This document shows, one piece after another, positions 1 to 64,000 of a DNA stretch of 64,000 nucleotides. Both the position numbers and the translations under genes were made by a program. Location: positions 1 to 64,000 of the IMG/VR virus record IMGVR_UViG_3300014656_000001, one strand, 5' to 3'. The notes beneath the pieces were generated by a model that saw only the letters and a list, made by a program, of their open reading frames with translations, was not told where the DNA came from and did no database searches. Position 1 is the stretch's first letter; every line of letters starts with the position of its first letter. Source of the DNA: a virus (lineage: Duplodnaviria; Caudoviricetes).

Positions 1-38
1 CACAAACAAAAACTTATTATCGGTATGTACGTGAGACT

Positions 39-386
39 GTGAAATGTCCAAAATGCCATAAAGCAATTCCCAATAATCAGGGGCTTAATCTCAAAGTACC
101 TGTTGGATGTATTGCTTTTGTGGTTGATGAGAGAAGCAAAAAAATCTCTATTGGGTTTTCATACTGTCACAAGAGAGACACTTTTGTGAAAAAGAAAGCA
201 AGAATGATTGCTGAAGAACGGGCAAAAGCAGAACGCCACACAATCAGCGGTTTTCCTAACAATGCCAGTGTATGGTATATTACGTGCCAGAGATGGCATA
301 CTAAGATTGACAAGTTCAAACTCATCATGGATGGAATGATCGAACGAATTATCAATCACGAAAAGGAAATGTCCAATGCCGAATGA
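39..386 (+). CDS. hypothetical phage protein with N-terminal CxxC
   Basis: 115-aa ORF (MKCPKC...) overlapping the start of the next gene. Confidence 0.6.
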   Translation: MKCPKCHKAIPNNQGLNLKVPVGCIAFVVDERSKKISIGFSYCHKRDTFVKKKARMIAEERAKAERHTISGFPNNASVWYITCQRWHTKIDKFKLIMDGMIERIINHEKEMSNAE

Positions 387-879
387 CCTAGACTTTGAGA
401 AAGATATTCAGATTGACATACACAATCTGGATAAAGAACTGGAGATACAATCGTCTGTGTATTATAAGTACTCCAAACACATCACAGAATGCCGAAGAGT
501 AATGGATGAATCCAAATCACGTTTATCTCTAATCAAGGCAGAGATGGATAAATCCATACGGGACAATCCAGAAAAGTTTGGACTTACAAAAACAACAGAA
601 AGTGCAATCAACTCAGCTGTTCTCATGACAAACGAGTATCAAACAGCTGAATCAACTTTCAATAAAGCTTCATACGATTTCAATATGGCACTTTCAGCCG
701 TCCAGGCACTAGAGCATAAACGAACGGCTATGAGCGACTTGGTGAAGTTACACGCTCAGAATTACTACTCTGTGGCGGGGGGTTGTAAAATCAGAGAAGA
801 GTCAAAAGAAAAAGCAATCAAAGAACGTATGGCAGAAAAACAAAAAACAACTTCAAAACGAAGAGAAAGAAGGTCTTAA
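376..879 (+). CDS. uvsY: UvsY-like recombination mediator protein
   Basis: Helical 167-aa protein (DLDFEKDIQID...ALEHKRTAMSDLVKL) resembling T4 UvsY; sits next to SSB and RecA genes. Confidence 0.6.
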   Translation: MPNDLDFEKDIQIDIHNLDKELEIQSSVYYKYSKHITECRRVMDESKSRLSLIKAEMDKSIRDNPEKFGLTKTTESAINSAVLMTNEYQTAESTFNKASYDFNMALSAVQALEHKRTAMSDLVKLHAQNYYSVAGGCKIREESKEKAIKERMAEKQKTTSKRRERRS

Positions 880-881
880 CT

Positions 882-2033
882 ATGGCAAAGAAAAACGACG
901 CAAGACAACAAGCTTTACGTGACAAGATGCGAAAAAAGCATGAAAAAGAAAAACAGGGAATCGGTGGTGTTCTTTTCCAAGCTCCCAAGGGTGTCAGTAT
1001 GTTCGACATCACAAAAGCGGGAAAAGAAGCGAATGGGATGATTATTGTTGATATTGAAATTGTACCTTTCAAAGTCAATAATCCCAATCCAAACGAACCT
1101 GCTGAAAAAGGTGATGAGTGGCACATGGCAAGTGTTTACGCTCACCATAATCAGGGAGTGGACGGGAAGACAACTGTTGTATGTTTGGCAAAGACACACA
1201 AAGAGAAATGCTCCGTTTGTGACTTTCTCCAAAAAAACAGGGCAGAGTTAACTGACAAAGAATACTACGACCAAAAACCAAAAAAGTATGATGTGTTCAA
1301 CGTCATTAATCTTTCAGAAAAAGACGAACCCATACAGGTTTTCATGGAAAAGTCCACAAAATTTTACAACAAGCTTCAAGATGAAATAACTGGAGCTGAG
1401 GCATTGGGAGATGATGTCGGACTGGATTATCCATGGTTGGTTGGTGGTAAAACTCTTCGTTGCCGCTTCAAGTCTGATGTGTACAACAAAACAAAATACT
1501 GGATGCTGGATCGTGTAGATTTTGTTGACCGTGAAGATTACGATGATGCTATTTTGGAAGAATCAGTTGATTTATTTTCGTGCATCAAACACCCAAAATA
1601 TGATGATGTGCTGGCCGAACTGTATGGTGAATCTGCTGAATCTTCTGAAGATTCAAATGATGATACTGAAGAAACAACATCACCCCGAAACAGACGCAAA
1701 GCAAAACCAGCAGATGAAGATGAAGTGGAAGAACCAACTCCAGATGAAGAGGACGTTCAAGATGAATCTCCTCCAAGACGAGAAAAGAAAACACCAAAGT
1801 CTGAAGGGAAATGTCCCTTTGGGCACAGATTTGGAGTGGACGTAAACGTGAAAGATGAGTGCTTCGAATGTGACAACTGGGATGCTTGCGAACAGGCTTC
1901 AAAAGAAGAAGCTCCTCCCCCAGAAGAACCAAAAGAAGAAAAGAAAACACGTACTCGAAAAAAAGCAGATGAACCCACACCAGATGACGATACAACAGAA
2001 GAACCAAAACGCCGGCGCCGCACACGAAGTTGA
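882..2033 (+). CDS. gp32-like single-stranded DNA-binding protein with long acidic tail
   Basis: HH...CLAKTHKEKCSVCD Zn motif, KKYDVFNVI strand, very acidic low-complexity C-terminal half, module position. Confidence 0.7.
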   Translation: MAKKNDARQQALRDKMRKKHEKEKQGIGGVLFQAPKGVSMFDITKAGKEANGMIIVDIEIVPFKVNNPNPNEPAEKGDEWHMASVYAHHNQGVDGKTTVVCLAKTHKEKCSVCDFLQKNRAELTDKEYYDQKPKKYDVFNVINLSEKDEPIQVFMEKSTKFYNKLQDEITGAEALGDDVGLDYPWLVGGKTLRCRFKSDVYNKTKYWMLDRVDFVDREDYDDAILEESVDLFSCIKHPKYDDVLAELYGESAESSEDSNDDTEETTSPRNRRKAKPADEDEVEEPTPDEEDVQDESPPRREKKTPKSEGKCPFGHRFGVDVNVKDECFECDNWDACEQASKEEAPPPEEPKEEKKTRTRKKADEPTPDDDTTEEPKRRRRTRS

Positions 2034-2043
2034 CAGAAAGGAA

Positions 2044-2070
2044 TCAGTGGGGGTCTCGGCCCCCACTGTT
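2044..2070 (+). terminator. stem-loop after SSB gene
   Basis: cagtggggg-tctcgg-cccccactg perfect 9-bp stem; only a short T-rich tail. Confidence 0.45.
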
Positions 2071-2078
2071 AATTAATC

Positions 2079-2288
2079 ATGTCTCCAAGAAAAGTAAAAC
2101 AAACAATCAGTACGACACAGGCTATCGACATAGCCGATACTATGGGAATCCCCATGTCATTACCTACTCTAATTTCTATCATCAAAAAACAAAAACTGGG
2201 ATTCCAATTGAATGGAAAGTTCTCAGATTGGAAGATCGACCAAGAAAAATGGGAGAGATATCTAAAAGATGCCACGAAAAATGACTGA
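2079..2288 (+). CDS. small HTH-like DNA-binding protein
   Basis: 69 aa (ISTTQAIDIA..SLPTLISII..GKFSDWKID), excisionase/HTH-like pattern. Confidence 0.45.
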   Translation: MSPRKVKQTISTTQAIDIADTMGIPMSLPTLISIIKKQKLGFQLNGKFSDWKIDQEKWERYLKDATKND

Positions 2289-3375
2289 TAAAACATCGTC
2301 CATAAAAAGAGGGTTGGAAAGAACATCACCTCCAGAAAAGAAACTTGTGTTGTTACCCACAGGCTCTACCATGTTGAATCTTGCTTGCTCCGATTCACCT
2401 TTTGTGGGGTTTGCCGCAGGTACTGTTGTGAATATTGTAGGGGATAAGTCAGCCGGGAAGACCCTTCTCACTCTGACTTGTATGGCTTGTATAGCTAATG
2501 ATAAAAAATACGATGATTATAAAATCATTTATGACGATGCCGAACACGCAAGCCAGTTCGATATAGAGTACCTCTTTGGAAAGAAAACATCCGAAAGAAT
2601 AGAACCTCCAAGAAGAGACAAAGAAGGGTTTCCACACAGCTCTAGTAATGTTGAAGAGTTCTGGGCACATATCGGTTTACGAATAAAGAAAAATGAAAAG
2701 TTTATATATGTACTGGACTCATACGACTCACTGGGTTCAGACGAGGATGTTGCTTTTGAAAAAGCTCTGATAGCGGGTATCGAAAAAGACAAAGAAGTAA
2801 AAGAGGGTGGGGGTTATGGCACAAAGGGGGCAAAAACGTTATCAAAAATGTTTCGAACAATTATAGAGGGGCTGAAAGCTACAGAATCCCTTTTGATTGT
2901 AGTGTCTCAGGTGCGGGAAACAATTAATGCTCTTCCATTCCAAAAGAAATATTATCGAGCTGGGGGAAAAGCCCTTGGACATTACGCTTTTCATGAAATC
3001 TGGCTGAGAGTGGATGGACAAATCAAAGAAACAAAATCAAAACGTATCATAGGACACACGGTTACTGCCACTACTGATAAGAATAAAGTAACAGGTAAAC
3101 TGCGTACAGCCTCATTCAATACATATTATGATTATGGTGTGGACGATACCACATCATGTGTGGAGTTCATGATAAAAGAAGGGGGATGGAAAAAAGACAA
3201 CTCTCCAATAGTACCTGTTGGATTATGGGAAGATCAAAGATTCCAAAACAAAAACGTACTGGTTGAAGCTATTGAATCCAACAATGAAGAAAAGAAACTA
3301 GCAATGATATGTGGTAGAAAATGGAGAGAGATTGAAGACAGTTTGAAACTGAACAGAAAGAGACGGTTCTTCTGA
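2269..3375 (+). CDS. recA: RecA/UvsX-like recombinase
   Basis: LPTGSTMLNLA, Walker A GDKSAGKT, Walker B YVLDSYDSL, VVSQVRE, GGKALGHYA. Confidence 0.92.
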   Translation: MPRKMTDKTSSIKRGLERTSPPEKKLVLLPTGSTMLNLACSDSPFVGFAAGTVVNIVGDKSAGKTLLTLTCMACIANDKKYDDYKIIYDDAEHASQFDIEYLFGKKTSERIEPPRRDKEGFPHSSSNVEEFWAHIGLRIKKNEKFIYVLDSYDSLGSDEDVAFEKALIAGIEKDKEVKEGGGYGTKGAKTLSKMFRTIIEGLKATESLLIVVSQVRETINALPFQKKYYRAGGKALGHYAFHEIWLRVDGQIKETKSKRIIGHTVTATTDKNKVTGKLRTASFNTYYDYGVDDTTSCVEFMIKEGGWKKDNSPIVPVGLWEDQRFQNKNVLVEAIESNNEEKKLAMICGRKWREIEDSLKLNRKRRFF

Positions 3376-3377
3376 CA

Positions 3378-3659
3378 ATGAATAGAGCTGATTTGCTTTC
3401 ATCGTATATGTTACGGGTGGAAAATATACTCCCTCCAAACGACAACAGAGACATTTTGATATGGGTTCCAGGTATAAAATCCTTTATCGTTCGCAAATCA
3501 CACATAGCAAGAACCGATGCTGAGAGATTCTTGGAAGAGATGAAAGACGATATACCCTTCACATCTTCTGAGTGGGCGGGTGATCGTTTATTTTCTCATT
3601 GGTTTCCACTATCACCCCCAAAAGATTCAGGCTTTGAATGTCTAAAGAAAGGGAAATAA
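3378..3659 (+). CDS. hypothetical protein
   Basis: 93-aa ORF tightly packed in the operon. Confidence 0.55.
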   Translation: MNRADLLSSYMLRVENILPPNDNRDILIWVPGIKSFIVRKSHIARTDAERFLEEMKDDIPFTSSEWAGDRLFSHWFPLSPPKDSGFECLKKGK

Positions 3660-3660
3660 A

Positions 3661-4176
3661 ATGGATGTATTTGTGGGTATAGACCCTGGTAAGAAAGGTG
3701 CTATTTGTTTTTTAAGTGAAGAAAACAAAACACTAATTATTGATTGGCCAAAAACAGATAACGTTTCAGACATGATTGATACAATTGAACGATCGTATGA
3801 AGACACAACATGTCATGGTGAGATGGAGACTTATTCGTTTGCAAATAATGTAACACTTGCTGTATTGGAAAAGGTATCGGCCATGCCTAAGCAAGGTGTT
3901 ACTTCTGTGTTTTCATTTGGACAGAACTATGGCATGTGGCTGGCTATTTGTGCGTTCTATTCATGGCCTACTCAACTAATAACACCTGTGCAATGGCGTA
4001 AGGGAATCATCACACCCAAAGACGGGAGTACAACAAAGATAGCTAATTACAATGTGGCTTCCCGGCTTTACCCTCACATAAAATCTGAATTAAATGGTAA
4101 ACGTGGGGGATTGTTGGATGGCAGAGTAGATGCGTTGCTCATGGCGCATAAAGCAAAAATGATATGTCAAAAATAG
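3661..4176 (+). CDS. ruvC: RuvC-like Holliday junction resolvase
   Basis: FVGIDPGKKGA, LEKV, SVFSFGQNYG, DGRVDALL acidic catalytic motifs. Confidence 0.88.
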   Translation: MDVFVGIDPGKKGAICFLSEENKTLIIDWPKTDNVSDMIDTIERSYEDTTCHGEMETYSFANNVTLAVLEKVSAMPKQGVTSVFSFGQNYGMWLAICAFYSWPTQLITPVQWRKGIITPKDGSTTKIANYNVASRLYPHIKSELNGKRGGLLDGRVDALLMAHKAKMICQK

Positions 4177-4288
4177 AACTTAATAAACAGCAGGTTGATC
4201 TTATCATTGAAGCATTGAGATATGGAATCAGAGAAGCCCCTGTTCAAGATGCTTACAATGCCAGATGTGGAAAAAGGAATGGATACAA

Positions 4289-5233
4289 ATGCCTCGAACT
4301 AAGTCTAAGAATGATGCGAAAATACAAAGAAAAATACTTCAAAAAGTGACACTCAAGAATTTTCAGTGCCATACAGACAAGACGTTCGATCTGTCTGAGG
4401 GAGTTAATGTTTTTGTGGGAAAATCTGATTCTGGAAAGACGGCAATCTATAGAGCTATTGTGTGGGTGTTGTTTAATAAACCTTCTGGTGATGCGTACAG
4501 AACCAGAGGGGTTACGGGGGATACTTCTGTCACATTAACCTTTAGTGATGGAACGATCACCCGCACTAGAGGAGATAGTGAAAACTCATACACAATTAAT
4601 GGAAAGAAGTACAACACTATTGGAGCGGGTGTTCCAGAAGAGATCGAACGTTTTATCAACATGAACGATGTGAACCTATGTGGACAGTTCTCCCCCCCAT
4701 TTCTTCTTTCCATGTCACCTGGAGAAGCAGCTAGATATATGAACGGTGTGGTGAATTTAGATGTGATCGACAACACCATGAAAGCCATAAACAAGACCAT
4801 AAGTTCCATAAAAACAGATGAGAGAGCTTGTGAACAAAACTTAGAAAAACTAAAAGGGGAATGGCAGAAATTATCATTTGCAAAAACAGCAAAAGAGATT
4901 GCGAATGGGATTACAACAGACACACAAAATATAAGCAAGAAGAAAGAAACATTAAATCAAATCATCGACAAGTTCAATCAGTGGGATGAACTGGAAGAAT
5001 CTTTAGAGAACGTCCCCAAAGTCAATATGAAAGAACTGGATGATTTGACCTCCCTTCAAAAAAAGATCGAGAATAAAGAAGGGGAAATTGATAGCATAAC
5101 AGCCCCCCTGAATTTATGGAAACTTAACGAAAGAAATCTGAAGGACACTTTGTATAATCTAAGTGTTGCTGAAAAACGATTGAAAGAAATAACACCCGAA
5201 ACTTGTCCTCTTTGTGGCAATAAAATGAGGTAA
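4289..5233 (+). CDS. sbcC: SbcC/Rad50-like ATPase, N-terminal half (Walker A, coiled coil, CxxC hook)
   Basis: LKNFQCH, GKSDSGKTAI, Q-loop GQFSPPFLL, coiled coil, ends TCPLCG; no signature or Walker B; start moved to MPRTK after an AAAGGA RBS. Confidence 0.85.
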   Translation: MPRTKSKNDAKIQRKILQKVTLKNFQCHTDKTFDLSEGVNVFVGKSDSGKTAIYRAIVWVLFNKPSGDAYRTRGVTGDTSVTLTFSDGTITRTRGDSENSYTINGKKYNTIGAGVPEEIERFINMNDVNLCGQFSPPFLLSMSPGEAARYMNGVVNLDVIDNTMKAINKTISSIKTDERACEQNLEKLKGEWQKLSFAKTAKEIANGITTDTQNISKKKETLNQIIDKFNQWDELEESLENVPKVNMKELDDLTSLQKKIENKEGEIDSITAPLNLWKLNERNLKDTLYNLSVAEKRLKEITPETCPLCGNKMR

Positions 5234-5235
5234 TT

Positions 5236-6117
5236 ATGAAAAAGAAACCATCAAAACCCATATTAAAAAACAGACCTGCATGTAATGTAATTGTGACAGG
5301 TGATTGGCACTTACGGGAAGACACCCCTCCATGCCGCACAGATAATTTTCTGGACACACAAAAAAGAAAGTTGCAGTTCATACACGAATTGGTAAGTGAG
5401 CACGATGCCGAAATCATTCATACGGGCGATTTATTTCACAAACCCAAACCATCACCTTTCATGCTATCGTGGGCGATAGAAAACATTCCAAGAGATATGC
5501 TTGTTATTCCAGGCAATCACGATCTTCCCGGTAATAATATGGCAAATTACGAACATTCTGGATTACGAACACTGGAAGCATCGGGTGTTATCACAACCAT
5601 AGACCAACCAGGATCACATGATTTTTTTGGTATACCTTTTTATATTGTTCATGCATACATAGACGATGAACATCAACATTGGATGGAAGATAGTTGTCTT
5701 GCTGAAAACTTCATGAAAACATTACCACCACACATTCCCTATGTGCTGACAGGGGACAATCACAAATCATTTACATGGAGTGCTGGTGATGATGAACCCA
5801 TACTTATTAATCCAGGGAGCCTAACACGACAGACAATTGATTCCATAGATCACCGACCATGTGTTTATCTAATAACAACAGAAGGTGTAGTGTTTACTCA
5901 TTATGTTGATATTGAAGATGCAGATGATGTGTTTGGTTCGGAATATATCAAGAAAGAAAAAGAAAGAAACAACGAGAACATCCAAAAGTTCATCGAGCAA
6001 TTGGGGGAACAAGCCGAATTGGGGTTGAGCTTTGAAGAGAATCTGAAAAAGTTCATCATGAAAAACAAAATAGAAGAGAGGGTACAACAGTACATCCAAA
6101 CAGCATTGGGAGAGTGA
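5236..6117 (+). CDS. sbcD: SbcD/Mre11-like metallophosphoesterase nuclease
   Basis: GDWH, GDLFH, PGNHD, GDNH, NPGS motifs. Confidence 0.9.
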   Translation: MKKKPSKPILKNRPACNVIVTGDWHLREDTPPCRTDNFLDTQKRKLQFIHELVSEHDAEIIHTGDLFHKPKPSPFMLSWAIENIPRDMLVIPGNHDLPGNNMANYEHSGLRTLEASGVITTIDQPGSHDFFGIPFYIVHAYIDDEHQHWMEDSCLAENFMKTLPPHIPYVLTGDNHKSFTWSAGDDEPILINPGSLTRQTIDSIDHRPCVYLITTEGVVFTHYVDIEDADDVFGSEYIKKEKERNNENIQKFIEQLGEQAELGLSFEENLKKFIMKNKIEERVQQYIQTALGE

Positions 6118-6371
6118 GAATGAATACAGCACAAGAGATACTGAACTTACGTGATACGATAAGTGGTTTGAAATCTAAAAAAGAAACCACTGAAGAATCT
6201 ATCAAGAAGACAAAAAATACATTGGCTAAGTTGTGTGGTCTTAACGCAAAAACAATCACTCTGGAAGATGTGGAAAATATCATCGATTTCAAAGAAGAAG
6301 AAGTAACCAAATTAGAATGTTCACTGGAACAGAAAATTGAAAAGTTACAGGAGGTTCTTCGTGGACAGTAA
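6114..6371 (+). CDS. small coiled-coil protein, possibly a middle piece of the split Rad50
   Basis: 85 aa of heptad-rich helix between sbcD and the SbcC C-half. Confidence 0.6.
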   Translation: MRMNTAQEILNLRDTISGLKSKKETTEESIKKTKNTLAKLCGLNAKTITLEDVENIIDFKEEEVTKLECSLEQKIEKLQEVLRGQ

Positions 6372-6948
6372 TAAACTTTCCGAACTTTTGAGTAATGTCG
6401 ATAGGTGTTACGGTCAATTAGAATACGTAAGGGAATCACTCATTTCTACCAAAAAAGAGTTGTCAAAAACCAAGAAAGAAATTGAATACGCTGAGAAAGC
6501 CAGAGCCATCATTCAGAAAGTAGCCAAAGAAACACAACAACAGGTACAAATGAAAGTGTCTTCGCTAGCCACTATGGGGATGAATGCTGTGTTTGACGAC
6601 CCCTACGAAATGGAACTTCAGTTTGTGGAACGAAGAAACAAGACCGAATTAGACTTTGTGTTCAAACGGAATGGGCATGAGTTTTCCCCTTTGGATTCAA
6701 GCGGGGGTGGGGCTATAGACGTAGCTACTCTTACACTTCAAATCTGTATGCTGTCCATCCACTTTCCAAAAAAACGAATGATACTGGTGATGGATGAGCC
6801 TCTCAAGTGGCTCAAGGGAAAAGACTACCCAGAACGGGGGGCGCAATTGATAAAAGAAATCAGCGATAAGTTAGGGATACAGATTATTATGATTTCTCAC
6901 GATCCTCAGTTGATCGATTCAGCTGATAGAATATTTGAAATAACTTAG
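6361..6948 (+). CDS. sbcC: SbcC/Rad50-like ATPase, C-terminal half
   Basis: Coiled coil, signature SSGGG, Walker B LVMDEP, H-loop ISHD; GTG start at 6361 after GGAGG. Confidence 0.85.
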   Translation: MDSNKLSELLSNVDRCYGQLEYVRESLISTKKELSKTKKEIEYAEKARAIIQKVAKETQQQVQMKVSSLATMGMNAVFDDPYEMELQFVERRNKTELDFVFKRNGHEFSPLDSSGGGAIDVATLTLQICMLSIHFPKKRMILVMDEPLKWLKGKDYPERGAQLIKEISDKLGIQIIMISHDPQLIDSADRIFEIT

Positions 6949-6959
6949 GAGATAAAAAA

Positions 6960-7316
6960 ATGAAGAGCTTACTTAGAATATGGTTTGTAATCACGTCTGT
7001 GACTTTTATAACACTTCTATTTATTTATATTAATCGTAATCAAAACGGTCATTTTGGAGCAGTAGCGGCAGAGACCGAAGAAATGGTTGATGTAACGTTT
7101 GTAGACCCACAAATTAATGATAATTATAAGTATGACAGACAGTCTGCTTGGGCTACAGGAACTGTTTTGTCCGTAACAGACATGATACCTTCAGTTTATC
7201 AGATGGAAATGCAGGAAACAGATCATGCTTTCGATGTAGATGTACTTGCATCTTCATATACGATAACACCCATTAAAGGCGGCTTCAATATATTTATTCC
7301 GAAGAAGGGTGAATAG
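6960..7316 (+). CDS. membrane-anchored hypothetical protein
   Basis: N-terminal hydrophobic helix. Confidence 0.55.
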   Translation: MKSLLRIWFVITSVTFITLLFIYINRNQNGHFGAVAAETEEMVDVTFVDPQINDNYKYDRQSAWATGTVLSVTDMIPSVYQMEMQETDHAFDVDVLASSYTITPIKGGFNIFIPKKGE

Positions 7317-7319
7317 ATA

Positions 7320-7517
7320 ATGGACTTAATAACAGGAACATTGATTTATTTTGTCGCGTTTTGGATTGGTGCTATTGTGTCTTTAGATTCTACATGTGCA
7401 AAACATAAGAGGGATGATTCTTTTAGAAGGCTTTGGGATGCTATATTGTTAATACACGGAATTTCAATAATTGTGCTATTTATTATACTGCTTATGAAAG
7501 GGATTTTATCTTTATGA
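7320..7517 (+). CDS. 2-TM membrane protein, MDLITG family copy 1
   Basis: Paralogous to 7565-7759 and 8728-8916. Confidence 0.65.
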   Translation: MDLITGTLIYFVAFWIGAIVSLDSTCAKHKRDDSFRRLWDAILLIHGISIIVLFIILLMKGILSL

Positions 7518-7564
7518 GTAATTTCCTGAAGCATTTATTTATTCCGAAGAAAGGTGAATAGATA

Positions 7565-7759
7565 ATGGATTTGATAACGGGAGCATTGATTTACTTTGTT
7601 GCGTTTTGGATCGGTGCGTTTATCTCTTACTGTTATAACTATGCCAAAAGTGTTGGAGATAAACCTTTTGAAGAATTTTTTAATGCTATATTGGTTTTAC
7701 ATGGCATCTCAGCAATTATACTATTTGTTATGCTGATCGTGAAAGGGGTTTTACGATGA
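7565..7759 (+). CDS. 2-TM membrane protein, MDLITG family copy 2
   Basis: Differences between paralogues are mostly synonymous, which supports coding. Confidence 0.65.
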   Translation: MDLITGALIYFVAFWIGAFISYCYNYAKSVGDKPFEEFFNAILVLHGISAIILFVMLIVKGVLR

Positions 7760-7854
7760 GTAATTTCCTGAAGCATCTATTGTTTATAGCAGGTTCCGGG
7801 ATTGCCTTGTTTGTTGCTTATTGGGTATTAGTACTGTACTTTCATATATACTAA
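7756..7854 (+). CDS. 32-aa membrane peptide (MSNFLKHLLFIAGSG...), below the ORF-track cutoff
   Basis: Translated by hand; ATGA overlap with the previous gene; paralogue at 8913-9014. Confidence 0.55.
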   Translation: MSNFLKHLLFIAGSGIALFVAYWVLVLYFHIY

Positions 7855-7871
7855 AAAAGAGGTAGATTTAT

Positions 7872-8096
7872 ATGAGTAAGGTATATGAAATTAATAGAAG
7901 TAAAATAGATGACTTCAAATTTGTAGCAATTTATGGAAATCCAAGAAAGATTTTAGGTTCAAATTTTAAGGTTGCGTTAAAACGTATCTTAAAAAAGAAA
8001 AGAATCAAAGAGGCAAAAATTTATACAAAACCATCAATACCATCACAGGCTGACTGTGTGCATAACTATAAATCTGGGTATTCCAAAGGAAAATAA
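7872..8096 (+). CDS. basic hypothetical protein
   Basis: 74 aa, GAGG RBS. Confidence 0.5.
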   Translation: MSKVYEINRSKIDDFKFVAIYGNPRKILGSNFKVALKRILKKKRIKEAKIYTKPSIPSQADCVHNYKSGYSKGK

Positions 8097-8101
8097 ATAA
8101 A

Positions 8102-8365
8102 ATGGTTTGTTCAAAGTGCAAAAAAGAAATTCAAGACTGTGAGTGTATTCCAATTCGTGGGCGAAATAAGGTTAATTCTGCCCAAAAGTCTGCTTTAATA
8201 CGAGAAATGGGGGAAGTATTGAAAATAGTGGCCGGTTGTGATCCACTACAATTTTTCGATTCGTATTGTGATTATTGTGAAGGTGAGGAACACACACCTG
8301 ATTGCTTATATGTTAAAGCAAAAAATATTCTCAAAAAGGCCAAGAAAGCGAGATTGATAAAATGA
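8102..8365 (+). CDS. Cys-rich hypothetical protein
   Basis: CxxC, CxC, CDYCEGEEHTPDC. Confidence 0.55.
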   Translation: MVCSKCKKEIQDCECIPIRGRNKVNSAQKSALIREMGEVLKIVAGCDPLQFFDSYCDYCEGEEHTPDCLYVKAKNILKKAKKARLIK

Positions 8366-8727
8366 CTATTCAAGAACTCAAAGCAAAGATTGAAACCAAC
8401 CCTGAGCCTTTTATTGGGGCTATGTATGAGAAGAATGGATATATACTAGATGAAGATGGATTATCTTGGGGAATGCTTATCTATCACAATATGGAATTAG
8501 GCATACAAAATGATTGTCAACCTCTTCACTCCGAAGAGGCTCCACGTTCAGCACTGCGGGAGTTCGAACTGAAGGGGTATGATGATTTGTATGTTTTTGC
8601 ATTGCGTCGAATATTGGATATTGATAATGATGATTGGAGCATATCTGCTTGGTATAAAGTATTGACAGCATCCGCCATAGATCGTTTCACTGCACTCTGT
8701 TGGGTAGGGGGAATTAAAGGAGAATAA
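8362..8727 (+). CDS. hypothetical protein
   Basis: 121 aa, ATGA overlap. Confidence 0.55.
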   Translation: MTIQELKAKIETNPEPFIGAMYEKNGYILDEDGLSWGMLIYHNMELGIQNDCQPLHSEEAPRSALREFELKGYDDLYVFALRRILDIDNDDWSISAWYKVLTASAIDRFTALCWVGGIKGE

Positions 8728-8916
8728 ATGATGGACTTAATAACAGGAACATTGATTTATTTCGTAGCGTTTTGGATCGGTGCTTTATCTTCCATGATAT
8801 CCGAATCTATTGAAGATAAAGCTTTCAGAATATTTCTTGTTACTGTGTTGTGGATGCATGGAGTCACGACAATTATATTATTTGCTATGTTGATCGTGAA
8901 AGGAGTTTTGTTATGA
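8728..8916 (+). CDS. 2-TM membrane protein, MDLITG family copy 3
   Basis: Paralogue of 7320 and 7565; GGAG RBS. Confidence 0.65.
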   Translation: MMDLITGTLIYFVAFWIGALSSMISESIEDKAFRIFLVTVLWMHGVTTIILFAMLIVKGVLL

Positions 8917-9014
8917 TGAATAATTTACTGAAGCATCTATTGCTTATAGCGGGTTCTGGGATCGCCTTGTTTATTGGGTATTGGGTATTGGTATTATATC
9001 TTCATATATACTAG
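8913..9014 (+). CDS. 33-aa membrane peptide (MMNNLLKHLLLIAGSG...)
   Basis: Paralogue of 7756-7854. Confidence 0.55.
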   Translation: MMNNLLKHLLLIAGSGIALFIGYWVLVLYLHIY

Positions 9015-9029
9015 AAAGGTCTAAATAAA

Positions 9030-9281
9030 ATGACAAGTCAAAAACCATACGAGACATTCAATAGCGAAGAAGAGGCTGTTGCCTTTGCAAAAAAGCATAG
9101 GCTAAAAGTTGTAAAAGGCAAGGGTGATTTATACTTTGCTGGAACATGGAAAGAACCCATGTTGGCTACAGTTTATAAGCCTAAAAAACTTGCAGATAAG
9201 ATGCCAAGAAAACGGTGTTTGTTCCCCAACCCACTGGATGCCGATACCGCCACTGCCGGATGGGGAATTAAAGGAGAATAA
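9030..9281 (+). CDS. hypothetical protein
   Basis: 83 aa. Confidence 0.5.
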   Translation: MTSQKPYETFNSEEEAVAFAKKHRLKVVKGKGDLYFAGTWKEPMLATVYKPKKLADKMPRKRCLFPNPLDADTATAGWGIKGE

Positions 9282-9875
9282 ATGATGGGTAAATATCAGT
9301 ATGTATACAAAAATACGCCGTTTGATAAATTTCATGAAATGTTGAACTGTGATTGCGGGGAGTGTTCTAAAGTATTGGATGAAAACATCGGGCCATTGCC
9401 ACCACTTCCAATCACAAATCAATTTACAGAACCTACATTACAGTGGATTAAAACAAAAAGTAATGTACCTCTTATCTGGGCAGAAAAAATGTATGAGATT
9501 TTTCAGGACGTTTTCCATGCTTGGGATATTAGTGGTTGTTATCATGATATTAAATTACGTATTGTTATTCACTGCGCTAAACGTTGCTGGAATAAAAATG
9601 AGAAACTTCGTAAACAAGAAAAGAAAAAATCACCACCGCTTAATAAACCAGCACAACATCCATTTATTGCAATTGATATGCACATGGAATACCAAGATTT
9701 ATATATTGTAGAAAACCCTGTATGGAAACTAATTTCTATCGAACGAATGATTGAACTGGTCGAATCTAATCACTATATGAGAACAAAAGGGGGAATAGGT
9801 AAATATCCACATTGGAATGATCCAGGTATCCATATTGACCTTGGAATTAACAGAGAAGGGAAAAGAAGATGGTGA
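9282..9875 (+). CDS. probable peptidase M15-family endolysin
   Basis: RC..N..., QH..IAID, GGIGKY...GIHIDL...RW pattern typical of Peptidase_M15_3; the H-D spacing is one residue shorter than canonical. Confidence 0.6.
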   Translation: MMGKYQYVYKNTPFDKFHEMLNCDCGECSKVLDENIGPLPPLPITNQFTEPTLQWIKTKSNVPLIWAEKMYEIFQDVFHAWDISGCYHDIKLRIVIHCAKRCWNKNEKLRKQEKKKSPPLNKPAQHPFIAIDMHMEYQDLYIVENPVWKLISIERMIELVESNHYMRTKGGIGKYPHWNDPGIHIDLGINREGKRRW

Positions 9876-9878
9876 GGA

Positions 9879-9923
9879 AACGGGGGATGCCGAGGAGAAG
9901 AGCAAGAGTTAGCACCCCCCGTT
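9879..9923. terminator. stem-loop between convergent transcription units
   Basis: aacgggggatgc...gcaccccccgtt inverted repeat. Confidence 0.5.
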
Positions 9924-9937
9924 GTGAGATATGAATC

Positions 9938-10285
9938 TCACGTGGTCTTTTTTGTAAACAATAATTTCATAACATCTTCTTTATTCTTGATGCCCTTGTG
10001 ACCACTTCCCAAGCCAGCAAGAGCACTGCCATAGAAGTAGAAGTCATTTACCAGGGGGGTTATCCATGTATGTACTTGGACACTAACCCCCCAATTTTCT
10101 ACTTCCCTGTCAATTGCATACCCCAATGCCACCAAGACAGCTCCTATCATGGTCTTTCTGCCGTCCAGGAACGCCCATAGAGCGTCAAAAAGCCAGAACA
10201 CCCTGTCTGCTACACCCCTGCCAAACAAAACACCACTAGAGACTGTTTCCGTGGTTTTGTTTTTCACTTCTGTAGTTCCTTCCAT
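9938..10285 (-). CDS. holin-like membrane protein
   Basis: Hydrophobic helices, LDGRKTMIGAVL motif, basic C-terminus, last gene of the late operon. Confidence 0.5.
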   Translation of the reverse strand: MEGTTEVKNKTTETVSSGVLFGRGVADRVFWLFDALWAFLDGRKTMIGAVLVALGYAIDREVENWGVSVQVHTWITPLVNDFYFYGSALAGLGSGHKGIKNKEDVMKLLFTKKTT

Positions 10286-10737
10286 TATTGTCCCTCCTCC
10301 ACATGCTCCACCATTGCATCCCCACCCTGTACTGTTATGTTTCCAAATGGGTGTTCTGTGGGTTTGAATACCTTGGATAAAGCATCTTTGACTGGAACCC
10401 CCGAATTTCCACTAATAGCACGATTGATTATAATCACAGCCCCAGTGGCTCCCTCAATATGGATGGTAGACTTTGCAAGAATACCTCCACTTTTATAATT
10501 GAGAGTGATTGGAACGGGAACTCCTGATATTGGAAGGTTCATATCAGCGTCCAGTGCAGCTCCATCAACAGGCTCAATATTGTCAGTTCCCTGATCTCCA
10601 ATCACCAGCATAGAGAAATTTTTGATAACCAACTCGTCTGTCTTGTTGGTTGAAGCACATCCAACAAAAGATAACATCACGACTGCAATAGCTATTAACA
10701 ATAAAGCGAGTAAAACTTGGCGGTAATTCTTCATCAT
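10285..10737 (-). CDS. lipoprotein
   Basis: Signal peptide with lipobox FVGC. Confidence 0.65.
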   Translation of the reverse strand: MMKNYRQVLLALLLIAIAVVMLSFVGCASTNKTDELVIKNFSMLVIGDQGTDNIEPVDGAALDADMNLPISGVPVPITLNYKSGGILAKSTIHIEGATGAVIIINRAISGNSGVPVKDALSKVFKPTEHPFGNITVQGGDAMVEHVEEGQ

Positions 10738-10749
10738 TATTCTCCTTTT

Positions 10750-13392
10750 CTAATAATCTTCTCGTATCGCCCAATGCACTGTCACTCCATCAACCAGACC
10801 ATAAACTCGATTTGGTATTGGAGTCGGGCAGGGTGTACAACATCTTAAATATAAAGTTGTATTCAAAACATCATAACCAGCAATAGCATAGATATCTCCA
10901 GGTATTTTATATGCCTCTTCAACCAAAGGTACAAGATACTCAGTCGCGTCACTTACCGCTTTAGCAAAATAATACTTTGGAGTTGGGGATGCTGGAGGTA
11001 CTATTGTTGGCGTGGGTGTTGGTGCTATTGTCGGCGTATACGTAAACGTTGGTGTAAACGTAGGTGTATTTGTAGCAGTTGGAGGGACTGGTGTATTTGT
11101 AGCAGTTGGGGGGACTGGTGTATTTGTTGGTGTGGGCGTTGTTAATATAAGTTGATCTATAACCAAATTACCCCAAATAGTGCTAACAGATTCAGTTTTT
11201 AGATATACAACTCCATTATACACGTACTGATATTTTGGTTCTGGAAGTCCCCCTCCGGTCGAACCAACCATTTGTGTCCATACTCCTGTATAGTGATTCC
11301 ATGCCCAAGTATAACTACTATCAACCCACGTATAATTAGATGTTCGGAGATAATTTATCTCACTAACTGGAACTTCTGTATAAGTATAACTTGTACTCCA
11401 TGTTGTATACATCGGCGGACTGATATTTAAGTATAATGAATCTACAAAACGTGTGTTATACACTGTACCTGAAACAGAACCTGTAATTGGAGTCACTTCT
11501 TTTGCTTGCCACCAATACGGTGTTGGAGTATTTGTTGGTGTGGGTGTCGCTGTTGCTGTTGGGGTTGCGGTTGCTGTTGGTGTGGGTGTATATTCTGGGT
11601 CTATCAAATTGAACCACATCGTCATATAGTTATTTCCATAATTTGTCTCAGTCCATGCTGTTGCAAGAACTTGAAACTCTACGTAATAGATACCTGTAGG
11701 CAACCCATCAATATCTAATAAAATACGGGAATAACCGCCATCATCTAAATCCCAAGTACTTCCAGCAGATAATGGACTTAAGTTAATCTGAGAATCATTA
11801 TCCAACACATTTGATAAATGATCGTACAGCGTTATATTAATAATTGACCCCTCTCCGCCCGTTAAATTAATAGTCCCCACATTCTTACACTCTGCCCATA
11901 CTTCTATATAACCTATCGCATCATGAGTACTGCCATTTGTCCATTCATTTGCAGTCATCGCATTACAAGCAATATCTTTGGCTACAGGAGTCGCTGTTGG
12001 TGTAGGTGTATCATTAGGTGTTACTGTTGGTGTTGGTGTCACTGTTGCTGTATTTGTAGCAGTTGGAGGAACTGGTGTATTTGTAGGCGTGTTTGGAATT
12101 GGTGTATTTGTTACTGTTGGTGTCACAGGTGTATTTGTTGGCGTGGAAGGGTTTAATGTGGCTGTTGGTGTGTTTGTTGGTGCTTGTGTATTTGTTGCTG
12201 TTGGAGGGACTGGTGTTGGGGTACTGAATACCAAATTCGTTACAATCAAATTATCACCATTATCATGATCGAAATAATTATGAACGAACGTGCATTGATT
12301 AACTCCTGTATATGCAGAAAAATCATATTGCAAATACAGATACTCATAAGTATATTTATCTCCCGCATAAGGTAAATTAATAGTGGGAACAACAACAGTG
12401 CTTACAGTCACACCAGCAATTACAGCACTTACAGTCACATTAGAAAGATTTAATGCAGCTTGCCCGTTATTCTTAAATCCAACACCCCACGGTGATTCAG
12501 AACTTCCTGTATAGTCTTTGGACACCATAGCGGGATCACCATACATTCCATATAACTCAAGATTGATAGACTGTGTGGGAACTGGAGTTACCGAAGTTGG
12601 GGTTGCTGTAGGTGTAGGGCCACTTGTATATGTTGGCGTGTATGTCCATGTAGGTGTTCTTGTTGGCGTGTGTGTCCATGTAGGTGTATTCGTAGGTGGA
12701 ACTGGTGTGAACGTAGGTGTATTTGTTTTTGTTGCGGTTGGAGGAATGGGTGTTACTGTTGGTGTGGGTGTATCGGGTATAGGCGTTGGATCGTCTGGAG
12801 TTGGTGTTGCTCCAGTTGTCGCTGTAGGTGTTGGTGTGGTTACGGGCGTTGGTGTTGGTTCATTTCCACTATTCAGAAACACATAAGTCTCAGAAGAATA
12901 AATTGGGCCTTCATTATCTTCAGTCAAATACCAACGAAATTTTACTTGATCTCCTGAAGAAAATTCAGACACCGGGAAAGTAATAACACACCCCATCAAT
13001 TCTTCATATACTTGTGGGTAGGGAGTTGCTAGCGTAAAATTTTGAGATTTCTGTGTTTTCCACACACTCGAACAATGACCATTAACGTATACTTCAACAG
13101 TTAGATAATATAAATTCCCTGCACCCCATCCAGTCGTATCAATAACAACATACACCCCTGTAAATATACTCCACGAACTTTCACCATTCAAATAATCAAT
13201 CGCTCCATTAGCATACCCATCATTATACCCTGGAGACGTATCAATTCCCCCGCTTATGGTAAGGCAGTTATGACTACTCGATACAGCATCGCTTGAATCT
13301 GCCAAAAAGGGGAAACTCAAAGATTTATATCCGGCAAATCCATTTGAGCAAACAAATAAACAAAGAAAAATACAAAGTAAATTACGGAGCAT
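10750..13392 (-). CDS. secreted Pro/Thr-linker multidomain protein with Ig/CARDB-like domains
   Basis: Signal peptide (…SNGFA/G), four long TPTPT tracts separating beta-rich domains, KNVG...ETNYGNN CARDB-like pattern. Confidence 0.75.
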   Translation of the reverse strand: MLRNLLCIFLCLFVCSNGFAGYKSLSFPFLADSSDAVSSSHNCLTISGGIDTSPGYNDGYANGAIDYLNGESSWSIFTGVYVVIDTTGWGAGNLYYLTVEVYVNGHCSSVWKTQKSQNFTLATPYPQVYEELMGCVITFPVSEFSSGDQVKFRWYLTEDNEGPIYSSETYVFLNSGNEPTPTPVTTPTPTATTGATPTPDDPTPIPDTPTPTVTPIPPTATKTNTPTFTPVPPTNTPTWTHTPTRTPTWTYTPTYTSGPTPTATPTSVTPVPTQSINLELYGMYGDPAMVSKDYTGSSESPWGVGFKNNGQAALNLSNVTVSAVIAGVTVSTVVVPTINLPYAGDKYTYEYLYLQYDFSAYTGVNQCTFVHNYFDHDNGDNLIVTNLVFSTPTPVPPTATNTQAPTNTPTATLNPSTPTNTPVTPTVTNTPIPNTPTNTPVPPTATNTATVTPTPTVTPNDTPTPTATPVAKDIACNAMTANEWTNGSTHDAIGYIEVWAECKNVGTINLTGGEGSIINITLYDHLSNVLDNDSQINLSPLSAGSTWDLDDGGYSRILLDIDGLPTGIYYVEFQVLATAWTETNYGNNYMTMWFNLIDPEYTPTPTATATPTATATPTPTNTPTPYWWQAKEVTPITGSVSGTVYNTRFVDSLYLNISPPMYTTWSTSYTYTEVPVSEINYLRTSNYTWVDSSYTWAWNHYTGVWTQMVGSTGGGLPEPKYQYVYNGVVYLKTESVSTIWGNLVIDQLILTTPTPTNTPVPPTATNTPVPPTATNTPTFTPTFTYTPTIAPTPTPTIVPPASPTPKYYFAKAVSDATEYLVPLVEEAYKIPGDIYAIAGYDVLNTTLYLRCCTPCPTPIPNRVYGLVDGVTVHWAIREDY

Positions 13393-14227
13393 AAAGCACC
13401 CATGTACCTTCTGCCAATCCAGTCAATGTAGACTTGGCATTTAATTGGAACCCGTCGAGATTAGTGATTATGCGTCCCCCCATATCCAAATCTCCCGTCA
13501 TGGCTATCGAACCATCCAGAGGGAGCCACACAGGCACCACATCTAATGTATCACCATCCCAATCTATATAATCCCCTGCTGTGATCGCAGTGCTTGGATT
13601 GTTTGTGATATCTGTCCAAGACATACTCACATTCAATGTGTTACCCGCCCAATCAATATAATCACCAGCCGTAATCACATCGCTTGGATTTCCCGTTAAT
13701 TCTGTATAAGCAAAACTAATCCCTGTAAGATTTGAGCCATCCCCATAAAAAGAACCTTCTATATACAAGTCCCCCGTATCCCCGTTCAACCGCATAGCAT
13801 CATCATTTGTATCACTATGCCACTTATGCCACAAATCAGAAGTGTAATCCAAATCGAATGAAGATATACCTATCTTATAAGCCGTACTATAGAATCTCAA
13901 TCGATCTCCAATATAATCATCGAACTCCACAACAGTTGCCATGGAGATAATAGCATTAGCTAGAGGCTCAAGCCGTAAATTATCTTGTGACTGTATCTTT
14001 GCCAGATTGTCTTCTACTTTAATAATAATCAAAGTAGTGGCATTTACAATCAAAGAACCACTAGCTGACAGCTTCCATGCCGTGCTAATTTCGGGAAACA
14101 CACCCACTGGGGTGTTAAATTCTGTTTGACTATGTGCTGTTTGGAACGTAATAATAATCAAACACACACTCAGCAGTATTGGGTAAAGTGCGGGAATCTG
14201 TGAGAGTAACTTTCGTTTTGTCATCAT
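13382..14227 (-). CDS. tail-fibre-like protein with N-terminal signal-like segment
   Basis: Tandem repeat YTELTGNPSDVITAGDYIDW / WTDITNNPSTAITAGDYIDW and LPLDGSIAMTGDLDMGG fibre motif; GGTG RBS 7 nt before the ATG at 14227. Confidence 0.65.
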   Translation of the reverse strand: MMTKRKLLSQIPALYPILLSVCLIIITFQTAHSQTEFNTPVGVFPEISTAWKLSASGSLIVNATTLIIIKVEDNLAKIQSQDNLRLEPLANAIISMATVVEFDDYIGDRLRFYSTAYKIGISSFDLDYTSDLWHKWHSDTNDDAMRLNGDTGDLYIEGSFYGDGSNLTGISFAYTELTGNPSDVITAGDYIDWAGNTLNVSMSWTDITNNPSTAITAGDYIDWDGDTLDVVPVWLPLDGSIAMTGDLDMGGRIITNLDGFQLNAKSTLTGLAEGTWVLYAP

Positions 14228-14456
14228 TTTCATTCACCACTGTAAACCAAGATCGATTCTGAAGCCTTCCTGTAACCCACAGCTTATATGGATAGTCGAG
14301 ATTGCAATACACATCATTACCGTTTGTATCTTTCACATAGAAACTGCTGGAACCATCCCCTGTGAAAGCATACGACCCCGGACGATGGAGAGAAGTACCA
14401 CCACCAGGGGTTGTTGTTGTCAGTGCAAACACAGTTCGATATTCTTTAGTTGCCAT
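14130..14456 (-). CDS. hypothetical beta-rich virion-associated protein
   Basis: 108 aa, start abuts the upstream stop; 3' ~100 bp overlap the next gene. Confidence 0.55.
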   Translation of the reverse strand: MATKEYRTVFALTTTTPGGGTSLHRPGSYAFTGDGSSSFYVKDTNGNDVYCNLDYPYKLWVTGRLQNRSWFTVVNENDDKTKVTLTDSRTLPNTAECVFDYYYVPNST

Positions 14457-14818
14457 TATTTCATGTCCTGATCGACTAAAGCATTCAGTAACTCAATTGC
14501 CCGTTTCAGTCTATCTCCTTCAGGCAAATTACGATTGTTGATGTGAGACAAAAATGTACAAATTGTTATGTGTTTTGCTTTCTTGTCGTTTTGCAACTCA
14601 CGTATTTGAACGGCCATCATACGAAATGTATTTACCAATTTGACTGTTTCTGTGACATCCATTACGATTGGGGATATAGATTTCCCGTTTGCTATCTCCA
14701 CAAAGTTTTCAATTGTGGTACAAGATTTGATAACAGCGGGGGCTTCATCTTCTGATAAAGCAACTAACGAACTAAACACCAAAACAAATAATACAAACAA
14801 CATAAATGCTCTTCTCAT
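14456..14818 (-). CDS. signal-peptide-bearing hypothetical protein
   Basis: MRRAFMLFVLFVLVFSSLVALS; GGAG RBS. Confidence 0.6.
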   Translation of the reverse strand: MRRAFMLFVLFVLVFSSLVALSEDEAPAVIKSCTTIENFVEIANGKSISPIVMDVTETVKLVNTFRMMAVQIRELQNDKKAKHITICTFLSHINNRNLPEGDRLKRAIELLNALVDQDMK

Positions 14819-14849
14819 AATCTTTCTCCTGTTATTTATTATATTGATA

Positions 14850-15188
14850 TTACCCATTAAAAAAGTGCCTAAATAGTAACGTTATTACTATAGAGAACAC
14901 AGACACCGCGATAGTGGCGATTACACTATTCTTTGCAACCGTCTTTGTCATTTCTTTTAATTCCTTTTCGATCATTTCGTCTCTCCTTTTCAACTCTTTA
15001 TAATTATAATCCATCTCACTTTCTAATTTGTCCATTTGTTCTTTGTGGAAATTTCCACAGGTGCATCCACGCGCTTCAATATTATTCAGTCTGTTATATA
15101 TTCCCTGCCTCTCATTACGTATATGTTCAACCTCGTTCTTTAAGTTATCAATGGCTTCCCGTACTCCATTCGATGTTGGGGGCATCAT
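14850..15188 (-). CDS. coiled-coil protein with C-terminal TM helix (holin/XhlA-like)
   Basis: Heptads followed by VIATIAVSVFSIVITLLF. Confidence 0.55.
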   Translation of the reverse strand: MMPPTSNGVREAIDNLKNEVEHIRNERQGIYNRLNNIEARGCTCGNFHKEQMDKLESEMDYNYKELKRRDEMIEKELKEMTKTVAKNSVIATIAVSVFSIVITLLFRHFFNG

Positions 15189-15229
15189 CCATCTCCTGTA
15201 TTATCATCCACGATCTTCCAAACAAATTA

Positions 15230-18200
15230 TTAACGTCCTTCCAACTTCGCAACCCGCGCCAGCAGGTCAGCGACTTGATTCTCCAGGGCTTCGATTCGAG
15301 AGTTTACTTGCTGTGAAAACTTAACACCAACAGGCTTCCCAGCATCATTCTTAACTTGGAATGTGTCAGAGCAAAGTTCCGCAAGTGGCGAACGCTTCAC
15401 GGAGCGGTCAAGCCTGATATCAGTTAATGCCTCGGCTTCGGCTTCTTCCTTAGTTTTAATTGTAATTTCTTTTGTGCCCGATTCAATTACTTGGGCTGGT
15501 TTAGTGTATTTCCCGGTTGCTGTATCAAATTGAAGCCCTGCCTTTTTCCTGCGTTCCTGCCTGACTTTTAATTCTTTCTTTTGCTCTTGCGTGACAATTT
15601 TGATTGTCCCATCAGCAAGTTCTGTATACCTGGGTTTATCTAATGGAATCATAACCGGAACTTTAACAAGTTGAGTTGGTTCACTAATAGTCAACAATCC
15701 TAAATCATCTCCAGGCTCTGTTGTTGCCCCTTCGATACTTGGTGTGGATTCAAGAACTTTTGTTTCAAATACCTCTGATGTATCATTATTAAGCACTTTG
15801 ATTACTATTTCGATTTCTTCAAACACCGGCACAGTTTCTGTCACATCCGCAATTTCCCAAGCATCTTCTGGCTCAACAACCTCCGCCGGGATAGTAGATG
15901 TCACAGGCACAATGCGTGTTTCAGCCTTGGCTTCCTGCTTACGCTCCCACTCGACATAATCAAGGCTCAATCGCCAAGTATGATTCTTATTATCGGCTGG
16001 ATGCGAATCAATATAGGCTTGGACACCCTCAAGCGTTGTCAGCCACTTTTCACCGTCAAGAATCTCCTTGCGTGGGAAAGGTGAATCTGGATCACCTATA
16101 GCGTTGGAATGAGTATCGTAGTCATCGAAGATGGCATTTCCGCCACCGATTTTACCATAGGCTGGATACGTTGGGGTTACTCGCAGATAGTTTCCAACAT
16201 TGTTTACATAAAAAGTAAACAAATCATCGTAATGATTATATTCTACCATTCCTCGGTTTGGATCTAAATCACCCGTCGCAAAATACACTGCTCCAGCCAC
16301 CCCAGCTAGGCCTGTGCCTATAGTAATTCCTGCATTTGTATCATCCTCAAATACAGCGGTATCCGCATATATGGACGGAGTCACCAACCCGCTATCCCCC
16401 TCGGTGACGGTGAGTTTGACGAACACATCTACACTGTCATTGTCAATCGTCATTCGCTTATAATTCGCTTCAAACGTTGCATGTGATTGACCTTCTATTG
16501 CCGCCGCAGGGCCGGTATAAAATTCTAAGCCGTTATAATATGAAAATCCTATCGCTTGCCAGACATTGTAGGCAGAGGAATTATCTTTCCACCATGTATT
16601 ACTCGATTCATTCCATAATACAGGCTCATCCCTGCTTGCTTGTATAAAACCTTGCATATAATCATTCTCTAACTCCCGTGTAATAACTTTTAAGTAAGTT
16701 ACTCCAGCAGAGGTTGTCGCCTCCCTGATTCTTGGGCCGTATTCATTTGCATAAACATCAAAATCATATATTGTTGGAGCAATCCCAATCCCCACATCTC
16801 CCCCGAAGGTGGATGCGTGCGTACTATGATCCCAAGTCTGCATAACTGCTTCAACCGCTCCCGCATCAGTCAGTGATTTTAGGTAAGTGAAATCAGAATC
16901 ATTGATTAATTGACAGTATTTATCATCAGTACTTCCACCTGTATCTTTTAGTAGGATAAAAGCATTTACCGATCCTGTAATATTTAATAAAGGGCTGGTT
17001 CCAGTAATCCCCACATTTCCCCCGAAGGTGGCGCCGCCTCCATCTAATGTTAGGGTTGCTATCCCCTGATTTGCTGTTTCATTGTACGCCGCCGCTGTAT
17101 AAAAGATTATACTAGTAGCGTCTGGAAATCCCCAATTTCCACCGCCTAGATACAAGAATCTATCTGAACCATTATCCCAAGTTGAATAACCAGAGAAGGG
17201 AGCATTGGCTATTGTCCTTCTCGCACCAGTCATTACAGCACCTTTACTGGTAGCATCTGCGGCAGATTGTTGCAGTGTCAACGCATTATAATCTGCCTTC
17301 GTGATTTTCACATTTCCCCCGAAGGTGGCGTTGCCAGCACCAGTTAAAGTTAGCGGAATGTTTGGTGTTCCACTTACCTTTGTTCGAAAAATAATATCGT
17401 AATTATCATTATTTCCCAAATTATCTATATATAAGTCTGCATGAGAGTAGTCCCACCAGATATCTCCAGACTGAGAGGCACTATAGCCAACGCGCACTTT
17501 TGCATCGGTATCTTTTGCTATCGTCACATTTCCCCCGAAGGTGGCGTTCTGACTAGCATCTAAACGGAATGCTTCAGTTCCATTTGTACCAATCCTAAAT
17601 GGCCCATTTTCATAACCCCAAATCTGTAATCCTCCTGTATCCCACATACCTAAAACGACTCCATCAGAAGCCGTAGAGCCTAATCCGGTCTTTGTTAATC
17701 GTATTGATGGGTCTGTTGATTTGTTGATATGTATCTCATTCAGTGGAGTAATACCAATCCCCACATTCCCCCCAAAGGTGGCGTTGCCTGACGTATTTAT
17801 TGTTGCTGAATCAATACCACCTGTCGCGCTAAAGTTCTGCCCCGCCGCAGTGCCATACAATAAAGAAGTTGTGATGATCGAAGAAAGAGACAAGGGATCG
17901 GGCACAACAACACTCCCCCCTGAAGTAAGAGATGTTGTACCGCTTTCATTAGTAAAATATAATTCATTATCAGTCCCTCCATCTGAACCATTTGAAATCC
18001 AAAGGATTCCAGCATTCGTCCCCGTAAATCCAGAAGCATCACTGATAACAGGAGTTGATGTACTGTTATTTTCTGCCAAATGTAAACGTCCCCACTTTAT
18101 TAAAAAGTTAGCATACGATCCCACTTCAGGATATCGTAAAGCACTAGAACCGCCTGGAGGAGTATCTCTGGAATTCTGAACAACGAATTGAGGTAAATAA

Positions 18201-18868
18201 TATTCCGATGGAGTTACAGATTCCAATATAGCAATTCCAACTTCCCCCACATCGTAAATAAATCCCTTAAATTTACTTCCACCCCAAGGACTTCCTAAAG
18301 TATATCCATAATAATCAACCCCAGACCAATCGTCCATTATTTTATCATACCCAGCTTCAAAAGCAACACGTGTTCTATAATAATAAGGAATTGTCCAACT
18401 TGTAGTAACGTCATCATATACTACTCCTCTAGGAGAAGTTAAACGACTTCCTCCTGGATAAGGACCGTTTGGAACTAAATCATAATCTACCATTATTTCC
18501 ATTCCATCAAAGGGAGCTATATATGTCCAATGCCCATAACCCCCACCCTCATCTATTCGAATACCAACATAATCATCATAATCTTCCCATTCCCCTACAG
18601 CGTCATCAGGAATTATAAAAACATCACCATGAGTGGCGGCCCAAATAGAAGTAGCTGAAGCTATTTCAATTGGATCAGTAGCAAACATTGAAACAGCTTT
18701 TGCGATCATCAACGAATCTACTTTAGTCATCATGTCATTAAGTATTACATCCCCGCCATACATACCATATCCCAAATATTCAAAATCATATTTTGAAGTT
18801 TCTGTTTCGTCACAAAAAACAATGGGAGCCAGAGAAAACAAAACCACAACCAACAATACTTTTTTCAT
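15230..18868 (-). CDS. long tail fibre / receptor-binding protein with signal-like N-terminus
   Basis: Five ATFGG(N/D)V repeats, Gly/Thr-rich beta segments, C-terminal coiled coil (IEALENQVADLLARVAKLE); starts MKKVLLVVVLFSLAPIVFC. Confidence 0.75.
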   Translation of the reverse strand: MKKVLLVVVLFSLAPIVFCDETETSKYDFEYLGYGMYGGDVILNDMMTKVDSLMIAKAVSMFATDPIEIASATSIWAATHGDVFIIPDDAVGEWEDYDDYVGIRIDEGGGYGHWTYIAPFDGMEIMVDYDLVPNGPYPGGSRLTSPRGVVYDDVTTSWTIPYYYRTRVAFEAGYDKIMDDWSGVDYYGYTLGSPWGGSKFKGFIYDVGEVGIAILESVTPSEYYLPQFVVQNSRDTPPGGSSALRYPEVGSYANFLIKWGRLHLAENNSTSTPVISDASGFTGTNAGILWISNGSDGGTDNELYFTNESGTTSLTSGGSVVVPDPLSLSSIITTSLLYGTAAGQNFSATGGIDSATINTSGNATFGGNVGIGITPLNEIHINKSTDPSIRLTKTGLGSTASDGVVLGMWDTGGLQIWGYENGPFRIGTNGTEAFRLDASQNATFGGNVTIAKDTDAKVRVGYSASQSGDIWWDYSHADLYIDNLGNNDNYDIIFRTKVSGTPNIPLTLTGAGNATFGGNVKITKADYNALTLQQSAADATSKGAVMTGARRTIANAPFSGYSTWDNGSDRFLYLGGGNWGFPDATSIIFYTAAAYNETANQGIATLTLDGGGATFGGNVGITGTSPLLNITGSVNAFILLKDTGGSTDDKYCQLINDSDFTYLKSLTDAGAVEAVMQTWDHSTHASTFGGDVGIGIAPTIYDFDVYANEYGPRIREATTSAGVTYLKVITRELENDYMQGFIQASRDEPVLWNESSNTWWKDNSSAYNVWQAIGFSYYNGLEFYTGPAAAIEGQSHATFEANYKRMTIDNDSVDVFVKLTVTEGDSGLVTPSIYADTAVFEDDTNAGITIGTGLAGVAGAVYFATGDLDPNRGMVEYNHYDDLFTFYVNNVGNYLRVTPTYPAYGKIGGGNAIFDDYDTHSNAIGDPDSPFPRKEILDGEKWLTTLEGVQAYIDSHPADNKNHTWRLSLDYVEWERKQEAKAETRIVPVTSTIPAEVVEPEDAWEIADVTETVPVFEEIEIVIKVLNNDTSEVFETKVLESTPSIEGATTEPGDDLGLLTISEPTQLVKVPVMIPLDKPRYTELADGTIKIVTQEQKKELKVRQERRKKAGLQFDTATGKYTKPAQVIESGTKEITIKTKEEAEAEALTDIRLDRSVKRSPLAELCSDTFQVKNDAGKPVGVKFSQQVNSRIEALENQVADLLARVAKLEGR
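16793..17783 (-). repeat. five ~22-bp near-identical repeats encoding ATFGG(N/D)V
   Basis: cacat(t/c)tcccccgaaggtgg(cg) at 16793, 17012, 17309, 17525, with a variant at 17762. Confidence 0.9.
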
Positions 18869-18899
18869 AATCCTTCTCCTATATAGTGCCTATATCATA

Positions 18900-21800
18900 C
18901 TACGATACAAATGTTTTCGCAACACCAAATCCTCTTTCAAAAAATTCATTCTGTTCAGAAACCACAACATTGATCGAATTGACTTCTCCCCCATACACTT
19001 GATTTTGTCCATACTCAAATCTTGTACTTCCCATATCCATAACAAGACTTCCTGGAACTGTAAGAACCATAAACGCATATCTACCCTCAAGCGTACTGCT
19101 TACTGACTGCTTATTGAATGTGAGATAAACAGTATGAAGAAGCTCGCTCCAGTCATCGCTGTAAAAATCAACCACATACCTCTCATTCACCAAAACAACA
19201 TCGTCTTCAACTCCAGCTTGTACAGTAACCTGTCCTCTAGGAGACCTCAACCATGTAAACTTCCAACTCCCGTCACTTTTTTTCACACCATTAAATTGTC
19301 CTGGTGGAAGAGGTTTCTTACCTATTATTTGATTAGTAAACATGCGAAATTCAGTTTCATACGATTGGTTCCCCAATGTCACAATACGATAAGCAATAGC
19401 CTGTCTAATCTCAGTGATATCCATCTTCACACGAAGGAGTTTGCTAATATCCAACTCGATAAACTTTTCAATAGTCCCATGTGTCTGTACATAATCAAGC
19501 GTTCCTACTCTAGCTCTAAGAAGATTGGAGAACCTATATCTGTACCCATCTATATGAGTCACTGTTTTAGCCTGGATAATTTCATCACCACACAAAAACA
19601 TATTTTTACCGTAATACAACTCCTTATCTGTTATGGTCGCTGGAACGCCATGCTTCATCAAAACATCAACTGTGTTTGTTTTATCCATAAAATTCACATT
19701 TCCAACACTCCCCAATTGTGTCAATGTGACCCCCATCATGGATGGTTCAGTTATGGAACCAACAAAACTCCAAGCATCTGTATTTATAATCTTCTTATAT
19801 ATATTTGTACCTTCCCACCGTGTCACATCAGAACCCGGAAGACCAGGAGCCGCCGCTATATAAAACCCAAGATCGTCATGCGTTTTATCAAGTATAGGTA
19901 TGTCCAAAAAAGCTTCTAATATCGGGATAATTGTACGGGCTGTTGGTGTTGTCGTGTTCGTGCTTGGGATACCTGTATACGTCTTACTATACAAACTCAC
20001 ATCTTCCAACACACAAACAAATTTAACATGATAAACATCATCTCCATAATTGACTTCCTTTTTATTTATTCTGAGAGTGTATGTAATCCCGTCCACTTCT
20101 GTTGTAATTACATCAGTTGGAACTGCTGTGATGTATTTTGGAGGGAGTGTTATTGTGACTTCATTCTCACTTAAATACATATCATCCCGAAATACCATAG
20201 CAACGGCTTTGGCTTCATCGTCAGTCAGAACCAGTGGAAGATTGATTCGAACAGTCTCTTTAGAATCAGTGGTCACATCATACGAACTCTGTACCATGGG
20301 GCTGTAATCACCCTCTTGTGACAGATACGAAACTTCTAACGTATATGGATACCCCATCCAATCGTTCTTTACTTGTTCCAACTTATTTACAAAAGAACCT
20401 CCAATAGCAGTAACCCCCAAATCATCTTCATCCACAGTAATACTATCCCCATTACCTCTCTTTCGAAACAAAAGTTTCCCATCCACTTCAACCACATCCA
20501 CATAGAACTTTGCTAATAAGTTTTGTAAACTGTCACGTATGCTCTCAACACTGCTAATAACGTACCCTCTCACAACATCCCCTGATAGATCGCCTAAATC
20601 TATATCACTTGGGGACAGTCCCCCCCACCCGCATATTTCTGTAACAGTATCATCTAATTGAGCTGTGACTGTACCTGTTAATCTTGGAACGCAACGATGA
20701 ACCTTCTGAATCAGCGTAGACGATCTTGCCCCACCAACAAAATAAAGCACACCATTGTGAACACAAATAGCGGGGGGAGCTCCCGCATCGTAATCAGTAA
20801 TAGCAACATCACTTATTTCAAAGTCTACTTCAGTCCAAGCACCCGTCCCATCAGAAGATTTATATGCTATCAGAGAACCACTCCCATCTCCAGAAACAAA
20901 TGCGTAAAAATCTCTATTCCAATAAACAGCCGCTATAACAGTTCCACCAGCTCCATCTGTCAAGTCTGTACTAATTCTAGTGAACTCACCTGTTAGTGTA
21001 TCCATCGTCCAAACTTCTTGTGTGACTGTTGGATTGGAACCCACATTGTCACTATACGTTGTACCTCCAACAGATAGAACTGTTGTATAGCTAAGATCGG
21101 TCACTAACTTGTGCTTACTTCTAAATCCAAAACCACAGTCAGCTCTCAAAAGCTCCCAAGACCATGTACCTGGAAAAGAAACTTCTTTGTAACGAGTATG
21201 TACCCCCATTGTTTCAGGAATCAATGCCGTTCTCTGCTGATTGACAAATTTGATTCTGTATATGCTCTTACGGTATTCTGCAATCCCAGGAGGTCTTGGA
21301 ATTGCATATCCACCACAAATAAAAACAGGATATAACCATCCAGGGTCTTTACTGTAATCAACATCATCATTGGGATCATCGTACTGTCGAAGAGAGATAA
21401 CCCCACAATCAGCAAATCTCGCTAAGTTACTATGCAGATACCCACCAATAGGACACGCCAAATCACCATAAGGGTATCCGTACTGTGTACTAAGTTGACC
21501 TATCTGACGTAACGTTGTTGAATATGTTTCCCCTTCCCCACCAATACACAATAGATTTTGTGACACAACCAATGGAGGGTTGACTCGTTCTTTAGCATCC
21601 AATATTGTCCCTGCAGGATTTTCTTTCCAATCCCATAATGAAGGCTCTTGTCTCCATACTTCCCCTGTTTCACTAGACCATACTTCATCCAGTTTACCAC
21701 CAGCATCAGCCCCACCAACCATCCACAATCTGCCAGCATACGAAATCAAACCCATCTGTTTTCTGGCAGACCAAAGTCCAATCTCAGTATCTTCAGCCGA

Positions 21801-22517
21801 AATGGACAACTCAATAACTTCCTGAGTTTCATCTGCTGATTCACCTGTCTTACAAACTTCAACAAGAAATTGAGGGAGCCTGTTTCCATAATGTTCGAGT
21901 GGCAGTTCTTGAAAAACAGTATAAGCCAAGCCCCGATGAGCTGTATAGTGACCAGCATTAGCTCCAGTACTATAAACCGATTCTACATTTCCCTGACTTC
22001 TTTGATAAATAACATCATGATTGGCTAATAGTATTGGATCAACAGTTTGGGTTTCTGTTCCCTTATAAATCCCCTTAATGTATTTTTGTCTAAATAAAGC
22101 AGAAGACGCCAGTTCTTCCTCAGTAGCATCACTTCGAACGTTATAAACCACTTCTCCATTAATCTTGATTCTCAGTATATCTTTAATCTCTCCCTTACCC
22201 AAAGAAAGACCACCAGTGAATCGAGCCGTCCACCCCCTATAGTTATCATCTTCTCTCCAGCAGGGTTTTAACTGTGTGATCTGTCCAAGATGGTAGAATC
22301 TTCTAGTGGATATGACTTGAGGAGCTATCTCAACTGTTCCCCAAACTTCTCTGATTCTCTCTCCATAATTGGAGCTCTGGATGGTCATATCCCCCAATTC
22401 CACTCCAGGGGATTTTCCAGGCCGCATTAAAAATGACAATAAAAAAGAAGAGGCTGTGTACACAGCTGCCGCTAAGTACGCCGCCCACCCCGTAAAGAAT
22501 AAAAATGTAAATGGCAT
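18900..22517 (-). CDS. tail tip / host-specificity protein (GTA-like) with Kelch-like beta-propeller insert
   Basis: SSNYGERIREVWGT, AHRGLAYTVFQELPLEHYGNRLPQF..EV, phage-tail_3-like middle region, LLRARVGT; Kelch-like RLWMVGG and LYFVGG. Confidence 0.85.
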   Translation of the reverse strand: MPFTFLFFTGWAAYLAAAVYTASSFLLSFLMRPGKSPGVELGDMTIQSSNYGERIREVWGTVEIAPQVISTRRFYHLGQITQLKPCWREDDNYRGWTARFTGGLSLGKGEIKDILRIKINGEVVYNVRSDATEEELASSALFRQKYIKGIYKGTETQTVDPILLANHDVIYQRSQGNVESVYSTGANAGHYTAHRGLAYTVFQELPLEHYGNRLPQFLVEVCKTGESADETQEVIELSISAEDTEIGLWSARKQMGLISYAGRLWMVGGADAGGKLDEVWSSETGEVWRQEPSLWDWKENPAGTILDAKERVNPPLVVSQNLLCIGGEGETYSTTLRQIGQLSTQYGYPYGDLACPIGGYLHSNLARFADCGVISLRQYDDPNDDVDYSKDPGWLYPVFICGGYAIPRPPGIAEYRKSIYRIKFVNQQRTALIPETMGVHTRYKEVSFPGTWSWELLRADCGFGFRSKHKLVTDLSYTTVLSVGGTTYSDNVGSNPTVTQEVWTMDTLTGEFTRISTDLTDGAGGTVIAAVYWNRDFYAFVSGDGSGSLIAYKSSDGTGAWTEVDFEISDVAITDYDAGAPPAICVHNGVLYFVGGARSSTLIQKVHRCVPRLTGTVTAQLDDTVTEICGWGGLSPSDIDLGDLSGDVVRGYVISSVESIRDSLQNLLAKFYVDVVEVDGKLLFRKRGNGDSITVDEDDLGVTAIGGSFVNKLEQVKNDWMGYPYTLEVSYLSQEGDYSPMVQSSYDVTTDSKETVRINLPLVLTDDEAKAVAMVFRDDMYLSENEVTITLPPKYITAVPTDVITTEVDGITYTLRINKKEVNYGDDVYHVKFVCVLEDVSLYSKTYTGIPSTNTTTPTARTIIPILEAFLDIPILDKTHDDLGFYIAAAPGLPGSDVTRWEGTNIYKKIINTDAWSFVGSITEPSMMGVTLTQLGSVGNVNFMDKTNTVDVLMKHGVPATITDKELYYGKNMFLCGDEIIQAKTVTHIDGYRYRFSNLLRARVGTLDYVQTHGTIEKFIELDISKLLRVKMDITEIRQAIAYRIVTLGNQSYETEFRMFTNQIIGKKPLPPGQFNGVKKSDGSWKFTWLRSPRGQVTVQAGVEDDVVLVNERYVVDFYSDDWSELLHTVYLTFNKQSVSSTLEGRYAFMVLTVPGSLVMDMGSTRFEYGQNQVYGGEVNSINVVVSEQNEFFERGFGVAKTFVS

Positions 22518-22527
22518 AATGGAATCC

Positions 22528-23415
22528 TTAGAACTTCCATACTAAAGGTGAATCCATTTCGTTACCTGGAACATCAGGCTCACATCTGCAATTAGCTTCA
22601 TTGTTGAACTTATTCACACAATCTCCATCCAAACTATGATCGCAACCTGCTGTAATGGAAAAGGCATCACCAACCTCAATATCCACTATCATTGGGTGAT
22701 CCAGTTCGATAGTATATGTATCAATATCATCCCATTCACTATCTCTCACTTGCATTTCTTTTCCATTGTTGTTCCCAGAAGTCCAAGTAAGCAACCCATA
22801 ATTAAAATAATCATCTTCATCAATAGAACCTGTGATATCATCCGAAGTAAATATCTTGTTGCTTGTCACAGCCTTCACAGAACCAGTTTGAGTATACGAT
22901 CCAGCCACATCCACACTGCACTTAGAATCTCCCAGTGTGGCACGGCAGTAAGGACTATAAGAATCCCCTACTTTTTGCTGGAGACGTTGGGACAAACTTC
23001 TCAATTCAAAATCAAAGTCATAATCTTTAATTGATACTTTACCTATAGTGCCTTTAGACACCAATCCCCTTCCCATTGTTGTATCATTTGGATTTACAAA
23101 GAAGAGTTCGTAAGTTGCTCCACGCAATGTGTTATCAATAAGATTAATCTTTGTAAATAAGTTGGAATTATAATCACTCGCCGCATCAGAGCTGTCTACA
23201 TTCATTTCAGCCGATGACGACATTCCCCCCAAGTTAACACCTGGAACAGACTCATAAGTCGTTCCATCATACGTTATTTCTCTATCGTATGATGTCGCTC
23301 CCTTTACACTGCCGCTTGCTAGTGTGATCTTGAGACAATAAGCAACAATGGGATTCCCAGATGCCAGATGAGAAGTCATTGCAGATGTGATTGTAATCAT
23401 GAAGGGTTCCTCCAT
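22528..23415 (-). CDS. DUF2163/BR0599-family tail hub protein
   Basis: CRATLGDSKC, GLLTWTSGNNNG, GDAFSITAGCDH...C.NKFNN..N..CEP. Confidence 0.88.
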   Translation of the reverse strand: MEEPFMITITSAMTSHLASGNPIVAYCLKITLASGSVKGATSYDREITYDGTTYESVPGVNLGGMSSSAEMNVDSSDAASDYNSNLFTKINLIDNTLRGATYELFFVNPNDTTMGRGLVSKGTIGKVSIKDYDFDFELRSLSQRLQQKVGDSYSPYCRATLGDSKCSVDVAGSYTQTGSVKAVTSNKIFTSDDITGSIDEDDYFNYGLLTWTSGNNNGKEMQVRDSEWDDIDTYTIELDHPMIVDIEVGDAFSITAGCDHSLDGDCVNKFNNEANCRCEPDVPGNEMDSPLVWKF

Positions 23416-24431
23416 TCAATCACAGGGATATCAAATGAGTACCTTTCAAAAGACTCAAATGTGGTATCAAGTTTATCTGTCTTCAAAATAATGGGAACAT
23501 CAAATTCAAATGCTGTTGCAACGATTCTATGTTGGTCTGTGGGAGCTGCATCAAATGTGATTATACCTGTTGTGTAATCCACATCGTAATCACTGCCTTC
23601 AGTCTTTGCGACGCTATTGACAGATATAGCCACTGCTTCAGATTCAACAGGCTTTACTATATCCCTGCTATGGAAAATCCACACATACCCATCTGCCGTT
23701 TCATCCACTAAATCAGGAGACACTGTGACCACTGTATTTGCCGCTATGGTGTCAGAAGCAGCTCCCCCAGACACAGCCGATTTCAATTCAAGTTCAGTTA
23801 CGGGATCATTCCATGTTATGCTCTTTACATACCTGGTGTATTCAGTTCCCCCATGAGTAACAATCACTTTTTGATTGATAGTAAACTCAGCTGTGTAATT
23901 ACCTGTTATCGTATAAGTCGTGCCACTGTAACCCGCCACCGTATATGACTGAGAAGCCACAGCAGAGGCCGTATAGAACCCGTTATTGGACGTTGAGCCG
24001 CTCACATAGATAATGGAACCCGAACCCAATAAGTCTTCGTCAGCGTCTTTTATGGTTAATTTCTCCCCAGTTCCATCAGCTCTCACGATAGCATAGGGAA
24101 CGTAAGTGTCGATATAGTTCTTTACCAGTTGCCACTCTGTTGTACTCCCATCACCAACACCAATATACTCATTAGTACCTGTATAATCAGAAGGGTCTTG
24201 AAAACGGCACCCCTTGTTCTTCCCACGCATAAGAAGAAACCAAGCCTTGACTAAGTCATAACTGGCTTGGGTAATGGATTCACATTCGATATCAAATTCT
24301 AATAGAGGAGTATCCCACATAGATTGGGGGGTGACATTACCCCCCTGAGATTGGTTGAGCACTGTATTGAACTTCGTACCACCACTCAATCCATAATCGG
24401 GCACTAATGGAAAAGAGATTTCATAAAACAT
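23397..24431 (-). CDS. DUF2460-family distal tail protein with central insertion
   Basis: FYEISFP...GGTKFNT, RGKNKGCRFQDPSDY, GDGSTTEWQLVKNY, FEFDVP; longer than the usual ~200 aa. Confidence 0.85.
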   Translation of the reverse strand: MFYEISFPLVPDYGLSGGTKFNTVLNQSQGGNVTPQSMWDTPLLEFDIECESITQASYDLVKAWFLLMRGKNKGCRFQDPSDYTGTNEYIGVGDGSTTEWQLVKNYIDTYVPYAIVRADGTGEKLTIKDADEDLLGSGSIIYVSGSTSNNGFYTASAVASQSYTVAGYSGTTYTITGNYTAEFTINQKVIVTHGGTEYTRYVKSITWNDPVTELELKSAVSGGAASDTIAANTVVTVSPDLVDETADGYVWIFHSRDIVKPVESEAVAISVNSVAKTEGSDYDVDYTTGIITFDAAPTDQHRIVATAFEFDVPIILKTDKLDTTFESFERYSFDIPVIEWRNPS

Positions 24432-27400
24432 TATTTGTCCCTCTTACCTTCTTCAACGGCACGAATCAACTTCTGCCCTTCTCTTCGTAACACTTTCTTT
24501 ACATCTCTGGTCGTATTTTCATTCCCACCATTCACTGTGATATTAGGACTGAAAACAAGAGATGCCTTGCTAGAAGTTTTCAATTTTTCATCTGGATAAA
24601 TTCTACCATTAACAGAGGGAACAAACAATTCCTTTCTTCCCCGTTCTCCAACCCACAAAGGCTTTCCAGCTTCTGCATCAGCACCCCAAGCACCACCACC
24701 CATTCCGGGGTTAATGAAATCAAATACATTCCCTCCCGTACCTCCACCCCCTCCAGCAGCTCCCGCAAGACCAAAAGCAGCTCCAAGCAATGGACGAACA
24801 ATTCCCATCTGAATGATCTGAGCGTTGATCTCTTGGATAAACTGCATGAAGTTTACCTTCTGTCCAGTTAAGAATTGAGTGAATGTGCTCTCCAATTGAG
24901 ATATGATGTTCTGCCATGCGTTATATGTGTTCATGGCATATTCTTGAGACATGCGAGAGTACTCAGCCATAGCAACTTGAGCACCTTCCCAAGCAGTGCC
25001 AAGAGAAAGAACCTGATCTTCTTGCATCTGTATGACTTTTAATTCAACTTCTTTCTTTGCCATGTCTTGCCCCATAGTGGATAGTCCACTCCCATACTGG
25101 TTCAAATAATCCATGGACTTTTGACGAAGAAACGCCGGGTCATACATCTCATGAAGCTGGTCTACTTTTGACTGTTCTATCTCAGCAAGTCTCTTAGACT
25201 CTTTTTCTAATTTATCCAACTCTTCTTGTGCTTTATCTCTTTCTTCGTCTCTGGCATTATCGTGTATCTCAGCAAGTTTTCTCAAGTGTGTTTTTTCCTT
25301 CAACTCTTGAACATCGTTAAATTTATCTGTCATACTATCTATCTGAACTTGAGATAGACCTTCTGTTTTAATTTGCTGTTTGTGTTGATATTCAGCGGCC
25401 TGTTTCTGAGCTTCCCATTCAGTCTCTTGTATTCTGATACGTCTCTCAGCTCCATCATAGTGCATTGCATTCAATTCACCCTCAAGAGTGATTGTATTCT
25501 GAATCATGGACTGCATATATTGTTCATAAGTGGATGTAGCTTTCTTCAATACACCTTCGTCTACACTTTCTTTTTTTTCGGAAGGTTTTTTGAATGGTTT
25601 TGTCCCTTGCTCAACAAGTTTATTAAACTCATCTTGATTTGTGATGTCACCACTGGTTGCTAGGGCTATATCCAACCATTTTTTCTGCTCTTGAAATCTT
25701 TTTTCACTTTTATCATATTTTTCTAAAGTACCCTGAGGAGCTTTCGATCCCCTTGTCATAACAGATGCACCAGACATTGGATCGTATGTCCATTCTCCCT
25801 TTTCCCATTCCTCTTTCTCACGTCTGATTTTTGCAAATTCAGCAAGTGCTATATCATACCTCTCAAAAGCCACTTGAATTTTCTTTTCTTTGTTTATTAA
25901 CTTTTCAGCTTCTGCTAAACTTATAGCTCCTTTTGTCCACTTGTCATAGATAGAACTAATTGTGGGAGCTATTCTTATCATTTCCTCAAACAAGCTATTA
26001 ACTTTCTCTTTCTCATGCCATAACAAAGTTTCTTTTTGGGCATAATTACCAAGCTCTCCGCTCAATCTATTTATATGTAATTCCAAATTTGATATTCTTA
26101 TATATGAGGTATTTATCTCTTCATCAAATGCGTTTATAGGAGTCATTACTTTCCTAAAAGCAACACCCAATCCAACTAAAGCAGCTGCCAATGCTATAAC
26201 AGCAGAGACCCCACCCCCTGCCAAACCAACCAACCCAAATCCAGCTGCAGCTATTCCACCAGCCGCCCCTAAAATAACCAAAGATGCCGCCGCACCCTCA
26301 ATAGCACGAGCCATTATCTCAAACTTCTTATTGTTTTCATTCAGAACATCGGGTATCTTTCCCCACTCTCGAATCAATCCAGTAGCATACTCTGTGATCG
26401 TTCCAAGAGTCTTCCCTACTTTTTCAGCATATCCCGCCGTTATAAAGTTCTCGAATGATGCTGTAACAGCCCTGATAGCTTCTGCAAACTTATCTCCAAA
26501 ACTGGCATCAGAAGCAGCTAGTTTGGTCTGGAAGAGAGCTGTTTGTAGTCTGTTCAACTCAGCCTGTAGATTACGAAGAGCAACGGGAAGTGCAGGTCCA
26601 AATTCTTCTTTTAATACCTTAGCCATTCTTGGTAGCAATACTTCAGCATACACTTCTCCATTTTCAATTGCTTTATCCAGCTCTTGCATAGTCATGTTCA
26701 TAGCTTGAGCGGCGAATCGAAATGCACCTGGCATCTGCTCGCCCCACTGCCGTCTCAACTCTTCAGTAGCCACCCGGCCTTTAGACATCATCTGTTGTAC
26801 AGCATAAATGGAACCTGCAACTTGCTCAGCACCCAATCCCATAGCAGTACCAGCCATGGCAATAGCTTCAAAGATATCCCTCACTCCCTGACCTTCCAAC
26901 TCAGTTCCCTTCGCCGCTACTTGCAGTTTTGCCAGCTGGTGAGCGGCTGATTGAAGATCAAGTCCCAGATACTTAGAAGTTTCTGTAATATACTCCATCT
27001 CAGCATTAGCACCTGCCATGCTTTCAGTAGCAACCAGCAATGTAGACTTCATTCTCTGGAGGGCTGTAGTGGCATCTACAATGTTCTTCACAAGCAATCC
27101 CACAGCAACACCCGCAATGACGTTTCTAAAGTTAACAAACGAAGTCATCACAGCACGTGTATTGGTAGACAGTGCATGAAGGGCACTTCCGGCATTTCTG
27201 CTAAACGACACCACAGATGCTTCTGCTTTTTGAGTAGCATTTCTTATGGTGTCCATTTGCTTTTCAACACTCCCACCAGGGTATATTCCAGCAATTGACG
27301 CTCTAATTCCTTTTGTAGACTCCTGTAGATTAGGTCCAGCCATAGCTGAAAGCATTGTCATTGATCTTTTCATATCAGGACTTATAAAACCTGATGGAAA

Positions 27401-27640
27401 AAGTTGATGCGACATCGAACTTTTTATTGTAGCGATTGTAGCTTTTGCTTTTCTTTCTATTTGTGAAAACTCCTTAGACGCTTTCTGTCTAAGCTTCTCA
27501 AAACCATTCCCCATATTCTTGATATTGACATTGACATTGATGATAGCCGAATCCATTTGTTTCAGATCGGCTTTGACTGATTGGGTGGCCTTCGTGACAG
27601 AAGCCGTATCCATTTTGATGACGATGTTTTTTACAGCCAT
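24431..27640 (-). CDS. tape measure protein
   Basis: AVQQMMSKGRVATEELRRQWGEQMPGA tape-measure motif, long helical body, VGERG.ELFVP C-terminus. Confidence 0.95.
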   Translation of the reverse strand: MAVKNIVIKMDTASVTKATQSVKADLKQMDSAIINVNVNIKNMGNGFEKLRQKASKEFSQIERKAKATIATIKSSMSHQLFPSGFISPDMKRSMTMLSAMAGPNLQESTKGIRASIAGIYPGGSVEKQMDTIRNATQKAEASVVSFSRNAGSALHALSTNTRAVMTSFVNFRNVIAGVAVGLLVKNIVDATTALQRMKSTLLVATESMAGANAEMEYITETSKYLGLDLQSAAHQLAKLQVAAKGTELEGQGVRDIFEAIAMAGTAMGLGAEQVAGSIYAVQQMMSKGRVATEELRRQWGEQMPGAFRFAAQAMNMTMQELDKAIENGEVYAEVLLPRMAKVLKEEFGPALPVALRNLQAELNRLQTALFQTKLAASDASFGDKFAEAIRAVTASFENFITAGYAEKVGKTLGTITEYATGLIREWGKIPDVLNENNKKFEIMARAIEGAAASLVILGAAGGIAAAGFGLVGLAGGGVSAVIALAAALVGLGVAFRKVMTPINAFDEEINTSYIRISNLELHINRLSGELGNYAQKETLLWHEKEKVNSLFEEMIRIAPTISSIYDKWTKGAISLAEAEKLINKEKKIQVAFERYDIALAEFAKIRREKEEWEKGEWTYDPMSGASVMTRGSKAPQGTLEKYDKSEKRFQEQKKWLDIALATSGDITNQDEFNKLVEQGTKPFKKPSEKKESVDEGVLKKATSTYEQYMQSMIQNTITLEGELNAMHYDGAERRIRIQETEWEAQKQAAEYQHKQQIKTEGLSQVQIDSMTDKFNDVQELKEKTHLRKLAEIHDNARDEERDKAQEELDKLEKESKRLAEIEQSKVDQLHEMYDPAFLRQKSMDYLNQYGSGLSTMGQDMAKKEVELKVIQMQEDQVLSLGTAWEGAQVAMAEYSRMSQEYAMNTYNAWQNIISQLESTFTQFLTGQKVNFMQFIQEINAQIIQMGIVRPLLGAAFGLAGAAGGGGGTGGNVFDFINPGMGGGAWGADAEAGKPLWVGERGRKELFVPSVNGRIYPDEKLKTSSKASLVFSPNITVNGGNENTTRDVKKVLRREGQKLIRAVEEGKRDK

Positions 27641-27641
27641 G

Positions 27642-27935
27642 TCACTTCTCCTTGTCTATAATCTCTCTATATTCAATGTCAAGTTGCAGAATGACTCTTA
27701 TAAAAAACTCACGAAACCATCCCAATAAGTTATATTCATCAGCATATTTGACACATGCACTCCATGGGATCATTCCCATAGCCATACCTATACTGCGTTC
27801 AGTACTCAGAATATAAAATGCTTCCAAATAAAACTCCAATGATGTGTCAACCATTGGAGCCTCAGATATAGACTTTGGGATGGGATCGCCCCTTTTAATG
27901 CAAACGTCAATAATCTTCTGTTCGTCAGCTCCCAC
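27642..27935 (-). CDS. tail assembly chaperone T segment (the -1 frame of GT)
   Basis: Frame stays open back to the slippery site in the upstream gene; IPWSAC..YAD motif. Confidence 0.8.
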   Translation of the reverse strand: MGADEQKIIDVCIKRGDPIPKSISEAPMVDTSLEFYLEAFYILSTERSIGMAMGMIPWSACVKYADEYNLLGWFREFFIRVILQLDIEYREIIDKEK

Positions 27936-27961
27936 CCCTCGGCCTTTATATCTGAGGAACG

Positions 27962-28381
27962 CTATGAGTTTTTTACTGCTTCATCCACTTGCATCTTGAA
28001 GTTTCCAAACTTATCCACTTCAAGAACGAACACTTCATATACTTCTGGCAACGCTTTGAAGAAATCCACCACATTCTCTTTCGTGCAGGGTACAGGCTTT
28101 CCATCGTCACCCGTTACGCCCTGCCAGTCCAAGACAACAGTGGAGGCGTAAATCTCCATCATGATTTCACGTTGTTGATCCAAGGGGAGTGAATCAAAAT
28201 GAATACGTCCTCTGAACTGTTGAAGGCGTTTGGTTAGGGCAGATGAGAATTTTGTATTACTCCCACCCGCCCTAGCTGCTTTGATTTTGAAAATCTGAAA
28301 ATCAATCCAAACACCTTCTTTTTCCAACGCTTCATCCCTGCCAAACTGCTCAAGCAACTTCTTGTTAAACTTTACTGACAT
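27962..28381 (-). CDS. tail assembly chaperone G
   Basis: EKEGVW...ARAGGSN..F...TVVLDWQGV; position between tail tube and tape measure. Confidence 0.85.
   Translation of the reverse strand: MSVKFNKKLLEQFGRDEALEKEGVWIDFQIFKIKAARAGGSNTKFSSALTKRLQQFRGRIHFDSLPLDQQREIMMEIYASTVVLDWQGVTGDDGKPVPCTKENVVDFFKALPEVYEVFVLEVDKFGNFKMQVDEAVKNS
27968..27974 (-). other. programmed -1 ribosomal frameshift site A_AAA_AAC
   Basis: gtA AAA AAC tca tag ends gene G; a -1 slip reads KKLIAFLRYKGRGVGADEQ in frame with 27642-27935. Confidence 0.88.
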
Positions 28382-28425
28382 TGCTCTTCTCCTTTGTTCA
28401 TAAAGTAATAATCCAGCCACTAACA

Positions 28426-29919
28426 TTATGGAACGTAGTGGAACTGTTGAATCTTGATCGTGTAACCCATCGTACTGTTGTACGTGGCAATAAATGGCAG
28501 ATCGACTGTGACATCGGCATCAGGTCCCGAAACATCTGGGGCACCACCTGTAAGTTTCAGTGTTGGGATGTCAATCAAGAACATCTGATTGTCATCATCT
28601 TCAAAACGAACTGTATACCCAAGTTCTGTATCGGCAAAAGCGTAAGCAACAAAGGTACTGCTTCCAAAATAAGTATGGAGATTCCCTGTGACATCACACT
28701 TTCCAGAACCAATTCCAATAACACCCAACGTACCAACAGCCGTTTGTCTACGCAAGTTGTTAGAGACACTAATGGAAGATGAAAGCACATAGTTTGGAGT
28801 TCCAACCTCAGTAAGAGTGCTGCTTACGTTGTAAGACAGGCTTCCCACATCAGAAGACGTACTGAAAATATCATCAGTAACAGCTGCTGTTTGTGATTGA
28901 GAGGTTTCACCAGTATTATCAACTTTGGCAGTTGCTCCCATAAAAGAGAAAGAGCCTTTAACAATATCAGCAGAAGGTATATCAAAACTCAATGTACTGA
29001 TACGGCACCCAGAATAAGCTGCATACGTATCCACTCCCGTACCTGCAACGTGGTCATCAAACTCCTGCTGTACTGTATACGATTTGGATGTAGTACCGTT
29101 TGCAATAGAATCGCCCAAGAAAACACGAATAGTTTTGTCAGCCCCTACATCAGTTGAAGCCAGTGTACCTTCAACAATATCAAAAGTCAAAGCGTTTGCC
29201 GATATAGCAGAAACACGACACCACCCATTACAAGCTGCTGTAGCGAACGCATACCCAGTACCCCCACCAACATACACCCAATCACCAACATCTATATCAA
29301 ATGTTGTGAAGTCCAGCAATGTAGAACCAAGTCCTGTTGCTGTTGCAGTAATATCACTCGAGGCTCCCTGAAATCCCACATTACGAATGCGGGCACCTGT
29401 AGGAGGCGTTTCATCTGCCAAACTGGCATCAATTGTGATTGTTGTTCCATCTGCCGCTTCAATATAAAACAAACCACCCCCGCCATCCCCCGTAGCTGAA
29501 TTGTTCTCTGAATTGGTAAATCCAGTAGTCAACACAAGCCCATAGATAACAAACCCATGTGATGCTCCACATGTGATAATATCACCATCCGCTACAATAC
29601 CACTTATGGGAGTTCCAGACCCAGTATTCACAAGTGTGTTTTGTACAGTCCAATCATTCTGTAAAGCACCTTCAATCGGGATATCCATATAAGAAAATCC
29701 CAATTCAAAGTTCACATCCCCATTTACTTCACGATCAACATGAATGGCTTGTTGTACATTTCTATCAGTGCGTATGACCTGGCTTGTTACGTGTCTGTTT
29801 TCAGCCCCAAGCCGGGGGGAGCCTGTGTAATTCAAAAGCTGAAAAGCGGGAGAGCCGGGAATCGTATCGAATGTTGTTTCTTCAATAATCCCCAGTTTTA
29901 CTTGATTGGTGTCAGACAT
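28426..29919 (-). CDS. major tail tube protein
   Basis: SQVIRTDRNV, GDVNFEL, YSGCRISTLSF, VTGNLHTYF (phage_tube_2-like). Confidence 0.85.
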   Translation of the reverse strand: MSDTNQVKLGIIEETTFDTIPGSPAFQLLNYTGSPRLGAENRHVTSQVIRTDRNVQQAIHVDREVNGDVNFELGFSYMDIPIEGALQNDWTVQNTLVNTGSGTPISGIVADGDIITCGASHGFVIYGLVLTTGFTNSENNSATGDGGGGLFYIEAADGTTITIDASLADETPPTGARIRNVGFQGASSDITATATGLGSTLLDFTTFDIDVGDWVYVGGGTGYAFATAACNGWCRVSAISANALTFDIVEGTLASTDVGADKTIRVFLGDSIANGTTSKSYTVQQEFDDHVAGTGVDTYAAYSGCRISTLSFDIPSADIVKGSFSFMGATAKVDNTGETSQSQTAAVTDDIFSTSSDVGSLSYNVSSTLTEVGTPNYVLSSSISVSNNLRRQTAVGTLGVIGIGSGKCDVTGNLHTYFGSSTFVAYAFADTELGYTVRFEDDDNQMFLIDIPTLKLTGGAPDVSGPDADVTVDLPFIATYNSTMGYTIKIQQFHYVP

Positions 29920-29939
29920 AATAATGTCCTCCTCTGTAT

Positions 29940-30356
29940 CTATTTATTTTCATCAAATTCGAAATATAAAACGGCATCTTGTTCATACCATTTACCTTCG
30001 GCATCTTCTCCAACAGTTTCTATTCTCCCCTCTCTGAATCTCACACCACTAAAATCTTTCCCATCAAATATATTCAGAGCCGTTGTTGCTAATGTATCAC
30101 TAGCCGAAGTCGCTGTATTTGCCATTGTATATACTTCAATAGTGAGAAATCCCCATCTTCTAAATCTTCTATTATCAGTAGACCCCAATGATATCTGTCC
30201 CCCACCAACAAACTTTATTGAAAACTTCGCCCACGAAGTCACGCCCGTTGGTGGAGTGTAGGCGGCGTTATCATAAGATACTGGATAAACAGACTCATTC
30301 CATCCAGCAGAGAACGCCGCCATCATAGCTATGCGAGCTTGGTTTGGTGTGGGCAT
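29940..30356 (-). CDS. tail terminator / completion protein
   Basis: VSYDNAAYTPP...WAKFSI...GFLTIEVYT. Confidence 0.7.
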   Translation of the reverse strand: MPTPNQARIAMMAAFSAGWNESVYPVSYDNAAYTPPTGVTSWAKFSIKFVGGGQISLGSTDNRRFRRWGFLTIEVYTMANTATSASDTLATTALNIFDGKDFSGVRFREGRIETVGEDAEGKWYEQDAVLYFEFDENK

Positions 30357-30835
30357 TACTTCTTTCTCCTTCTCTTCTTATACGTACTGGGTGTTACTTG
30401 TGATCGAAACCCGCCAATACTCTTTGCTGTGAGAGGAGCTGTAATAACGCCCTTGCTTGCCAACGCATTCTTAATAGCACTGTCCACAAAATATCTGTAC
30501 CTCTTATGCTTCATATTGATATAGTTTATGTAAGGTACATTGTTACAAATAAAGATCGGCCCTTTTGTCCACTTTGCGAGAGACGCTATACCCGCATTGG
30601 ATTTGTTTATATTGAGTTTATTTGGATGTTTCTTTCCATACGTGCGAAGAACAGGCTTCCCTATCGATGGTATCCAGTTGGAAGAAGCCCACCCCGTATC
30701 TATTGGAGTTCCCCCCATTTGGGGGTTATCTCTCAATCGGCTGACAATATCAATACCAAGACCGATAACCTCTTTCTGAGCGAAATTGGTTATGTCCAAC
30801 AAAATCTCTCTGGACTGATCTTCGTTGCTTTTCAT
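30356..30835 (-). CDS. neck protein (HK97 gp10-like)
   Basis: TPIDTGWASSNW, ICNNVPY. Confidence 0.75.
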   Translation of the reverse strand: MKSNEDQSREILLDITNFAQKEVIGLGIDIVSRLRDNPQMGGTPIDTGWASSNWIPSIGKPVLRTYGKKHPNKLNINKSNAGIASLAKWTKGPIFICNNVPYINYINMKHKRYRYFVDSAIKNALASKGVITAPLTAKSIGGFRSQVTPSTYKKRRRKK

Positions 30836-31233
30836 TACATTCTCACTTGTAACATGGAAAACACGATGGAGCCTAACACTTCACTGCTTTCCACATTTAT
30901 GATCTTCCACGTTCCAGCACTATCAACAAACTTATCATCCACAGTGGGAACGAAGTTTGATACGGGATCACTATCACCATCCAAAACAGACCCCAATGAA
31001 ACTGCAACCATTTTGTCGCCCTGTCTCACCACAGTACCGTCAATCATATCAGCCGTATAATCAATAACAGCCACAGTTGCTGTGTAACTGGCTGAAGTAG
31101 GTATTTTCCCTTTTGAATGGTCGTTAGCATCTACCCAAGTACCTTCTGTAACCCTGGTGATAGTTGCTGTCTTACCAACTTCAGTAAGAGCGTCTGTGAC
31201 TCCAGCTAATATATCGTCAGTCAGAGCCATCAT
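30835..31233 (-). CDS. head closure / head-tail joining protein
   Basis: IDGTVVRQGD, PTVDD motifs; position. Confidence 0.7.
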   Translation of the reverse strand: MMALTDDILAGVTDALTEVGKTATITRVTEGTWVDANDHSKGKIPTSASYTATVAVIDYTADMIDGTVVRQGDKMVAVSLGSVLDGDSDPVSNFVPTVDDKFVDSAGTWKIINVESSEVLGSIVFSMLQVRM

Positions 31234-31667
31234 TCACTCTCCAGTTCAGCATCTCTGTCTGCTTTGTATGTTGAAGGCGGGTTATCAAACATACCGAATT
31301 TGAATTTATTGGGTGGACGGTCTGTATCTGAGTCTGTCGATTCCATATCACTCAGTGAGACACCTGTCAGTTCAGCACCTGCTACCACTGAATCAGACCC
31401 ACCTCCACCCTGTGCCCTAAAATCGTAAACGTCCGCCAGTGCTTTATAATGTTCGAATTTATGTTGCAGACTGATACGAATAGGCCCAACAGCAAGACTT
31501 ACTTTCGTACTGAATGTAGCTGCAATGGCGCGGCAAGCCGTCGCCGCCGCTCTGTATTCATTTGTCTCCAGAGCTATGATCGCCGTATAATTAGCAGATG
31601 ATAATATCTGGTCATCTCCTGCTGGATCACCCACTAGCAATCTAGTTGTTGCTTCTGTAGCTGCCAT
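31230..31667 (-). CDS. head-tail adaptor
   Basis: RLLVGD...ILS...AAATACRAIAA; position. Confidence 0.7.
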   Translation of the reverse strand: MAATEATTRLLVGDPAGDDQILSSANYTAIIALETNEYRAAATACRAIAATFSTKVSLAVGPIRISLQHKFEHYKALADVYDFRAQGGGGSDSVVAGAELTGVSLSDMESTDSDTDRPPNKFKFGMFDNPPSTYKADRDAELESE

Positions 31668-31680
31668 AATAACCTCTCAG

Positions 31681-31971
31681 TTATTTGCCCCGCCGCGAAC
31701 TTTTCTTTTTGGTGGTTTTCTTTTCCACTTTAACATCTTCAACAACGGGAACATCTTCAACAGGCTTTGGCTTTGCCCCCGTAACTTTCGATATGGGTTG
31801 CATCGATAGCATTCTTTGATCGAACAGTAATTTCACCCGATTCCAGTCAGCATCAATCTTCTCATAATCGAAAAGGTCACCTGTTTTGTAGACTTTCCCA
31901 AGAAACTGGAAACCCACACGGCAGACCAGTACCATCCCTCTTTCCAATACTTCAGTAGCCAACATGCTCAT
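31681..31971 (-). CDS. small post-capsid hypothetical protein
   Basis: YKTGD motif, basic tail, GGAG RBS. Confidence 0.6.
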   Translation of the reverse strand: MSMLATEVLERGMVLVCRVGFQFLGKVYKTGDLFDYEKIDADWNRVKLLFDQRMLSMQPISKVTGAKPKPVEDVPVVEDVKVEKKTTKKKSSRRGK

Positions 31972-32054
31972 TTCTCCTTTATCTAATAGCTGCTCTTCAG
32001 ATTTAGCCCACTACGGCTAAATGAACAGGGAGAAATTAATCCCCCTGTTTTCGC

Positions 32055-32588
32055 TTACTTCATACTAAGTTCGATTTCCACGTCGGATGCTTCTGCAATA
32101 CCACGCGCATGGACAGTGATGAACGAAAGCCCGTCTACATCGATAGGCCCGTATAGACCCAAACGATCAGGAATTTCTCTGGAAACACACTCACGCGCAG
32201 CTGCTGTTGTAGCAGACGAAACATCGTCAAAATAGGGAATCCAAGTTGAAGCATAGGCCACTGTAGCTGTTGAGGAAAGACCTGGTTTACCTTCAATCCA
32301 AATAGGACGCGTCACAGCCCCTACATGAACTGGAGAACCAATGTTGTTTGTTTCAATATAAACATTAAGCCACACCTTACTCTTCCCAACAACACTAATG
32401 ACGGCTGAATCCATCGTTGTGGAAGCAGCTAGCACAGTCCAAGCCATCGTTGTTACTTCTCCAGCCGTCGCGTAACTCCCAGTATTGATGTTGTCAGTTG
32501 CCTGAGTATCAGTCATGAAAGTCAGTACTAAAAGAAAAGCCACAACAGGTGCCCAGAAGAGAAAGTTGATTTTACGTAAAGTACCCAT
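32055..32588 (-). CDS. signal-peptide-bearing beta-rich protein directly after the capsid gene
   Basis: MGTLRKINFLFWAPVVAFLLVLTFMTDTQA/T; GGAGG RBS. Confidence 0.7.
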   Translation of the reverse strand: MGTLRKINFLFWAPVVAFLLVLTFMTDTQATDNINTGSYATAGEVTTMAWTVLAASTTMDSAVISVVGKSKVWLNVYIETNNIGSPVHVGAVTRPIWIEGKPGLSSTATVAYASTWIPYFDDVSSATTAAARECVSREIPDRLGLYGPIDVDGLSFITVHARGIAEASDVEIELSMK

Positions 32589-32608
32589 TTTAATCCTCCT
32601 TTCTCACC

Positions 32609-33649
32609 TTATGTAAGGGATGTAGCTGACATGTCAGCTACTTCGTTAAAGAAGTATCCCAAATCGGCACAAATTACGTCTTGTGTCCATGCCGATTCGA
32701 TTTCATGGCGGTCGCTCTTGATGTTTTCCATACGGAACGTGCTGGTACGGGAACCATTAACACCAGCACCCGTGTACCCATTCCATTCGAAAGTAACACC
32801 AGCTGTGGGTTCGAGAATAAGACTGCCAGGATTCGAATAGCACAGAAGAGCATGTTTGCCAGCGATAAACGAGTGTGAAGCCGTCTGACCCTCATTGGCA
32901 GTGTTCTTGATTGCATCAGCAACCAAAATTTGATCCACATTAAAGAGAGCCGCCAGATCACTGTTATCGGCTTGTGCAGGTCCACCTGGGGTCTGGCCGT
33001 ATTTCAAACGATCAATAACTTCAGGGTGAAGACGAAGGGCATCATGCACTTCAGCACCAACCACCAGAATGTTAGGAGCGTATCCCGTCAATTCTTTAAC
33101 AGTGCGCTTTGCATTGAGTATGTCTTTGATGGGAGTACTGGCGGCATCATTCCATTTTACTGAAACGTCTTTGTCAGTCGTCCAAACACTGGTAGTGAAG
33201 AAAGTTTCCATCCAATCGATTTCACGGCGAAGAAGATCAACCATCGCTAAAAATCGGGCAATGGATTGTTCGTTACGAAATTCGACATCGTAGTTTGCCA
33301 ATACCTGGTCGTCCATATCAACGTGGAACGCATACACTTCAGCAAAGTACAAAGTCTGTGTGGGGGCAATCCCACCACCCGCTGATTCAGTTGCAGGTGC
33401 TCGTTTTTTCATCAAATCGAGATTGAACTGACCTGCATCCCATTTGGGGTAGTAGTTTGCTTGCTTGTCTACGGGAACTCCTGGAAAGACTTTGTTAGCT
33501 ACAAAACCCTCCAGGCTTTGAAAATTGGCAATCACCAAATTAGTCATCAGCCGATTGATATGGACATCGGAAGGAGTTGGTGTTGCGCGTTTGACGGGAG
33601 CAAGGGCTTTCGCTAAAGCTGCTTGCATGATTTGTGAATTGTTACCCAT
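32609..33649 (-). CDS. major capsid protein
   Basis: 346 aa, ANKVFPGVPVDKQ, WNDAASTPIKDI, PNILVVG (gpE/HK97-like); position. Confidence 0.88.
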   Translation of the reverse strand: MGNNSQIMQAALAKALAPVKRATPTPSDVHINRLMTNLVIANFQSLEGFVANKVFPGVPVDKQANYYPKWDAGQFNLDLMKKRAPATESAGGGIAPTQTLYFAEVYAFHVDMDDQVLANYDVEFRNEQSIARFLAMVDLLRREIDWMETFFTTSVWTTDKDVSVKWNDAASTPIKDILNAKRTVKELTGYAPNILVVGAEVHDALRLHPEVIDRLKYGQTPGGPAQADNSDLAALFNVDQILVADAIKNTANEGQTASHSFIAGKHALLCYSNPGSLILEPTAGVTFEWNGYTGAGVNGSRTSTFRMENIKSDRHEIESAWTQDVICADLGYFFNEVADMSATSLT

Positions 33650-33668
33650 TTTTCAAATCCTCCTTTCA

Positions 33669-34040
33669 TTATGCCGCTATATCGCGGGGCTGAACAAGAA
33701 CAGCAATGATGTCACCATCAGCAGCTGCGGCTTCCAATGCTCTGCCAAATATCCAATCACCCGAACCTACTGTTTCTGCTTTACCAGCCGCTCCTGTGGT
33801 AATCTGAGCACCTTTCGCAATTACAGCTCCTGCAATTACTTTAGCCACACCACCAATAATGCAACGCTCGGCTCTGCCTAAAGCGGCAGCTTTTCCATAC
33901 AGAACACAATCAGCCTGTTCTCCTTGTGAACTGCATACGTTCACACCAGTAGAGGTGATCTTTCCCAGGTAGTATTGCTTAGCTGATAAATCAGCAGCTG
34001 CTTCTACCGTAATAGGTACTAAAGACTCTTCCCAAGCCAT
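33669..34040 (-). CDS. capsid decoration/cement protein (DUF2190-like)
   Basis: AGAVIAKGAQITTGAAGKA...GRALEAAAADGDIIAVL. Confidence 0.8.
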   Translation of the reverse strand: MAWEESLVPITVEAAADLSAKQYYLGKITSTGVNVCSSQGEQADCVLYGKAAALGRAERCIIGGVAKVIAGAVIAKGAQITTGAAGKAETVGSGDWIFGRALEAAAADGDIIAVLVQPRDIAA

Positions 34041-34070
34041 GGTAATTCTCCTTTCTTTCTTTTTTTATAA

Positions 34071-35192
34071 TTAACCTGTTGCTTTCGTTTGTTTTGCGGC
34101 TTTTGCAAGTTCAACACACTCTGGATCGCGTAACAGACGGGAATAAGCTTCTGCTTTGCTAATACCCTCTTTTGCAACAAGGGTATCGGCTTTCTGATCC
34201 AGTTCCAAAGCTGCATCATCAGCACTCTTGGAAAATCCAACATTGGATTTCACAATCTGTAGATTGGAAACACTGGATTCAGGAGTGGAGACAGCTTGGA
34301 ACAATTGACCAAACGCCACATTCGCCGCCGAAAGTAATTCTTCAGCTGACTTCCGAACACTCTCATCTTTGATCGTCTCCAAAGATTTCAGAATGGCGGC
34401 TTTCGTGGAGGGTTCACCGGGTAGATTTGCATACGTGGATTCCGCTTTGTGAATCAGTTCGGATTCTTCCCGTTTCGCCTTTTCCATGGCGGCTTCTTGC
34501 TGAGCTCTGGCAATGGAAGCTTGCTGAGATTTCAATACAGCATACGCCACATCACCCACTTCAGCTTTGCTTACGATAACACCATCTGGAGTTGTGAATG
34601 TTTCATCGGTCTTTTTCGATTTTTCGATGATCTTTCCACGCTCTTCAGAAGTGGCATTCAAAAAGGCTGTTTGATCGTCACCTTTCAGAATATCGTAATG
34701 TCCCTTTTCCACAGCAGTCATCGCCGCTATTTTGGTAAGCCGTTCTACTTCTGGCTGACCTTTGGACATAGCTTCTTCAACGGCTTTGGCGATAGCTGCG
34801 TCCAATTGCTCTTGAGTAAAGTTTGTGTCTTTGTCGTTACCCATTTCTAAACTCTCCTTTTCTTTCGATTTTGCAACATTGGTAAGAAGTTGATCCACTA
34901 CTGTTGAGTAAGAAGAAACAACCTCTTTTATTTTGCTTGCTTTGTCCTCCATAGCAATGTCATTATCATAAAATATCTCTGAAATGGCATCGTCCATGGC
35001 ATATCTCATATTCCAAAACATCTCATTGATTTCATTCTTTTTGAGCATGTCTTCGAATATGCCCTTAACGACAGGCTCTTCAAACACAGAAGAGGGTTTT
35101 GCTTTTGCTAATACTGTATTTGCCAATGGGTTGATTCCTTTAGCACAAGAAGACACTTCTGTAATAGACTTAATTTTTATACGTTTCGCCAT
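34071..35192 (-). CDS. capsid scaffolding protein
   Basis: Helical, charged, between protease and decoration genes. Confidence 0.6.
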   Translation of the reverse strand: MAKRIKIKSITEVSSCAKGINPLANTVLAKAKPSSVFEEPVVKGIFEDMLKKNEINEMFWNMRYAMDDAISEIFYDNDIAMEDKASKIKEVVSSYSTVVDQLLTNVAKSKEKESLEMGNDKDTNFTQEQLDAAIAKAVEEAMSKGQPEVERLTKIAAMTAVEKGHYDILKGDDQTAFLNATSEERGKIIEKSKKTDETFTTPDGVIVSKAEVGDVAYAVLKSQQASIARAQQEAAMEKAKREESELIHKAESTYANLPGEPSTKAAILKSLETIKDESVRKSAEELLSAANVAFGQLFQAVSTPESSVSNLQIVKSNVGFSKSADDAALELDQKADTLVAKEGISKAEAYSRLLRDPECVELAKAAKQTKATG

Positions 35193-35598
35193 CGTAATCC
35201 TCCCATTCTCCAGTTCCGCCGATTGAAAACATGGCGTACTCTCCTTTCTTTATCTTTTCCCAAACTTCAGGATGGTTTGCTTTATCAACTTGAAATTCCA
35301 CATACCACCCCTCAAATCCAAGATCGATTTCAAGTGCTTTTTGGAGTTCGTTGGTAAAAACAAGAGATTGGGTAAGAGTTCCAACGCCTGTGTATTGGTG
35401 AGTGTCCCCCTGATCTCTGTAATGGATTACAAAATCTCGTGCGGCTTTTTCAATGTCTTCAGTAAATATAACATCCCCATCATCATCTTCCACCAAAACA
35501 CCGCCAATTGTCATGATAGAAGCCCACCCACCGACAATACCTAAATCATCGCTAGTCTTGGTGATCTTACCAGATTTAGATTTGATGATCTTACTCAT
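35170..35598 (-). CDS. XkdF-like prohead protease
   Basis: DDDGD...IEKAARDF..H...GWYV...WEKIKKGEYAMFSIGG. Confidence 0.85.
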   Translation of the reverse strand: MSKIIKSKSGKITKTSDDLGIVGGWASIMTIGGVLVEDDDGDVIFTEDIEKAARDFVIHYRDQGDTHQYTGVGTLTQSLVFTNELQKALEIDLGFEGWYVEFQVDKANHPEVWEKIKKGEYAMFSIGGTGEWEDYDGETYKN

Positions 35599-35621
35599 AA
35601 TCCGTATCCTTTCTGTGTAAC

Positions 35622-35630
35622 ATTATACCA
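35622..35630 (-). promoter_or_regulatory. extended -10 (TGGTATAAT) upstream of the head genes
   Basis: Reverse complement of attatacca in the intergenic gap. Confidence 0.5.
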
Positions 35631-35657
35631 AATTAAATAATTAATCAATAGTAAATT

Positions 35658-36635
35658 TTACACAACCTTGTAAATCAGACGACACCTACAGTTCACGACC
35701 TCCTCAGGAGGTGCGTTGGGATCGCGTGGGTAACGTAATAAATTCCCTCTTGGAGTCTTAAATGGCTGGTCTATTCCCACCCCATCTTTATTCAATTTAG
35801 GCATCCCTTTATGTGACCACCTCGTTCTTTCATCCAAAGTAGCCACCCAAAATCTCAACAGTTCCACCTGCATACTCCCCTCATCATACGCCTGTTTCAG
35901 AGATTCAAACTCACCCATGGATATAGCTCTCATCGCTTCGGTACGTGCCACAGTCTCAGCCCTGTACTTCAACGTTCTCTCTCTGTATCTGTCCACCATC
36001 TTATCGATCTTCTCTTGAGAGATTGGTTTGTCTTTCTTTTTGGCACTGGACAGCAGTTTGTCAAATCTCTTGTCTCTAAGGGTGTTTTTCAGAGCAGATG
36101 ATATGTCTCCCGATTCCAACGATGCCCGAAAATTACTGACCGCCTGATTCTGTATTTGTGTCAATCCAATACTATCCCGTATATCCCTTGCGGCTTTGAT
36201 TGGATTGACACCCGCAATAATATTAGCCTCTAACTGATCCACAACAACCTTTCTAGTTCCCATGGATATATCACTGACCAGACGCACATAGTGATTCTTG
36301 AACTCCCGAATGACACCCTGATCCAGCATATCAAATGTGTAAGTCTCCAGAATTGCCTTTTTGGGAAGTTGGCCGATCACAGCCCTCCCTCCCTCAGCTA
36401 CGGCATCAATCAGAGTGTCCCGAATCTCTTTCCCAATAATCTTCTCCAAATCACCCAGTTTTGCCAGAACAGCAGATATACCTCCAGTAACAATCAACCC
36501 TTCCAACTCTGACAGGATTATACCGCTCTTGATTTTTTCAAAAGCGGCAAGAAGCCCTTGTTCGATCTTAGGTTCGTACTTGGACGCAATCCTATCCAAA
36601 TGATCTGTTGTGTCTGACTTATTCAGGTTTACCAT
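35658..36635 (-). CDS. head morphogenesis protein (SPP1 gp7 / Mu F-like)
   Basis: RAETVARTE, W.ATLDERTR..H, NCRC. Confidence 0.9.
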   Translation of the reverse strand: MVNLNKSDTTDHLDRIASKYEPKIEQGLLAAFEKIKSGIILSELEGLIVTGGISAVLAKLGDLEKIIGKEIRDTLIDAVAEGGRAVIGQLPKKAILETYTFDMLDQGVIREFKNHYVRLVSDISMGTRKVVVDQLEANIIAGVNPIKAARDIRDSIGLTQIQNQAVSNFRASLESGDISSALKNTLRDKRFDKLLSSAKKKDKPISQEKIDKMVDRYRERTLKYRAETVARTEAMRAISMGEFESLKQAYDEGSMQVELLRFWVATLDERTRWSHKGMPKLNKDGVGIDQPFKTPRGNLLRYPRDPNAPPEEVVNCRCRLIYKVV

Positions 36636-38040
36636 TAGGCACTCCCATTATTGGAGGCTTATTCGCCTGTGTCTCTTTAATCTCTAATTCTTTGTGAGAA
36701 GGTACTATGTAATCGTTTACGGGGTTCTTATCGGGGAATCCCGCCCGAGCTCTTACGTGGGCTTCCAAATCGTCATCGGGGAATATGGGCATTCCAGCAT
36801 CACCCAGATTCTTAACTGCTTCAGATAGTTCGAGAACGTTTTCTGGATCAACTTTACCGTACTGCATTTTAGGCATAGTGATTCTATCGAATCCATTAAT
36901 ATCAAATAATGCGGGGATGATTCTTCGATTGAAAACAGCCGCTATGATACTCAACCACCCTTCCAACGCATTCATGAAGATGGAAGATTTGTCTCTGGAA
37001 AGGGCTTGTGATCCCCTCTCACCAACACCAAGCATCACCCAATCAGCCAGCACACTACGGCATATCCCTCTCGAATGACGATCCAGTACAGCCCCCGTAT
37101 CAATCGTTCGTGTGCCAGAAGACGCCATTAGCTTAAAATTCACCTTCTTCACATCACTAATCTTTCCCTCAGCATCAATAAATGTATCAGAGGGAATGAC
37201 AACCCCTGCTTGCTGATTGATTCGAACGTTCTTCACTAAATTCACATACGTCTGTACCACAGCTATATCAGCTGCGGCAGTTGACTTTAATAACTCATCA
37301 GGTAATTCAACAATAGGCAAACCCGTCAATTCACGTTCCACCCCAATTGCTTCAATCATTTCCAAACTCTTCTTGAAATGATATGCTTTATAAGCACTTC
37401 GAAGAGCCGATTTTCCTTCTGGGTTGTTCTTTGTATATTTAGACCTGAACAAAACACAACGATCCATGGGAAGAAATATATCTCCCATCCCATAAGGGGG
37501 TGTTTGATACGCTCCAATCACTTCATCCCCATGAAAAGCCCATTTATGGATAGTGTCTTGTGATCTGGGAGCCAGATTTCTAAGTCCAATTTTCCCGTCA
37601 TCATAAGCACTTCTGAACCTCGGGTCGCTCTGTTTGATTCCCTTACGACGTTTATAGATAATCTCAAACAGGGAAAATCCAAATGGAATCATACTCAAGA
37701 CCTCAACCACAAAGTCTTCCAGTGACACATCCATGTCTTTGAGCACTTCCCGTACAAACTCAGCTTTATCTTCGTATTCTGGATTCGATCTATAATCTTC
37801 ATCCACCACCACAGTCCATGGAACAGACCTGATTGTCATCTCAATAGCAAAGATGACAGAGCCAACAGTCTCATCTGATTCCATCATCTCTTTATACATC
37901 TTGGCGGCTTTTACCCCTTGCAGGTCTGGCTGGTACTCTTCCATGATGTACCCGCTACTTTGTTTCAGACCTGTTACCCCCAAAGGCATTCCTATCTTGT
38001 TATTCACGGCTTTCTTCACTAAATGCTTTGTTCTGGGCAT
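36619..38040 (-). CDS. portal protein (DUF935 / Mu gp29-like)
   Basis: GFSLFEIIY, NPEGKSALR..Y..Y.FK, IGVERELTGLP. Confidence 0.88.
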   Translation of the reverse strand: MPRTKHLVKKAVNNKIGMPLGVTGLKQSSGYIMEEYQPDLQGVKAAKMYKEMMESDETVGSVIFAIEMTIRSVPWTVVVDEDYRSNPEYEDKAEFVREVLKDMDVSLEDFVVEVLSMIPFGFSLFEIIYKRRKGIKQSDPRFRSAYDDGKIGLRNLAPRSQDTIHKWAFHGDEVIGAYQTPPYGMGDIFLPMDRCVLFRSKYTKNNPEGKSALRSAYKAYHFKKSLEMIEAIGVERELTGLPIVELPDELLKSTAAADIAVVQTYVNLVKNVRINQQAGVVIPSDTFIDAEGKISDVKKVNFKLMASSGTRTIDTGAVLDRHSRGICRSVLADWVMLGVGERGSQALSRDKSSIFMNALEGWLSIIAAVFNRRIIPALFDINGFDRITMPKMQYGKVDPENVLELSEAVKNLGDAGMPIFPDDDLEAHVRARAGFPDKNPVNDYIVPSHKELEIKETQANKPPIMGVPNGKPE

Positions 38041-38054
38041 AATAATCTCTCCTT

Positions 38055-39668
38055 TTACATAACCGGGCCTGATACAACGGGAACTCCATCAGGTTTATCT
38101 ACAAATTTTGTTTTATACGTCATTTCATCCTTATTATATCCTACAACCATTTTGTCAGACTTTCCCATTAAAATTTCAGGGGAACCCGCCACGCCATGTT
38201 GATTCCCCATTTTCTCAAGCAGTCTGATTTCATGGAACGCTCTGGAACTGGCATCCACTTGATCCAGAAATTTACCGTTAGGGAACGATCCACACTCATC
38301 CAAATAAATCTCATTCCATACATCTTTCACAATGAAAACATTCCCAATTTCAACCTGAGCTGCAAACGACTGAGCACGTATTTCTTTATCCCCCGATTCC
38401 AATGAGGTGCGTATTGGGTATCCCGCCAGCATAGTTTTCAAATGTTGAGCCGATAACTTGCCAGCAGATGCAGGGTCTTGGGGGAACGACTGAAGCCTTA
38501 CATGATGACCTTCATCATCGGCATCAACAATCGCTTTGATCTTAGCCTCAAGAGCACCTGGGGTAAGACGAAAACGGCAAACGTTTATGATATAGTATTT
38601 CCCTTCAACCTTCTTAATTAAAACACCACACGTCCACGCAGCTCTCTTATCAGAACTTGCCGCCAAGTCCCATCCCCTCACGATAATACCTCCAGAAGGC
38701 ACTTTATCATAAGTAATTTCTTTGAACCACTTGGGATCGAACATCCCCCCTTGACGGGGAGCAGGTCTCTGCTGAAGCTGTCCCGCCGCCGCATACACCC
38801 CCATGGCATCTTCCAGATTCTTTACCTCACGTTCTCCAAACTTCTCTTCCCATATCAACTCCCCATCAATCTCTCTGGGGTCTTCTGGATGGACGTAAGG
38901 GTGATCGTATTCGTATTTACATGGAAGTACCAGATGTTTGTAACCTACTTTAATCATCTCCCCCGCCAAATCTTCCTCATGCACTCTCTGTTGGATGATA
39001 ATCTTTACACCTGTCTTTGCATCATTCAAACGGGTGGAAACAGCTTCTTTCCACCATTCGACAGTGGATCGTCTAACAGATTCTGATTCCCCTTCTACTA
39101 CATTGTGTGGATCATCTACGATGAGAAAATCACCGCCCTCTCCCGTAACCGAACCTCCAACAGATGCGATTGTACGATACCCTTGTTTTGTTGTTTCATA
39201 CCTGCGTTTCTGATTCTGGTCGTCAGCCAGTTCAACGATATCTCCCCATCTCTCCCTGAACCAATCAGACTCAATTAACCTGCGACACTTCACACTGTCG
39301 CGCTCACATAAGTTTAATGCGTAAGAGAAAAAGAAAAACCTAATGGAAGCGTCTTGTATCCAACACCACACAGGAAACAAAACTGCTACTATGGAAGATT
39401 TACAGTGACGGGGAGGTATATTAATAACTAACCTTTTTATTTCCCTGCGGTAGCATTTTTCGAGGTATTTACAAATCAATTTAATATGCCAACCGTCAGC
39501 GAAAGGTGCTGGGTCGATTGCCGGCCAAGTCAGTCTCACGAAATCATGAAATGACCTTTTCCCCAATTCACGATCAATGCTAACCTCATTCAGCATATTA
39601 TGAGTGTTCTTTTCACTGTCCAGCATCAAGTGTCTATCGCTATTCAGCGTATTTTTAGTTCTGGGCAT
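38055..39668 (-). CDS. terL: terminase large subunit
   Basis: INIPPRHCKS, IVDDPH, RGWDLA, DQVDASS; start taken at MPRTK. Confidence 0.95.
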   Translation of the reverse strand: MPRTKNTLNSDRHLMLDSEKNTHNMLNEVSIDRELGKRSFHDFVRLTWPAIDPAPFADGWHIKLICKYLEKCYRREIKRLVINIPPRHCKSSIVAVLFPVWCWIQDASIRFFFFSYALNLCERDSVKCRRLIESDWFRERWGDIVELADDQNQKRRYETTKQGYRTIASVGGSVTGEGGDFLIVDDPHNVVEGESESVRRSTVEWWKEAVSTRLNDAKTGVKIIIQQRVHEEDLAGEMIKVGYKHLVLPCKYEYDHPYVHPEDPREIDGELIWEEKFGEREVKNLEDAMGVYAAAGQLQQRPAPRQGGMFDPKWFKEITYDKVPSGGIIVRGWDLAASSDKRAAWTCGVLIKKVEGKYYIINVCRFRLTPGALEAKIKAIVDADDEGHHVRLQSFPQDPASAGKLSAQHLKTMLAGYPIRTSLESGDKEIRAQSFAAQVEIGNVFIVKDVWNEIYLDECGSFPNGKFLDQVDASSRAFHEIRLLEKMGNQHGVAGSPEILMGKSDKMVVGYNKDEMTYKTKFVDKPDGVPVVSGPVM

Positions 39669-40398
39669 TATCCACCATCTCTTCCACAATATCGGGAGCC
39701 ACTTCTTGCATCTCGATCATATCGGCCTCTGTAAATGATGCCTTCTCAAACGAAATCTGATCGAGCTTCCCGTTTGCCTTCGCAGACATGTCTTTCAATG
39801 CTTGCAACTCTTCAGTAGAAAATTTGGACATATCCAGATGGACGTGTTTATGGGTGTTCATCTCCAGTTTTTCGGCATTACGTCTCCACCTCATACCGTT
39901 ACGGTTACACAAGAAGAAAATGATGGCGCGGGTGTCTGGAGGAAAGTACATTTCTTCTTCAGTTTCAATTCTCTCGGTATACGTTAATACCTCACCGTGA
40001 TCGTCCAGCACGGGCATACCTGACTTATCAGTAACGACTTTGGTTTTTGCAATGCTCTTCTCAATCGTCTTGGAGTAACCTACAGCCCTTGTTCTCAACG
40101 CACTCTCAACAACTTCAGTATCATATATATCCCTGCCAGCCTTCAACGCTTTGCTAAATCTGGGATGCTTATTCTTCCAGACAGATATGACTCTTTCTTT
40201 CACTCCAAATATCATGGCTAGATCAGGTATTGTTGCTCCCATACGGGAACATACACGAAAGGCGAGTTTTGGATGTAATTCATCATCATAGACACTATGA
40301 GACAGCTTATCCAAAGCAGACCTCATTTCATACCTATTCAAAGCTCCTTCGAACTCATCCAGGTCTAGTTCAGCAGGTTTTTCCAGTGTTCTTGGCAT
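39655..40398 (-). CDS. terS: terminase small subunit
   Basis: HTH (GAT..DLA..FGV..ISVWKNKHPRF..ALKAGR), VESALR.RAVGY, PPDT.AIIFFL.NR; GGAGG RBS. Confidence 0.85.
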   Translation of the reverse strand: MPRTLEKPAELDLDEFEGALNRYEMRSALDKLSHSVYDDELHPKLAFRVCSRMGATIPDLAMIFGVKERVISVWKNKHPRFSKALKAGRDIYDTEVVESALRTRAVGYSKTIEKSIAKTKVVTDKSGMPVLDDHGEVLTYTERIETEEEMYFPPDTRAIIFFLCNRNGMRWRRNAEKLEMNTHKHVHLDMSKFSTEELQALKDMSAKANGKLDQISFEKASFTEADMIEMQEVAPDIVEEMVDNAQN

Positions 40399-40424
40399 AA
40401 CTAAATCCTCCACTTTCCTCCATC

Positions 40425-40452
40425 AGTATAAACAACATGTAAAAATAGTCAA
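40425..40452 (-). promoter_or_regulatory. sigma70-like promoter for the terminase operon
   Basis: TTGACT-16-TATACT. Confidence 0.55.
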
Positions 40453-40618
40453 CACAATTTGTGAGGTCAGTTGTATAATAGAGTTGTTACAATTTGCTGA
40501 ATGGTTCAAAGTTGTGATGGGACATAGAGCTGATGCGTTGCTCGAACAGGCCTCAGATAACTCCCCTGATTAATCTCACGCATGGGATGTGTCCCAATTT
40601 CTTTTTGGAGAAACAAAC

Positions 40619-40777
40619 ATGAGCAAGGAAACTAATGGCATAACCAGTAAACAAGCAAACTCGATAAAATGGATACTCGCCTCTATTGCCTGTGCACTCT
40701 TTAGTATTGTGTGCTTTATACTGTCCACTATACTCTTTTCAATCGCTCAGGGATTACGAGAAGCCGGGAGCATGTGA
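40619..40777 (+). CDS. small membrane protein
   Basis: GGAG RBS, one TM helix. Confidence 0.5.
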   Translation: MSKETNGITSKQANSIKWILASIACALFSIVCFILSTILFSIAQGLREAGSM

Positions 40778-40796
40778 ATCTATATTGGAGAAAAAA

Positions 40797-41213
40797 ATGA
40801 ATAAAAAAGACTTATCACCACTTGGCACAAATAGTAAAACTAACAGAGGTTTTGGATTGATCGAATTTCTTGATGAATATGGAAAAAAATGCAGTCTGCA
40901 AATCAGTTCACGCGCTGTGTGTGAAAATGATGATGGTACAGTTGATGACCCTCTTGGTTGGATATGGCTTGGAATTGATGATCCAGAACCAAAAATCATG
41001 AAAACAAAAGCACAAAAAATTGGTATGGCATTACCTCCTGGAGAAGTCAGTGGATGGATGCCGTATCCAATACCCGATGATGTATTGATACACACAAGAA
41101 TGCACCTCAATGAAACACAAGTGCGGGGTTTGATAGAGAGGTTACAAATATGGCTCGAAACTGGAACATTTACAGAAGAAACAGGAGAAACGAATGAAAA
41201 AGTTACAAGTTGA
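40797..41213 (+). CDS. hypothetical phage protein
   Basis: GGAG RBS before MNKKDL. Confidence 0.6.
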   Translation: MNKKDLSPLGTNSKTNRGFGLIEFLDEYGKKCSLQISSRAVCENDDGTVDDPLGWIWLGIDDPEPKIMKTKAQKIGMALPPGEVSGWMPYPIPDDVLIHTRMHLNETQVRGLIERLQIWLETGTFTEETGETNEKVTS

Positions 41214-41445
41214 ATACCAAAACTCACCGGGAAATTTTCCTAAAACACCCATCTACACCAATACGCAATGTGAAAAATGTGGCGATCTTAATCGTATACC
41301 TGGGTTGGAATACATCGGCCCTGTATATAACACGTTCGATAAAACCAAAATCAATGAACCTGAGGTAATGAAAGTAACATGCAGGCGATGTGGTTATATT
41401 GCCTATATGTCTCCCATTCAACCACGGGAGGAAACGAATGAATAA
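41194..41445 (+). CDS. Zn-ribbon-like hypothetical protein
   Basis: CEKC...CRRC. Confidence 0.55.
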   Translation: MKKLQVEYQNSPGNFPKTPIYTNTQCEKCGDLNRIPGLEYIGPVYNTFDKTKINEPEVMKVTCRRCGYIAYMSPIQPREETNE

Positions 41446-41698
41446 CAACGTGCAATATGTCCCCATCGTCTTTCGCAAGGGGTTTTGGTTATCATGCGGG
41501 AATTACACGTCTGATATCAACCAAGCCATCGAATACGCTCAGAATTACGCCAAGAAAGAAAACGCAATAACTGGAGTCAGATACAAACGGGGAAACGTTG
41601 TTGTGGACAAAAGAGTGGATGAACAGGGTTTTCTCCACACTCACACACCCTCAGACATGCCAATTAAAGCCCCATACAGCCCCGCTACAGGCATTTAA
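41438..41698 (+). CDS. hypothetical protein
   Basis: GGAGG RBS before MNNNVQ. Confidence 0.55.
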   Translation: MNNNVQYVPIVFRKGFWLSCGNYTSDINQAIEYAQNYAKKENAITGVRYKRGNVVVDKRVDEQGFLHTHTPSDMPIKAPYSPATGI

Positions 41699-41734
41699 GG
41701 GAGCAACACACACATAAGCACTGGAGAATAAAAG

Positions 41735-42067
41735 ATGAAACCTGACTTTGACGTTACTCTCTCTTTGAAAAGTCCCATAAACAGCATTGCTGAGCTCTGG
41801 AAAAAGTTTGACAGGGAGATGCTGACACTCATTCAATTGGAAGTCAGTGATTCTGTGTTTCGAACCATCCAAAACGATATACGAATAATGATACAAGATT
41901 TTGGCCTCAATCTCAGTACATATTCAGTGAGACGTATTGTTATGGAGGTGTTTGGTGTTTTAATCAAACGCATAGTCCCTCCCCACAAAGACCTCCATGA
42001 CAAAACATTCACAGCGCATTATAAAGCAGGTATACACCACTACGAGGTACAAGGAAAAATTGTATAA
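41735..42067 (+). CDS. hypothetical protein
   Basis: GGAG RBS, 110 aa. Confidence 0.55.
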   Translation: MKPDFDVTLSLKSPINSIAELWKKFDREMLTLIQLEVSDSVFRTIQNDIRIMIQDFGLNLSTYSVRRIVMEVFGVLIKRIVPPHKDLHDKTFTAHYKAGIHHYEVQGKIV

Positions 42068-42110
42068 TCAAAAGAAAATTAGCCTAAAACATCATTCCCA
42101 TTGCAATGCA

Positions 42111-42140
42111 GCCCTCTACACCTCCAGAGGGCATTTTTTT
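42111..42140 (+). terminator. intrinsic terminator
   Basis: gccctct-acacctcc-agagggc followed by T7. Confidence 0.75.
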
Positions 42141-43706
42141 ATCTAAAAATTATACCATTATTGCTTACCTCGATCGATTCCCCGTACAGATGCTTATATA
42201 GTGAGCAAAACTATTTACCTGCCTGGATCGATGCCCAGTGCCCAAACTTTGAAAATAATTGGGTGTGGCTGCCCCCTACTACACAAGACGTTTTCGGGTT
42301 TTTCATTCTCTATCAAATCTATAGACTGTGTAGACTAATAAACGGTTACTCTACTTAGTCTATAGAGTAAGTAGGGCGGTTGTGCGTGTGTATGGGTGTT
42401 TGGGTATGGGTGACTGTGGCTGGCGTTTCAACGTTTCATGAACATCTATTCATTCCATCTATCTATCCATATCCAAGTAGATTGAAATGGACATCTATTC
42501 ACTAGAGAGAGTATGTACCCATAGAACGTTCTGTATCATGCATCTACTTGGATATGGATATCTATATGCTTTGTTGTCTGGTATCCATCCCAGTCTACTA
42601 TCCAAAGTATAGCTAGAACGCTTTCTAATACTCTATGTGACAACTTTATTGAGCTGTCAGTCATTTCTACTCTTAATCGGCTTTGAATCGCTTATATGTG
42701 ACGCATGGTAAACCTCTCTACTTAGTCTATAGAGTAAGTAGAGAGTGAGAAGTAATTGCACAATATGGGTAAACTTTGCTCACTCTCTAGTGAATAAGTA
42801 GAGTATGCTTTATATTCTTTATATTTATAGACTTATGGAAGCAGGTAGTATGGGTGTAGTATAATAGCGGGCAAATGTTGCGCAAGTTTACATAATGCTT
42901 AGTACATGGGTAGGGATTTATACACTAGATATTGTGTATTTGTCTATGCTTTATATTCTTTATATTGGCATAGTGATTGCTTACAGTATGGGCGTAAGTC
43001 AAATCTGACTTACAGTTCTTTGATAACTCTCCAAACCACTAGTATCAAGCAATCCAGACGCTAGTCTTGAGATTAACTATCTCACATAGCAGAATATCAA
43101 TACGCTATGGGATGATTGAGCGCAAAGCTCAATCTCTCTCTTTATGCTCTCCAGCAAGAGCCGGCTAAATGCCCCATATTGAGAGATTCGTGATTGACTT
43201 GAGAAAGTGACCACTATTCCCATTTACGCTAAAAAACACCAAATGTTTAACAGTGTGAATCTCTCTCAGAGATTAATCATTGGAAATGGGAATATGAAGC
43301 GATTCCATTCACTCCAGAGATTAATGAAAATCTCGATATACTGGAATCCAATAGACTATATGCGTAAGAACTATAGTCTATGATATTTGACAATCTAACT
43401 TCTATTTATCGAACGATTCGAAGAATCTATGAGATTCACTATTCGTGCGATAGTTGTCACAGCTGGACTTGACAATAAGATACCCAATAGATAAATAGAC
43501 TTCCCTGTATATGTAGTAGCATAACTGGCTAGCAAGCTACCCTACTACAAATTATAATGAATAGCACATTTGAATATTCTCTTCTCTTCTCTTTCTCTAG
43601 CAAAGAGAGAGAAGATATTGCATTATTGTAGTATCTTCTCTCTAATTGCCATTCCAAGCGATAGTTTGGAATGAGTAAAATTAGAGAAAAGAGAGAGAGT
43701 AAAAAA

Positions 43707-43988
43707 ATGAACGATAAGAGAAAGAAATTAGATTCGTACGAACTATACAGAATAGCAAGCGATATGCTTTTGAGCTATTCTGAAAGTGATTCGATTGAAG
43801 CTCTTGCAAGAGTGAAACAAGATACCACTTTGGCAATCACAATGGCCCGTCAGTCATTTCTTGCACACTATTCCAATCGCGCTAGCAAACGTTCGTTAAA
43901 TACTATTGCTAATATAGTATTTGACGTTCACTTGTTTGATTCGATTCCCAATAGTGAAGCATTGTTTTCTACTCCATGTATTATGTAA
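43707..43988 (+). CDS. early-type hypothetical protein
   Basis: Follows the AGAGAAAAGAGAGAGAG leader. Confidence 0.6.
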   Translation: MNDKRKKLDSYELYRIASDMLLSYSESDSIEALARVKQDTTLAITMARQSFLAHYSNRASKRSLNTIANIVFDVHLFDSIPNSEALFSTPCIM

Positions 43989-44072
43989 TATCAAAAAGAC
44001 TATACAAAATTACTTGTATAGTCCATTGATACTATATAGTATCTAAAACCAAAAGAGAAAAGAGAGAGAATC

Positions 44073-44450
44073 ATGAAAACAAAGCAAGATGGTAGAAGTG
44101 GACAGTATATTCGTGATGATAATGGCAAAGTGGTAAAAGGCGCGCTTACTTATCGTAAGGGTACCCAAGCCGATTTTATCAGTGAAATGCTGATATTGGG
44201 AAATACGATTGAGAATATCACTAATGAGCTGATTAAATATTTCGGCTTCAAAGCTGCCGATTACAAAAAGTATTATCGGCGCGTATATGGACATATAAAG
44301 CACATCGAAGCGAAAAACATGAACATGGAAACACCCATGTTCAAAATTCAAAAAAACGTAAAAACGAGAGTTATCAAAATTACACCAGTGAAGAAATACG
44401 TTCGTGAATACGTCAAGAATGAAATGCCAAATTGTGTAATTGCATTCTAG
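44073..44450 (+). CDS. basic early-type hypothetical protein
   Basis: Hairpin 43998-44023 plus leader. Confidence 0.6.
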   Translation: MKTKQDGRSGQYIRDDNGKVVKGALTYRKGTQADFISEMLILGNTIENITNELIKYFGFKAADYKKYYRRVYGHIKHIEAKNMNMETPMFKIQKNVKTRVIKITPVKKYVREYVKNEMPNCVIAF

Positions 44451-44544
44451 TTTGGCATACTAACGATACTACACAATAAATAACTATTGTGTAGTATATT
44501 AGTATTAAAGAAGTAAAAACTAAACAAGAGAAAAGAGAGAGACT

Positions 44545-44859
44545 ATGCTAATTTATGCACTAACAAAAAAAGAATCATTAGACTTGGCTACTGAATTAAT
44601 GTGCTCTGACTTAACGATTGAAAATCCCTATGCTATGGAATGGTTTGAACATCATTTTCTGTTGGTGGAAAGCAATGAAAATTACATGTTCATACCACGT
44701 ACAAGTGAAGTAGCCGAAATAGTACAATCTACTATAGATGAATACTATAGCGATGTGTTGGACAATGTCACATTCAATACAGAATGTGATCATATAGAGA
44801 TATTCCACTATCTCTATACCAATCTCAAAAAAGCTGAATTGACTATTCCAATTAATTAA
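44545..44859 (+). CDS. acidic early-type hypothetical protein
   Basis: Hairpin 44466-44497 plus leader; D/E-rich. Confidence 0.6.
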   Translation: MLIYALTKKESLDLATELMCSDLTIENPYAMEWFEHHFLLVESNENYMFIPRTSEVAEIVQSTIDEYYSDVLDNVTFNTECDHIEIFHYLYTNLKKAELTIPIN

Positions 44860-44943
44860 ATTGTAACACTAGTGAGAGCTCTTGCTATCGATTCAAGAGC
44901 TCTAATTAGTCGTACAATACTATAGAGAAAAGAGATAGAGAAT

Positions 44944-45180
44944 ATGAGAGAAAAAATATACGTAGTATCAAATAATCACGATTCAAAGCGATTTATTCAA
45001 AAAGCAAGTAATGGAATAATCGCCATTCAGAAAGCATTTGGAAACTCACATTACCATGATAGCTATCAATGCAATCCAGCAAAAAAAGCTCAATACGCAA
45101 AGTATATCCAAGTAGATAATTCTACTCTGCAATCAAAGCAAAGTGGAATAGTCTATCACTCTGAATTACAAGTGTATTAA
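44944..45180 (+). CDS. early-type hypothetical protein
   Basis: Hairpin 44875-44903 plus leader. Confidence 0.55.
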   Translation: MREKIYVVSNNHDSKRFIQKASNGIIAIQKAFGNSHYHDSYQCNPAKKAQYAKYIQVDNSTLQSKQSGIVYHSELQVY

Positions 45181-45617
45181 TTGCATTATTGTAGCTCTAT
45201 ACTTTACTATTTCTATCAATTAAGTGAAGTATAGAGCTATTCGTTTATTCTACTTAATCTATAGATTAAATAGACTTCTATACTCTATTTAGTCTATAGA
45301 TTAAATAGAGTATTCTGTACTACAGAGATAAGAGGGGAGATAAACTAAATGTAGTATGATTCCCTATAAGAATCCCTATAAAATTGAAATCTCAAAGCTC
45401 TGTAAAAAGAGAAAACGGATTACAAAACGGATTGAAAGAGAGAACGGATTATGGAACACATTATCACAGTTTTCTTAACCATATTCATCATTGTATGGTT
45501 AAGAAACGAACACAAAACGGATTAATAGATTCAAACAAGAACTGATAAACAAAACGGATTATCAGTTCTATTGAGTTTATTACTCAACAACAAAACAGAG
45601 AAAAGAGGAGAGAGACA

Positions 45618-45914
45618 ATGAAAAAAGTAGTACTAAACTATGAGATTGTAAATCACGGAATTGACAACGAACAATACTTTTCAGGATGCGGAACATCATT
45701 CACGGAGTTTGATCGTGTCGTTACTGGAATGGGACAGACGGAGCAGGAAGCATTCGATGACGCTATGGAATGCTTGTACGAATCGGAAGACGGACTGGAA
45801 GTATGCAATAGACTTGAAAGAGAAAAAGGAACACTGAGAACAGAACACGGATGCGACATAGAAGGATTACACTGCTATGTCTCCATACGGTACAATTTAA
45901 TGCAATTATCTTGA
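45618..45914 (+). CDS. acidic hypothetical protein
   Basis: Cassette leader; D/E-rich. Confidence 0.65.
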   Translation: MKKVVLNYEIVNHGIDNEQYFSGCGTSFTEFDRVVTGMGQTEQEAFDDAMECLYESEDGLEVCNRLEREKGTLRTEHGCDIEGLHCYVSIRYNLMQLS

Positions 45915-45996
45915 TATTGTCACATAAGACTGATAACGGATAACGTTGTCGGTCTTGGTGAAGTATCAAACTAACAGAGAAAAGAGGAGAGATATT

Positions 45997-46293
45997 ATGT
46001 TACATGTACGTACAAATAATCAGAAAAGACAAATTGAAGACGGTGAGAACGGAACCAATGGATTCACGTATAAAAAGTATTTCTACAATTTCGCTGACTT
46101 CATTCTCACAGAAACAGGTTCTGAATTGCATAAAGCAGGTTGGTATGGATTACAACCGGCTACGATGGGATCAGGTGTCTGTGTGAAATTCCCGGATGAT
46201 GAACCACAAGGATCTTGTGAGAACATCATTGTAGGTTGGTTCTGGTACACTTCTGAAGTGATGGATGAAATGGAAAAAGAAGGTGTGCTATGA
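45997..46293 (+). CDS. hypothetical protein
   Basis: Start reassigned to the ATG after the leader. Confidence 0.6.
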   Translation: MLHVRTNNQKRQIEDGENGTNGFTYKKYFYNFADFILTETGSELHKAGWYGLQPATMGSGVCVKFPDDEPQGSCENIIVGWFWYTSEVMDEMEKEGVL

Positions 46294-46523
46294 ACGATAA
46301 GTTTATGGTTTGTTTATGGTTTGTTTGTATCGATTATCATAGCGGACAGTGGTCAAGAGGATACGAATTGCAATGCAGGTTGATGAAAAGGATCACACGC
46401 ATTGCAAGACTGAGAAAGGTTCCCTTTTTCGTATTCACTGAAGCTACTTTCTTCAAGGGAAACGGATACAACAATGATCCACTGTACCAGGAACTGGCAA
46501 AAAGGTTTGGAGATGAATTGTAA
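46290..46523 (+). CDS. hypothetical protein
   Basis: ATGA overlap; DYHSGQWSRGY. Confidence 0.55.
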   Translation: MNDKFMVCLWFVCIDYHSGQWSRGYELQCRLMKRITRIARLRKVPFFVFTEATFFKGNGYNNDPLYQELAKRFGDEL

Positions 46524-46614
46524 ATTCTAATTTCAAGAAAGAACTGATAACTGATAAAAGGTTGTCAGTTCTGTTGAGAGTAGAATACAAAACAGAGAAA
46601 AGAGGAGAGATATT

Positions 46615-46953
46615 ATGAAAGTACACCAGGATAAATATACAAAATATTTAGATTTATTTGAACTGGACAAAAACGGAACAGAATTATCTGAGATGAAGGT
46701 GGGACAGAGATATCTAGGATACAGCGGAGATATCTATGTTATCACAGAACAGACTCCAGGAATCACAGAATGTCATGTATACGGTAACAGAAAAACACTG
46801 TATACGTTCTCAAGCAATTCTAAAGGATATCCATTAGTTCCCAAAACGGATATCGTGAAAGAGATTGCCGAAAAGAACGGATTCACTGTATTGGATATCC
46901 AATGCGGTGAAGTTGAACCTAAAGACATACGAGGATTGCCCACTGTTGAATGA
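46615..46953 (+). CDS. hypothetical protein
   Basis: Cassette leader. Confidence 0.6.
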   Translation: MKVHQDKYTKYLDLFELDKNGTELSEMKVGQRYLGYSGDIYVITEQTPGITECHVYGNRKTLYTFSSNSKGYPLVPKTDIVKEIAEKNGFTVLDIQCGEVEPKDIRGLPTVE

Positions 46954-47040
46954 TGAATAAGACTGGTAACGGATCAATCGTTATCAGTCTAGTTGGTTAT
47001 TCAACTAACCTACAACAAGAGAAAAGAGGAGAGAAATATC

Positions 47041-47913
47041 ATGGCTAATTTGCAACAGAAAGCAATCATGGTGAAAAAGACGGTTACCACTTGGACTTCC
47101 AGTATCACGGATAAGTCTGAGTCACAGAAGGTCGCCAGTGACAATGACACTACAACAAATAGCGTTACAGTCACAAAGAGGTTGATTGCCCGTTCTCACA
47201 TGGACGGAATCAACAAGACGGTTTCAAAAATCAACACGTTATTCAAAGCAAAAACAAAACCGTTTCTTGACGGTGGCTGGAATGTCTGTTCGATTGAGGA
47301 TTGGCCTGAGCTCAGAAAGGAACTCACTGAGTTGAAAGATGAGTTCGAAAAAGAGGTTCAGGACTTCTGCAATCGCTATGACACTGTGCGTAACGCTGAA
47401 GTATCCAAGCTGGGAAAGCTTGGACATGAAAGCGAATATCCAACGAAGGAACAGATTTCACATCGGTTCCAATGCGGATTCGCTGTGCTTCCACTTCCCA
47501 GTGTGAATGAGGATTTCAGAGTAGGAAATTCCGACGCTGAAAATGCCGAGATTCGCAAAGAGGTTGAAGCGACTGTGAAATCAGCAATTGGCAACACTGT
47601 TACTTCAGGATTGAAAGAAATGACGGAAGCCCTGAAGCGATTGCAAGAGAAGTTCAAGACGGTTCCAAAAAAGGTTCACGAATCGATTATTGGGAACGTT
47701 GAGGAACTCTGTGAAGTACTTCCGAAGTTGAATATCGCGGGGGATCCTGCACTGGACAAGATGATGCAGGAGATCAAAGAGAAAGTATGCAAGTACGGTA
47801 CTTTCGGATTGAAGGGTGAGACGGAGCGCGCTACGAAAGCGCGTGAAGAGGTTGTGACGGCCAGTGAGGAATTGGTAGCACAGATCGAGGAACGCATGGC
47901 TGGATATTATTAG
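47041..47913 (+). CDS. DUF3150-like helical protein
   Basis: TKPFLDGGW.V, YP..E.I..RF, LPKLNIAGDPAL; precedes the AAA/vWA pair. Confidence 0.6.
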   Translation: MANLQQKAIMVKKTVTTWTSSITDKSESQKVASDNDTTTNSVTVTKRLIARSHMDGINKTVSKINTLFKAKTKPFLDGGWNVCSIEDWPELRKELTELKDEFEKEVQDFCNRYDTVRNAEVSKLGKLGHESEYPTKEQISHRFQCGFAVLPLPSVNEDFRVGNSDAENAEIRKEVEATVKSAIGNTVTSGLKEMTEALKRLQEKFKTVPKKVHESIIGNVEELCEVLPKLNIAGDPALDKMMQEIKEKVCKYGTFGLKGETERATKAREEVVTASEELVAQIEERMAGYY

Positions 47914-47994
47914 TCAACAGAAGACTGATAACGGATTATTGTTATCGGTCTTCGTGGATTAATAAACCCAATAAAGAGAAAAGAGGAGAGAACA

Positions 47995-49014
47995 ATGAAA
48001 CAATCGGAACTGAAACAAGCGATTCAGGATGCCCGCGTACTTATGGAATCGGTATTCGTATGGGGCGCACCAGGTATTGGAAAGTCAGCTATTATTTATC
48101 AGCTGTCTTGTATGCTGGACATACTTTTCAAGGATGTTCGGGTGTTGTTACTTGACCCGACTGACTTGAAAGGATTTCCCGATCCATTTAACGGTGATAC
48201 TGTGAAGTGGAAAGTACCTGACTTTTGGCCGAAAGACGGTGAGGGGATTATTCTTCTCGATGAATTGAATCTCGGTTCAAAGATGGTACAGGATGCTTGT
48301 TACCAGCTGATACACGATAGAAAAGTAGGAGATTATGAAGTTCCTGCCGGCTGGACTATCGTAGCTGCTGGAAATCGAGAGACTGACGGATGCGGTGTTA
48401 AGCGTCAATCAGCTGCTCTCGCAAGCAGGTTCATCCATGTGACACTGGATCATGAAACTGAGGAATTCAAAGCAGAATTTCTCAAGTACGCACGGGAGAA
48501 CGGATTCCATCCCATTGTTCTCGGTTACTTATCTGTCAACAAAGCTGCCATATTCAAATATGACAAAACAGCGTTGACGTTTGCTAACCCAAGAACGTGG
48601 GAGAAGGTATCGAAGATGTGCAAACTGTTTGAGAACGGTGATCGCACTGATTCATACAAGCGGCAGATGTTTCAAGGTTGCGTGGGGGAAGGTGAAGGAA
48701 ACAACTTCTTTGATTTTTATAAGAACTGTTTAACTCTTCCCAATCCCAAACAAATACTGAAAGATCCTGTTGGCACTTGGCCGGTGGACAGCTCGTTCAG
48801 CACTTCACCCGAAAAAATGGGACAGCTCTACATGGTATGCACCGCGTTAGCCAGACTGGTTGACAAGAGCACTATTGACAATATGACGGTGTTCTTGAAT
48901 ACACTTCCCATGCGGGAGTTCGGAACGTTCACTATGGAGGATGCTATTGCACAGCATCCTGAACTGATGAAAACGGATGCTTACATCCAGTGGCAGAGTA
49001 AGATAGCTGCTTGA
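47995..49014 (+). CDS. MoxR-like AAA+ ATPase
   Basis: WGAPGIGKS, LLDELN, AAGNR, LASRF, NPRTWE. Confidence 0.9.
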   Translation: MKQSELKQAIQDARVLMESVFVWGAPGIGKSAIIYQLSCMLDILFKDVRVLLLDPTDLKGFPDPFNGDTVKWKVPDFWPKDGEGIILLDELNLGSKMVQDACYQLIHDRKVGDYEVPAGWTIVAAGNRETDGCGVKRQSAALASRFIHVTLDHETEEFKAEFLKYARENGFHPIVLGYLSVNKAAIFKYDKTALTFANPRTWEKVSKMCKLFENGDRTDSYKRQMFQGCVGEGEGNNFFDFYKNCLTLPNPKQILKDPVGTWPVDSSFSTSPEKMGQLYMVCTALARLVDKSTIDNMTVFLNTLPMREFGTFTMEDAIAQHPELMKTDAYIQWQSKIAA

Positions 49015-49098
49015 TTCAAAGAGACTGATAACTGATAATAAGAGGTTATCAGTCTACTTGAGTTTAGCAACACAAAATGAGAAAAGAGGAGAGAACAA

Positions 49099-50265
49099 AT
49101 GAAAGCAATAGATAAAATATTCAAAGCTCGTGAACGTTTGATTCTCAGTACCGTATTCTTCGGTGCTCTGTGTATTCGATTGATCCCTAAAGAGGATACT
49201 TCTTGCGATACGGCTTGGACGGATGGTATTCATATTGGATACAATCCCAAGTTTATTGAGACGTTGTCGATGGCTCATTTAGTCTTCGTTCTTGCCCATG
49301 AAGTCCTCCACTGTGTCTTCAATCATCACACAAGAAGGAACGGACGTGACGCTAAGAAGTGGAACGTAGCTTGCGATTATGCTATCAATATCATTCTTAC
49401 CGATTACGGATATACGTTATTAGAAGGTGCTCTGTATGATGAAAAATATCGAGGTATGGATGTTTATGAAATCTACAGGGACTTATACGGTAACGATATG
49501 AATGATGATGATGGAGATCAGCAATCAAAAGGATCAAGTGATCCTGGTGAATGCGGTGAAGTGAGAGACTTCCCAGAAGAAGACGGTGAAGAATCTAAAA
49601 GTGAAAACGAGCAGAATTGGAAACAAGCTTCCATCAAAGCGCAGGAAATGGCTGAGAGGAAGGATGAGAAGGTTAATTCCAGAATTAGTGACGCTATCTA
49701 CGGTTACAAAAATCCTAGAACTGACTGGCGTTCAGTACTGAATGAGTTTTTGACAGAACAGATAAACGATGATTACACATTCACAACTCCTAATCGCCGT
49801 TACTTGGCTCATAAATTGTATATGCCAGGTATGGACGGGGAGCAGATGAAGGAAATGGTGTTCATCGTGGACACTTCGGGTTCTGTCAAGACTGATATGC
49901 TGAACCAGTTCTGGACAGAGATCAAAACGGTACTGGAACTGTTTGATGAAGTGAAAGTAACCATTCTTCATGTTGACAACGTGTTGAGCGGGGTTGAGGT
50001 ATTGGAACCCCACGATGAGAAACCTGAAACTCTAGTTCCAAAAAGCACGTATGGAGGAACTGATTTTCGACCTGGTTTCGAATGGATTGAAGAAAATGAA
50101 ATTGATCCAGGATGCGTTATTTACTACACAGACGGTATGTGCCGTGATTACCCGCAAGAACCTGATTACCCCGTACTTTGGGCGAAGTTCGCTACAGAGT
50201 GGGACGGTATGTTAAAATTCAATCCACCCTTCGGGCAGGTAGTGCCTGTTGATTACGTGGACTGA
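49099..50265 (+). CDS. DUF2201-type metallopeptidase plus vWA domain protein
   Basis: TAWTDG, HEVLH (HExxH), WNVACDYAIN, VDTSGS MIDAS, GGTDF, YYTDG. Confidence 0.9.
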   Translation: MKAIDKIFKARERLILSTVFFGALCIRLIPKEDTSCDTAWTDGIHIGYNPKFIETLSMAHLVFVLAHEVLHCVFNHHTRRNGRDAKKWNVACDYAINIILTDYGYTLLEGALYDEKYRGMDVYEIYRDLYGNDMNDDDGDQQSKGSSDPGECGEVRDFPEEDGEESKSENEQNWKQASIKAQEMAERKDEKVNSRISDAIYGYKNPRTDWRSVLNEFLTEQINDDYTFTTPNRRYLAHKLYMPGMDGEQMKEMVFIVDTSGSVKTDMLNQFWTEIKTVLELFDEVKVTILHVDNVLSGVEVLEPHDEKPETLVPKSTYGGTDFRPGFEWIEENEIDPGCVIYYTDGMCRDYPQEPDYPVLWAKFATEWDGMLKFNPPFGQVVPVDYVD

Positions 50266-50369
50266 TTGCAGTATCTCTCTCAACTCTCTTTATGCTGTCA
50301 GTGAGCAATGGGGTTCACTGGCAGTAATGGATAGTTGAAACACAAAATGAGAAAAGAGGAGAGATTATT

Positions 50370-50648
50370 ATGAAAAGACTAAAAACCCAATATGTGGAAA
50401 TCCTGCAGAGAGCCATTGATTCTCAATGGGGGGATTTCAAAAAGTTCACACAGAATAAAAAGATTGATTTCATCTTCTGTGATGAAAATGAAGAAACAAA
50501 GTTCACGTTCGGAAAAGGTGCCTGGATTAATTTGTTCTTCAGTGTACAAGGACATCGTGTAGAACAGGATTGGAAGGTGACTCCATTTATGGATGGAGAT
50601 GAGATTAAGGTTGAGTTTTACAGAAAATCGGAAACCGAACCTAATTGA
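50370..50648 (+). CDS. hypothetical protein
   Basis: Cassette leader. Confidence 0.6.
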   Translation: MKRLKTQYVEILQRAIDSQWGDFKKFTQNKKIDFIFCDENEETKFTFGKGAWINLFFSVQGHRVEQDWKVTPFMDGDEIKVEFYRKSETEPN

Positions 50649-50728
50649 TATCTCATAGAGAACAGGTAACGGATTATTGTTATCTGTTCTAATGAAGTAT
50701 CAAATCTGAGAAAAGAGGAGAGATTATT

Positions 50729-51457
50729 ATGAAAAGAAAAGAAGCAATAGAGCTACTAAAAACAAATGTTTCAGCATGGAATCAATACAGAATCGACAAT
50801 CCATCTTGGATTCCTAATTTGCGAGGGGCTAATTTGCAAGATGCTGATTTGCGAGGGGCTGATTTGCGAGAGGCTGATTTGCAATGGGCTAATTTGCAAG
50901 ATGCTGATTTGCGAGGGGCTGATTTGCGAGGTGATAATTTGCAATGGACTAATTTGCAAGATGCTGATTTGCGAGGGGCTGATTTGCGAGGTGCTAATTT
51001 GCGAGAGGCTAATTTGCAATGGGCTAATTTGCAAGGGGCTAATTTGCAAGATGCTGATTTTCGAGGTGCTAATTTGCGAGGTGATAATTTGCAATGGACT
51101 AATTTGCAATGGACTAATTTGCAAGATGCTGATTTGCGAGGGGCTAATTTGCAAGGGGCTAATTTGCAAAAGGCTAATTTGCAAAAGGCTAATTTGCAAA
51201 GGGCTGATTTGCAAAGGGCTTGTTATGGGAAAGGTGTTCCCATTACAAAAGAACCTCTACAAATACACGGATTAATATATTTTGTTTTGGTTATGGACTC
51301 TCACATGAAAATAGGATGTGAATTACATAGCTTTGAAGAATGGCAGAATTTTTCTGATAGAGAAATTCTTACAATGGATAATTCTTCCGCCCTAAAGTTT
51401 TGGAACCAGTATAAGCCCATGTTAATGGGATTATGTAAAACAAGAACCGAGGAATGA
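50729..51457 (+). CDS. pentapeptide-repeat protein 1
   Basis: (A/D)(N/D)LxG repeats; C-terminal MKIGCELHSFEEW domain. Confidence 0.9.
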   Translation: MKRKEAIELLKTNVSAWNQYRIDNPSWIPNLRGANLQDADLRGADLREADLQWANLQDADLRGADLRGDNLQWTNLQDADLRGADLRGANLREANLQWANLQGANLQDADFRGANLRGDNLQWTNLQWTNLQDADLRGANLQGANLQKANLQKANLQRADLQRACYGKGVPITKEPLQIHGLIYFVLVMDSHMKIGCELHSFEEWQNFSDREILTMDNSSALKFWNQYKPMLMGLCKTRTEE

Positions 51458-51481
51458 ATCTGAGAAAAGAGGAGAGATAAA

Positions 51482-51751
51482 ATGGCTAAAAAAATGCACG
51501 TGAAGACATACTTGCGAAACTGGGCCGGTTTGGACGGTAGAACCGACAGAACACCCATTGAAGTGGTAGACGGATATAAGTTACCCATTCTCGAAGGGGA
51601 GCCGGGATATTGGACGACCCCAAGCGGTAAAACAGTCGTATATCATCCCAATGCGTATGGATGGCCCACATGGTATCACCATTCAACCAAAAAGGTTGTT
51701 GTTGGCCGGGGATTGCTGGAAGCTTATGGGATTCCAACATCCGATTTGTAA
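51482..51751 (+). CDS. hypothetical protein
   Basis: Leader motif. Confidence 0.6.
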   Translation: MAKKMHVKTYLRNWAGLDGRTDRTPIEVVDGYKLPILEGEPGYWTTPSGKTVVYHPNAYGWPTWYHHSTKKVVVGRGLLEAYGIPTSDL

Positions 51752-51829
51752 ATCTAAACCAAGACTGATAACGGATTAGTGCTATCAGTCTTATTAGACG
51801 TACAAACCAAAAGAAAGAGAGAAGAGATT

Positions 51830-52075
51830 ATGAAACTGTCAGAACAGATGACTAAACAGATCGCTGTGTGTCAATCGGCAATCGAACGGGTAAAAGCCCT
51901 GGAGAATGCTATGGATGCCGCTGAAAAGGCCGCTGAAGCCCTCACCCCTGGACTGAAAGAAACAAAACGGGGAATCACTCCCATGCTCCAGAACGGACAG
52001 GGTGGGAGGTTTGGTGATGATGATGCCAGAACTGATTTACCAATGACAAAACCGAACGGAGATGTGGCACAATGA
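51830..52075 (+). CDS. coiled-coil hypothetical protein
   Basis: Start reassigned after hairpin and purine tract. Confidence 0.55.
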   Translation: MKLSEQMTKQIAVCQSAIERVKALENAMDAAEKAAEALTPGLKETKRGITPMLQNGQGGRFGDDDARTDLPMTKPNGDVAQ

Positions 52076-52410
52076 AACAAATATACAGCATTGCAATGAG
52101 CAATGGGTACGGGATTCAAATGTTTCATTTATGTGATGAAATCCGCACCCTCAAACGAAGACTGACACAACTTGTGAAAGCTGGGTTATGTCCACGTAAC
52201 GCTCACTTAAAAGTGAGTCACAACGGAAAGTCTGAACAGTTCCCCAAAGATGAAACTGAAAAAATTGTGGACAAGGCAATAAAGGACTTGTGCTCAGATA
52301 TGAACAAGCCTGTGGATATTTGGGGAATACATGAAGACGGTCAGTATCATTGCGAAGAGGGAATAACAATCTCAAGAGTAAATGTACTTACGATGGATGA
52401 TTTGGATTGA
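52072..52410 (+). CDS. hypothetical protein
   Basis: ATGA overlap. Confidence 0.55.
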   Translation: MKQIYSIAMSNGYGIQMFHLCDEIRTLKRRLTQLVKAGLCPRNAHLKVSHNGKSEQFPKDETEKIVDKAIKDLCSDMNKPVDIWGIHEDGQYHCEEGITISRVNVLTMDDLD

Positions 52411-52480
52411 TGTTCTCAGATAGCCGGGGATTGAGTTCCCCGGTCTTTTGAGAGTACCAAACTAAAAAGAGAGAGGAGAA

Positions 52481-52753
52481 TTGATTATGGATTACAAAGA
52501 AGCTGCTGAAAAAACATCATTCACACTAGACCGCATTCATTACTGCTTTATGTGGAACAGTAAATTTTGGGATATGGACTACAGCATGGCAGATAGACCT
52601 TTCACCCTGGATGAAGTTCGGGAAATCAAAAGTGTCTGGGAACTGATGGGAGATAATTCAAATTTCTACGGGGCATTCTGTGAAGTTGCCAGAGCAAAGG
52701 GATATTTTGAGAGTGATTTGTATCTCAAAAAAGGAGAAAAACATGAATCTTAG
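52481..52753 (+). CDS. hypothetical protein
   Basis: Hairpin at ~52424-52443 plus GAGAGGAG leader; start may be 52487. Confidence 0.55.
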   Translation: MIMDYKEAAEKTSFTLDRIHYCFMWNSKFWDMDYSMADRPFTLDEVREIKSVWELMGDNSNFYGAFCEVARAKGYFESDLYLKKGEKHES

Positions 52754-52816
52754 AAAAAATTACACAGAAGAAGATTTACAGCGGTGTACAGAAGAAGCCA
52801 GGACGGGAGAACAATT

Positions 52817-53566
52817 ATGAATAAATTACGAACATTGGAATTATTAATGGAAATTGCGGCTTGGAATGCTTATCGCAAAGAAAATCCATATTGGACTCCG
52901 AATCTGAGCGGTGTGAATCTGAGTGATGCGAATCTGAGTGATGCAAATCTGAGTGATGCAAATCTGAGTGATGCAAATCTGAGTGATGCGAATCTGATCT
53001 ATGCAAATCTGAGTGATGCAAATCTGAGTGATGCAAATCTGAGTGATGCAAATCTGATCTATGCAAAACTAAGCAATGCAAAACTAAGCAATGCGAATCT
53101 GAGCAATGCGAATCTGAGCAGTGCGAATCTGAGCAATGCGTATCTGATCTATGCAAAACTAAGCAATGCAAAACTAAGCAATGCAAATCTAAACCGTACG
53201 AATCTGAGCAGTGCGTTTGGGTTATTATCCTCATCTGATTGGTTGAAAGAGAACTTTGATACTTACCACGGCAGAGGATATATAGTGTTCAAGGAGGTAG
53301 ATTTGTATAAATCTACTCCCCCAAAATGGGAATACAAAGGCGGGAATACTCTCGCCGAAACGGTTAATCCTAACCGAACGGATGACTGCGGGTGTGGCAT
53401 CAATTTTGCCACTTTGACGTGGATTAAAAAGAAAAATGTAAGACCTGATTTAGTAATCTGGAAGTGCTTGCTCACCTGGGAGGCACTAGCTGATACTGTT
53501 GTTCCATATAATACGAATGGTAAAGCCCGGTGCCAGAGTTTGCAACTGTTGGAGCGAATCCAATGA
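52817..53566 (+). CDS. pentapeptide-repeat protein 2
   Basis: ANLSD/AKLSN repeats; C-terminal DDCGCGINF...[11 protein letters not shown] domain. Confidence 0.88.
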
Positions 53567-53632
53567 TTGGAATTGCAATGTGTGGTGCTGGTAAGAATAT
53601 TTCATACTGCAATGAAATGTAATTATTTTGGG

Positions 53633-53660
53633 TTGACTTCTGTAGGTACAGATGTATAAT
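53633..53660 (+). promoter_or_regulatory. sigma70-like promoter
   Basis: TTGACT-16-TATAAT. Confidence 0.6.
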
Positions 53661-53712
53661 ACCAGCAACAGTAGGTCATACATAAACACTTATATATAAA
53701 GGAGAAGAGCAG

Positions 53713-54432
53713 ATGGCTAAAAAGCAATCCCTAGCTGTGCAAGTTGCACGTGAGTTCAACAAAGCTCTTGGAATTAAACCTCCAATTGATATCACTGCAA
53801 CAGACGAAGAAATCAAAGAAGCGTTGAAGGTCGAAGTGGATGAAGAACTGTATGGAGACGATCCACTATCTGACAAGGTGTGGAAGTTCTTTAAGGATGA
53901 ATTTGGAGTGGAACGAAAAACTCTCCCTCTAAAAGAACCTCCAAAAGAAGAAGAACCCATCCCCAGTCCAAAACCAGCATCACTCGAAGAAGAACCAAAG
54001 AAAACACCAGCTCCAAAGAAAGCCAGTGCAAAGAAAACACCAGCTCCAAAGAAAACACCAGCTCCAAAGAAAGCCAGTCCAAAGAAAACACCAGCTCCAA
54101 AGAAAGCCAGTCCAAAGAAAACATCAGCTCCAAAGAAAGATGAAACTCCAAAAACTGCTGAGAAAAAAACACCGGCAAAGAAAGCCAGTGGAGAACAAAC
54201 ACAAGTCCAGTTGATGGATGAAATGTTCCGCAAGGGAACAACTATCCAAGAAGCTGCTGAAGCCTTGGATGAAAAATTTGACTTCTCTGGTCGCAACAAA
54301 AAACCGTCGTTACGTGTGTACTCCCATATCAACGGGAGATACAAAAAACAAGAAAAAGAAGGGGCAGTTGAAATCACTGTAAAAAAAGTGAAAGACCGGG
54401 GTGTAGTTATCAAGGTTGTACCCGTAAAATAG
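53713..54432 (+). CDS. histone H1-like Lys/Pro/Ala-repeat DNA-binding protein
   Basis: KKTPAPKKASPKK repeats between globular ends. Confidence 0.7.
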   Translation: MAKKQSLAVQVAREFNKALGIKPPIDITATDEEIKEALKVEVDEELYGDDPLSDKVWKFFKDEFGVERKTLPLKEPPKEEEPIPSPKPASLEEEPKKTPAPKKASAKKTPAPKKTPAPKKASPKKTPAPKKASPKKTSAPKKDETPKTAEKKTPAKKASGEQTQVQLMDEMFRKGTTIQEAAEALDEKFDFSGRNKKPSLRVYSHINGRYKKQEKEGAVEITVKKVKDRGVVIKVVPVK

Positions 54433-54450
54433 CAAATCTCCCATTACTGT

Positions 54451-54498
54451 ATGAGGAGTCAGAAACACAACCCCCAACGATCTGGCTCCTCATTTTTT
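54451..54498 (+). terminator. intrinsic terminator
   Basis: atgaggagtcaga...tctggctcctcat followed by T-tract. Confidence 0.7.
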
Positions 54499-54512
54499 TA
54501 TTTATTATATTC

Positions 54513-54541
54513 TTGACTTAAAAGATATAAAACAGTATAAT
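54513..54541 (+). promoter_or_regulatory. sigma70-like promoter
   Basis: TTGACT-17-TATAAT. Confidence 0.7.
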
Positions 54542-54565
54542 AACCCTTAGAAGGGAGAAGAGCAG

Positions 54566-55066
54566 ATGCGAACAAAACACACACACCTACCTGTCAAAAA
54601 CCATTTCAACTTAATCAGACGAGTATGCTGGAGGTTTTGCAAAAAGACCCGTTTGGACTATGAAGATGCCGTCCAAGGTTCTATTTTGTTCGTGCTGGAA
54701 AGAGCACATCTTTACTCCCCTAATAAGGGAAAAGAAACAACCTTCATACACACAGTCACAAAAAACTATCTGATTAACTTAATCAGAAGAGAAGTAAGAA
54801 GAAATCATGGGTGTCTTGTAGAAGATATGGACATACGAACCACAGGCCGTGAAGAAATAGAAAACCTATTACTTCACGAATCTCTATCAGAAGATGCTAT
54901 AATGCTTCTGAATTACATAGAGAATAAATTAGTACCTTCCAGAAGAACCCGGCTAGCTCCCGATCTTCGAAGAGAGGTTAAAAACTATGGCACTCATCAA
55001 ATGGGTAAACGTAGAATGATAAAAGCATACAGAGAGTTAAGAAAATGGTATGCCGAACTTCAATAG
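54566..55066 (+). CDS. sigma-70-like RNA polymerase factor
   Basis: Region-2-like LIRRVCWRF...YEDAVQ...YSPNKG..TTFIHTVTKNYLINLIR. Confidence 0.65.
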   Translation: MRTKHTHLPVKNHFNLIRRVCWRFCKKTRLDYEDAVQGSILFVLERAHLYSPNKGKETTFIHTVTKNYLINLIRREVRRNHGCLVEDMDIRTTGREEIENLLLHESLSEDAIMLLNYIENKLVPSRRTRLAPDLRREVKNYGTHQMGKRRMIKAYRELRKWYAELQ

Positions 55067-55185
55067 AAAAGAGAAAATATCATGATTGAATTGTTGATGC
55101 TTATCGTCATTGGAGGTTTTGCAGAAGTAGCTGCTGTGTTGTTATATGCAGCTTACAAAACAGCGAAGGGAGAAGAGATTAAAAA

Positions 55186-56838
55186 ATGAAACGTCTCACA
55201 AATCCCAAAAAAACCGTAGAACCGGCGACTGGGATGGTAGCGATGATGGGGAAGGATTTCTTCAAAGTTAGATTTCCCTACGACCCCCGCATAATTGCAA
55301 ACATCAAAACCCTCCCAAGACCTCCGGCAAAAGGCTGGAACCCGAAAGAAAAATACTGGACAGTCAGAGCACTCCCCGCCACTCTCGAAAGTCTGAGAAA
55401 ATGGGGGTTTTATATCCATTCAAACGTGCTTCAGTGGGAACAAGATAGCATTCAAAACAACCATGTAGACTTAACTGAGATAGTTGTTAAACTATCATCT
55501 ACAAATTTCAAGGGAATATTACGCCCATATCAAATTGAAGGTGTTGGGTTTCTTGAATCCAATAAGGGAAGCGGTTTAATTGCTGACGAAATGGGTACGG
55601 GCAAGACAATCCAGTGTATAGCGTGGTTACACTTACACAAAGATGATCCCGGCAAGATACTTATAGTCTGTCCAAGCTCTCTCAAGATCAACTGGGAGAG
55701 GGAATTTACAAAGTGGTCTGACTTCTCTTGCCACATAATCAATGGAACAACCTCATACACCCTTCCAGAATCCCAAGTTTACATAATAAATTATGACATC
55801 ATTAGCTACTGGGAAAGCACCTTTCAAAAAATAGATTGGAAATGTGTTGCGGCTGATGAAGTCCACTTCGTACAAAATCGTCAAACCAAAAGAAGCAAAA
55901 GCACTCTGGGAATAGCAAAGAAATCAAAAGCATTCATTGCCATGTCTGGAACTCCCATAACCAATCGCCCTGTCAGTTTCTTCTCTGTACTCAACTTACT
56001 CGACAGAGAAACCTTCTCAAACTTCTGGTGGTATGCACAGAGGTTTTGTGGAGCCAAGCACGATGGGTTTGGATGGGATTTCAAAGGTGCAAGTAATACC
56101 GAGCAGTTAAACAGCATGGTTAAAAAAATCATGATAAGAAGACTCAAGAAAGATGTATTAAAAGATTTACCTCCAAAACAAATAACAGTCATTCCAATCG
56201 AAATGGAGAAGAAATACGAAACTGAATACAGAAAAAAAGAAACCTTGCTGTTTGGTGAAACAGACTCAAAAGCACTGGACATTGTGGAAGCTCTCAAACA
56301 AGCTGCTTTCAAAGCCAAGTGGAAAGGTATTTGCCAATGGCTGGATAACTTCTTACCAAGTGGAGAGAAGATCGTAATCTTCTGCACACACAAAGCATCC
56401 ATACAAGCCCTGGAAAAGCGTTACAACAGCATATCTGTGAAAGTAGATGGTTCTGTTACGGGAAAAGCCAGACAGAAAGCAATAGACATGTTTCAAACCA
56501 ACCCAAAGGTACAAATATTCTTAGGGAATATTAAAGCGGCAGGTGTTGGATTGACGCTTACGGCATCTTCAACTGTTGTGTTCGTGGAATTGGGTTGGAC
56601 TCCGGGGGAGCACTGTCAGGCTGAAGATCGTTGTCACAGGTTAGGCTCAGAATGGGCTGACAAGATTAATATTTACTACCTCATTGCCGATAACACCATC
56701 GAAACATACATCATGCAAATCCTGGATGAAAAAAGAAAAGTACTGGGATCAATACTGGATGGAAAAGAACCTGAAGAAACAAAACTGTTGACTGTTTTGT
56801 TGGAAAGGATTAAATCCAATGCCTCGAACGTTATGTAA
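55186..56838 (+). CDS. SNF2-family helicase with HARP-like N-terminus
   Basis: RPYQ, ADEMGTGKT, ADEVH, SGTP, GVGLTLT, QAEDRCHRLG. Confidence 0.93.
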   Translation: MKRLTNPKKTVEPATGMVAMMGKDFFKVRFPYDPRIIANIKTLPRPPAKGWNPKEKYWTVRALPATLESLRKWGFYIHSNVLQWEQDSIQNNHVDLTEIVVKLSSTNFKGILRPYQIEGVGFLESNKGSGLIADEMGTGKTIQCIAWLHLHKDDPGKILIVCPSSLKINWEREFTKWSDFSCHIINGTTSYTLPESQVYIINYDIISYWESTFQKIDWKCVAADEVHFVQNRQTKRSKSTLGIAKKSKAFIAMSGTPITNRPVSFFSVLNLLDRETFSNFWWYAQRFCGAKHDGFGWDFKGASNTEQLNSMVKKIMIRRLKKDVLKDLPPKQITVIPIEMEKKYETEYRKKETLLFGETDSKALDIVEALKQAAFKAKWKGICQWLDNFLPSGEKIVIFCTHKASIQALEKRYNSISVKVDGSVTGKARQKAIDMFQTNPKVQIFLGNIKAAGVGLTLTASSTVVFVELGWTPGEHCQAEDRCHRLGSEWADKINIYYLIADNTIETYIMQILDEKRKVLGSILDGKEPEETKLLTVLLERIKSNASNVM

Positions 56839-57088
56839 ACATGAAACACCGCCACCAAAAATAAAACGGCAGAGAACAAAATTCGAAGTGGAAGAACCAA
56901 TCAAACTAAAGGGCGGGTTTATTGGGAATCCCCCATCTGATTGTCCCTATAGAAGACTGAATGAGGGCGACGGTCAATATTATGCTGACTTGACCTGCTG
57001 TGGTTTCAGTTGCAGAAAGCACAGAAATTGCAAGACTTGGAAACAATTTCAAAATTATCGTAAAAAAAATCCCCCAATCAAGAGGTAA
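56819..57088 (+). CDS. Cys-rich basic hypothetical protein
   Basis: CP...CC..SC..H..C. Confidence 0.55.
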   Translation: MPRTLCKHETPPPKIKRQRTKFEVEEPIKLKGGFIGNPPSDCPYRRLNEGDGQYYADLTCCGFSCRKHRNCKTWKQFQNYRKKNPPIKR

Positions 57089-57092
57089 GTTG

Positions 57093-57098
57093 TATAAT
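57093..57098 (+). promoter_or_regulatory. -10 box for the Y-RNA array
   Basis: TATAAT about 7 nt before the first Y-RNA stem; no clear -35. Confidence 0.55.
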
Positions 57099-57104
57099 AG
57101 AGGG

Positions 57105-57183
57105 GAAGTGAGCCGAACGAAAATGGGTTATCTTACCAAACCACAAGAAAAATCCCCATCTTCATCATAGCAATGCTCACTTC
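57105..57183 (+). ncRNA. short Y RNA (Ro-binding stem, no tRNA module)
   Basis: gaagtgagc/gctcacttc terminal stem, GCCGAACG Ro-binding motif, inner gaaaatggg/cccatcttc stem. Confidence 0.7.
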
Positions 57184-57200
57184 TCTTAATGAAACAAAAG

Positions 57201-57334
57201 GACGAGCCGAAGTAAAACGGTTATCATAGGGTCTGAGGGTTGTGGGTTCAAATCCCACCTTTTCGCTTAAAGCTGGAAAGTAGCTCAATGGCAGAGCATC
57301 AGAATTAATCCGTTTACAACAAACATAGCTCGTC
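57201..57334 (+). ncRNA. yrlA: YrlA-type Y RNA (permuted tRNA mimic)
   Basis: gacgagc/gctcgtc stem with GCCGAAG; T arm gtggg-TTCAAAT-cccac, loop-closed acceptor stem, then D arm gctc-aatggca-gagc. Confidence 0.85.
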
Positions 57335-57351
57335 TCTTATAAAACAAAAAA

Positions 57352-57489
57352 GTGTGAGCCGAATTGTGATCGATTACCACTTGTAATGGCGTGATGCAGG
57401 TTCGAATCCTGTCTCTTCGATCTCTAATCGGGGAGTAGCTTAAACGGTAGAGCGCGTATAAACTCGATTGCTATCCAGTACTGCTCACA
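57352..57489 (+). ncRNA. yrlA: second YrlA-type Y RNA (permuted tRNA mimic)
   Basis: gtgtgagc/gctcacac stem with GCCGAA; T arm gcagg-TTCGAAT-cctgt; closed acceptor stem; D arm gctt-aaacggta-gagc. Confidence 0.85.
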
Positions 57490-57494
57490 CAATT

Positions 57495-57524
57495 ATAAGG
57501 GACAGGGTTGTTACTCTGTCCCTT
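57495..57524 (+). terminator. strong hairpin between the Y RNAs and Ro60
   Basis: taagggacag/ctgtccctta perfect 10-bp stem; weak U-tract, so it may be a processing/stability hairpin. Confidence 0.55.
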
Positions 57525-57556
57525 AATCTATTTACACCATAAAAAGGAGAAGAATC

Positions 57557-59191
57557 ATGGCACAACCACTGCACAAACAATTCAATCCAACACAAACCCC
57601 GCAAAGCAAACCCATTCCCGGCAAAGTGGGAAAACGGCAAGTCAAGAACGATGCTGGAGGTTATGTATTTCAGATCGACAAATGGGAACAACTGAAGAGG
57701 TTTCTCACACGTGGAACATCGGGTGGAACATATTACTGTGGAGAACAAAAACTCACAGTGGAAAACGCCGAATGTGTTATCGAGTGTCTGGATGAAGACA
57801 CACAGAAGACGGTGAAGATCATCGAAGAAATCAGCACTGAGGGCAGAGCACCACGCAATGACCCTGCTTTGTTTGCTCTGGCATTGGCTTCTTCCAAATC
57901 AGAATACACAGAACTGTTCACTCTCAAAGATTCGCTACTCAAAGTAGCACGAATCCCCACACACCTGTTCATCTTCATCAAATATGCAACAGAGATGCGG
58001 CGATGGGGGAGAGCACTCAAAACAGCAGTCGCTCACTGGTACGAATCAAAAAACTGTGAAAGTCTCATTTACAACGCACTCAAATACCGGCAACGTGAGG
58101 GCTGGACACACGGTGATGTTATTCGTTTGTCTCATCCCTCTCCCGTTCACTTGAACGAAACAACCAACGAACGAAAACCCGTCTTTGAGTATATGAGAAA
58201 GGGCGGAAGTGCGAATGTACCCCACTTCCCAGAACGCATCAAAACGTTTGAGACAATGAAGATCATGACAGAATACTCTAAACCGAATCTCAACAAGATT
58301 CTGGATGTCATCAAAAATGACAAATTCTTCACATGGGAGATGCTCCCTACATGGACACTTACACACACATCCACATGGACTGAATTGTTACCTCATCTTC
58401 CCATGACAGCTTTGCTGAGAAATTTAGGCCGCATGACATCCATCGGTGTTTTTGATTGTGACAAAAACCTCGAACATACCGTAAAGCATCTCACAAACAA
58501 GAGCAGGTTACAAAAGTCCCGCATTCATCCAATCAACGTTCTGATTGCAATGTTAACATATCGCCAAGGACAAGGTGTAAAAGGCAGTCTCAACTGGACA
58601 CCTCACAGTAATATCATAGATGCCTTGCATGACGCTTTCTACTTAAGTTTCAAAAATGTGGAACCCACAAACAAACGTCTGTTGGTTGCTGTGGATATTT
58701 CAGGAAGCATGGGATGGATAAATCTCATGAACGTTCATGGATTTACACCTCGCATGGCGGCAGCTGCTTTATGTACTGTGTTTGTACAAACAGAAAACCA
58801 CACTGACATTGTGGCTTTCAGTCACACACTAACTCCAGTACCTATCTCCAAACGGCAAAGACTGGATGATGTTGTGAAAACATTTCTAAACTATGGCATG
58901 GGTGCAACTGACTGTGCTCTCCCCATGATCTACGCCTATCAAAACAGAAAAGTGTACGATGCTTTCATTATCTACACTGACAACGAAACATGGTATGGAA
59001 GTGTGCATCCCAAACAAGCTCTGGACAGATACAGAAAAGAAGTGAACCCAGAAGCAAAACTGATTGTCCATGCCATGGAATCCACAAACAAAAGCATTGC
59101 CGATCCCCTCGATCCAGGCATGTTGGATATCAGTGGTTTTGACTCAGCAGCTCCTCAAATCACAAATGACTTCATACGAGGTTCTTTTTGA
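57557..59191 (+). CDS. rsr: Ro60/Rsr TROVE-domain RNA-binding protein
   Basis: NDAGGYVF...LKRFL..GTSGGTYY, KYRQREGWTHGDVIRLSHP, MTALLRNLGRM, vWA AVDISGSM, FIIYTDNET. Confidence 0.95.
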   Translation: MAQPLHKQFNPTQTPQSKPIPGKVGKRQVKNDAGGYVFQIDKWEQLKRFLTRGTSGGTYYCGEQKLTVENAECVIECLDEDTQKTVKIIEEISTEGRAPRNDPALFALALASSKSEYTELFTLKDSLLKVARIPTHLFIFIKYATEMRRWGRALKTAVAHWYESKNCESLIYNALKYRQREGWTHGDVIRLSHPSPVHLNETTNERKPVFEYMRKGGSANVPHFPERIKTFETMKIMTEYSKPNLNKILDVIKNDKFFTWEMLPTWTLTHTSTWTELLPHLPMTALLRNLGRMTSIGVFDCDKNLEHTVKHLTNKSRLQKSRIHPINVLIAMLTYRQGQGVKGSLNWTPHSNIIDALHDAFYLSFKNVEPTNKRLLVAVDISGSMGWINLMNVHGFTPRMAAAALCTVFVQTENHTDIVAFSHTLTPVPISKRQRLDDVVKTFLNYGMGATDCALPMIYAYQNRKVYDAFIIYTDNETWYGSVHPKQALDRYRKEVNPEAKLIVHAMESTNKSIADPLDPGMLDISGFDSAAPQITNDFIRGSF

Positions 59192-60084
59192 TGGACATAC
59201 GAAAGCTGTTGGACGATTACAATGTTCCCTATGTTACAGAAGGGCACAAACACTGCCAAGAAGGTTGGTTGCAAGTGGAGTGCCCTTTCTGTACGGGGAA
59301 CAGGGGATACCACTTAGGTTATAACATAAGACAAGAGTGGTGGAACTGCTGGAGATGTGGATGGAAGCCCGATGTGCAGGTTATCAGCACATTAACGGGA
59401 CTATCTTACGGCCAAGCAAAAGATGCTCTAAGACAGTATGGAAAACACAGATCGCCCTCTTACAAAGAAGAAATCAAAAACAGAAAACCCCTAACAGTCC
59501 CAGGCTCCTCAATGACATACCATCATTATGCTTATCTCAAATCCAGAAAATTCAAAGTAACTGAGATAAAAAAAACTTGGAACTTGCTTGGAACAGGTAT
59601 TATTGGAGACTACAGTCACAGAATTATAGCTCCCATCTACTACAACAAACAGATTGTATCATTTCAGGGGAGAGATATTACTGGCAAGAGTGATTTGAAA
59701 TACAAAGCTTGCAAAAAAGAAAACGAGATCGTACATCACAAACACATTCTCTATGGACTGCAACATGCCACCAAGAGAACGTGCGTTGTGGTAGAGGGAA
59801 TAACAGACGTTTGGAGGCTCGGAAAGGGGGCTGTAGCGACATTTGGCATCAAATACACCCCACACCAAGTCAATTTATTATCTCTTCTCTACGACACTGT
59901 TATCATCATGTTCGACCCAGAACCCCAAGCCCAAAAACAAGCCCATATATTAGCTTCCATGCTGGACAGTTTGGACGTGATGACAAAAATTGCAAAGATC
60001 GATGCAAAAGATCCTGCTGAACTTGACCCTGTGGAGGCTGAGGAATTTATGATGCTGAATGGGATGGGAGTCAACCAAAAATAA
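59188..60084 (+). CDS. dnaG: DNA primase (Zn finger plus Toprim)
   Basis: CPFC...H...CWRC, FQGRD, VVEGITD, MFDPE. Confidence 0.85.
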   Translation: MMDIRKLLDDYNVPYVTEGHKHCQEGWLQVECPFCTGNRGYHLGYNIRQEWWNCWRCGWKPDVQVISTLTGLSYGQAKDALRQYGKHRSPSYKEEIKNRKPLTVPGSSMTYHHYAYLKSRKFKVTEIKKTWNLLGTGIIGDYSHRIIAPIYYNKQIVSFQGRDITGKSDLKYKACKKENEIVHHKHILYGLQHATKRTCVVVEGITDVWRLGKGAVATFGIKYTPHQVNLLSLLYDTVIIMFDPEPQAQKQAHILASMLDSLDVMTKIAKIDAKDPAELDPVEAEEFMMLNGMGVNQK

Positions 60085-60087
60085 ATA

Positions 60088-60117
60088 TTGACGAACCTTT
60101 TAACACGTGTGTATAAT
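60088..60117 (+). promoter_or_regulatory. sigma70-like promoter
   Basis: TTGACG-18-TATAAT. Confidence 0.6.
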
Positions 60118-60240
60118 GTTATTAGCAGATTGTTTATTAGCAGATTGTTACTTTATCCAAAGAAAGAGGGTGATTATCATGCGCCGGGGATAAAACCCCC
60201 ACTCCAAAAAAACTCAACCCTGTTGAAATTTAGTGTGTTT

Positions 60241-60381
60241 TTAGCAACAACGGTCAGCTCTGGAGAGTGCCTGACCGTTGTACTAAAGGCACATTTCAAA
60301 GCCGCACTCTCTTTTCTCTCTCTGCTGTGCCTGGTGTGTGCCATAGGGGAATACTCATCACGTTATTGGTGGGTATTCCCC
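60241..60381 (+). ncRNA. candidate structured RNA / leader of the replication operon
   Basis: 10-bp stem caacggtcag/ctgaccgttg, ggcaca/tgtgcc stem, 15-bp hairpin 60346-60381, possible 8-bp pseudoknot gagagtgc/gcactctc. Confidence 0.5.
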
Positions 60382-60409
60382 ACAACTAAATTTTACAGAG
60401 GTATTAAAA

Positions 60410-60763
60410 ATGCCAAAAAACCCGCCTAATTTAGACACAATCCCCAAAGTAAAAGGTTTAACAGGTTATGAAACAAATGGAAATGGTATTACTTTTTTAC
60501 CTGAAATAAATAAAGTGGTTTATTGCAAAATCATGAACCTAAAATTTGAAGATGGAAAAACCACCTCTATAAAAACCAAACCAAAACCCGTTCACAAATT
60601 AATAATACTCGGTATTTATTTATATTATTTAGCGATGAATGCTAAAAATATAAAAACCGTCCCCATAAAAGAACAAGAAAAGAAAACGGGAGTGGATAAA
60701 AATAAAATACAAAAAGCAAGAACAGAACTAAAAAAGATGGGGCTTATCGAGGAGGTTATATAA
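60410..60763 (+). CDS. HTH-like protein
   Basis: C-terminal KTGVDKNKIQKARTELKKMGLIE wHTH-like segment. Confidence 0.6.
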   Translation: MPKNPPNLDTIPKVKGLTGYETNGNGITFLPEINKVVYCKIMNLKFEDGKTTSIKTKPKPVHKLIILGIYLYYLAMNAKNIKTVPIKEQEKKTGVDKNKIQKARTELKKMGLIEEVI

Positions 60764-60764
60764 A

Positions 60765-62090
60765 ATGACACGCACATTAAACCAAATACCAGACATAAAC
60801 ACATATTCATCAGATGGAATAAAAAACGATCCAATACCTCTTTTTATCGAATCATTCTCCCGAATTTTAGCACAAGATAATCCAAACGACATGCTGATCG
60901 TTTACCTCATTTTATTACTTGTATCAAGACTCAGGGGCAATCCAACAATCGATGATGAAATGCGTTACACAGATATGGGAAGGGACAGAATAAAAAAAGC
61001 AAAAAAACGACTAATGGAACATGGATTGATAGAACAATATCGGGTATTGGAAAATGGAAAATTTCATAGTTATTTTTATTATTGTCTAACCCGCCCAATA
61101 CAAAATCCCATAAAACCAAACGATTCTGATCTGGATATTGTGAGTGATATACTCGAATCTGCCGAGGACTGGAAACCAGTCCGTGGAGAGATAAAACTAC
61201 AGTCACGAGGACTGAAATCCAGTCCGTGGATGGATGTCCCTGAAAAAGAATCACTTATGTTGTTAAAAGACTCAATTTTGAAGCAAAATAACAACTCACG
61301 AGGACTGAAATCCAGTCCTCGTCAAAACACTGATTTTATTGGAGATAGTGACTCAAGTTTACATAATACTTTTTTGGATAAGAAGAAAAAAGAAAAAAAA
61401 GAAAGTTCTTTTTCCCCCCCTATAACCCCCTCTTTATTTCAAAGAAATAAAAAGAAAAAAGAAGAACGGGGGTGTGTGCCCGCGCACGATACGTCTGTAG
61501 TTTTGGAAGAATCACCCAAATCAACAGAAGGTGATAATGAACTTGGAGATTTAAGCTTTGAAAATATGAACCTTCCAAATCAAAAAGAGTACCCGTTCAG
61601 CGATGGTGTATACCTCCAATCCAAAAACAAGCTCCCGCTAAAGTTAACCTCCAATAAAGAATTTATGAATACCTGGGCGATGTACTTTTTGTACCGCAAA
61701 GAAATAAAAAAACAAATTACGAAATTTGCCCTGCCGGGAATGTTCACTGTGCTTTCATCCATGACACCCCAAGAAGCCATCGACACAATTAACCGCGCCA
61801 TGATGAACCAGTGGACAGGTTTATTCCCAGAGAAAAAATCATTCACCCAAAAAACACCTGTCCAAATTCACGAACAGCACATGCTCCAGAGACACTACGA
61901 TCACTGGAGGCAGTGTGACAAAGAAGGTAACATGCGATGCTACACGATAGACAACACCACAAATCAGGTCTATTCCAAACCATGGCCTGAAGATGTTCTT
62001 GAACCTCCCTGGTTGGATGAATTACCTGAAGATAGCGTTCCAGACCTACATCCAGATTACGAAAGTTACCCTGAATTGTTCCAAAAATAA
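60765..62090 (+). CDS. replication initiator (lambda O-like: wHTH N-terminus, internal iterons)
   Basis: MGRDRIKKAKKRLMEHGLIE HTH; W..Y..YRK..KK C-terminal domain; adjacent DnaC-like and DnaB-like genes. Confidence 0.7.
   Translation: MTRTLNQIPDINTYSSDGIKNDPIPLFIESFSRILAQDNPNDMLIVYLILLLVSRLRGNPTIDDEMRYTDMGRDRIKKAKKRLMEHGLIEQYRVLENGKFHSYFYYCLTRPIQNPIKPNDSDLDIVSDILESAEDWKPVRGEIKLQSRGLKSSPWMDVPEKESLMLLKDSILKQNNNSRGLKSSPRQNTDFIGDSDSSLHNTFLDKKKKEKKESSFSPPITPSLFQRNKKKKEERGCVPAHDTSVVLEESPKSTEGDNELGDLSFENMNLPNQKEYPFSDGVYLQSKNKLPLKLTSNKEFMNTWAMYFLYRKEIKKQITKFALPGMFTVLSSMTPQEAIDTINRAMMNQWTGLFPEKKSFTQKTPVQIHEQHMLQRHYDHWRQCDKEGNMRCYTIDNTTNQVYSKPWPEDVLEPPWLDELPEDSVPDLHPDYESYPELFQK
61166..61420. other. 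candidate replication origin: three palindromic iterons plus A-rich tract
   Basis: GGACTG-N5-CAGTCC at 61166, 61209, 61302; A/T run at ~61370-61420. Confidence 0.65.
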
Positions 62091-62261
62091 CCTCCAAATA
62101 AGCGATTCTAAGCGACTTTTTTTAGTCTACCCATACTGAGAGTCGTTTTTTGAAAAAAAATGCAGTGGTACCCCCTAAACGGGGCTAGAATTGGCATCCA
62201 AAATCATAGTTCCAGACCCCAGACCCCCTCTGGGTGTCAAAATCGAAGGGAGAAGAGCAAA

Positions 62262-62867
62262 ATGATAGGCCATCCATGGAGATTTGAGTCTTTTGGCTCA
62301 TACGAAAATGCGCACATGGAAAACTGGTGTGACAAGTTGGAAGTTCCCCCCCACTTCCAGAGTGCACATTGCTTGTCAGACCCTAAAGTAAAGATCACAG
62401 AAAAGAATATTGAAAAATCGTATTATGTGTATGGGGAAACCAGATGCGGTAAGACACATGCTGTTTGTGCTTTGTTGAAATACAGAGCCATGATACAGGT
62501 GAGCAATCGTAAGTATACACCTGATTCTCTATTTGTCTCAGTTCCCGTCATGCTGGAACAGTTGAGGCAGTCGTATAAGGATGTGATTTTAGATTTCCCA
62601 CATGAGAATGAACCTACTCTGTTTCACAAGGGAAAAAATTTGTATCATTTAGTGCTAGATGATTTATGCGCTGACAAAATTTCCCAGTGGGGGTGTGATG
62701 TGTTGTTTTTGCTGTTGGATCATAGATACAATAATAATCTTCACACAGTAATCACCTGCAATCTCCCCATGGGAAAGATTGCAAACATTGTTGGAAGAAG
62801 AGTACATTCACGTATTGCCAGTATGTGCCATCCAGTTCTTGCGAATGGGAGAGTGGTATTCAAATGA
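62262..62867 (+). CDS. DnaC/IstB-like helicase loader ATPase
   Basis: GETRCGKT, LVLDDL, LLDHRY, ITCNL, RIASMC. Confidence 0.85.
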   Translation: MIGHPWRFESFGSYENAHMENWCDKLEVPPHFQSAHCLSDPKVKITEKNIEKSYYVYGETRCGKTHAVCALLKYRAMIQVSNRKYTPDSLFVSVPVMLEQLRQSYKDVILDFPHENEPTLFHKGKNLYHLVLDDLCADKISQWGCDVLFLLLDHRYNNNLHTVITCNLPMGKIANIVGRRVHSRIASMCHPVLANGRVVFK

Positions 62868-64000
62868 TCGAAATAGAAACAGTAGATAACTCGCAAGAGA
62901 GATTGATACTGATGTGTCTGATTGTTTCAGATTCTTTTATACCTCAGTTCATCCCCCTCTATACAGATGCAGACTACTTCAGTGTACCTTGGTCAAAGAC
63001 CATTGCCGATTGGTGTGTCAAATATTATAAGAAATATGAGAAAGCCCCTGGATCGGATATCCAGAGAATCTATAACTCCCATCGAAAAGCGTTGACAGAT
63101 GAAAATGCAAGCATGATGGAAAAGTTTCTCTTGTCTCTTTCTGAAGAGTACAAGAGAAAAGACACCATGAATGTTGCGTACATGGTGGACATGACTGTCA
63201 AGTATTTCAAACAGAGGTCTTTACAACTTGCGGCAGATGATTTGACGTATTGTTTGCAAGAAGGTAAACTAGAAGATGCTGAAGATATTATCTCCACATA
63301 TAATATAGTGGAGAAAACATTGGACAGCAGTATCGATGTTATGTCAAATACAGATATCATCGATAGACTGTATGAAGATTTACCTGAACCCATAATCAAA
63401 TATCCAGGGAAATATGGTAAACTGATTAACCCTTTATTGAAACGGGATTCTTTTGTGGCTTTCATGGCCCCAGAAAAGACAGGAAAAAGTCATTATATGG
63501 ACGATTTATTGATGAGAGGTGTTTGCTCCCGTCTCAACGCCTGTCTATTTGAAGCGGGGGATATGTCAGATGTTCAGCGCATGAATAGATATCTGACGTA
63601 CTTCTCTCAACGTCCCGTAGAGAGTTACAAGGCAGGTGAAATTATGTTCCCTGTTTTGGATTGCAATTACAACCAAGACAATACCTGTAACAGACCCGAA
63701 CGATCTTGTAATGTAGGTATAAGAATTGGAGAAGACAATTTACCTTATGACGAACAAGACAAAAACTATAGACCCTGTACAGGATGCAGGGACAACAGGC
63801 GGGGAGCTTTTTCAGGGTGTGTTTATCTGGAACCAAAAAAAATAACACCCCTAACCAAAAAAGAGGCGTTGGAAGCTCAAGCCAAATACAAAAAAAGAGT
63901 GGGGAGCCGTGTTTTCAAAATGGCTCCCTATCCAAACTCAACACTGACCTTCGATATGATAAACAGACAGTTGGATGCTTGGGAACGCAACGATAGTTTT
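62864..64000 (+). CDS. dnaB: DnaB-like replicative helicase (runs off the window end)
   Basis: Not in the ORF track because it has no stop; ATGA overlap at 62864; hand translation of the 3' part gives APEKTGKS Walker A and FEAGDMS. Confidence 0.75.
   Translation, partial: MIEIETVDNSQERLILMCLIVSDSFIPQFIPLYTDADYFSVPWSKTIADWCVKYYKKYEKAPGSDIQRIYNSHRKALTDENASMMEKFLLSLSEEYKRKDTMNVAYMVDMTVKYFKQRSLQLAADDLTYCLQEGKLEDAEDIISTYNIVEKTLDSSIDVMSNTDIIDRLYEDLPEPIIKYPGKYGKLINPLLKRDSFVAFMAPEKTGKSHYMDDLLMRGVCSRLNACLFEAGDMSDVQRMNRYLTYFSQRPVESYKAGEIMFPVLDCNYNQDNTCNRPERSCNVGIRIGEDNLPYDEQDKNYRPCTGCRDNRRGAFSGCVYLEPKKITPLTKKEALEAQAKYKKRVGSRVFKMAPYPNSTLTFDMINRQLDAWERNDSF

Follow-up and report, generated by a model that had tools for sequence, protein, structure and literature searches.

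A 3-kb, palindrome-bounded block of an uncultured phage genome is depleted of AGG/CCT on both strands

Target avoidance in DNA that enters the host cell first has so far concerned few 6-bp or bipartite sites (T5, Murciavirus). In phage T5, the first-entering DNA is the sole part of the genome exposed to EcoRI or CRISPR, and it is naturally without EcoRI sites (bioRxiv 10.1101/866236). For Murciavirus phages facing the Type I R-M system Mme2I, the outcome of restriction depends solely on those motifs that lie in the DNA injected first; in Autographiviridae (Murciavirus; T7, whose early region has Ocr), the leading regions vary and contain anti-defence genes (PMC12455610). Words of two to three letters are also read by the DpdA enzymes of phages, which act at GA and GGC in CAjan (PMC7544227) and at GA in iggy (PMC10484667), while phages with DpdA3 and without QueC have all their guanines replaced (PMC10516641). 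DNA that carries 7-deazaguanine is in turn restricted by the type IV system GrwAB, from which phages escape by inactivating dpdA (PMC12137116). Finally, depletion of PAMs and restriction sites, likewise a matter of short words avoided on both strands, is known as a mild and genome-wide effect (PMC4246573).

Here, we describe a different pattern, in which a three-letter word has become some six-fold rarer in 3 kb of DNA, coding as well as noncoding, and only there. The block, hereafter the island, lies in a 64-kb window (the whole stretch that was analysed, 64,000 nt) of the 80-kb genome of an uncultured phage, whose contig was assembled as a circle with ends that overlap by 123 bp. An earlier note on this DNA had counted about 8 AGG/CCT sites at 42380-45330, against about 16 in the 600 bp before and about 8 in the 600 bp after; our recount gave 8 for the island and 17 and 8 for the flanks, found no GAGG/CCTC at 42720-45330, as had been claimed, and confirmed that TGG/CCA persists there (81 remain). 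The maximum-likelihood interval of low AGG/CCT density was 42373-45333 (2,959 bp, 8 sites, LLR 30.4), whereas the next best interval elsewhere in the genome reached an LLR of only 7.8. Within 42374-45332, 8 sites were observed, four on each strand, where dinucleotide content predicts ~49 (AGG, 4 observed versus 25.4 expected; CCT, 4 versus 23.3). As a null, we used 2000 dinucleotide-preserving shuffles, which contained 48.8 ± 5.1 sites (average ± SD) and never fewer than 32, such that base and dinucleotide composition, which the note had itself raised as a possible explanation, do not account for the deficit (z = -8.0). The observed-to-expected ratio (O/E) was 0.17, an approximately 6-fold depletion, and the density was 2.7 sites per kb in the island versus 18.7 per kb outside. 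As had been noted before, the depletion covers coding and noncoding DNA: We counted AGG 2/13.9 and CCT 3/14.5 (observed/expected) in the noncoding part (42380-43670), and 2/10.3 and 1/8.2 in the gene part (43671-45200).

The deficit stood out against every comparison that we made. Among all trinucleotides in all 3-kb windows of the genome, AGG/CCT in the island was the top outlier; its depletion after dinucleotide correction was ~3 times that of any other island word, and the island contains, one directly after another, the four longest stretches of the genome that lack AGG/CCT. Intergenic regions outside the island were not depleted (O/E 0.80), which rejects the notion that all control DNA of this phage avoids the word. 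No comparable trinucleotide deficit appeared in phage Seurat (minimum O/E 0.54) or in T5 (first 24 kb, with the first-step-transfer or FST region; minimum 0.53-0.63), and across unrelated loci from viruses and metagenomes (696 kb, 943 windows, 28,936 window tests) no value fell below 0.25, the lowest being 0.29, for CTA.

The features in and around the island, with positions in the window, are as follows.

42111-42140, plus strand: intrinsic terminator (7-bp stem with 5 GC pairs, T run) that closes the upstream small operon
42308-42374, unstranded: left border, a 26-bp palindrome pair with a degenerate copy at 42308 and an exact copy at 42349-42374, jointly a long hairpin
42374-45332, unstranded: AGG/CCT-purged interval, 8 sites versus ~49 expected
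42380-42430, plus strand: G/T-rich tract directly after the left palindrome, as read from the sequence
42456-42568, unstranded: 27-nt inverted repeat, 89% complementary (DNA fold z = -4.4)
42716-42803, unstranded: internal palindrome (exact copy 42716-42741) with a degenerate partner at 42786, a long hairpin (z = -5.3)
42804-42966, plus strand: two exact 22-nt direct repeats, 141 bp apart
43600-43649, plus strand: hairpin preceding the first leader
43683-43988, plus strand: leader without GG and gene 1 (43707-43988; 93 aa, no glycine, orphan)
44054-44450, plus strand: leader without GG and gene 2 (44073-44450; 125 aa, pI 9.8, winged-helix-like model)
44527-44859, plus strand: leader without GG and gene 3 (44545-44859; 104 aa, pI 4.3, no glycine, orphan)
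44924-45180, plus strand: leader variant GAGATAGAGA and gene 4 (44944-45180; 78 aa, pI 9.4, orphan)
45192-45239, plus strand: 17-bp hairpin behind gene 4
45248-45308, unstranded: right border, a palindrome pair of the same family as the left one (copies at 45248 and 45283; hairpin of more than 21 bp)
45324-45355, plus strand: leader-like GAGGGGAG, then an ATG-TAG start-stop mini-ORF
45407-45560, plus strand: AAAACGGATTA, directly repeated five times within the 400 bp that precede the delayed-early genes
45597-45613, plus strand: first GAGGAG-type leader, with nine such leaders up to 51461

Upstream, the small operon at 40.6-42.1 kb has a normal AGG content and GGAG ribosome-binding sites. The purged interval begins where the exact copy of the left palindrome ends, and the first AGG past the island lies 25 bp beyond the right palindrome pair; in the whole genome, members of the 26-bp palindrome family are restricted to the two borders and a single place inside the island. 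The deficit is real, strand-symmetric, confined to a 3-kb block, and sharply bounded by palindromes. Enclosed between the borders are 1.3 kb of repeat-rich noncoding DNA and four orphan genes. A chimeric assembly was considered and rejected, since the left and right palindromes are only ~85% alike and the leader is common to the island and the genes downstream. Searches for other elements gave no Rfam match within 40.3-46.5 kb, no tRNA in the 64-kb window, and no visible DnaA-box array; a sigma-70 promoter scan yielded fewer hits than the shuffle mean and no convincing early promoter.

This architecture resembles that of the T5 FST region (bioRxiv 10.1101/866236; AY587007.1). Both phages are siphoviruses; in both, small orphan early genes adjoin a large untranslated region with palindromes and with direct and inverted repeats, ~2-4 kb of coding DNA with little conservation lie between two inverted-repeat elements, and the block is poor in nuclease targets, here the putative target AGG/CCT. 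The 1.3 kb of noncoding DNA, with its palindrome pairs, 27-nt inverted repeat, and 22-nt direct repeats, and the further 400 bp with a palindrome pair and five direct repeats resemble T5 in architecture and would be candidates for a cis-acting stop region. The analogy to T5 that the note had drawn stands for the architecture (palindromes, inverted repeats, an untranslated region, and ~3 kb of orphan genes) and fails for the trinucleotide hole, which the T5 FST region lacks. In addition, the site avoided by T5 is a 6-bp restriction site rather than a 3-nt word, and homologues of A1, A2, and dmp were not detected here. The island comes first in an early array that runs rightward, and 2 kb separate it from the start of the oppositely transcribed terS. 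This position is only compatible with entering first; with the usual packaging polarity, the island would be packaged last and ejected first, and we infer that it is probably first-entering DNA. TerL found no relative in the PDB and hence gave no hint on the packaging type.

With similar palindrome pairs at both borders, the block could also be a direct terminal repeat. DnaG-type primases initiate at specific trinucleotides, although we know of none that is specific for AGG/CCT. A DnaG-like primase and an HNH nuclease are encoded by the phage, and a terminal repeat might lack the primase trinucleotide, with 3' tails that stay single-stranded for concatemers, or else the sites of the phage's own host-DNA-degrading nuclease; the same repeat at both ends would require both strands to be word-free, and a self-nuclease that spares the FST has been proposed for T5 A1 (bioRxiv 10.1101/866236). 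The 10-kb terminal repeat of T5, however, has no trinucleotide hole, and we consider this origin of the deficit highly unlikely.

The purge extends to the ribosome-binding leaders and the proteins of the island. The four island leaders read AGAGAAAAGAGAGAGA or a GATAGAGA variant, whereas nine genes from 45597 to 51461 carry the leader GAGAAAAGAGGAGAGA; the note's claim of leaders lacking AGG was borne out, with four such leaders in the island versus nine GG-bearing ones downstream, and only inside the island is the GG of the GAGGAG ribosome-binding site missing. The two types differ by the loss of one G and not by a G-to-A change, which rejects deamination. In the genes, AGG and CCT codons are absent, only 1 of 11 GGN codons comes after an A even though A makes up 34% of third positions, and only 1 of 17 xAG codons is followed by a G, compared with 41 of 135 downstream. 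Glycine amounts to 27 per 1000 residues in the island proteins versus 70 downstream, and two of the proteins have none. The purge came about by the choice of codons, by a scarcity or lack of glycine, and by the loss of GG in the leader. Avoidance of AGG/CCT prevails here over codon usage, the glycine content of proteins, and the Shine-Dalgarno sequence.

T4 RegB cleaves GGAG in the ribosome-binding sites of early genes and acts on RNA. As with T4 RegB, two classes of early genes are distinguished here by GGAG in the leader, absent from the four in the island and present as GAGGAG in the next nine. It is conceivable that immediate-early transcripts evade a RegB-like endoribonuclease of AGG/GGAG, or Shine-Dalgarno-like ribosome binding, with CCT lost through transcription of both strands or pairing in stems; the arrangement of the genes as hairpin-leader cassettes and a plus-strand segment (60307-60319) complementary to the island-type leader would fit such a scheme. 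Yet an RNA target predicts a signal on one strand, whereas CCT is purged here like AGG, with a single CCT on the sense strand of the genes where 8.2 are expected (7 at the downstream rate). There was no sign of antisense promoters, as promoter-like hits stayed below the shuffle mean, and GGA was not depleted after dinucleotide correction while GAG was enriched, which rejects a general avoidance of Shine-Dalgarno-like words. We therefore regard avoidance at the RNA level as very improbable.

Other words differ in the island as well, and to this extent the contrast described in the note had to be amended: The AGG/CCT hole stood, but GC content (34.6% versus 40.6%), GG words (all reduced, with low GG/CC), and CTA/TAG (2.9-fold enriched) differ too. 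By dinucleotide signature, no part of the genome deviates more than the island (delta* 0.19 versus a median of 0.066), and that it is a general compositional outlier also counts against the explanation that we favor below. Together with the orphan status of the four proteins, these properties could reflect a donor genome or a context-specific mutation bias with no present function. The four proteins matched no Pfam or PHROG family, an exhaustive search for relatives of gene 3 returned only gene 3 itself, and one for gene 2 gave a single weak match (E 8e-5). Gene 2 may encode a winged-helix DNA binder for the flanking palindromes, judging from a structural model (pLDDT 74) with the H-H-H-strand-wing-strand order of a winged helix, whose best structural neighbors are nearly all winged-helix domains, although weak (Z 5.0-5.5, rmsd 2.4-3.6 over 66-80 residues; Foldseek E 0.1 or worse). 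Relatives of the phage as a whole were likewise distant: The nearest TerL is 56% and the nearest ATPase 44% identical, no match to the island turned up among 50,697 phage records (blastn), MoxR ATPase and DpdA queries found no relative in IMG/VR, the leader motif gave only single chance matches in IMG/VR and metagenome contigs, and no close relative was found in the phage, IMG/VR, and metagenome collections. However, the 11-nt leader core and the hairpin cassette design are common to the island genes and the nine downstream genes, and the island genes must therefore have evolved with this genome. A donor with a genome-wide O/E of 0.17 would be unprecedented (0 of 28,936 window tests below 0.25), the boundaries coincide with palindromes, and the loss of one G in the leader is not explained by simple deamination. 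A foreign or mutational origin thus appears improbable.

Equal loss on both strands points to selection on duplex DNA, and a near-complete purge, made at the expense even of ribosome-binding sites, implies that something reads the word on this stretch only. The DNA-level avoidance of a motif proposed in the note is supported in that both strands, and coding and noncoding DNA alike, show a loss that fits a word read in the duplex, and we consider it probable that a leading or immediate-early module was purged at the DNA level. In such a scheme, the 3-kb block between the palindrome pairs would be a self-contained immediate-early module that has to work on incoming DNA, probably since it is the first to enter, like T5 pre-early DNA, and that consequently could not depend on functions made later.

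As for the reader, we tentatively favor the phage's own base modification, on the strength of its gene content. The phage encodes a DpdA homologue (L016:9130-10188) with 26-29% identity to annotated phage DpdA/TGT genes (E down to 5e-22), which shares 27-29% identity with the DpdA of Vibrio, Pseudomonas, and Seurat-type phages and has no Pfam match at E 0.1. Besides DpdA, whose published words in CAjan and iggy have 2-3 nt as AGG does, the phage has 7-deazaguanine genes, namely FolE (GTP cyclohydrolase I, 1.5e-62), QueD (PTPS, 2.7e-25), and two QueE-like radical-SAM/Fer4_12 proteins. A DpdA-type guanine transglycosylase may insert a 7-deazaguanine derivative at AGG in the remaining genome, while the word-free island would enter the cell as ordinary DNA, invisible to modification-dependent defences and freely readable by host proteins, and its four small proteins would make the cell ready for what follows. 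A still more doubtful extension is a genome of two tiers, plain in its leader and armoured in its body, in which the plain module escapes type IV restriction and AGG elsewhere carries 7-deazaguanine, possibly glycosylated; the phage also encodes an epimerase, a methyltransferase, a glycosyltransferase-like protein, and the HNH nuclease.

Several observations weigh against such a modification as the reader. Papers on DpdA phages describe no local word-free island like the one here (PMC7544227, PMC10484667, PMC10516641); Seurat, a DpdA phage related to CAjan, has no GGC- or GA-poor island, and the DpdA phage VPv62 of Variovorax has no island without the published words, showing only a mild GGC dip at 38 kb. 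This phage also differs from them in its added sugar-modifying enzymes and in QueC, which, like Gat-QueC, serves the making of preQ0, dADG, or dG+ and was not detected among the cluster proteins scanned (part of the genome's ORFs); if the all-guanine replacement of DpdA3 applied here, a word-specific reading would fail. Moreover, it is hard to see why the coding DNA, in addition to sites bound by proteins, should have to stay unmodified unless the threat is a nuclease that depends on the modification.

Nearly as likely as the phage's own modification, although rather unlikely taken singly, is a reader in the host: A nuclease of very short specificity, or a CRISPR-Cas system with an AGG/CCT PAM, would attack the incoming DNA, and the word-free leading module would escape. 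Early products (the orphan proteins and possibly pentapeptide-repeat DNA mimics) would then protect the rest, as in T5; two pentapeptide-repeat proteins are indeed encoded among the delayed-early genes, as is a DUF3150-MoxR-VWA triad. We know of no restriction enzyme with a 3-bp site. The eight remaining AGG/CCT sites speak against a host reader, and a generic NGG PAM was rejected because TGG occurs at the level predicted from base composition and GGG and CGG are only ~1.8-fold low; the T5 FST, too, is without such a hole. Conversely, the strand-symmetric, local, and bounded purge suits a host reader well, EcoRI and CRISPR act on T5 only at the FST while a pre-early function shields the rest (bioRxiv 10.1101/866236), and PAMs have 2-3 nt, with PAM depletion documented in phages (PMC4246573). 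In Murciavirus, too, only motifs in the leading region count, but there the site is a bipartite Type I site in few copies (PMC12455610), whereas the trinucleotide purged here is expected ~49 times and was lost together with ribosome-binding sites.

Glycine-free proteins and weakened ribosome-binding sites, as the cost of the purge, point to very strong, position-specific selection by a three-base reader. If DpdA is this reader, the target word of the enzyme would have been revealed by sequence alone, and hypermodified phages would turn out to leave their leader unmodified, a point of relevance to the way they cope with modification-dependent defences. Should the word be read by a host system instead, the island would mark the leading DNA and its four orphan proteins would be candidate anti-defence genes. 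With either reader, local word purges could serve to locate leading regions and defence targets in uncultured phages from their sequences.

The stretch between 42374 and 45332 is purged of the word AGG and its complement CCT, and this purge is real, rare, and sharply bounded. An earlier note had described an AGG/CCT-poor island at 42380-45330 from hand counts, which our recount reproduced exactly. In this interval, AGG occurs 4 times where the dinucleotides predict 25.4, and CCT 4 times where they predict 23.3. Its statement that coding and non-coding DNA are affected alike was also borne out, with observed/expected (O/E) values of 2/10.3 (AGG) and 1/8.2 (CCT) in the 1.5 kb of island genes and of 2/13.9 and 3/14.5 in the non-coding 1.3 kb. 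The deficit exceeds what dinucleotide composition yields, as none of 2000 dinucleotide-preserving shuffles fell below 32 sites, versus the 8 observed (z = -8). A likelihood scan returned the low-density interval 42373-45333 with an LLR of 30.4 (runner-up, 7.8), and the island contains, one after another, the four longest stretches without AGG/CCT in the genome. Of the surviving sites, 5/8 read AGGG/CCCT, which is suggestive of a tolerance for AGGG (p about 0.06).

We observed no comparable word deficit elsewhere in the genome or over T5's first 24 kb, and the lowest O/E reached was 0.54 in phage Seurat and 0.29 across 943 windows drawn from unrelated viral and metagenomic loci (696 kb). Within the island, AGG/CCT has an O/E of 0.18, and the second-lowest word, CAG/CTG, 0.57. 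In its dinucleotide signature, the island also departs further from the genome than any other region does. Every GG word is rarer than in the rest of the genome (island/rest ratios: AGG 0.14, CGG 0.32, GGG 0.37, GGT 0.44, GGA 0.50, and TGG 0.74), and CTA/TAG is 2.9-fold commoner. The AGG/CCT depletion lies well beyond this general background, and a compositional or foreign origin is a minor, rather improbable rival. Recent import or chimeric assembly is argued against by the leader and cassette design that the island shares with the downstream genes. The genome as a whole is strongly depleted in CpG (rho 0.68) and TpA (0.72) and poor in CTA/TAG; of these, the avoidance of TpA and CTA/TAG is absent from the island. 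Intergenic regions outside the island are not depleted (AGG/CCT O/E 0.80), and the purge is thus a property of this block and not of control DNA generally.

The four island genes contain no AGG and no CCT codons, proline being encoded by CCC and CCA. Of 11 GGN codons, one comes after an A, though a third of the codons end in A, and a G follows an xAG codon in 1/17 cases versus 41/135 downstream. Glycine amounts to 27 per 1000 residues in the island proteins versus 70 downstream, and is absent from two of them, of 93 aa (43707-43988) and 104 aa (44545-44859), for which the chance at the downstream glycine frequency is about 1e-6. The leaders follow the same pattern, as the earlier note had seen: the four island genes carry AGAGAAAAGAG-AGAGA and the next nine AGAGAAAAGAGGAGAGA, so that the island genes have given up the GGAG core of the ribosome-binding site. 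At 60307-60319, the plus strand shows complementarity over 13 nt with the island-type leader and over only 11 nt with the GAGGAG type. All four island proteins are orphans. The one of 104 aa has an acidic pI of 4.3, and a basic 125-aa protein was modeled (pLDDT 74) with the element order helix-helix-helix-strand-strand; its structural neighbors are nearly all winged-helix DNA binders, but at Z of only 5.0 to 5.5, and from this model it may plausibly bind the palindromes.

These palindromes, 26 bp long and near-perfect (CTCTACTTAGTCTATAGAGTAAGTAG), are arranged pairwise, each pair folding into a long hairpin (DNA fold z -2.8 to -7.0). The left edge of the purged interval coincides with the final bases of the copy at 42349, and the right edge lies 25 bp past the 45283 copy. 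In between follow a G/T-rich tract, a 27-nt inverted repeat, two exact 22-nt direct repeats, several hairpins, and four hairpin-leader-gene cassettes. Past the right border, GAGGGGAG with its mini-ORF, five AAAACGGATTA repeats (which may form an array of binding sites for a regulator or a replication protein), and the first GAGGAG leader succeed one another.

Features around the purged interval (window positions)
24431-27640, minus strand: tape measure
32609-33649, minus strand: major head protein
36619-38040, minus strand: portal
38055-39689, minus strand: TerL
39655-40413, minus strand: terS
40619-42067, plus strand: small operon between terS and island (predicted membrane peptide, zinc-ribbon protein, three unknowns)
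42111-42140: strong terminator closing the small operon, followed by the island
42308 (degenerate), 42349, 42716, 42786 (degenerate), 45248, 45283: palindrome copies, found nowhere else
45324-45355: leader-like GAGGGGAG (strong), then ATG-TAG start-stop mini-ORF, immediately beyond the island's right border
45407-45560: AAAACGGATTA as five direct repeats, within the 400 bp that separate the island from the first GAGGAG-leader gene

The genome, of a siphovirus-type phage without close relative (closest TerL 56% identical among 5.8 billion proteins), is a single contig of 79,903 bp whose ends overlap by 123 bp, giving a circular assembly. Leftward late genes start at ~40.45 kb, and in the small operon at 40.6-42.1 kb both the GGAG ribosome-binding sites and the AGG content are normal. 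At least nine conserved-leader genes lie 3' of the island (45.6-51.5 kb), encoding among others a DUF3150 protein, a MoxR ATPase, a VWA/metallopeptidase protein, and two pentapeptide-repeat proteins; beyond them come a sigma factor, an SNF2 helicase, Ro60, and a primase. The triad of DUF3150 protein, MoxR ATPase, and DUF2201 metallopeptidase/VWA protein (47047-50265) directly follows the small early genes. Pentapeptide-repeat proteins, candidate DNA mimics, are encoded at 50729-51457 and 52784-53566 within the delayed-early genes, the latter gene including 52800-53229, which is the longest gap without AGG/CCT anywhere outside the island.

Because AGG and CCT are lost equally although all island genes lie on one strand, a purely RNA-level cause is ruled out; an RNA-level cause in general would need transcription of both strands, of which nothing is suggestive, and we regard it as very unlikely. 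The DNA-level word avoidance proposed in the earlier note stands as the most economical reading: selection would act at the level of duplex DNA, on a discrete module required to work on the incoming genome. Under the usual polarity, packaging starts with the terminase genes, and the DNA loaded last leaves first. The island's position, at the head of the early array, beside the largest non-coding, repeat-rich stretch, and 2 kb from the start of the oppositely transcribed terS, would fit a leading segment. A terminal repeat kept free of primase words or resistant to a self-nuclease is another minor rival, with little probability.

For the reader of AGG, two candidates carry similar weight, the phage's own DpdA and a host nuclease or CRISPR PAM. 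DpdA is a tentative possibility. Its homologue (L016:9130-10188, on the stretch L016; 27-29% identity to phage DpdA genes) belongs to a 7-deazaguanine cluster at 65-74 kb with QueD, two QueE-like proteins, FolE, an epimerase, a methyltransferase, a glycosyltransferase-like protein, and an HNH nuclease. The same stretch encodes a family A DNA polymerase with an N-terminal uracil-DNA-glycosylase-superfamily domain (L016:11707-14430). In the literature, DpdA enzymes exchange guanine at words of 2-3 nt, namely GA and GGC (PMC7544227, PMC10484667), and a type IV system restricts 7-deazaguanine DNA, which phages escape by DpdA loss (PMC12137116), providing a reason for leaving leading DNA unmodified. 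Counting against DpdA, QueC was not found among the cluster proteins, which resembles the DpdA3 phages that lack QueC and have all G replaced (PMC10516641), and the cultured DpdA phages Seurat and VPv62 have no island free of the published DpdA words. Variovorax phage VPv62 shows a GGC/GCC dip (L140:38000-38800; 10 per 800 bp versus a mean of 35, sd 7) that is far milder than the AGG/CCT purge.

A host reader is slightly less likely than DpdA. We know of no enzyme with 3-bp recognition, which tells against a nuclease, and AGG does not behave as a generic NGG PAM (TGG 0.74 versus AGG 0.14, island versus rest). In its favor, EcoRI and CRISPR act only on the first-step-transfer DNA of T5 (bioRxiv 10.1101/866236), and Murciavirus phages offer a second precedent (PMC12455610). 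The purge of this putative immediate-early module would represent a new form of target avoidance in leading DNA, and it may be the mark of a leader kept free of modification.

Follow-up and report, generated by a model that had tools for sequence, protein, structure and literature searches.

Introduction

Phages known to shut off their own early genes through the ribosome-binding site do so either with proteins, as in the case of T4 RegA and RegB, or with the single-target immunity RNAs of temperate phages, c4 and CI. In T4 it is an endoribonuclease (RegB) together with a repressor (RegA) that shuts off the phage's own early mRNAs via their ribosome-binding sites, and the CI RNA of P4 is comparable to the c4 RNA of P1 and P7. 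The latter is a structured RNA derived from the 5' part of its operon, with exposed loops that cover a ribosome-binding site and block translation (PMC12197685). Pairing of loops with Shine-Dalgarno (SD) regions is also used by SprX (PMC4005690) and by the mycobacterial 6C RNA (PMC6486639), whose C-rich or UCCC loops pair with several mRNAs.

In this article, I will discuss a stretch of phage DNA of 64,000 nucleotides (the window), taken from the start of a virus record that is complete at 79.9 kb and bears direct terminal repeats. Toward its end, ahead of the replication-initiation genes, lies a strongly folded RNA leader that is predicted to present an open pyrimidine loop, and on the strength of complementarity and modeled folding I would tentatively propose, at less than even confidence, that this anti-leader loop pairs in trans with the leaders of 13 small-gene cassettes located many kilobases away.

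A pyrimidine tract opposite the cassette leaders

A first-pass annotation, made from the letters alone, had noticed that positions 60307-60319 (CTCTCTTTTCTCT) are the perfect reverse complement of the leaders of genes 43707, 44073 and 44545, and counting confirms it: this is the sole reverse-strand copy of the 13-mer AGAGAAAAGAGAG in both the window and the whole 79,903-bp virus record, and the plus strand carries the 13-mer at 43683, 44054 and 44527, each time preceding a small gene, with no further copies in the 79.9-kb genome (three on one strand and one on the other; the tract is not common elsewhere). The same annotation held that the core of the tract complements nine further 16-nt leaders and the leader of gene 44944, and here too the count agrees, with 13 copies of the 10-mer GAGAAAAGAG on the plus strand and one on the minus strand (60309-60318), the former being the three 13-mer sites, 44925 and the nine 16-mer leaders, always 10-25 nt ahead of a start codon. 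An alignment of the 13 leaders leaves this 10-mer, and nothing beyond it, as the one block without variation; the flanks vary. Read on the plus strand, the anti-leader loop is a 17-nt pure-pyrimidine tract, CTCTCTTTTCTCTCTCT (60307-60323), and counts among the five pure-pyrimidine runs of at least 11 nt that this strand holds between 42 and 64 kb. The minus-strand reading of the tract as a real leader was rejected, the purine tract there preceding merely a 3-codon frame, and the sharing of a 10-mer, GGTGTGTGCC, with 61471 is within chance.

Pairing of the loop with each leader was scored as the hybrid energy combined with the opening energies of both partners. The 13-nt perfect complements lie at 43683-43695 (gene 43707; net -8.8 kcal/mol), 44054-44066 (gene 44073; -17.9 kcal/mol) and 44527-44539 (gene 44545; -17.8 kcal/mol), and the 10-mer core ahead of gene 44944 at 44925-44934 (-15.1 kcal/mol). 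The nine copies of the 16-mer leader, GAGAAAAGAGGAGAGA, follow on the same plus strand at 45598-45613 (-17.5 kcal/mol), 45977-45992 (-17.1), 46595-46610 (-18.1), 47019-47034 (-14.3), 47976-47991 (-15.2), 49079-49094 (-7.5), 50349-50364 (-13.3), 50708-50723 (-11.7) and 51462-51477 (-12.7). Eleven of the 13 cassette leaders are therefore predicted to pair at -11.7 to -18.1 kcal/mol once accessibility is taken into account, the other two standing at -8.8 and -7.5, the former because the site at 43683 is partly structured; the cassette leaders themselves are predicted to be mostly unstructured. On the same accessibility-corrected scale, the replication genes, the mini-ORF, Ro60, gene 53713 and the sigma gene have ribosome-binding sites at -4.6 kcal/mol or weaker, because these are structured or poorly matching, and four other purine-rich leaders (51830, 52487, 55186 and 62262) reach -11.0 to -17.5 kcal/mol. 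The loop is thus predicted to recognize the cassette class along with some look-alikes, and not the genes of its own operon.

In the other IMG/VR records, the 16-mer leader is found as single chance copies only. Just upstream of the first cassette gene, at 43577-43615, a 22-nt CU tract, AGCA and a 14-nt AG tract form a CU:AG hairpin, this being a second pyrimidine tract of the same kind, but one that is paired in cis; and between cassette genes, at 45400-45560, there are five copies of a AAACGGATTA-like motif in a region that holds short frames only.

How much of this match would be expected by chance has to be asked, since the annotation itself had cautioned that both partners are of low complexity, and the caution is warranted: shuffles of the tract still match in a small share of trials. 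The 13-mer was present in 0 of 100 whole-window shuffles, a control that is too lenient because it destroys the purine runs. Shuffling the 17-nt CU tract alone, which preserves its composition, gave a perfect complement of at least 13 nt to a cassette leader in 62 of 5000 trials (1.2%), and the observed mean duplex energy between tract and leaders, -18.8 kcal/mol, was reached by 7.5% of the tract shuffles, whose mean was -14.9 kcal/mol. Compared with 2.2 Mb of other phage loci, this genome has 4-10 times the density of exact loop complements, an enrichment that arises because one paralogous leader family repeats and that does not represent independent events. The match between loop and leaders is real and its sequence-specific signal modest, slightly past that of any CU tract of equal composition; the stronger facts are that a fold of this kind is predicted to leave so long a pyrimidine loop open, and that the loop core is the very stretch in which the leaders do not vary.

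The leader RNA and the operon it opens

The promoter that had been reported upstream of the structure, TTGACG/TATAAT, proved to be a sigma-70-type promoter with 18-nt spacing (TTGACG-18 nt-TATAAT) on the plus strand at 60088-60117, directly after the primase stop codon, and it matches 11 of 12 consensus positions (a scan of genome contigs returned only mis-binned MAG contigs from many phyla, and with them no host call). Just two more near-consensus promoters of this type occur on the plus strand between 42 and 62 kb, at 53633-53660 and 54513-54541, where they precede gene 53713 and the sigma-factor-like gene 54566-55066, and none was found ahead of the cassette genes on this strand and in this interval. 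Because the cassette genes lack such a promoter, their transcription may depend on a phage factor, and because the leader RNA possesses one, it could precede or accompany its proposed targets; it might thus exist before them and act as a damper instead of a late shut-off. The "early" label that the target genes were given, and the early-to-middle timing of the proposed switch, are assumed.

At the start of the transcript (60120-60149) stand two tandem exact 15-nt repeats, TATTAGCAGATTGTT, which are the sole two copies in the genome and likely a candidate operator for some DNA-binding protein. Next come a very strong SD, AAAGAAAGAGGGTGA, and a 4-codon mini-ORF, ATG CGC CGG GGA TAA (MRRG*), together at 60159-60193 on the plus strand, in which the SD reaches into GGTG and the stop codon falls within a small hairpin loop; the mini-ORF may be a 5' stabilizer or encode a leader peptide. 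A 113-aa TTG frame at 60088-60429 was rejected as coding, since it begins inside the -35 box and is without counterpart in the closest relative (contig L058, see below).

What follows is a four-way-junction RNA domain of 186 nt (60217-60402, plus strand), with a minimum free energy of -79.8 kcal/mol and a z-score of -7.7, none of 200 shuffles being as stable. Measured against shuffles, z is -5.4 for 301 nt from 60120 and -7.7 for 191 nt from 60215, and the same four-way-junction fold recurs in longer sequence contexts. Its long closing helix, P1, pairs 60217-60238 with 60382-60402. The P2 hairpin (60240-60287; core ACGGTCAG / CTGACCGT) and the 15-bp P4 hairpin (60346-60381) bear out the two strong flanking hairpins of the earlier reading, and between them the P3 hairpin (60288-60342) holds the CU tract in an apical loop of 19 to 32 nt. 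The ggcaca/tgtgcc closure that had been read from the letters is likewise recovered by folding, GGCACA(T) at 60288-60293 pairing with either of two TGTGCC copies (60326-60331 or 60337-60342). Sequestration of the tract in a stem, which would have spoken against the original proposal, is not what the ensemble of the full leader predicts: the tract is unpaired with a probability of 0.63-0.99 per base, and opening it would cost 0.4-0.8 kcal/mol. The leader matches no Rfam family, the C-rich-loop sRNA families of the RsaE/RoxS type included, and the Rfam C4 model (RF01695) gave 0 matches at the gathering score or at E up to 10.

Between 60118 and gene 60410, neither a terminator nor any other 3' end was found. 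This makes the element a 5' leader of ~290 nt that belongs to the replication-initiation operon and would become a free sRNA only if processed. The first-pass annotation had envisaged a discrete trans-acting sRNA, and it is this part of its interpretation that goes unsupported for want of a terminator; what it said of the complementarity, the exposed loop, the strength of both fold and promoter, and the downstream replication genes is supported. The operon begins with a DnaD-like helicase-loader/HTH protein (60410-60763; PF13730, phrog_186) and continues on the plus strand with a replication-initiation O-like protein (60765-62090; phrog_678, E 1.1e-9) and a DnaC-like, IstB-like helicase loader (62160-62867; phrog_50, E 6e-21), after which comes DnaB, in a frame that runs to 64414. 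The region 60395-60412, with the SD (GAGG, 60398-60401) and start codon of gene 60410, is predicted to be sequestered: CAG is joined to 60220-60222 at the foot of P1 (P 0.65) and GGTAT to ATGCC in a small hairpin (P 0.72), and SD and AUG are unpaired with a predicted probability of only 0.0-0.3. With both of them predicted to be paired, a cis role in translation of the initiators is plausible whatever the loop does.

Two further features of the operon deserve mention in their own right. Inside the O-like gene, the region 61380-61480 combines a stretch of 26 purines, a run of seven C and another purine stretch, and would be a candidate replication origin by analogy with the lambda ori, which lies inside the O gene. 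Right after the dnaB stop codon, at genome positions 64415-64640 and so past the end of the window, there is a large and strongly folded RNA with a long closing helix and a GGTTCAATTCC T-loop-like hairpin.

Relatives of the locus

Neither megablast nor sensitive blastn of the leader found close relatives in GenBank phages, the relatives in IMG/VR were primases only, at 46% identity or less, and the DnaD-like and O-like proteins had none. Metagenomes, by contrast, contain hundreds of primases related at 36-58% identity, and the closest with DNA examined is L058, a 1.7-kb contig (metagenome Ga0172380) whose primase is 57% identical. Its layout after the primase matches that of the window, with a TTGCAT-17-TATAAT promoter, a strong SD and mini-ORF, and several hairpins; the mini-ORF (1440-1476, MLALDG*) has six codons, a very strong SD and its stop codon in a hairpin loop, and a 12-bp hairpin presents a 36-nt loop containing ACTCTCTTTCTCTTTC (ACTCTCTTT-CTCTTTC) in a leader with z = -7.5. 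Conservation of the tract, on which the original proposal had been made to depend, is thus seen in the only close relative, the two loops being identical at 15 of 18 positions with one gap. The stems that carry them cannot be aligned (GGCACA/TGTGCC in the window versus GGGGCAAGGGAT/ATCCCTTGCCCT in L058), nor can the remaining intergenic DNA, and such retention of the loop while its stem has changed suggests that selection acts on the loop sequence itself. The multi-hairpin leader with its CU loop is kept in L058, the order of the hairpins differs, and the contig, which carries no cassette genes, ends before the next gene.

Farther out, the picture is heterogeneous, and many distant relatives are without any intergenic region after the primase. 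Across 80 metagenome primase loci, a homologous CU-loop hairpin occurs in L058 alone. The CU tracts of L059, L061 and L063 are within stems or paired with the next SD, and in L063 and L059 these CU-rich intergenic tracts are predicted to pair in cis with the SD of the next gene. Among about 160 distant relatives there is no consistent anti-leader after the primase, no clear enrichment of pyrimidine tracts at this position, and no consistent presence of complements to multi-copy leaders. A degenerate pattern of the loop gave at least 117 matches in IMG/VR, none of them beside a related primase, DnaD-like or O-like gene, and the Rfam models found no matches in the leaders of L058, L059, L061 and L063. 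In L007, a distant and AT-rich relative, a type II hammerhead ribozyme (L007:5279-5346; 34.1 bits against a gathering score of 37, E 6e-5) sits in the intergenic region downstream of the primase module.

The window also carries a Ro60/Y RNA module, located upstream of the leader. A phage Ro60 (Rsr) orthologue with TROVE and Ro60 vWA domains is encoded at 57557-59191 and is preceded by two tandem YrlA-like Y RNAs, at 57214-57319 (38.1 bits) and 57367-57473 (27.3 bits), both matches being under the Rfam gathering score of 69. The single Rfam "tRNA" match (57274-57420) is chimeric, joining the D-arm of the upstream YrlA-like RNA to the T-arm of the downstream one. Many actinophages have annotated Ro-like proteins, and the module is absent at the corresponding position of L058.

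What else the loop could be

The location of the domain and the predicted sequestration of the SD of gene 60410 look like those of a purely cis-acting leader, which counts against the trans model, and I consider purely cis control of translation doubtful in itself and yet nearly as likely as the trans reading. The junction would then hide the ribosome site of gene 60410, the loop would be a standby or S1 platform or simply structural, and the complementarity would be a by-product of composition. The domain directly precedes gene 60410, whose SD and AUG are predicted to be paired; L063 and L059 likewise sequester the SD of the gene at this position; a CU loop kept in two phages fits a constant host partner, such as the ribosome; and the order-specific signal of the match is modest. 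Such control leaves unexplained, however, that the core of the loop is the invariant leader 10-mer and that the match is perfect over 13 nt, and S1-dependent standby binding is documented mainly in Proteobacteria. Judging by its SD style, this phage would have a host whose 16S tail is long and of the CCUCCUUUCU type. It is unlikely that the complementarity has no function whatsoever, with the structure serving the stability or processing of the operon mRNA and the tract being a conserved spacer or the relic of an inverted leader copy. The low complexity argues in this direction, given that CU tracts of the same composition already average -14.9 kcal/mol against the observed -18.8, as does the strong SD with a mini-ORF near the 5' end, an arrangement that the 5' stabilizers of Gram-positive mRNAs resemble; yet the loop is conserved at 15 of 18 positions where stems and flanks are unalignable, and long pyrimidine runs are rare on the sense strand (five of at least 11 nt in 42-64 kb).

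A cis anti-Shine-Dalgarno, in which the loop pairs with the SD of the mini-ORF (AAAGAGGGTG with CACTCTCTTT) or with that of gene 60410 to create an alternative fold that gates translation, is very unlikely. An 11-bp duplex with the mini-ORF SD is possible at -15.0 kcal/mol, and L058 retains the CU loop as well as a mini-ORF with a strong SD, but after opening costs the net energy falls to -4.6 kcal/mol (mini-ORF SD) and -2.4 kcal/mol (60410 SD), the ensemble leaves the tract unpaired, and the pairing is non-specific, as the SD of the window pairs better with the L058 loop (-19.4 kcal/mol) than with its own (-15.0 kcal/mol). Even less probable is a site for a pyrimidine-preferring protein, whether through rut-like loading of Rho and attenuation, a cold-shock protein or a phage RNA-binding protein: an unstructured run of 17-19 nt rich in YC dinucleotides in a long untranslated leader would suit it, and so would a loop sequence that is kept while its stem changes, but Rho normally needs far more single-stranded RNA than this tightly folded leader leaves, and the analysis turned up no candidate protein. 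A role as another Y-like RNA for the phage Ro60, which is encoded 1 kb upstream, is scarcely credible. Ro60 (57557-59191) and two YrlA-like RNAs are indeed nearby, and vertebrate Y RNAs carry loops rich in pyrimidines; still, no YrlA or Y_RNA match was obtained in 60088-60410 at E up to 10, and in L058 the primase is directly preceded by a small Cys-rich protein gene with no Ro60/Y RNA module between, so that an element occurring there without an adjacent Ro60 removes the idea of a Y RNA for the upstream Ro60.

The trans model and what it would mean

Under the trans anti-leader model, the strong host-type promoter just past the primase gene would make the mRNA of the replication-initiation operon, of which the first ~290 nt would be non-coding and consist of the strong-SD mini-ORF followed by the 186-nt four-way junction, one arm of which would display the 17-nt pyrimidine tract open in its apical loop. 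In trans, this loop would form base pairs with the purine-rich leaders ahead of the 13 cassette genes (43.7-51.5 kb; core GAGAAAAGAG), covering their Shine-Dalgarno region and excluding 30S subunits, such that one RNA could damp the whole gene set, and the active form would be either the intact operon leader or a fragment cut from it. What the analysis shows is the complementarity, the fold, the predicted accessibility of both partners, a loop sequence that one relative has kept, and the setting within the operon; that the RNA accumulates, pairs with its partners in vivo and blocks their translation, and when in infection it does so, I infer. The 11/12 promoter would suit the abundance that an RNA must reach to titrate many mRNAs. 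The model makes a prediction for the closest relative as well, namely that the leaders in L058 should have the core GAGAAAGAGAG.

Trans pairing would explain why an identical 10-mer is kept before 13 start codons, and one loop reading a private leader tag on a gene set would amount to RNA-only timing of the lytic program. An extended version, which I regard as quite unlikely, is a reciprocal switch in which the loop silences the cassette mRNAs as a group and the same pairing remodels the junction and opens the hidden ribosome site of the initiators. If true, the cassette genes would be shut off in step with the onset of replication and no protein regulator would be required, and the locus would belong to a larger class of phage "anti-leader" RNAs that has yet to be described. 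Should the loop act in cis only, the element would still be an uncatalogued and strongly folded leader controlling the replication initiators of a large group of uncultured phages.

Comparison with known systems

Leaders of the tisB type possess a single-stranded standby region upstream of a sequestered SD in a folded 5' leader, and the present locus is similar in having a single-stranded region 5' of an SD that is predicted to be sequestered, a comparison that fits the cis alternative; standby sites are not known to mirror the leaders of other genes. The YrlA and Y RNAs (RF02553) are likewise structured non-coding RNAs close to a Ro60 gene, but the leader matches no such model, has no tRNA-like module and is kept in L058 without Ro60 there. 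T4 RegA and RegB differ in that their effectors are proteins, whereas the effector proposed here is an RNA.

The C-rich-loop sRNAs of Gram-positive bacteria (RsaE/RoxS, SprX and 6C) set unpaired pyrimidine-rich hairpin loops against the purine-rich SD regions of several mRNAs without the need for long complementarity, much as is proposed here. However, they are free-standing, have terminators and carry several short C-rich motifs, whereas the window has a single 17-nt CU tract in an mRNA leader, without an Rfam match and with the phage's own genes as its proposed targets. The c4 RNA of P1 and P7 is also a structured phage RNA from the 5' part of an operon with exposed loops complementary to a ribosome-binding region. 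It differs in having a single target, located farther down its own transcript, and in serving temperate-phage immunity, whereas here no downstream ribosome-binding site of the same operon matches the loop well, the Rfam C4 model does not recognize the RNA, and the proposed targets are 13 leaders that lie 9-17 kb away.
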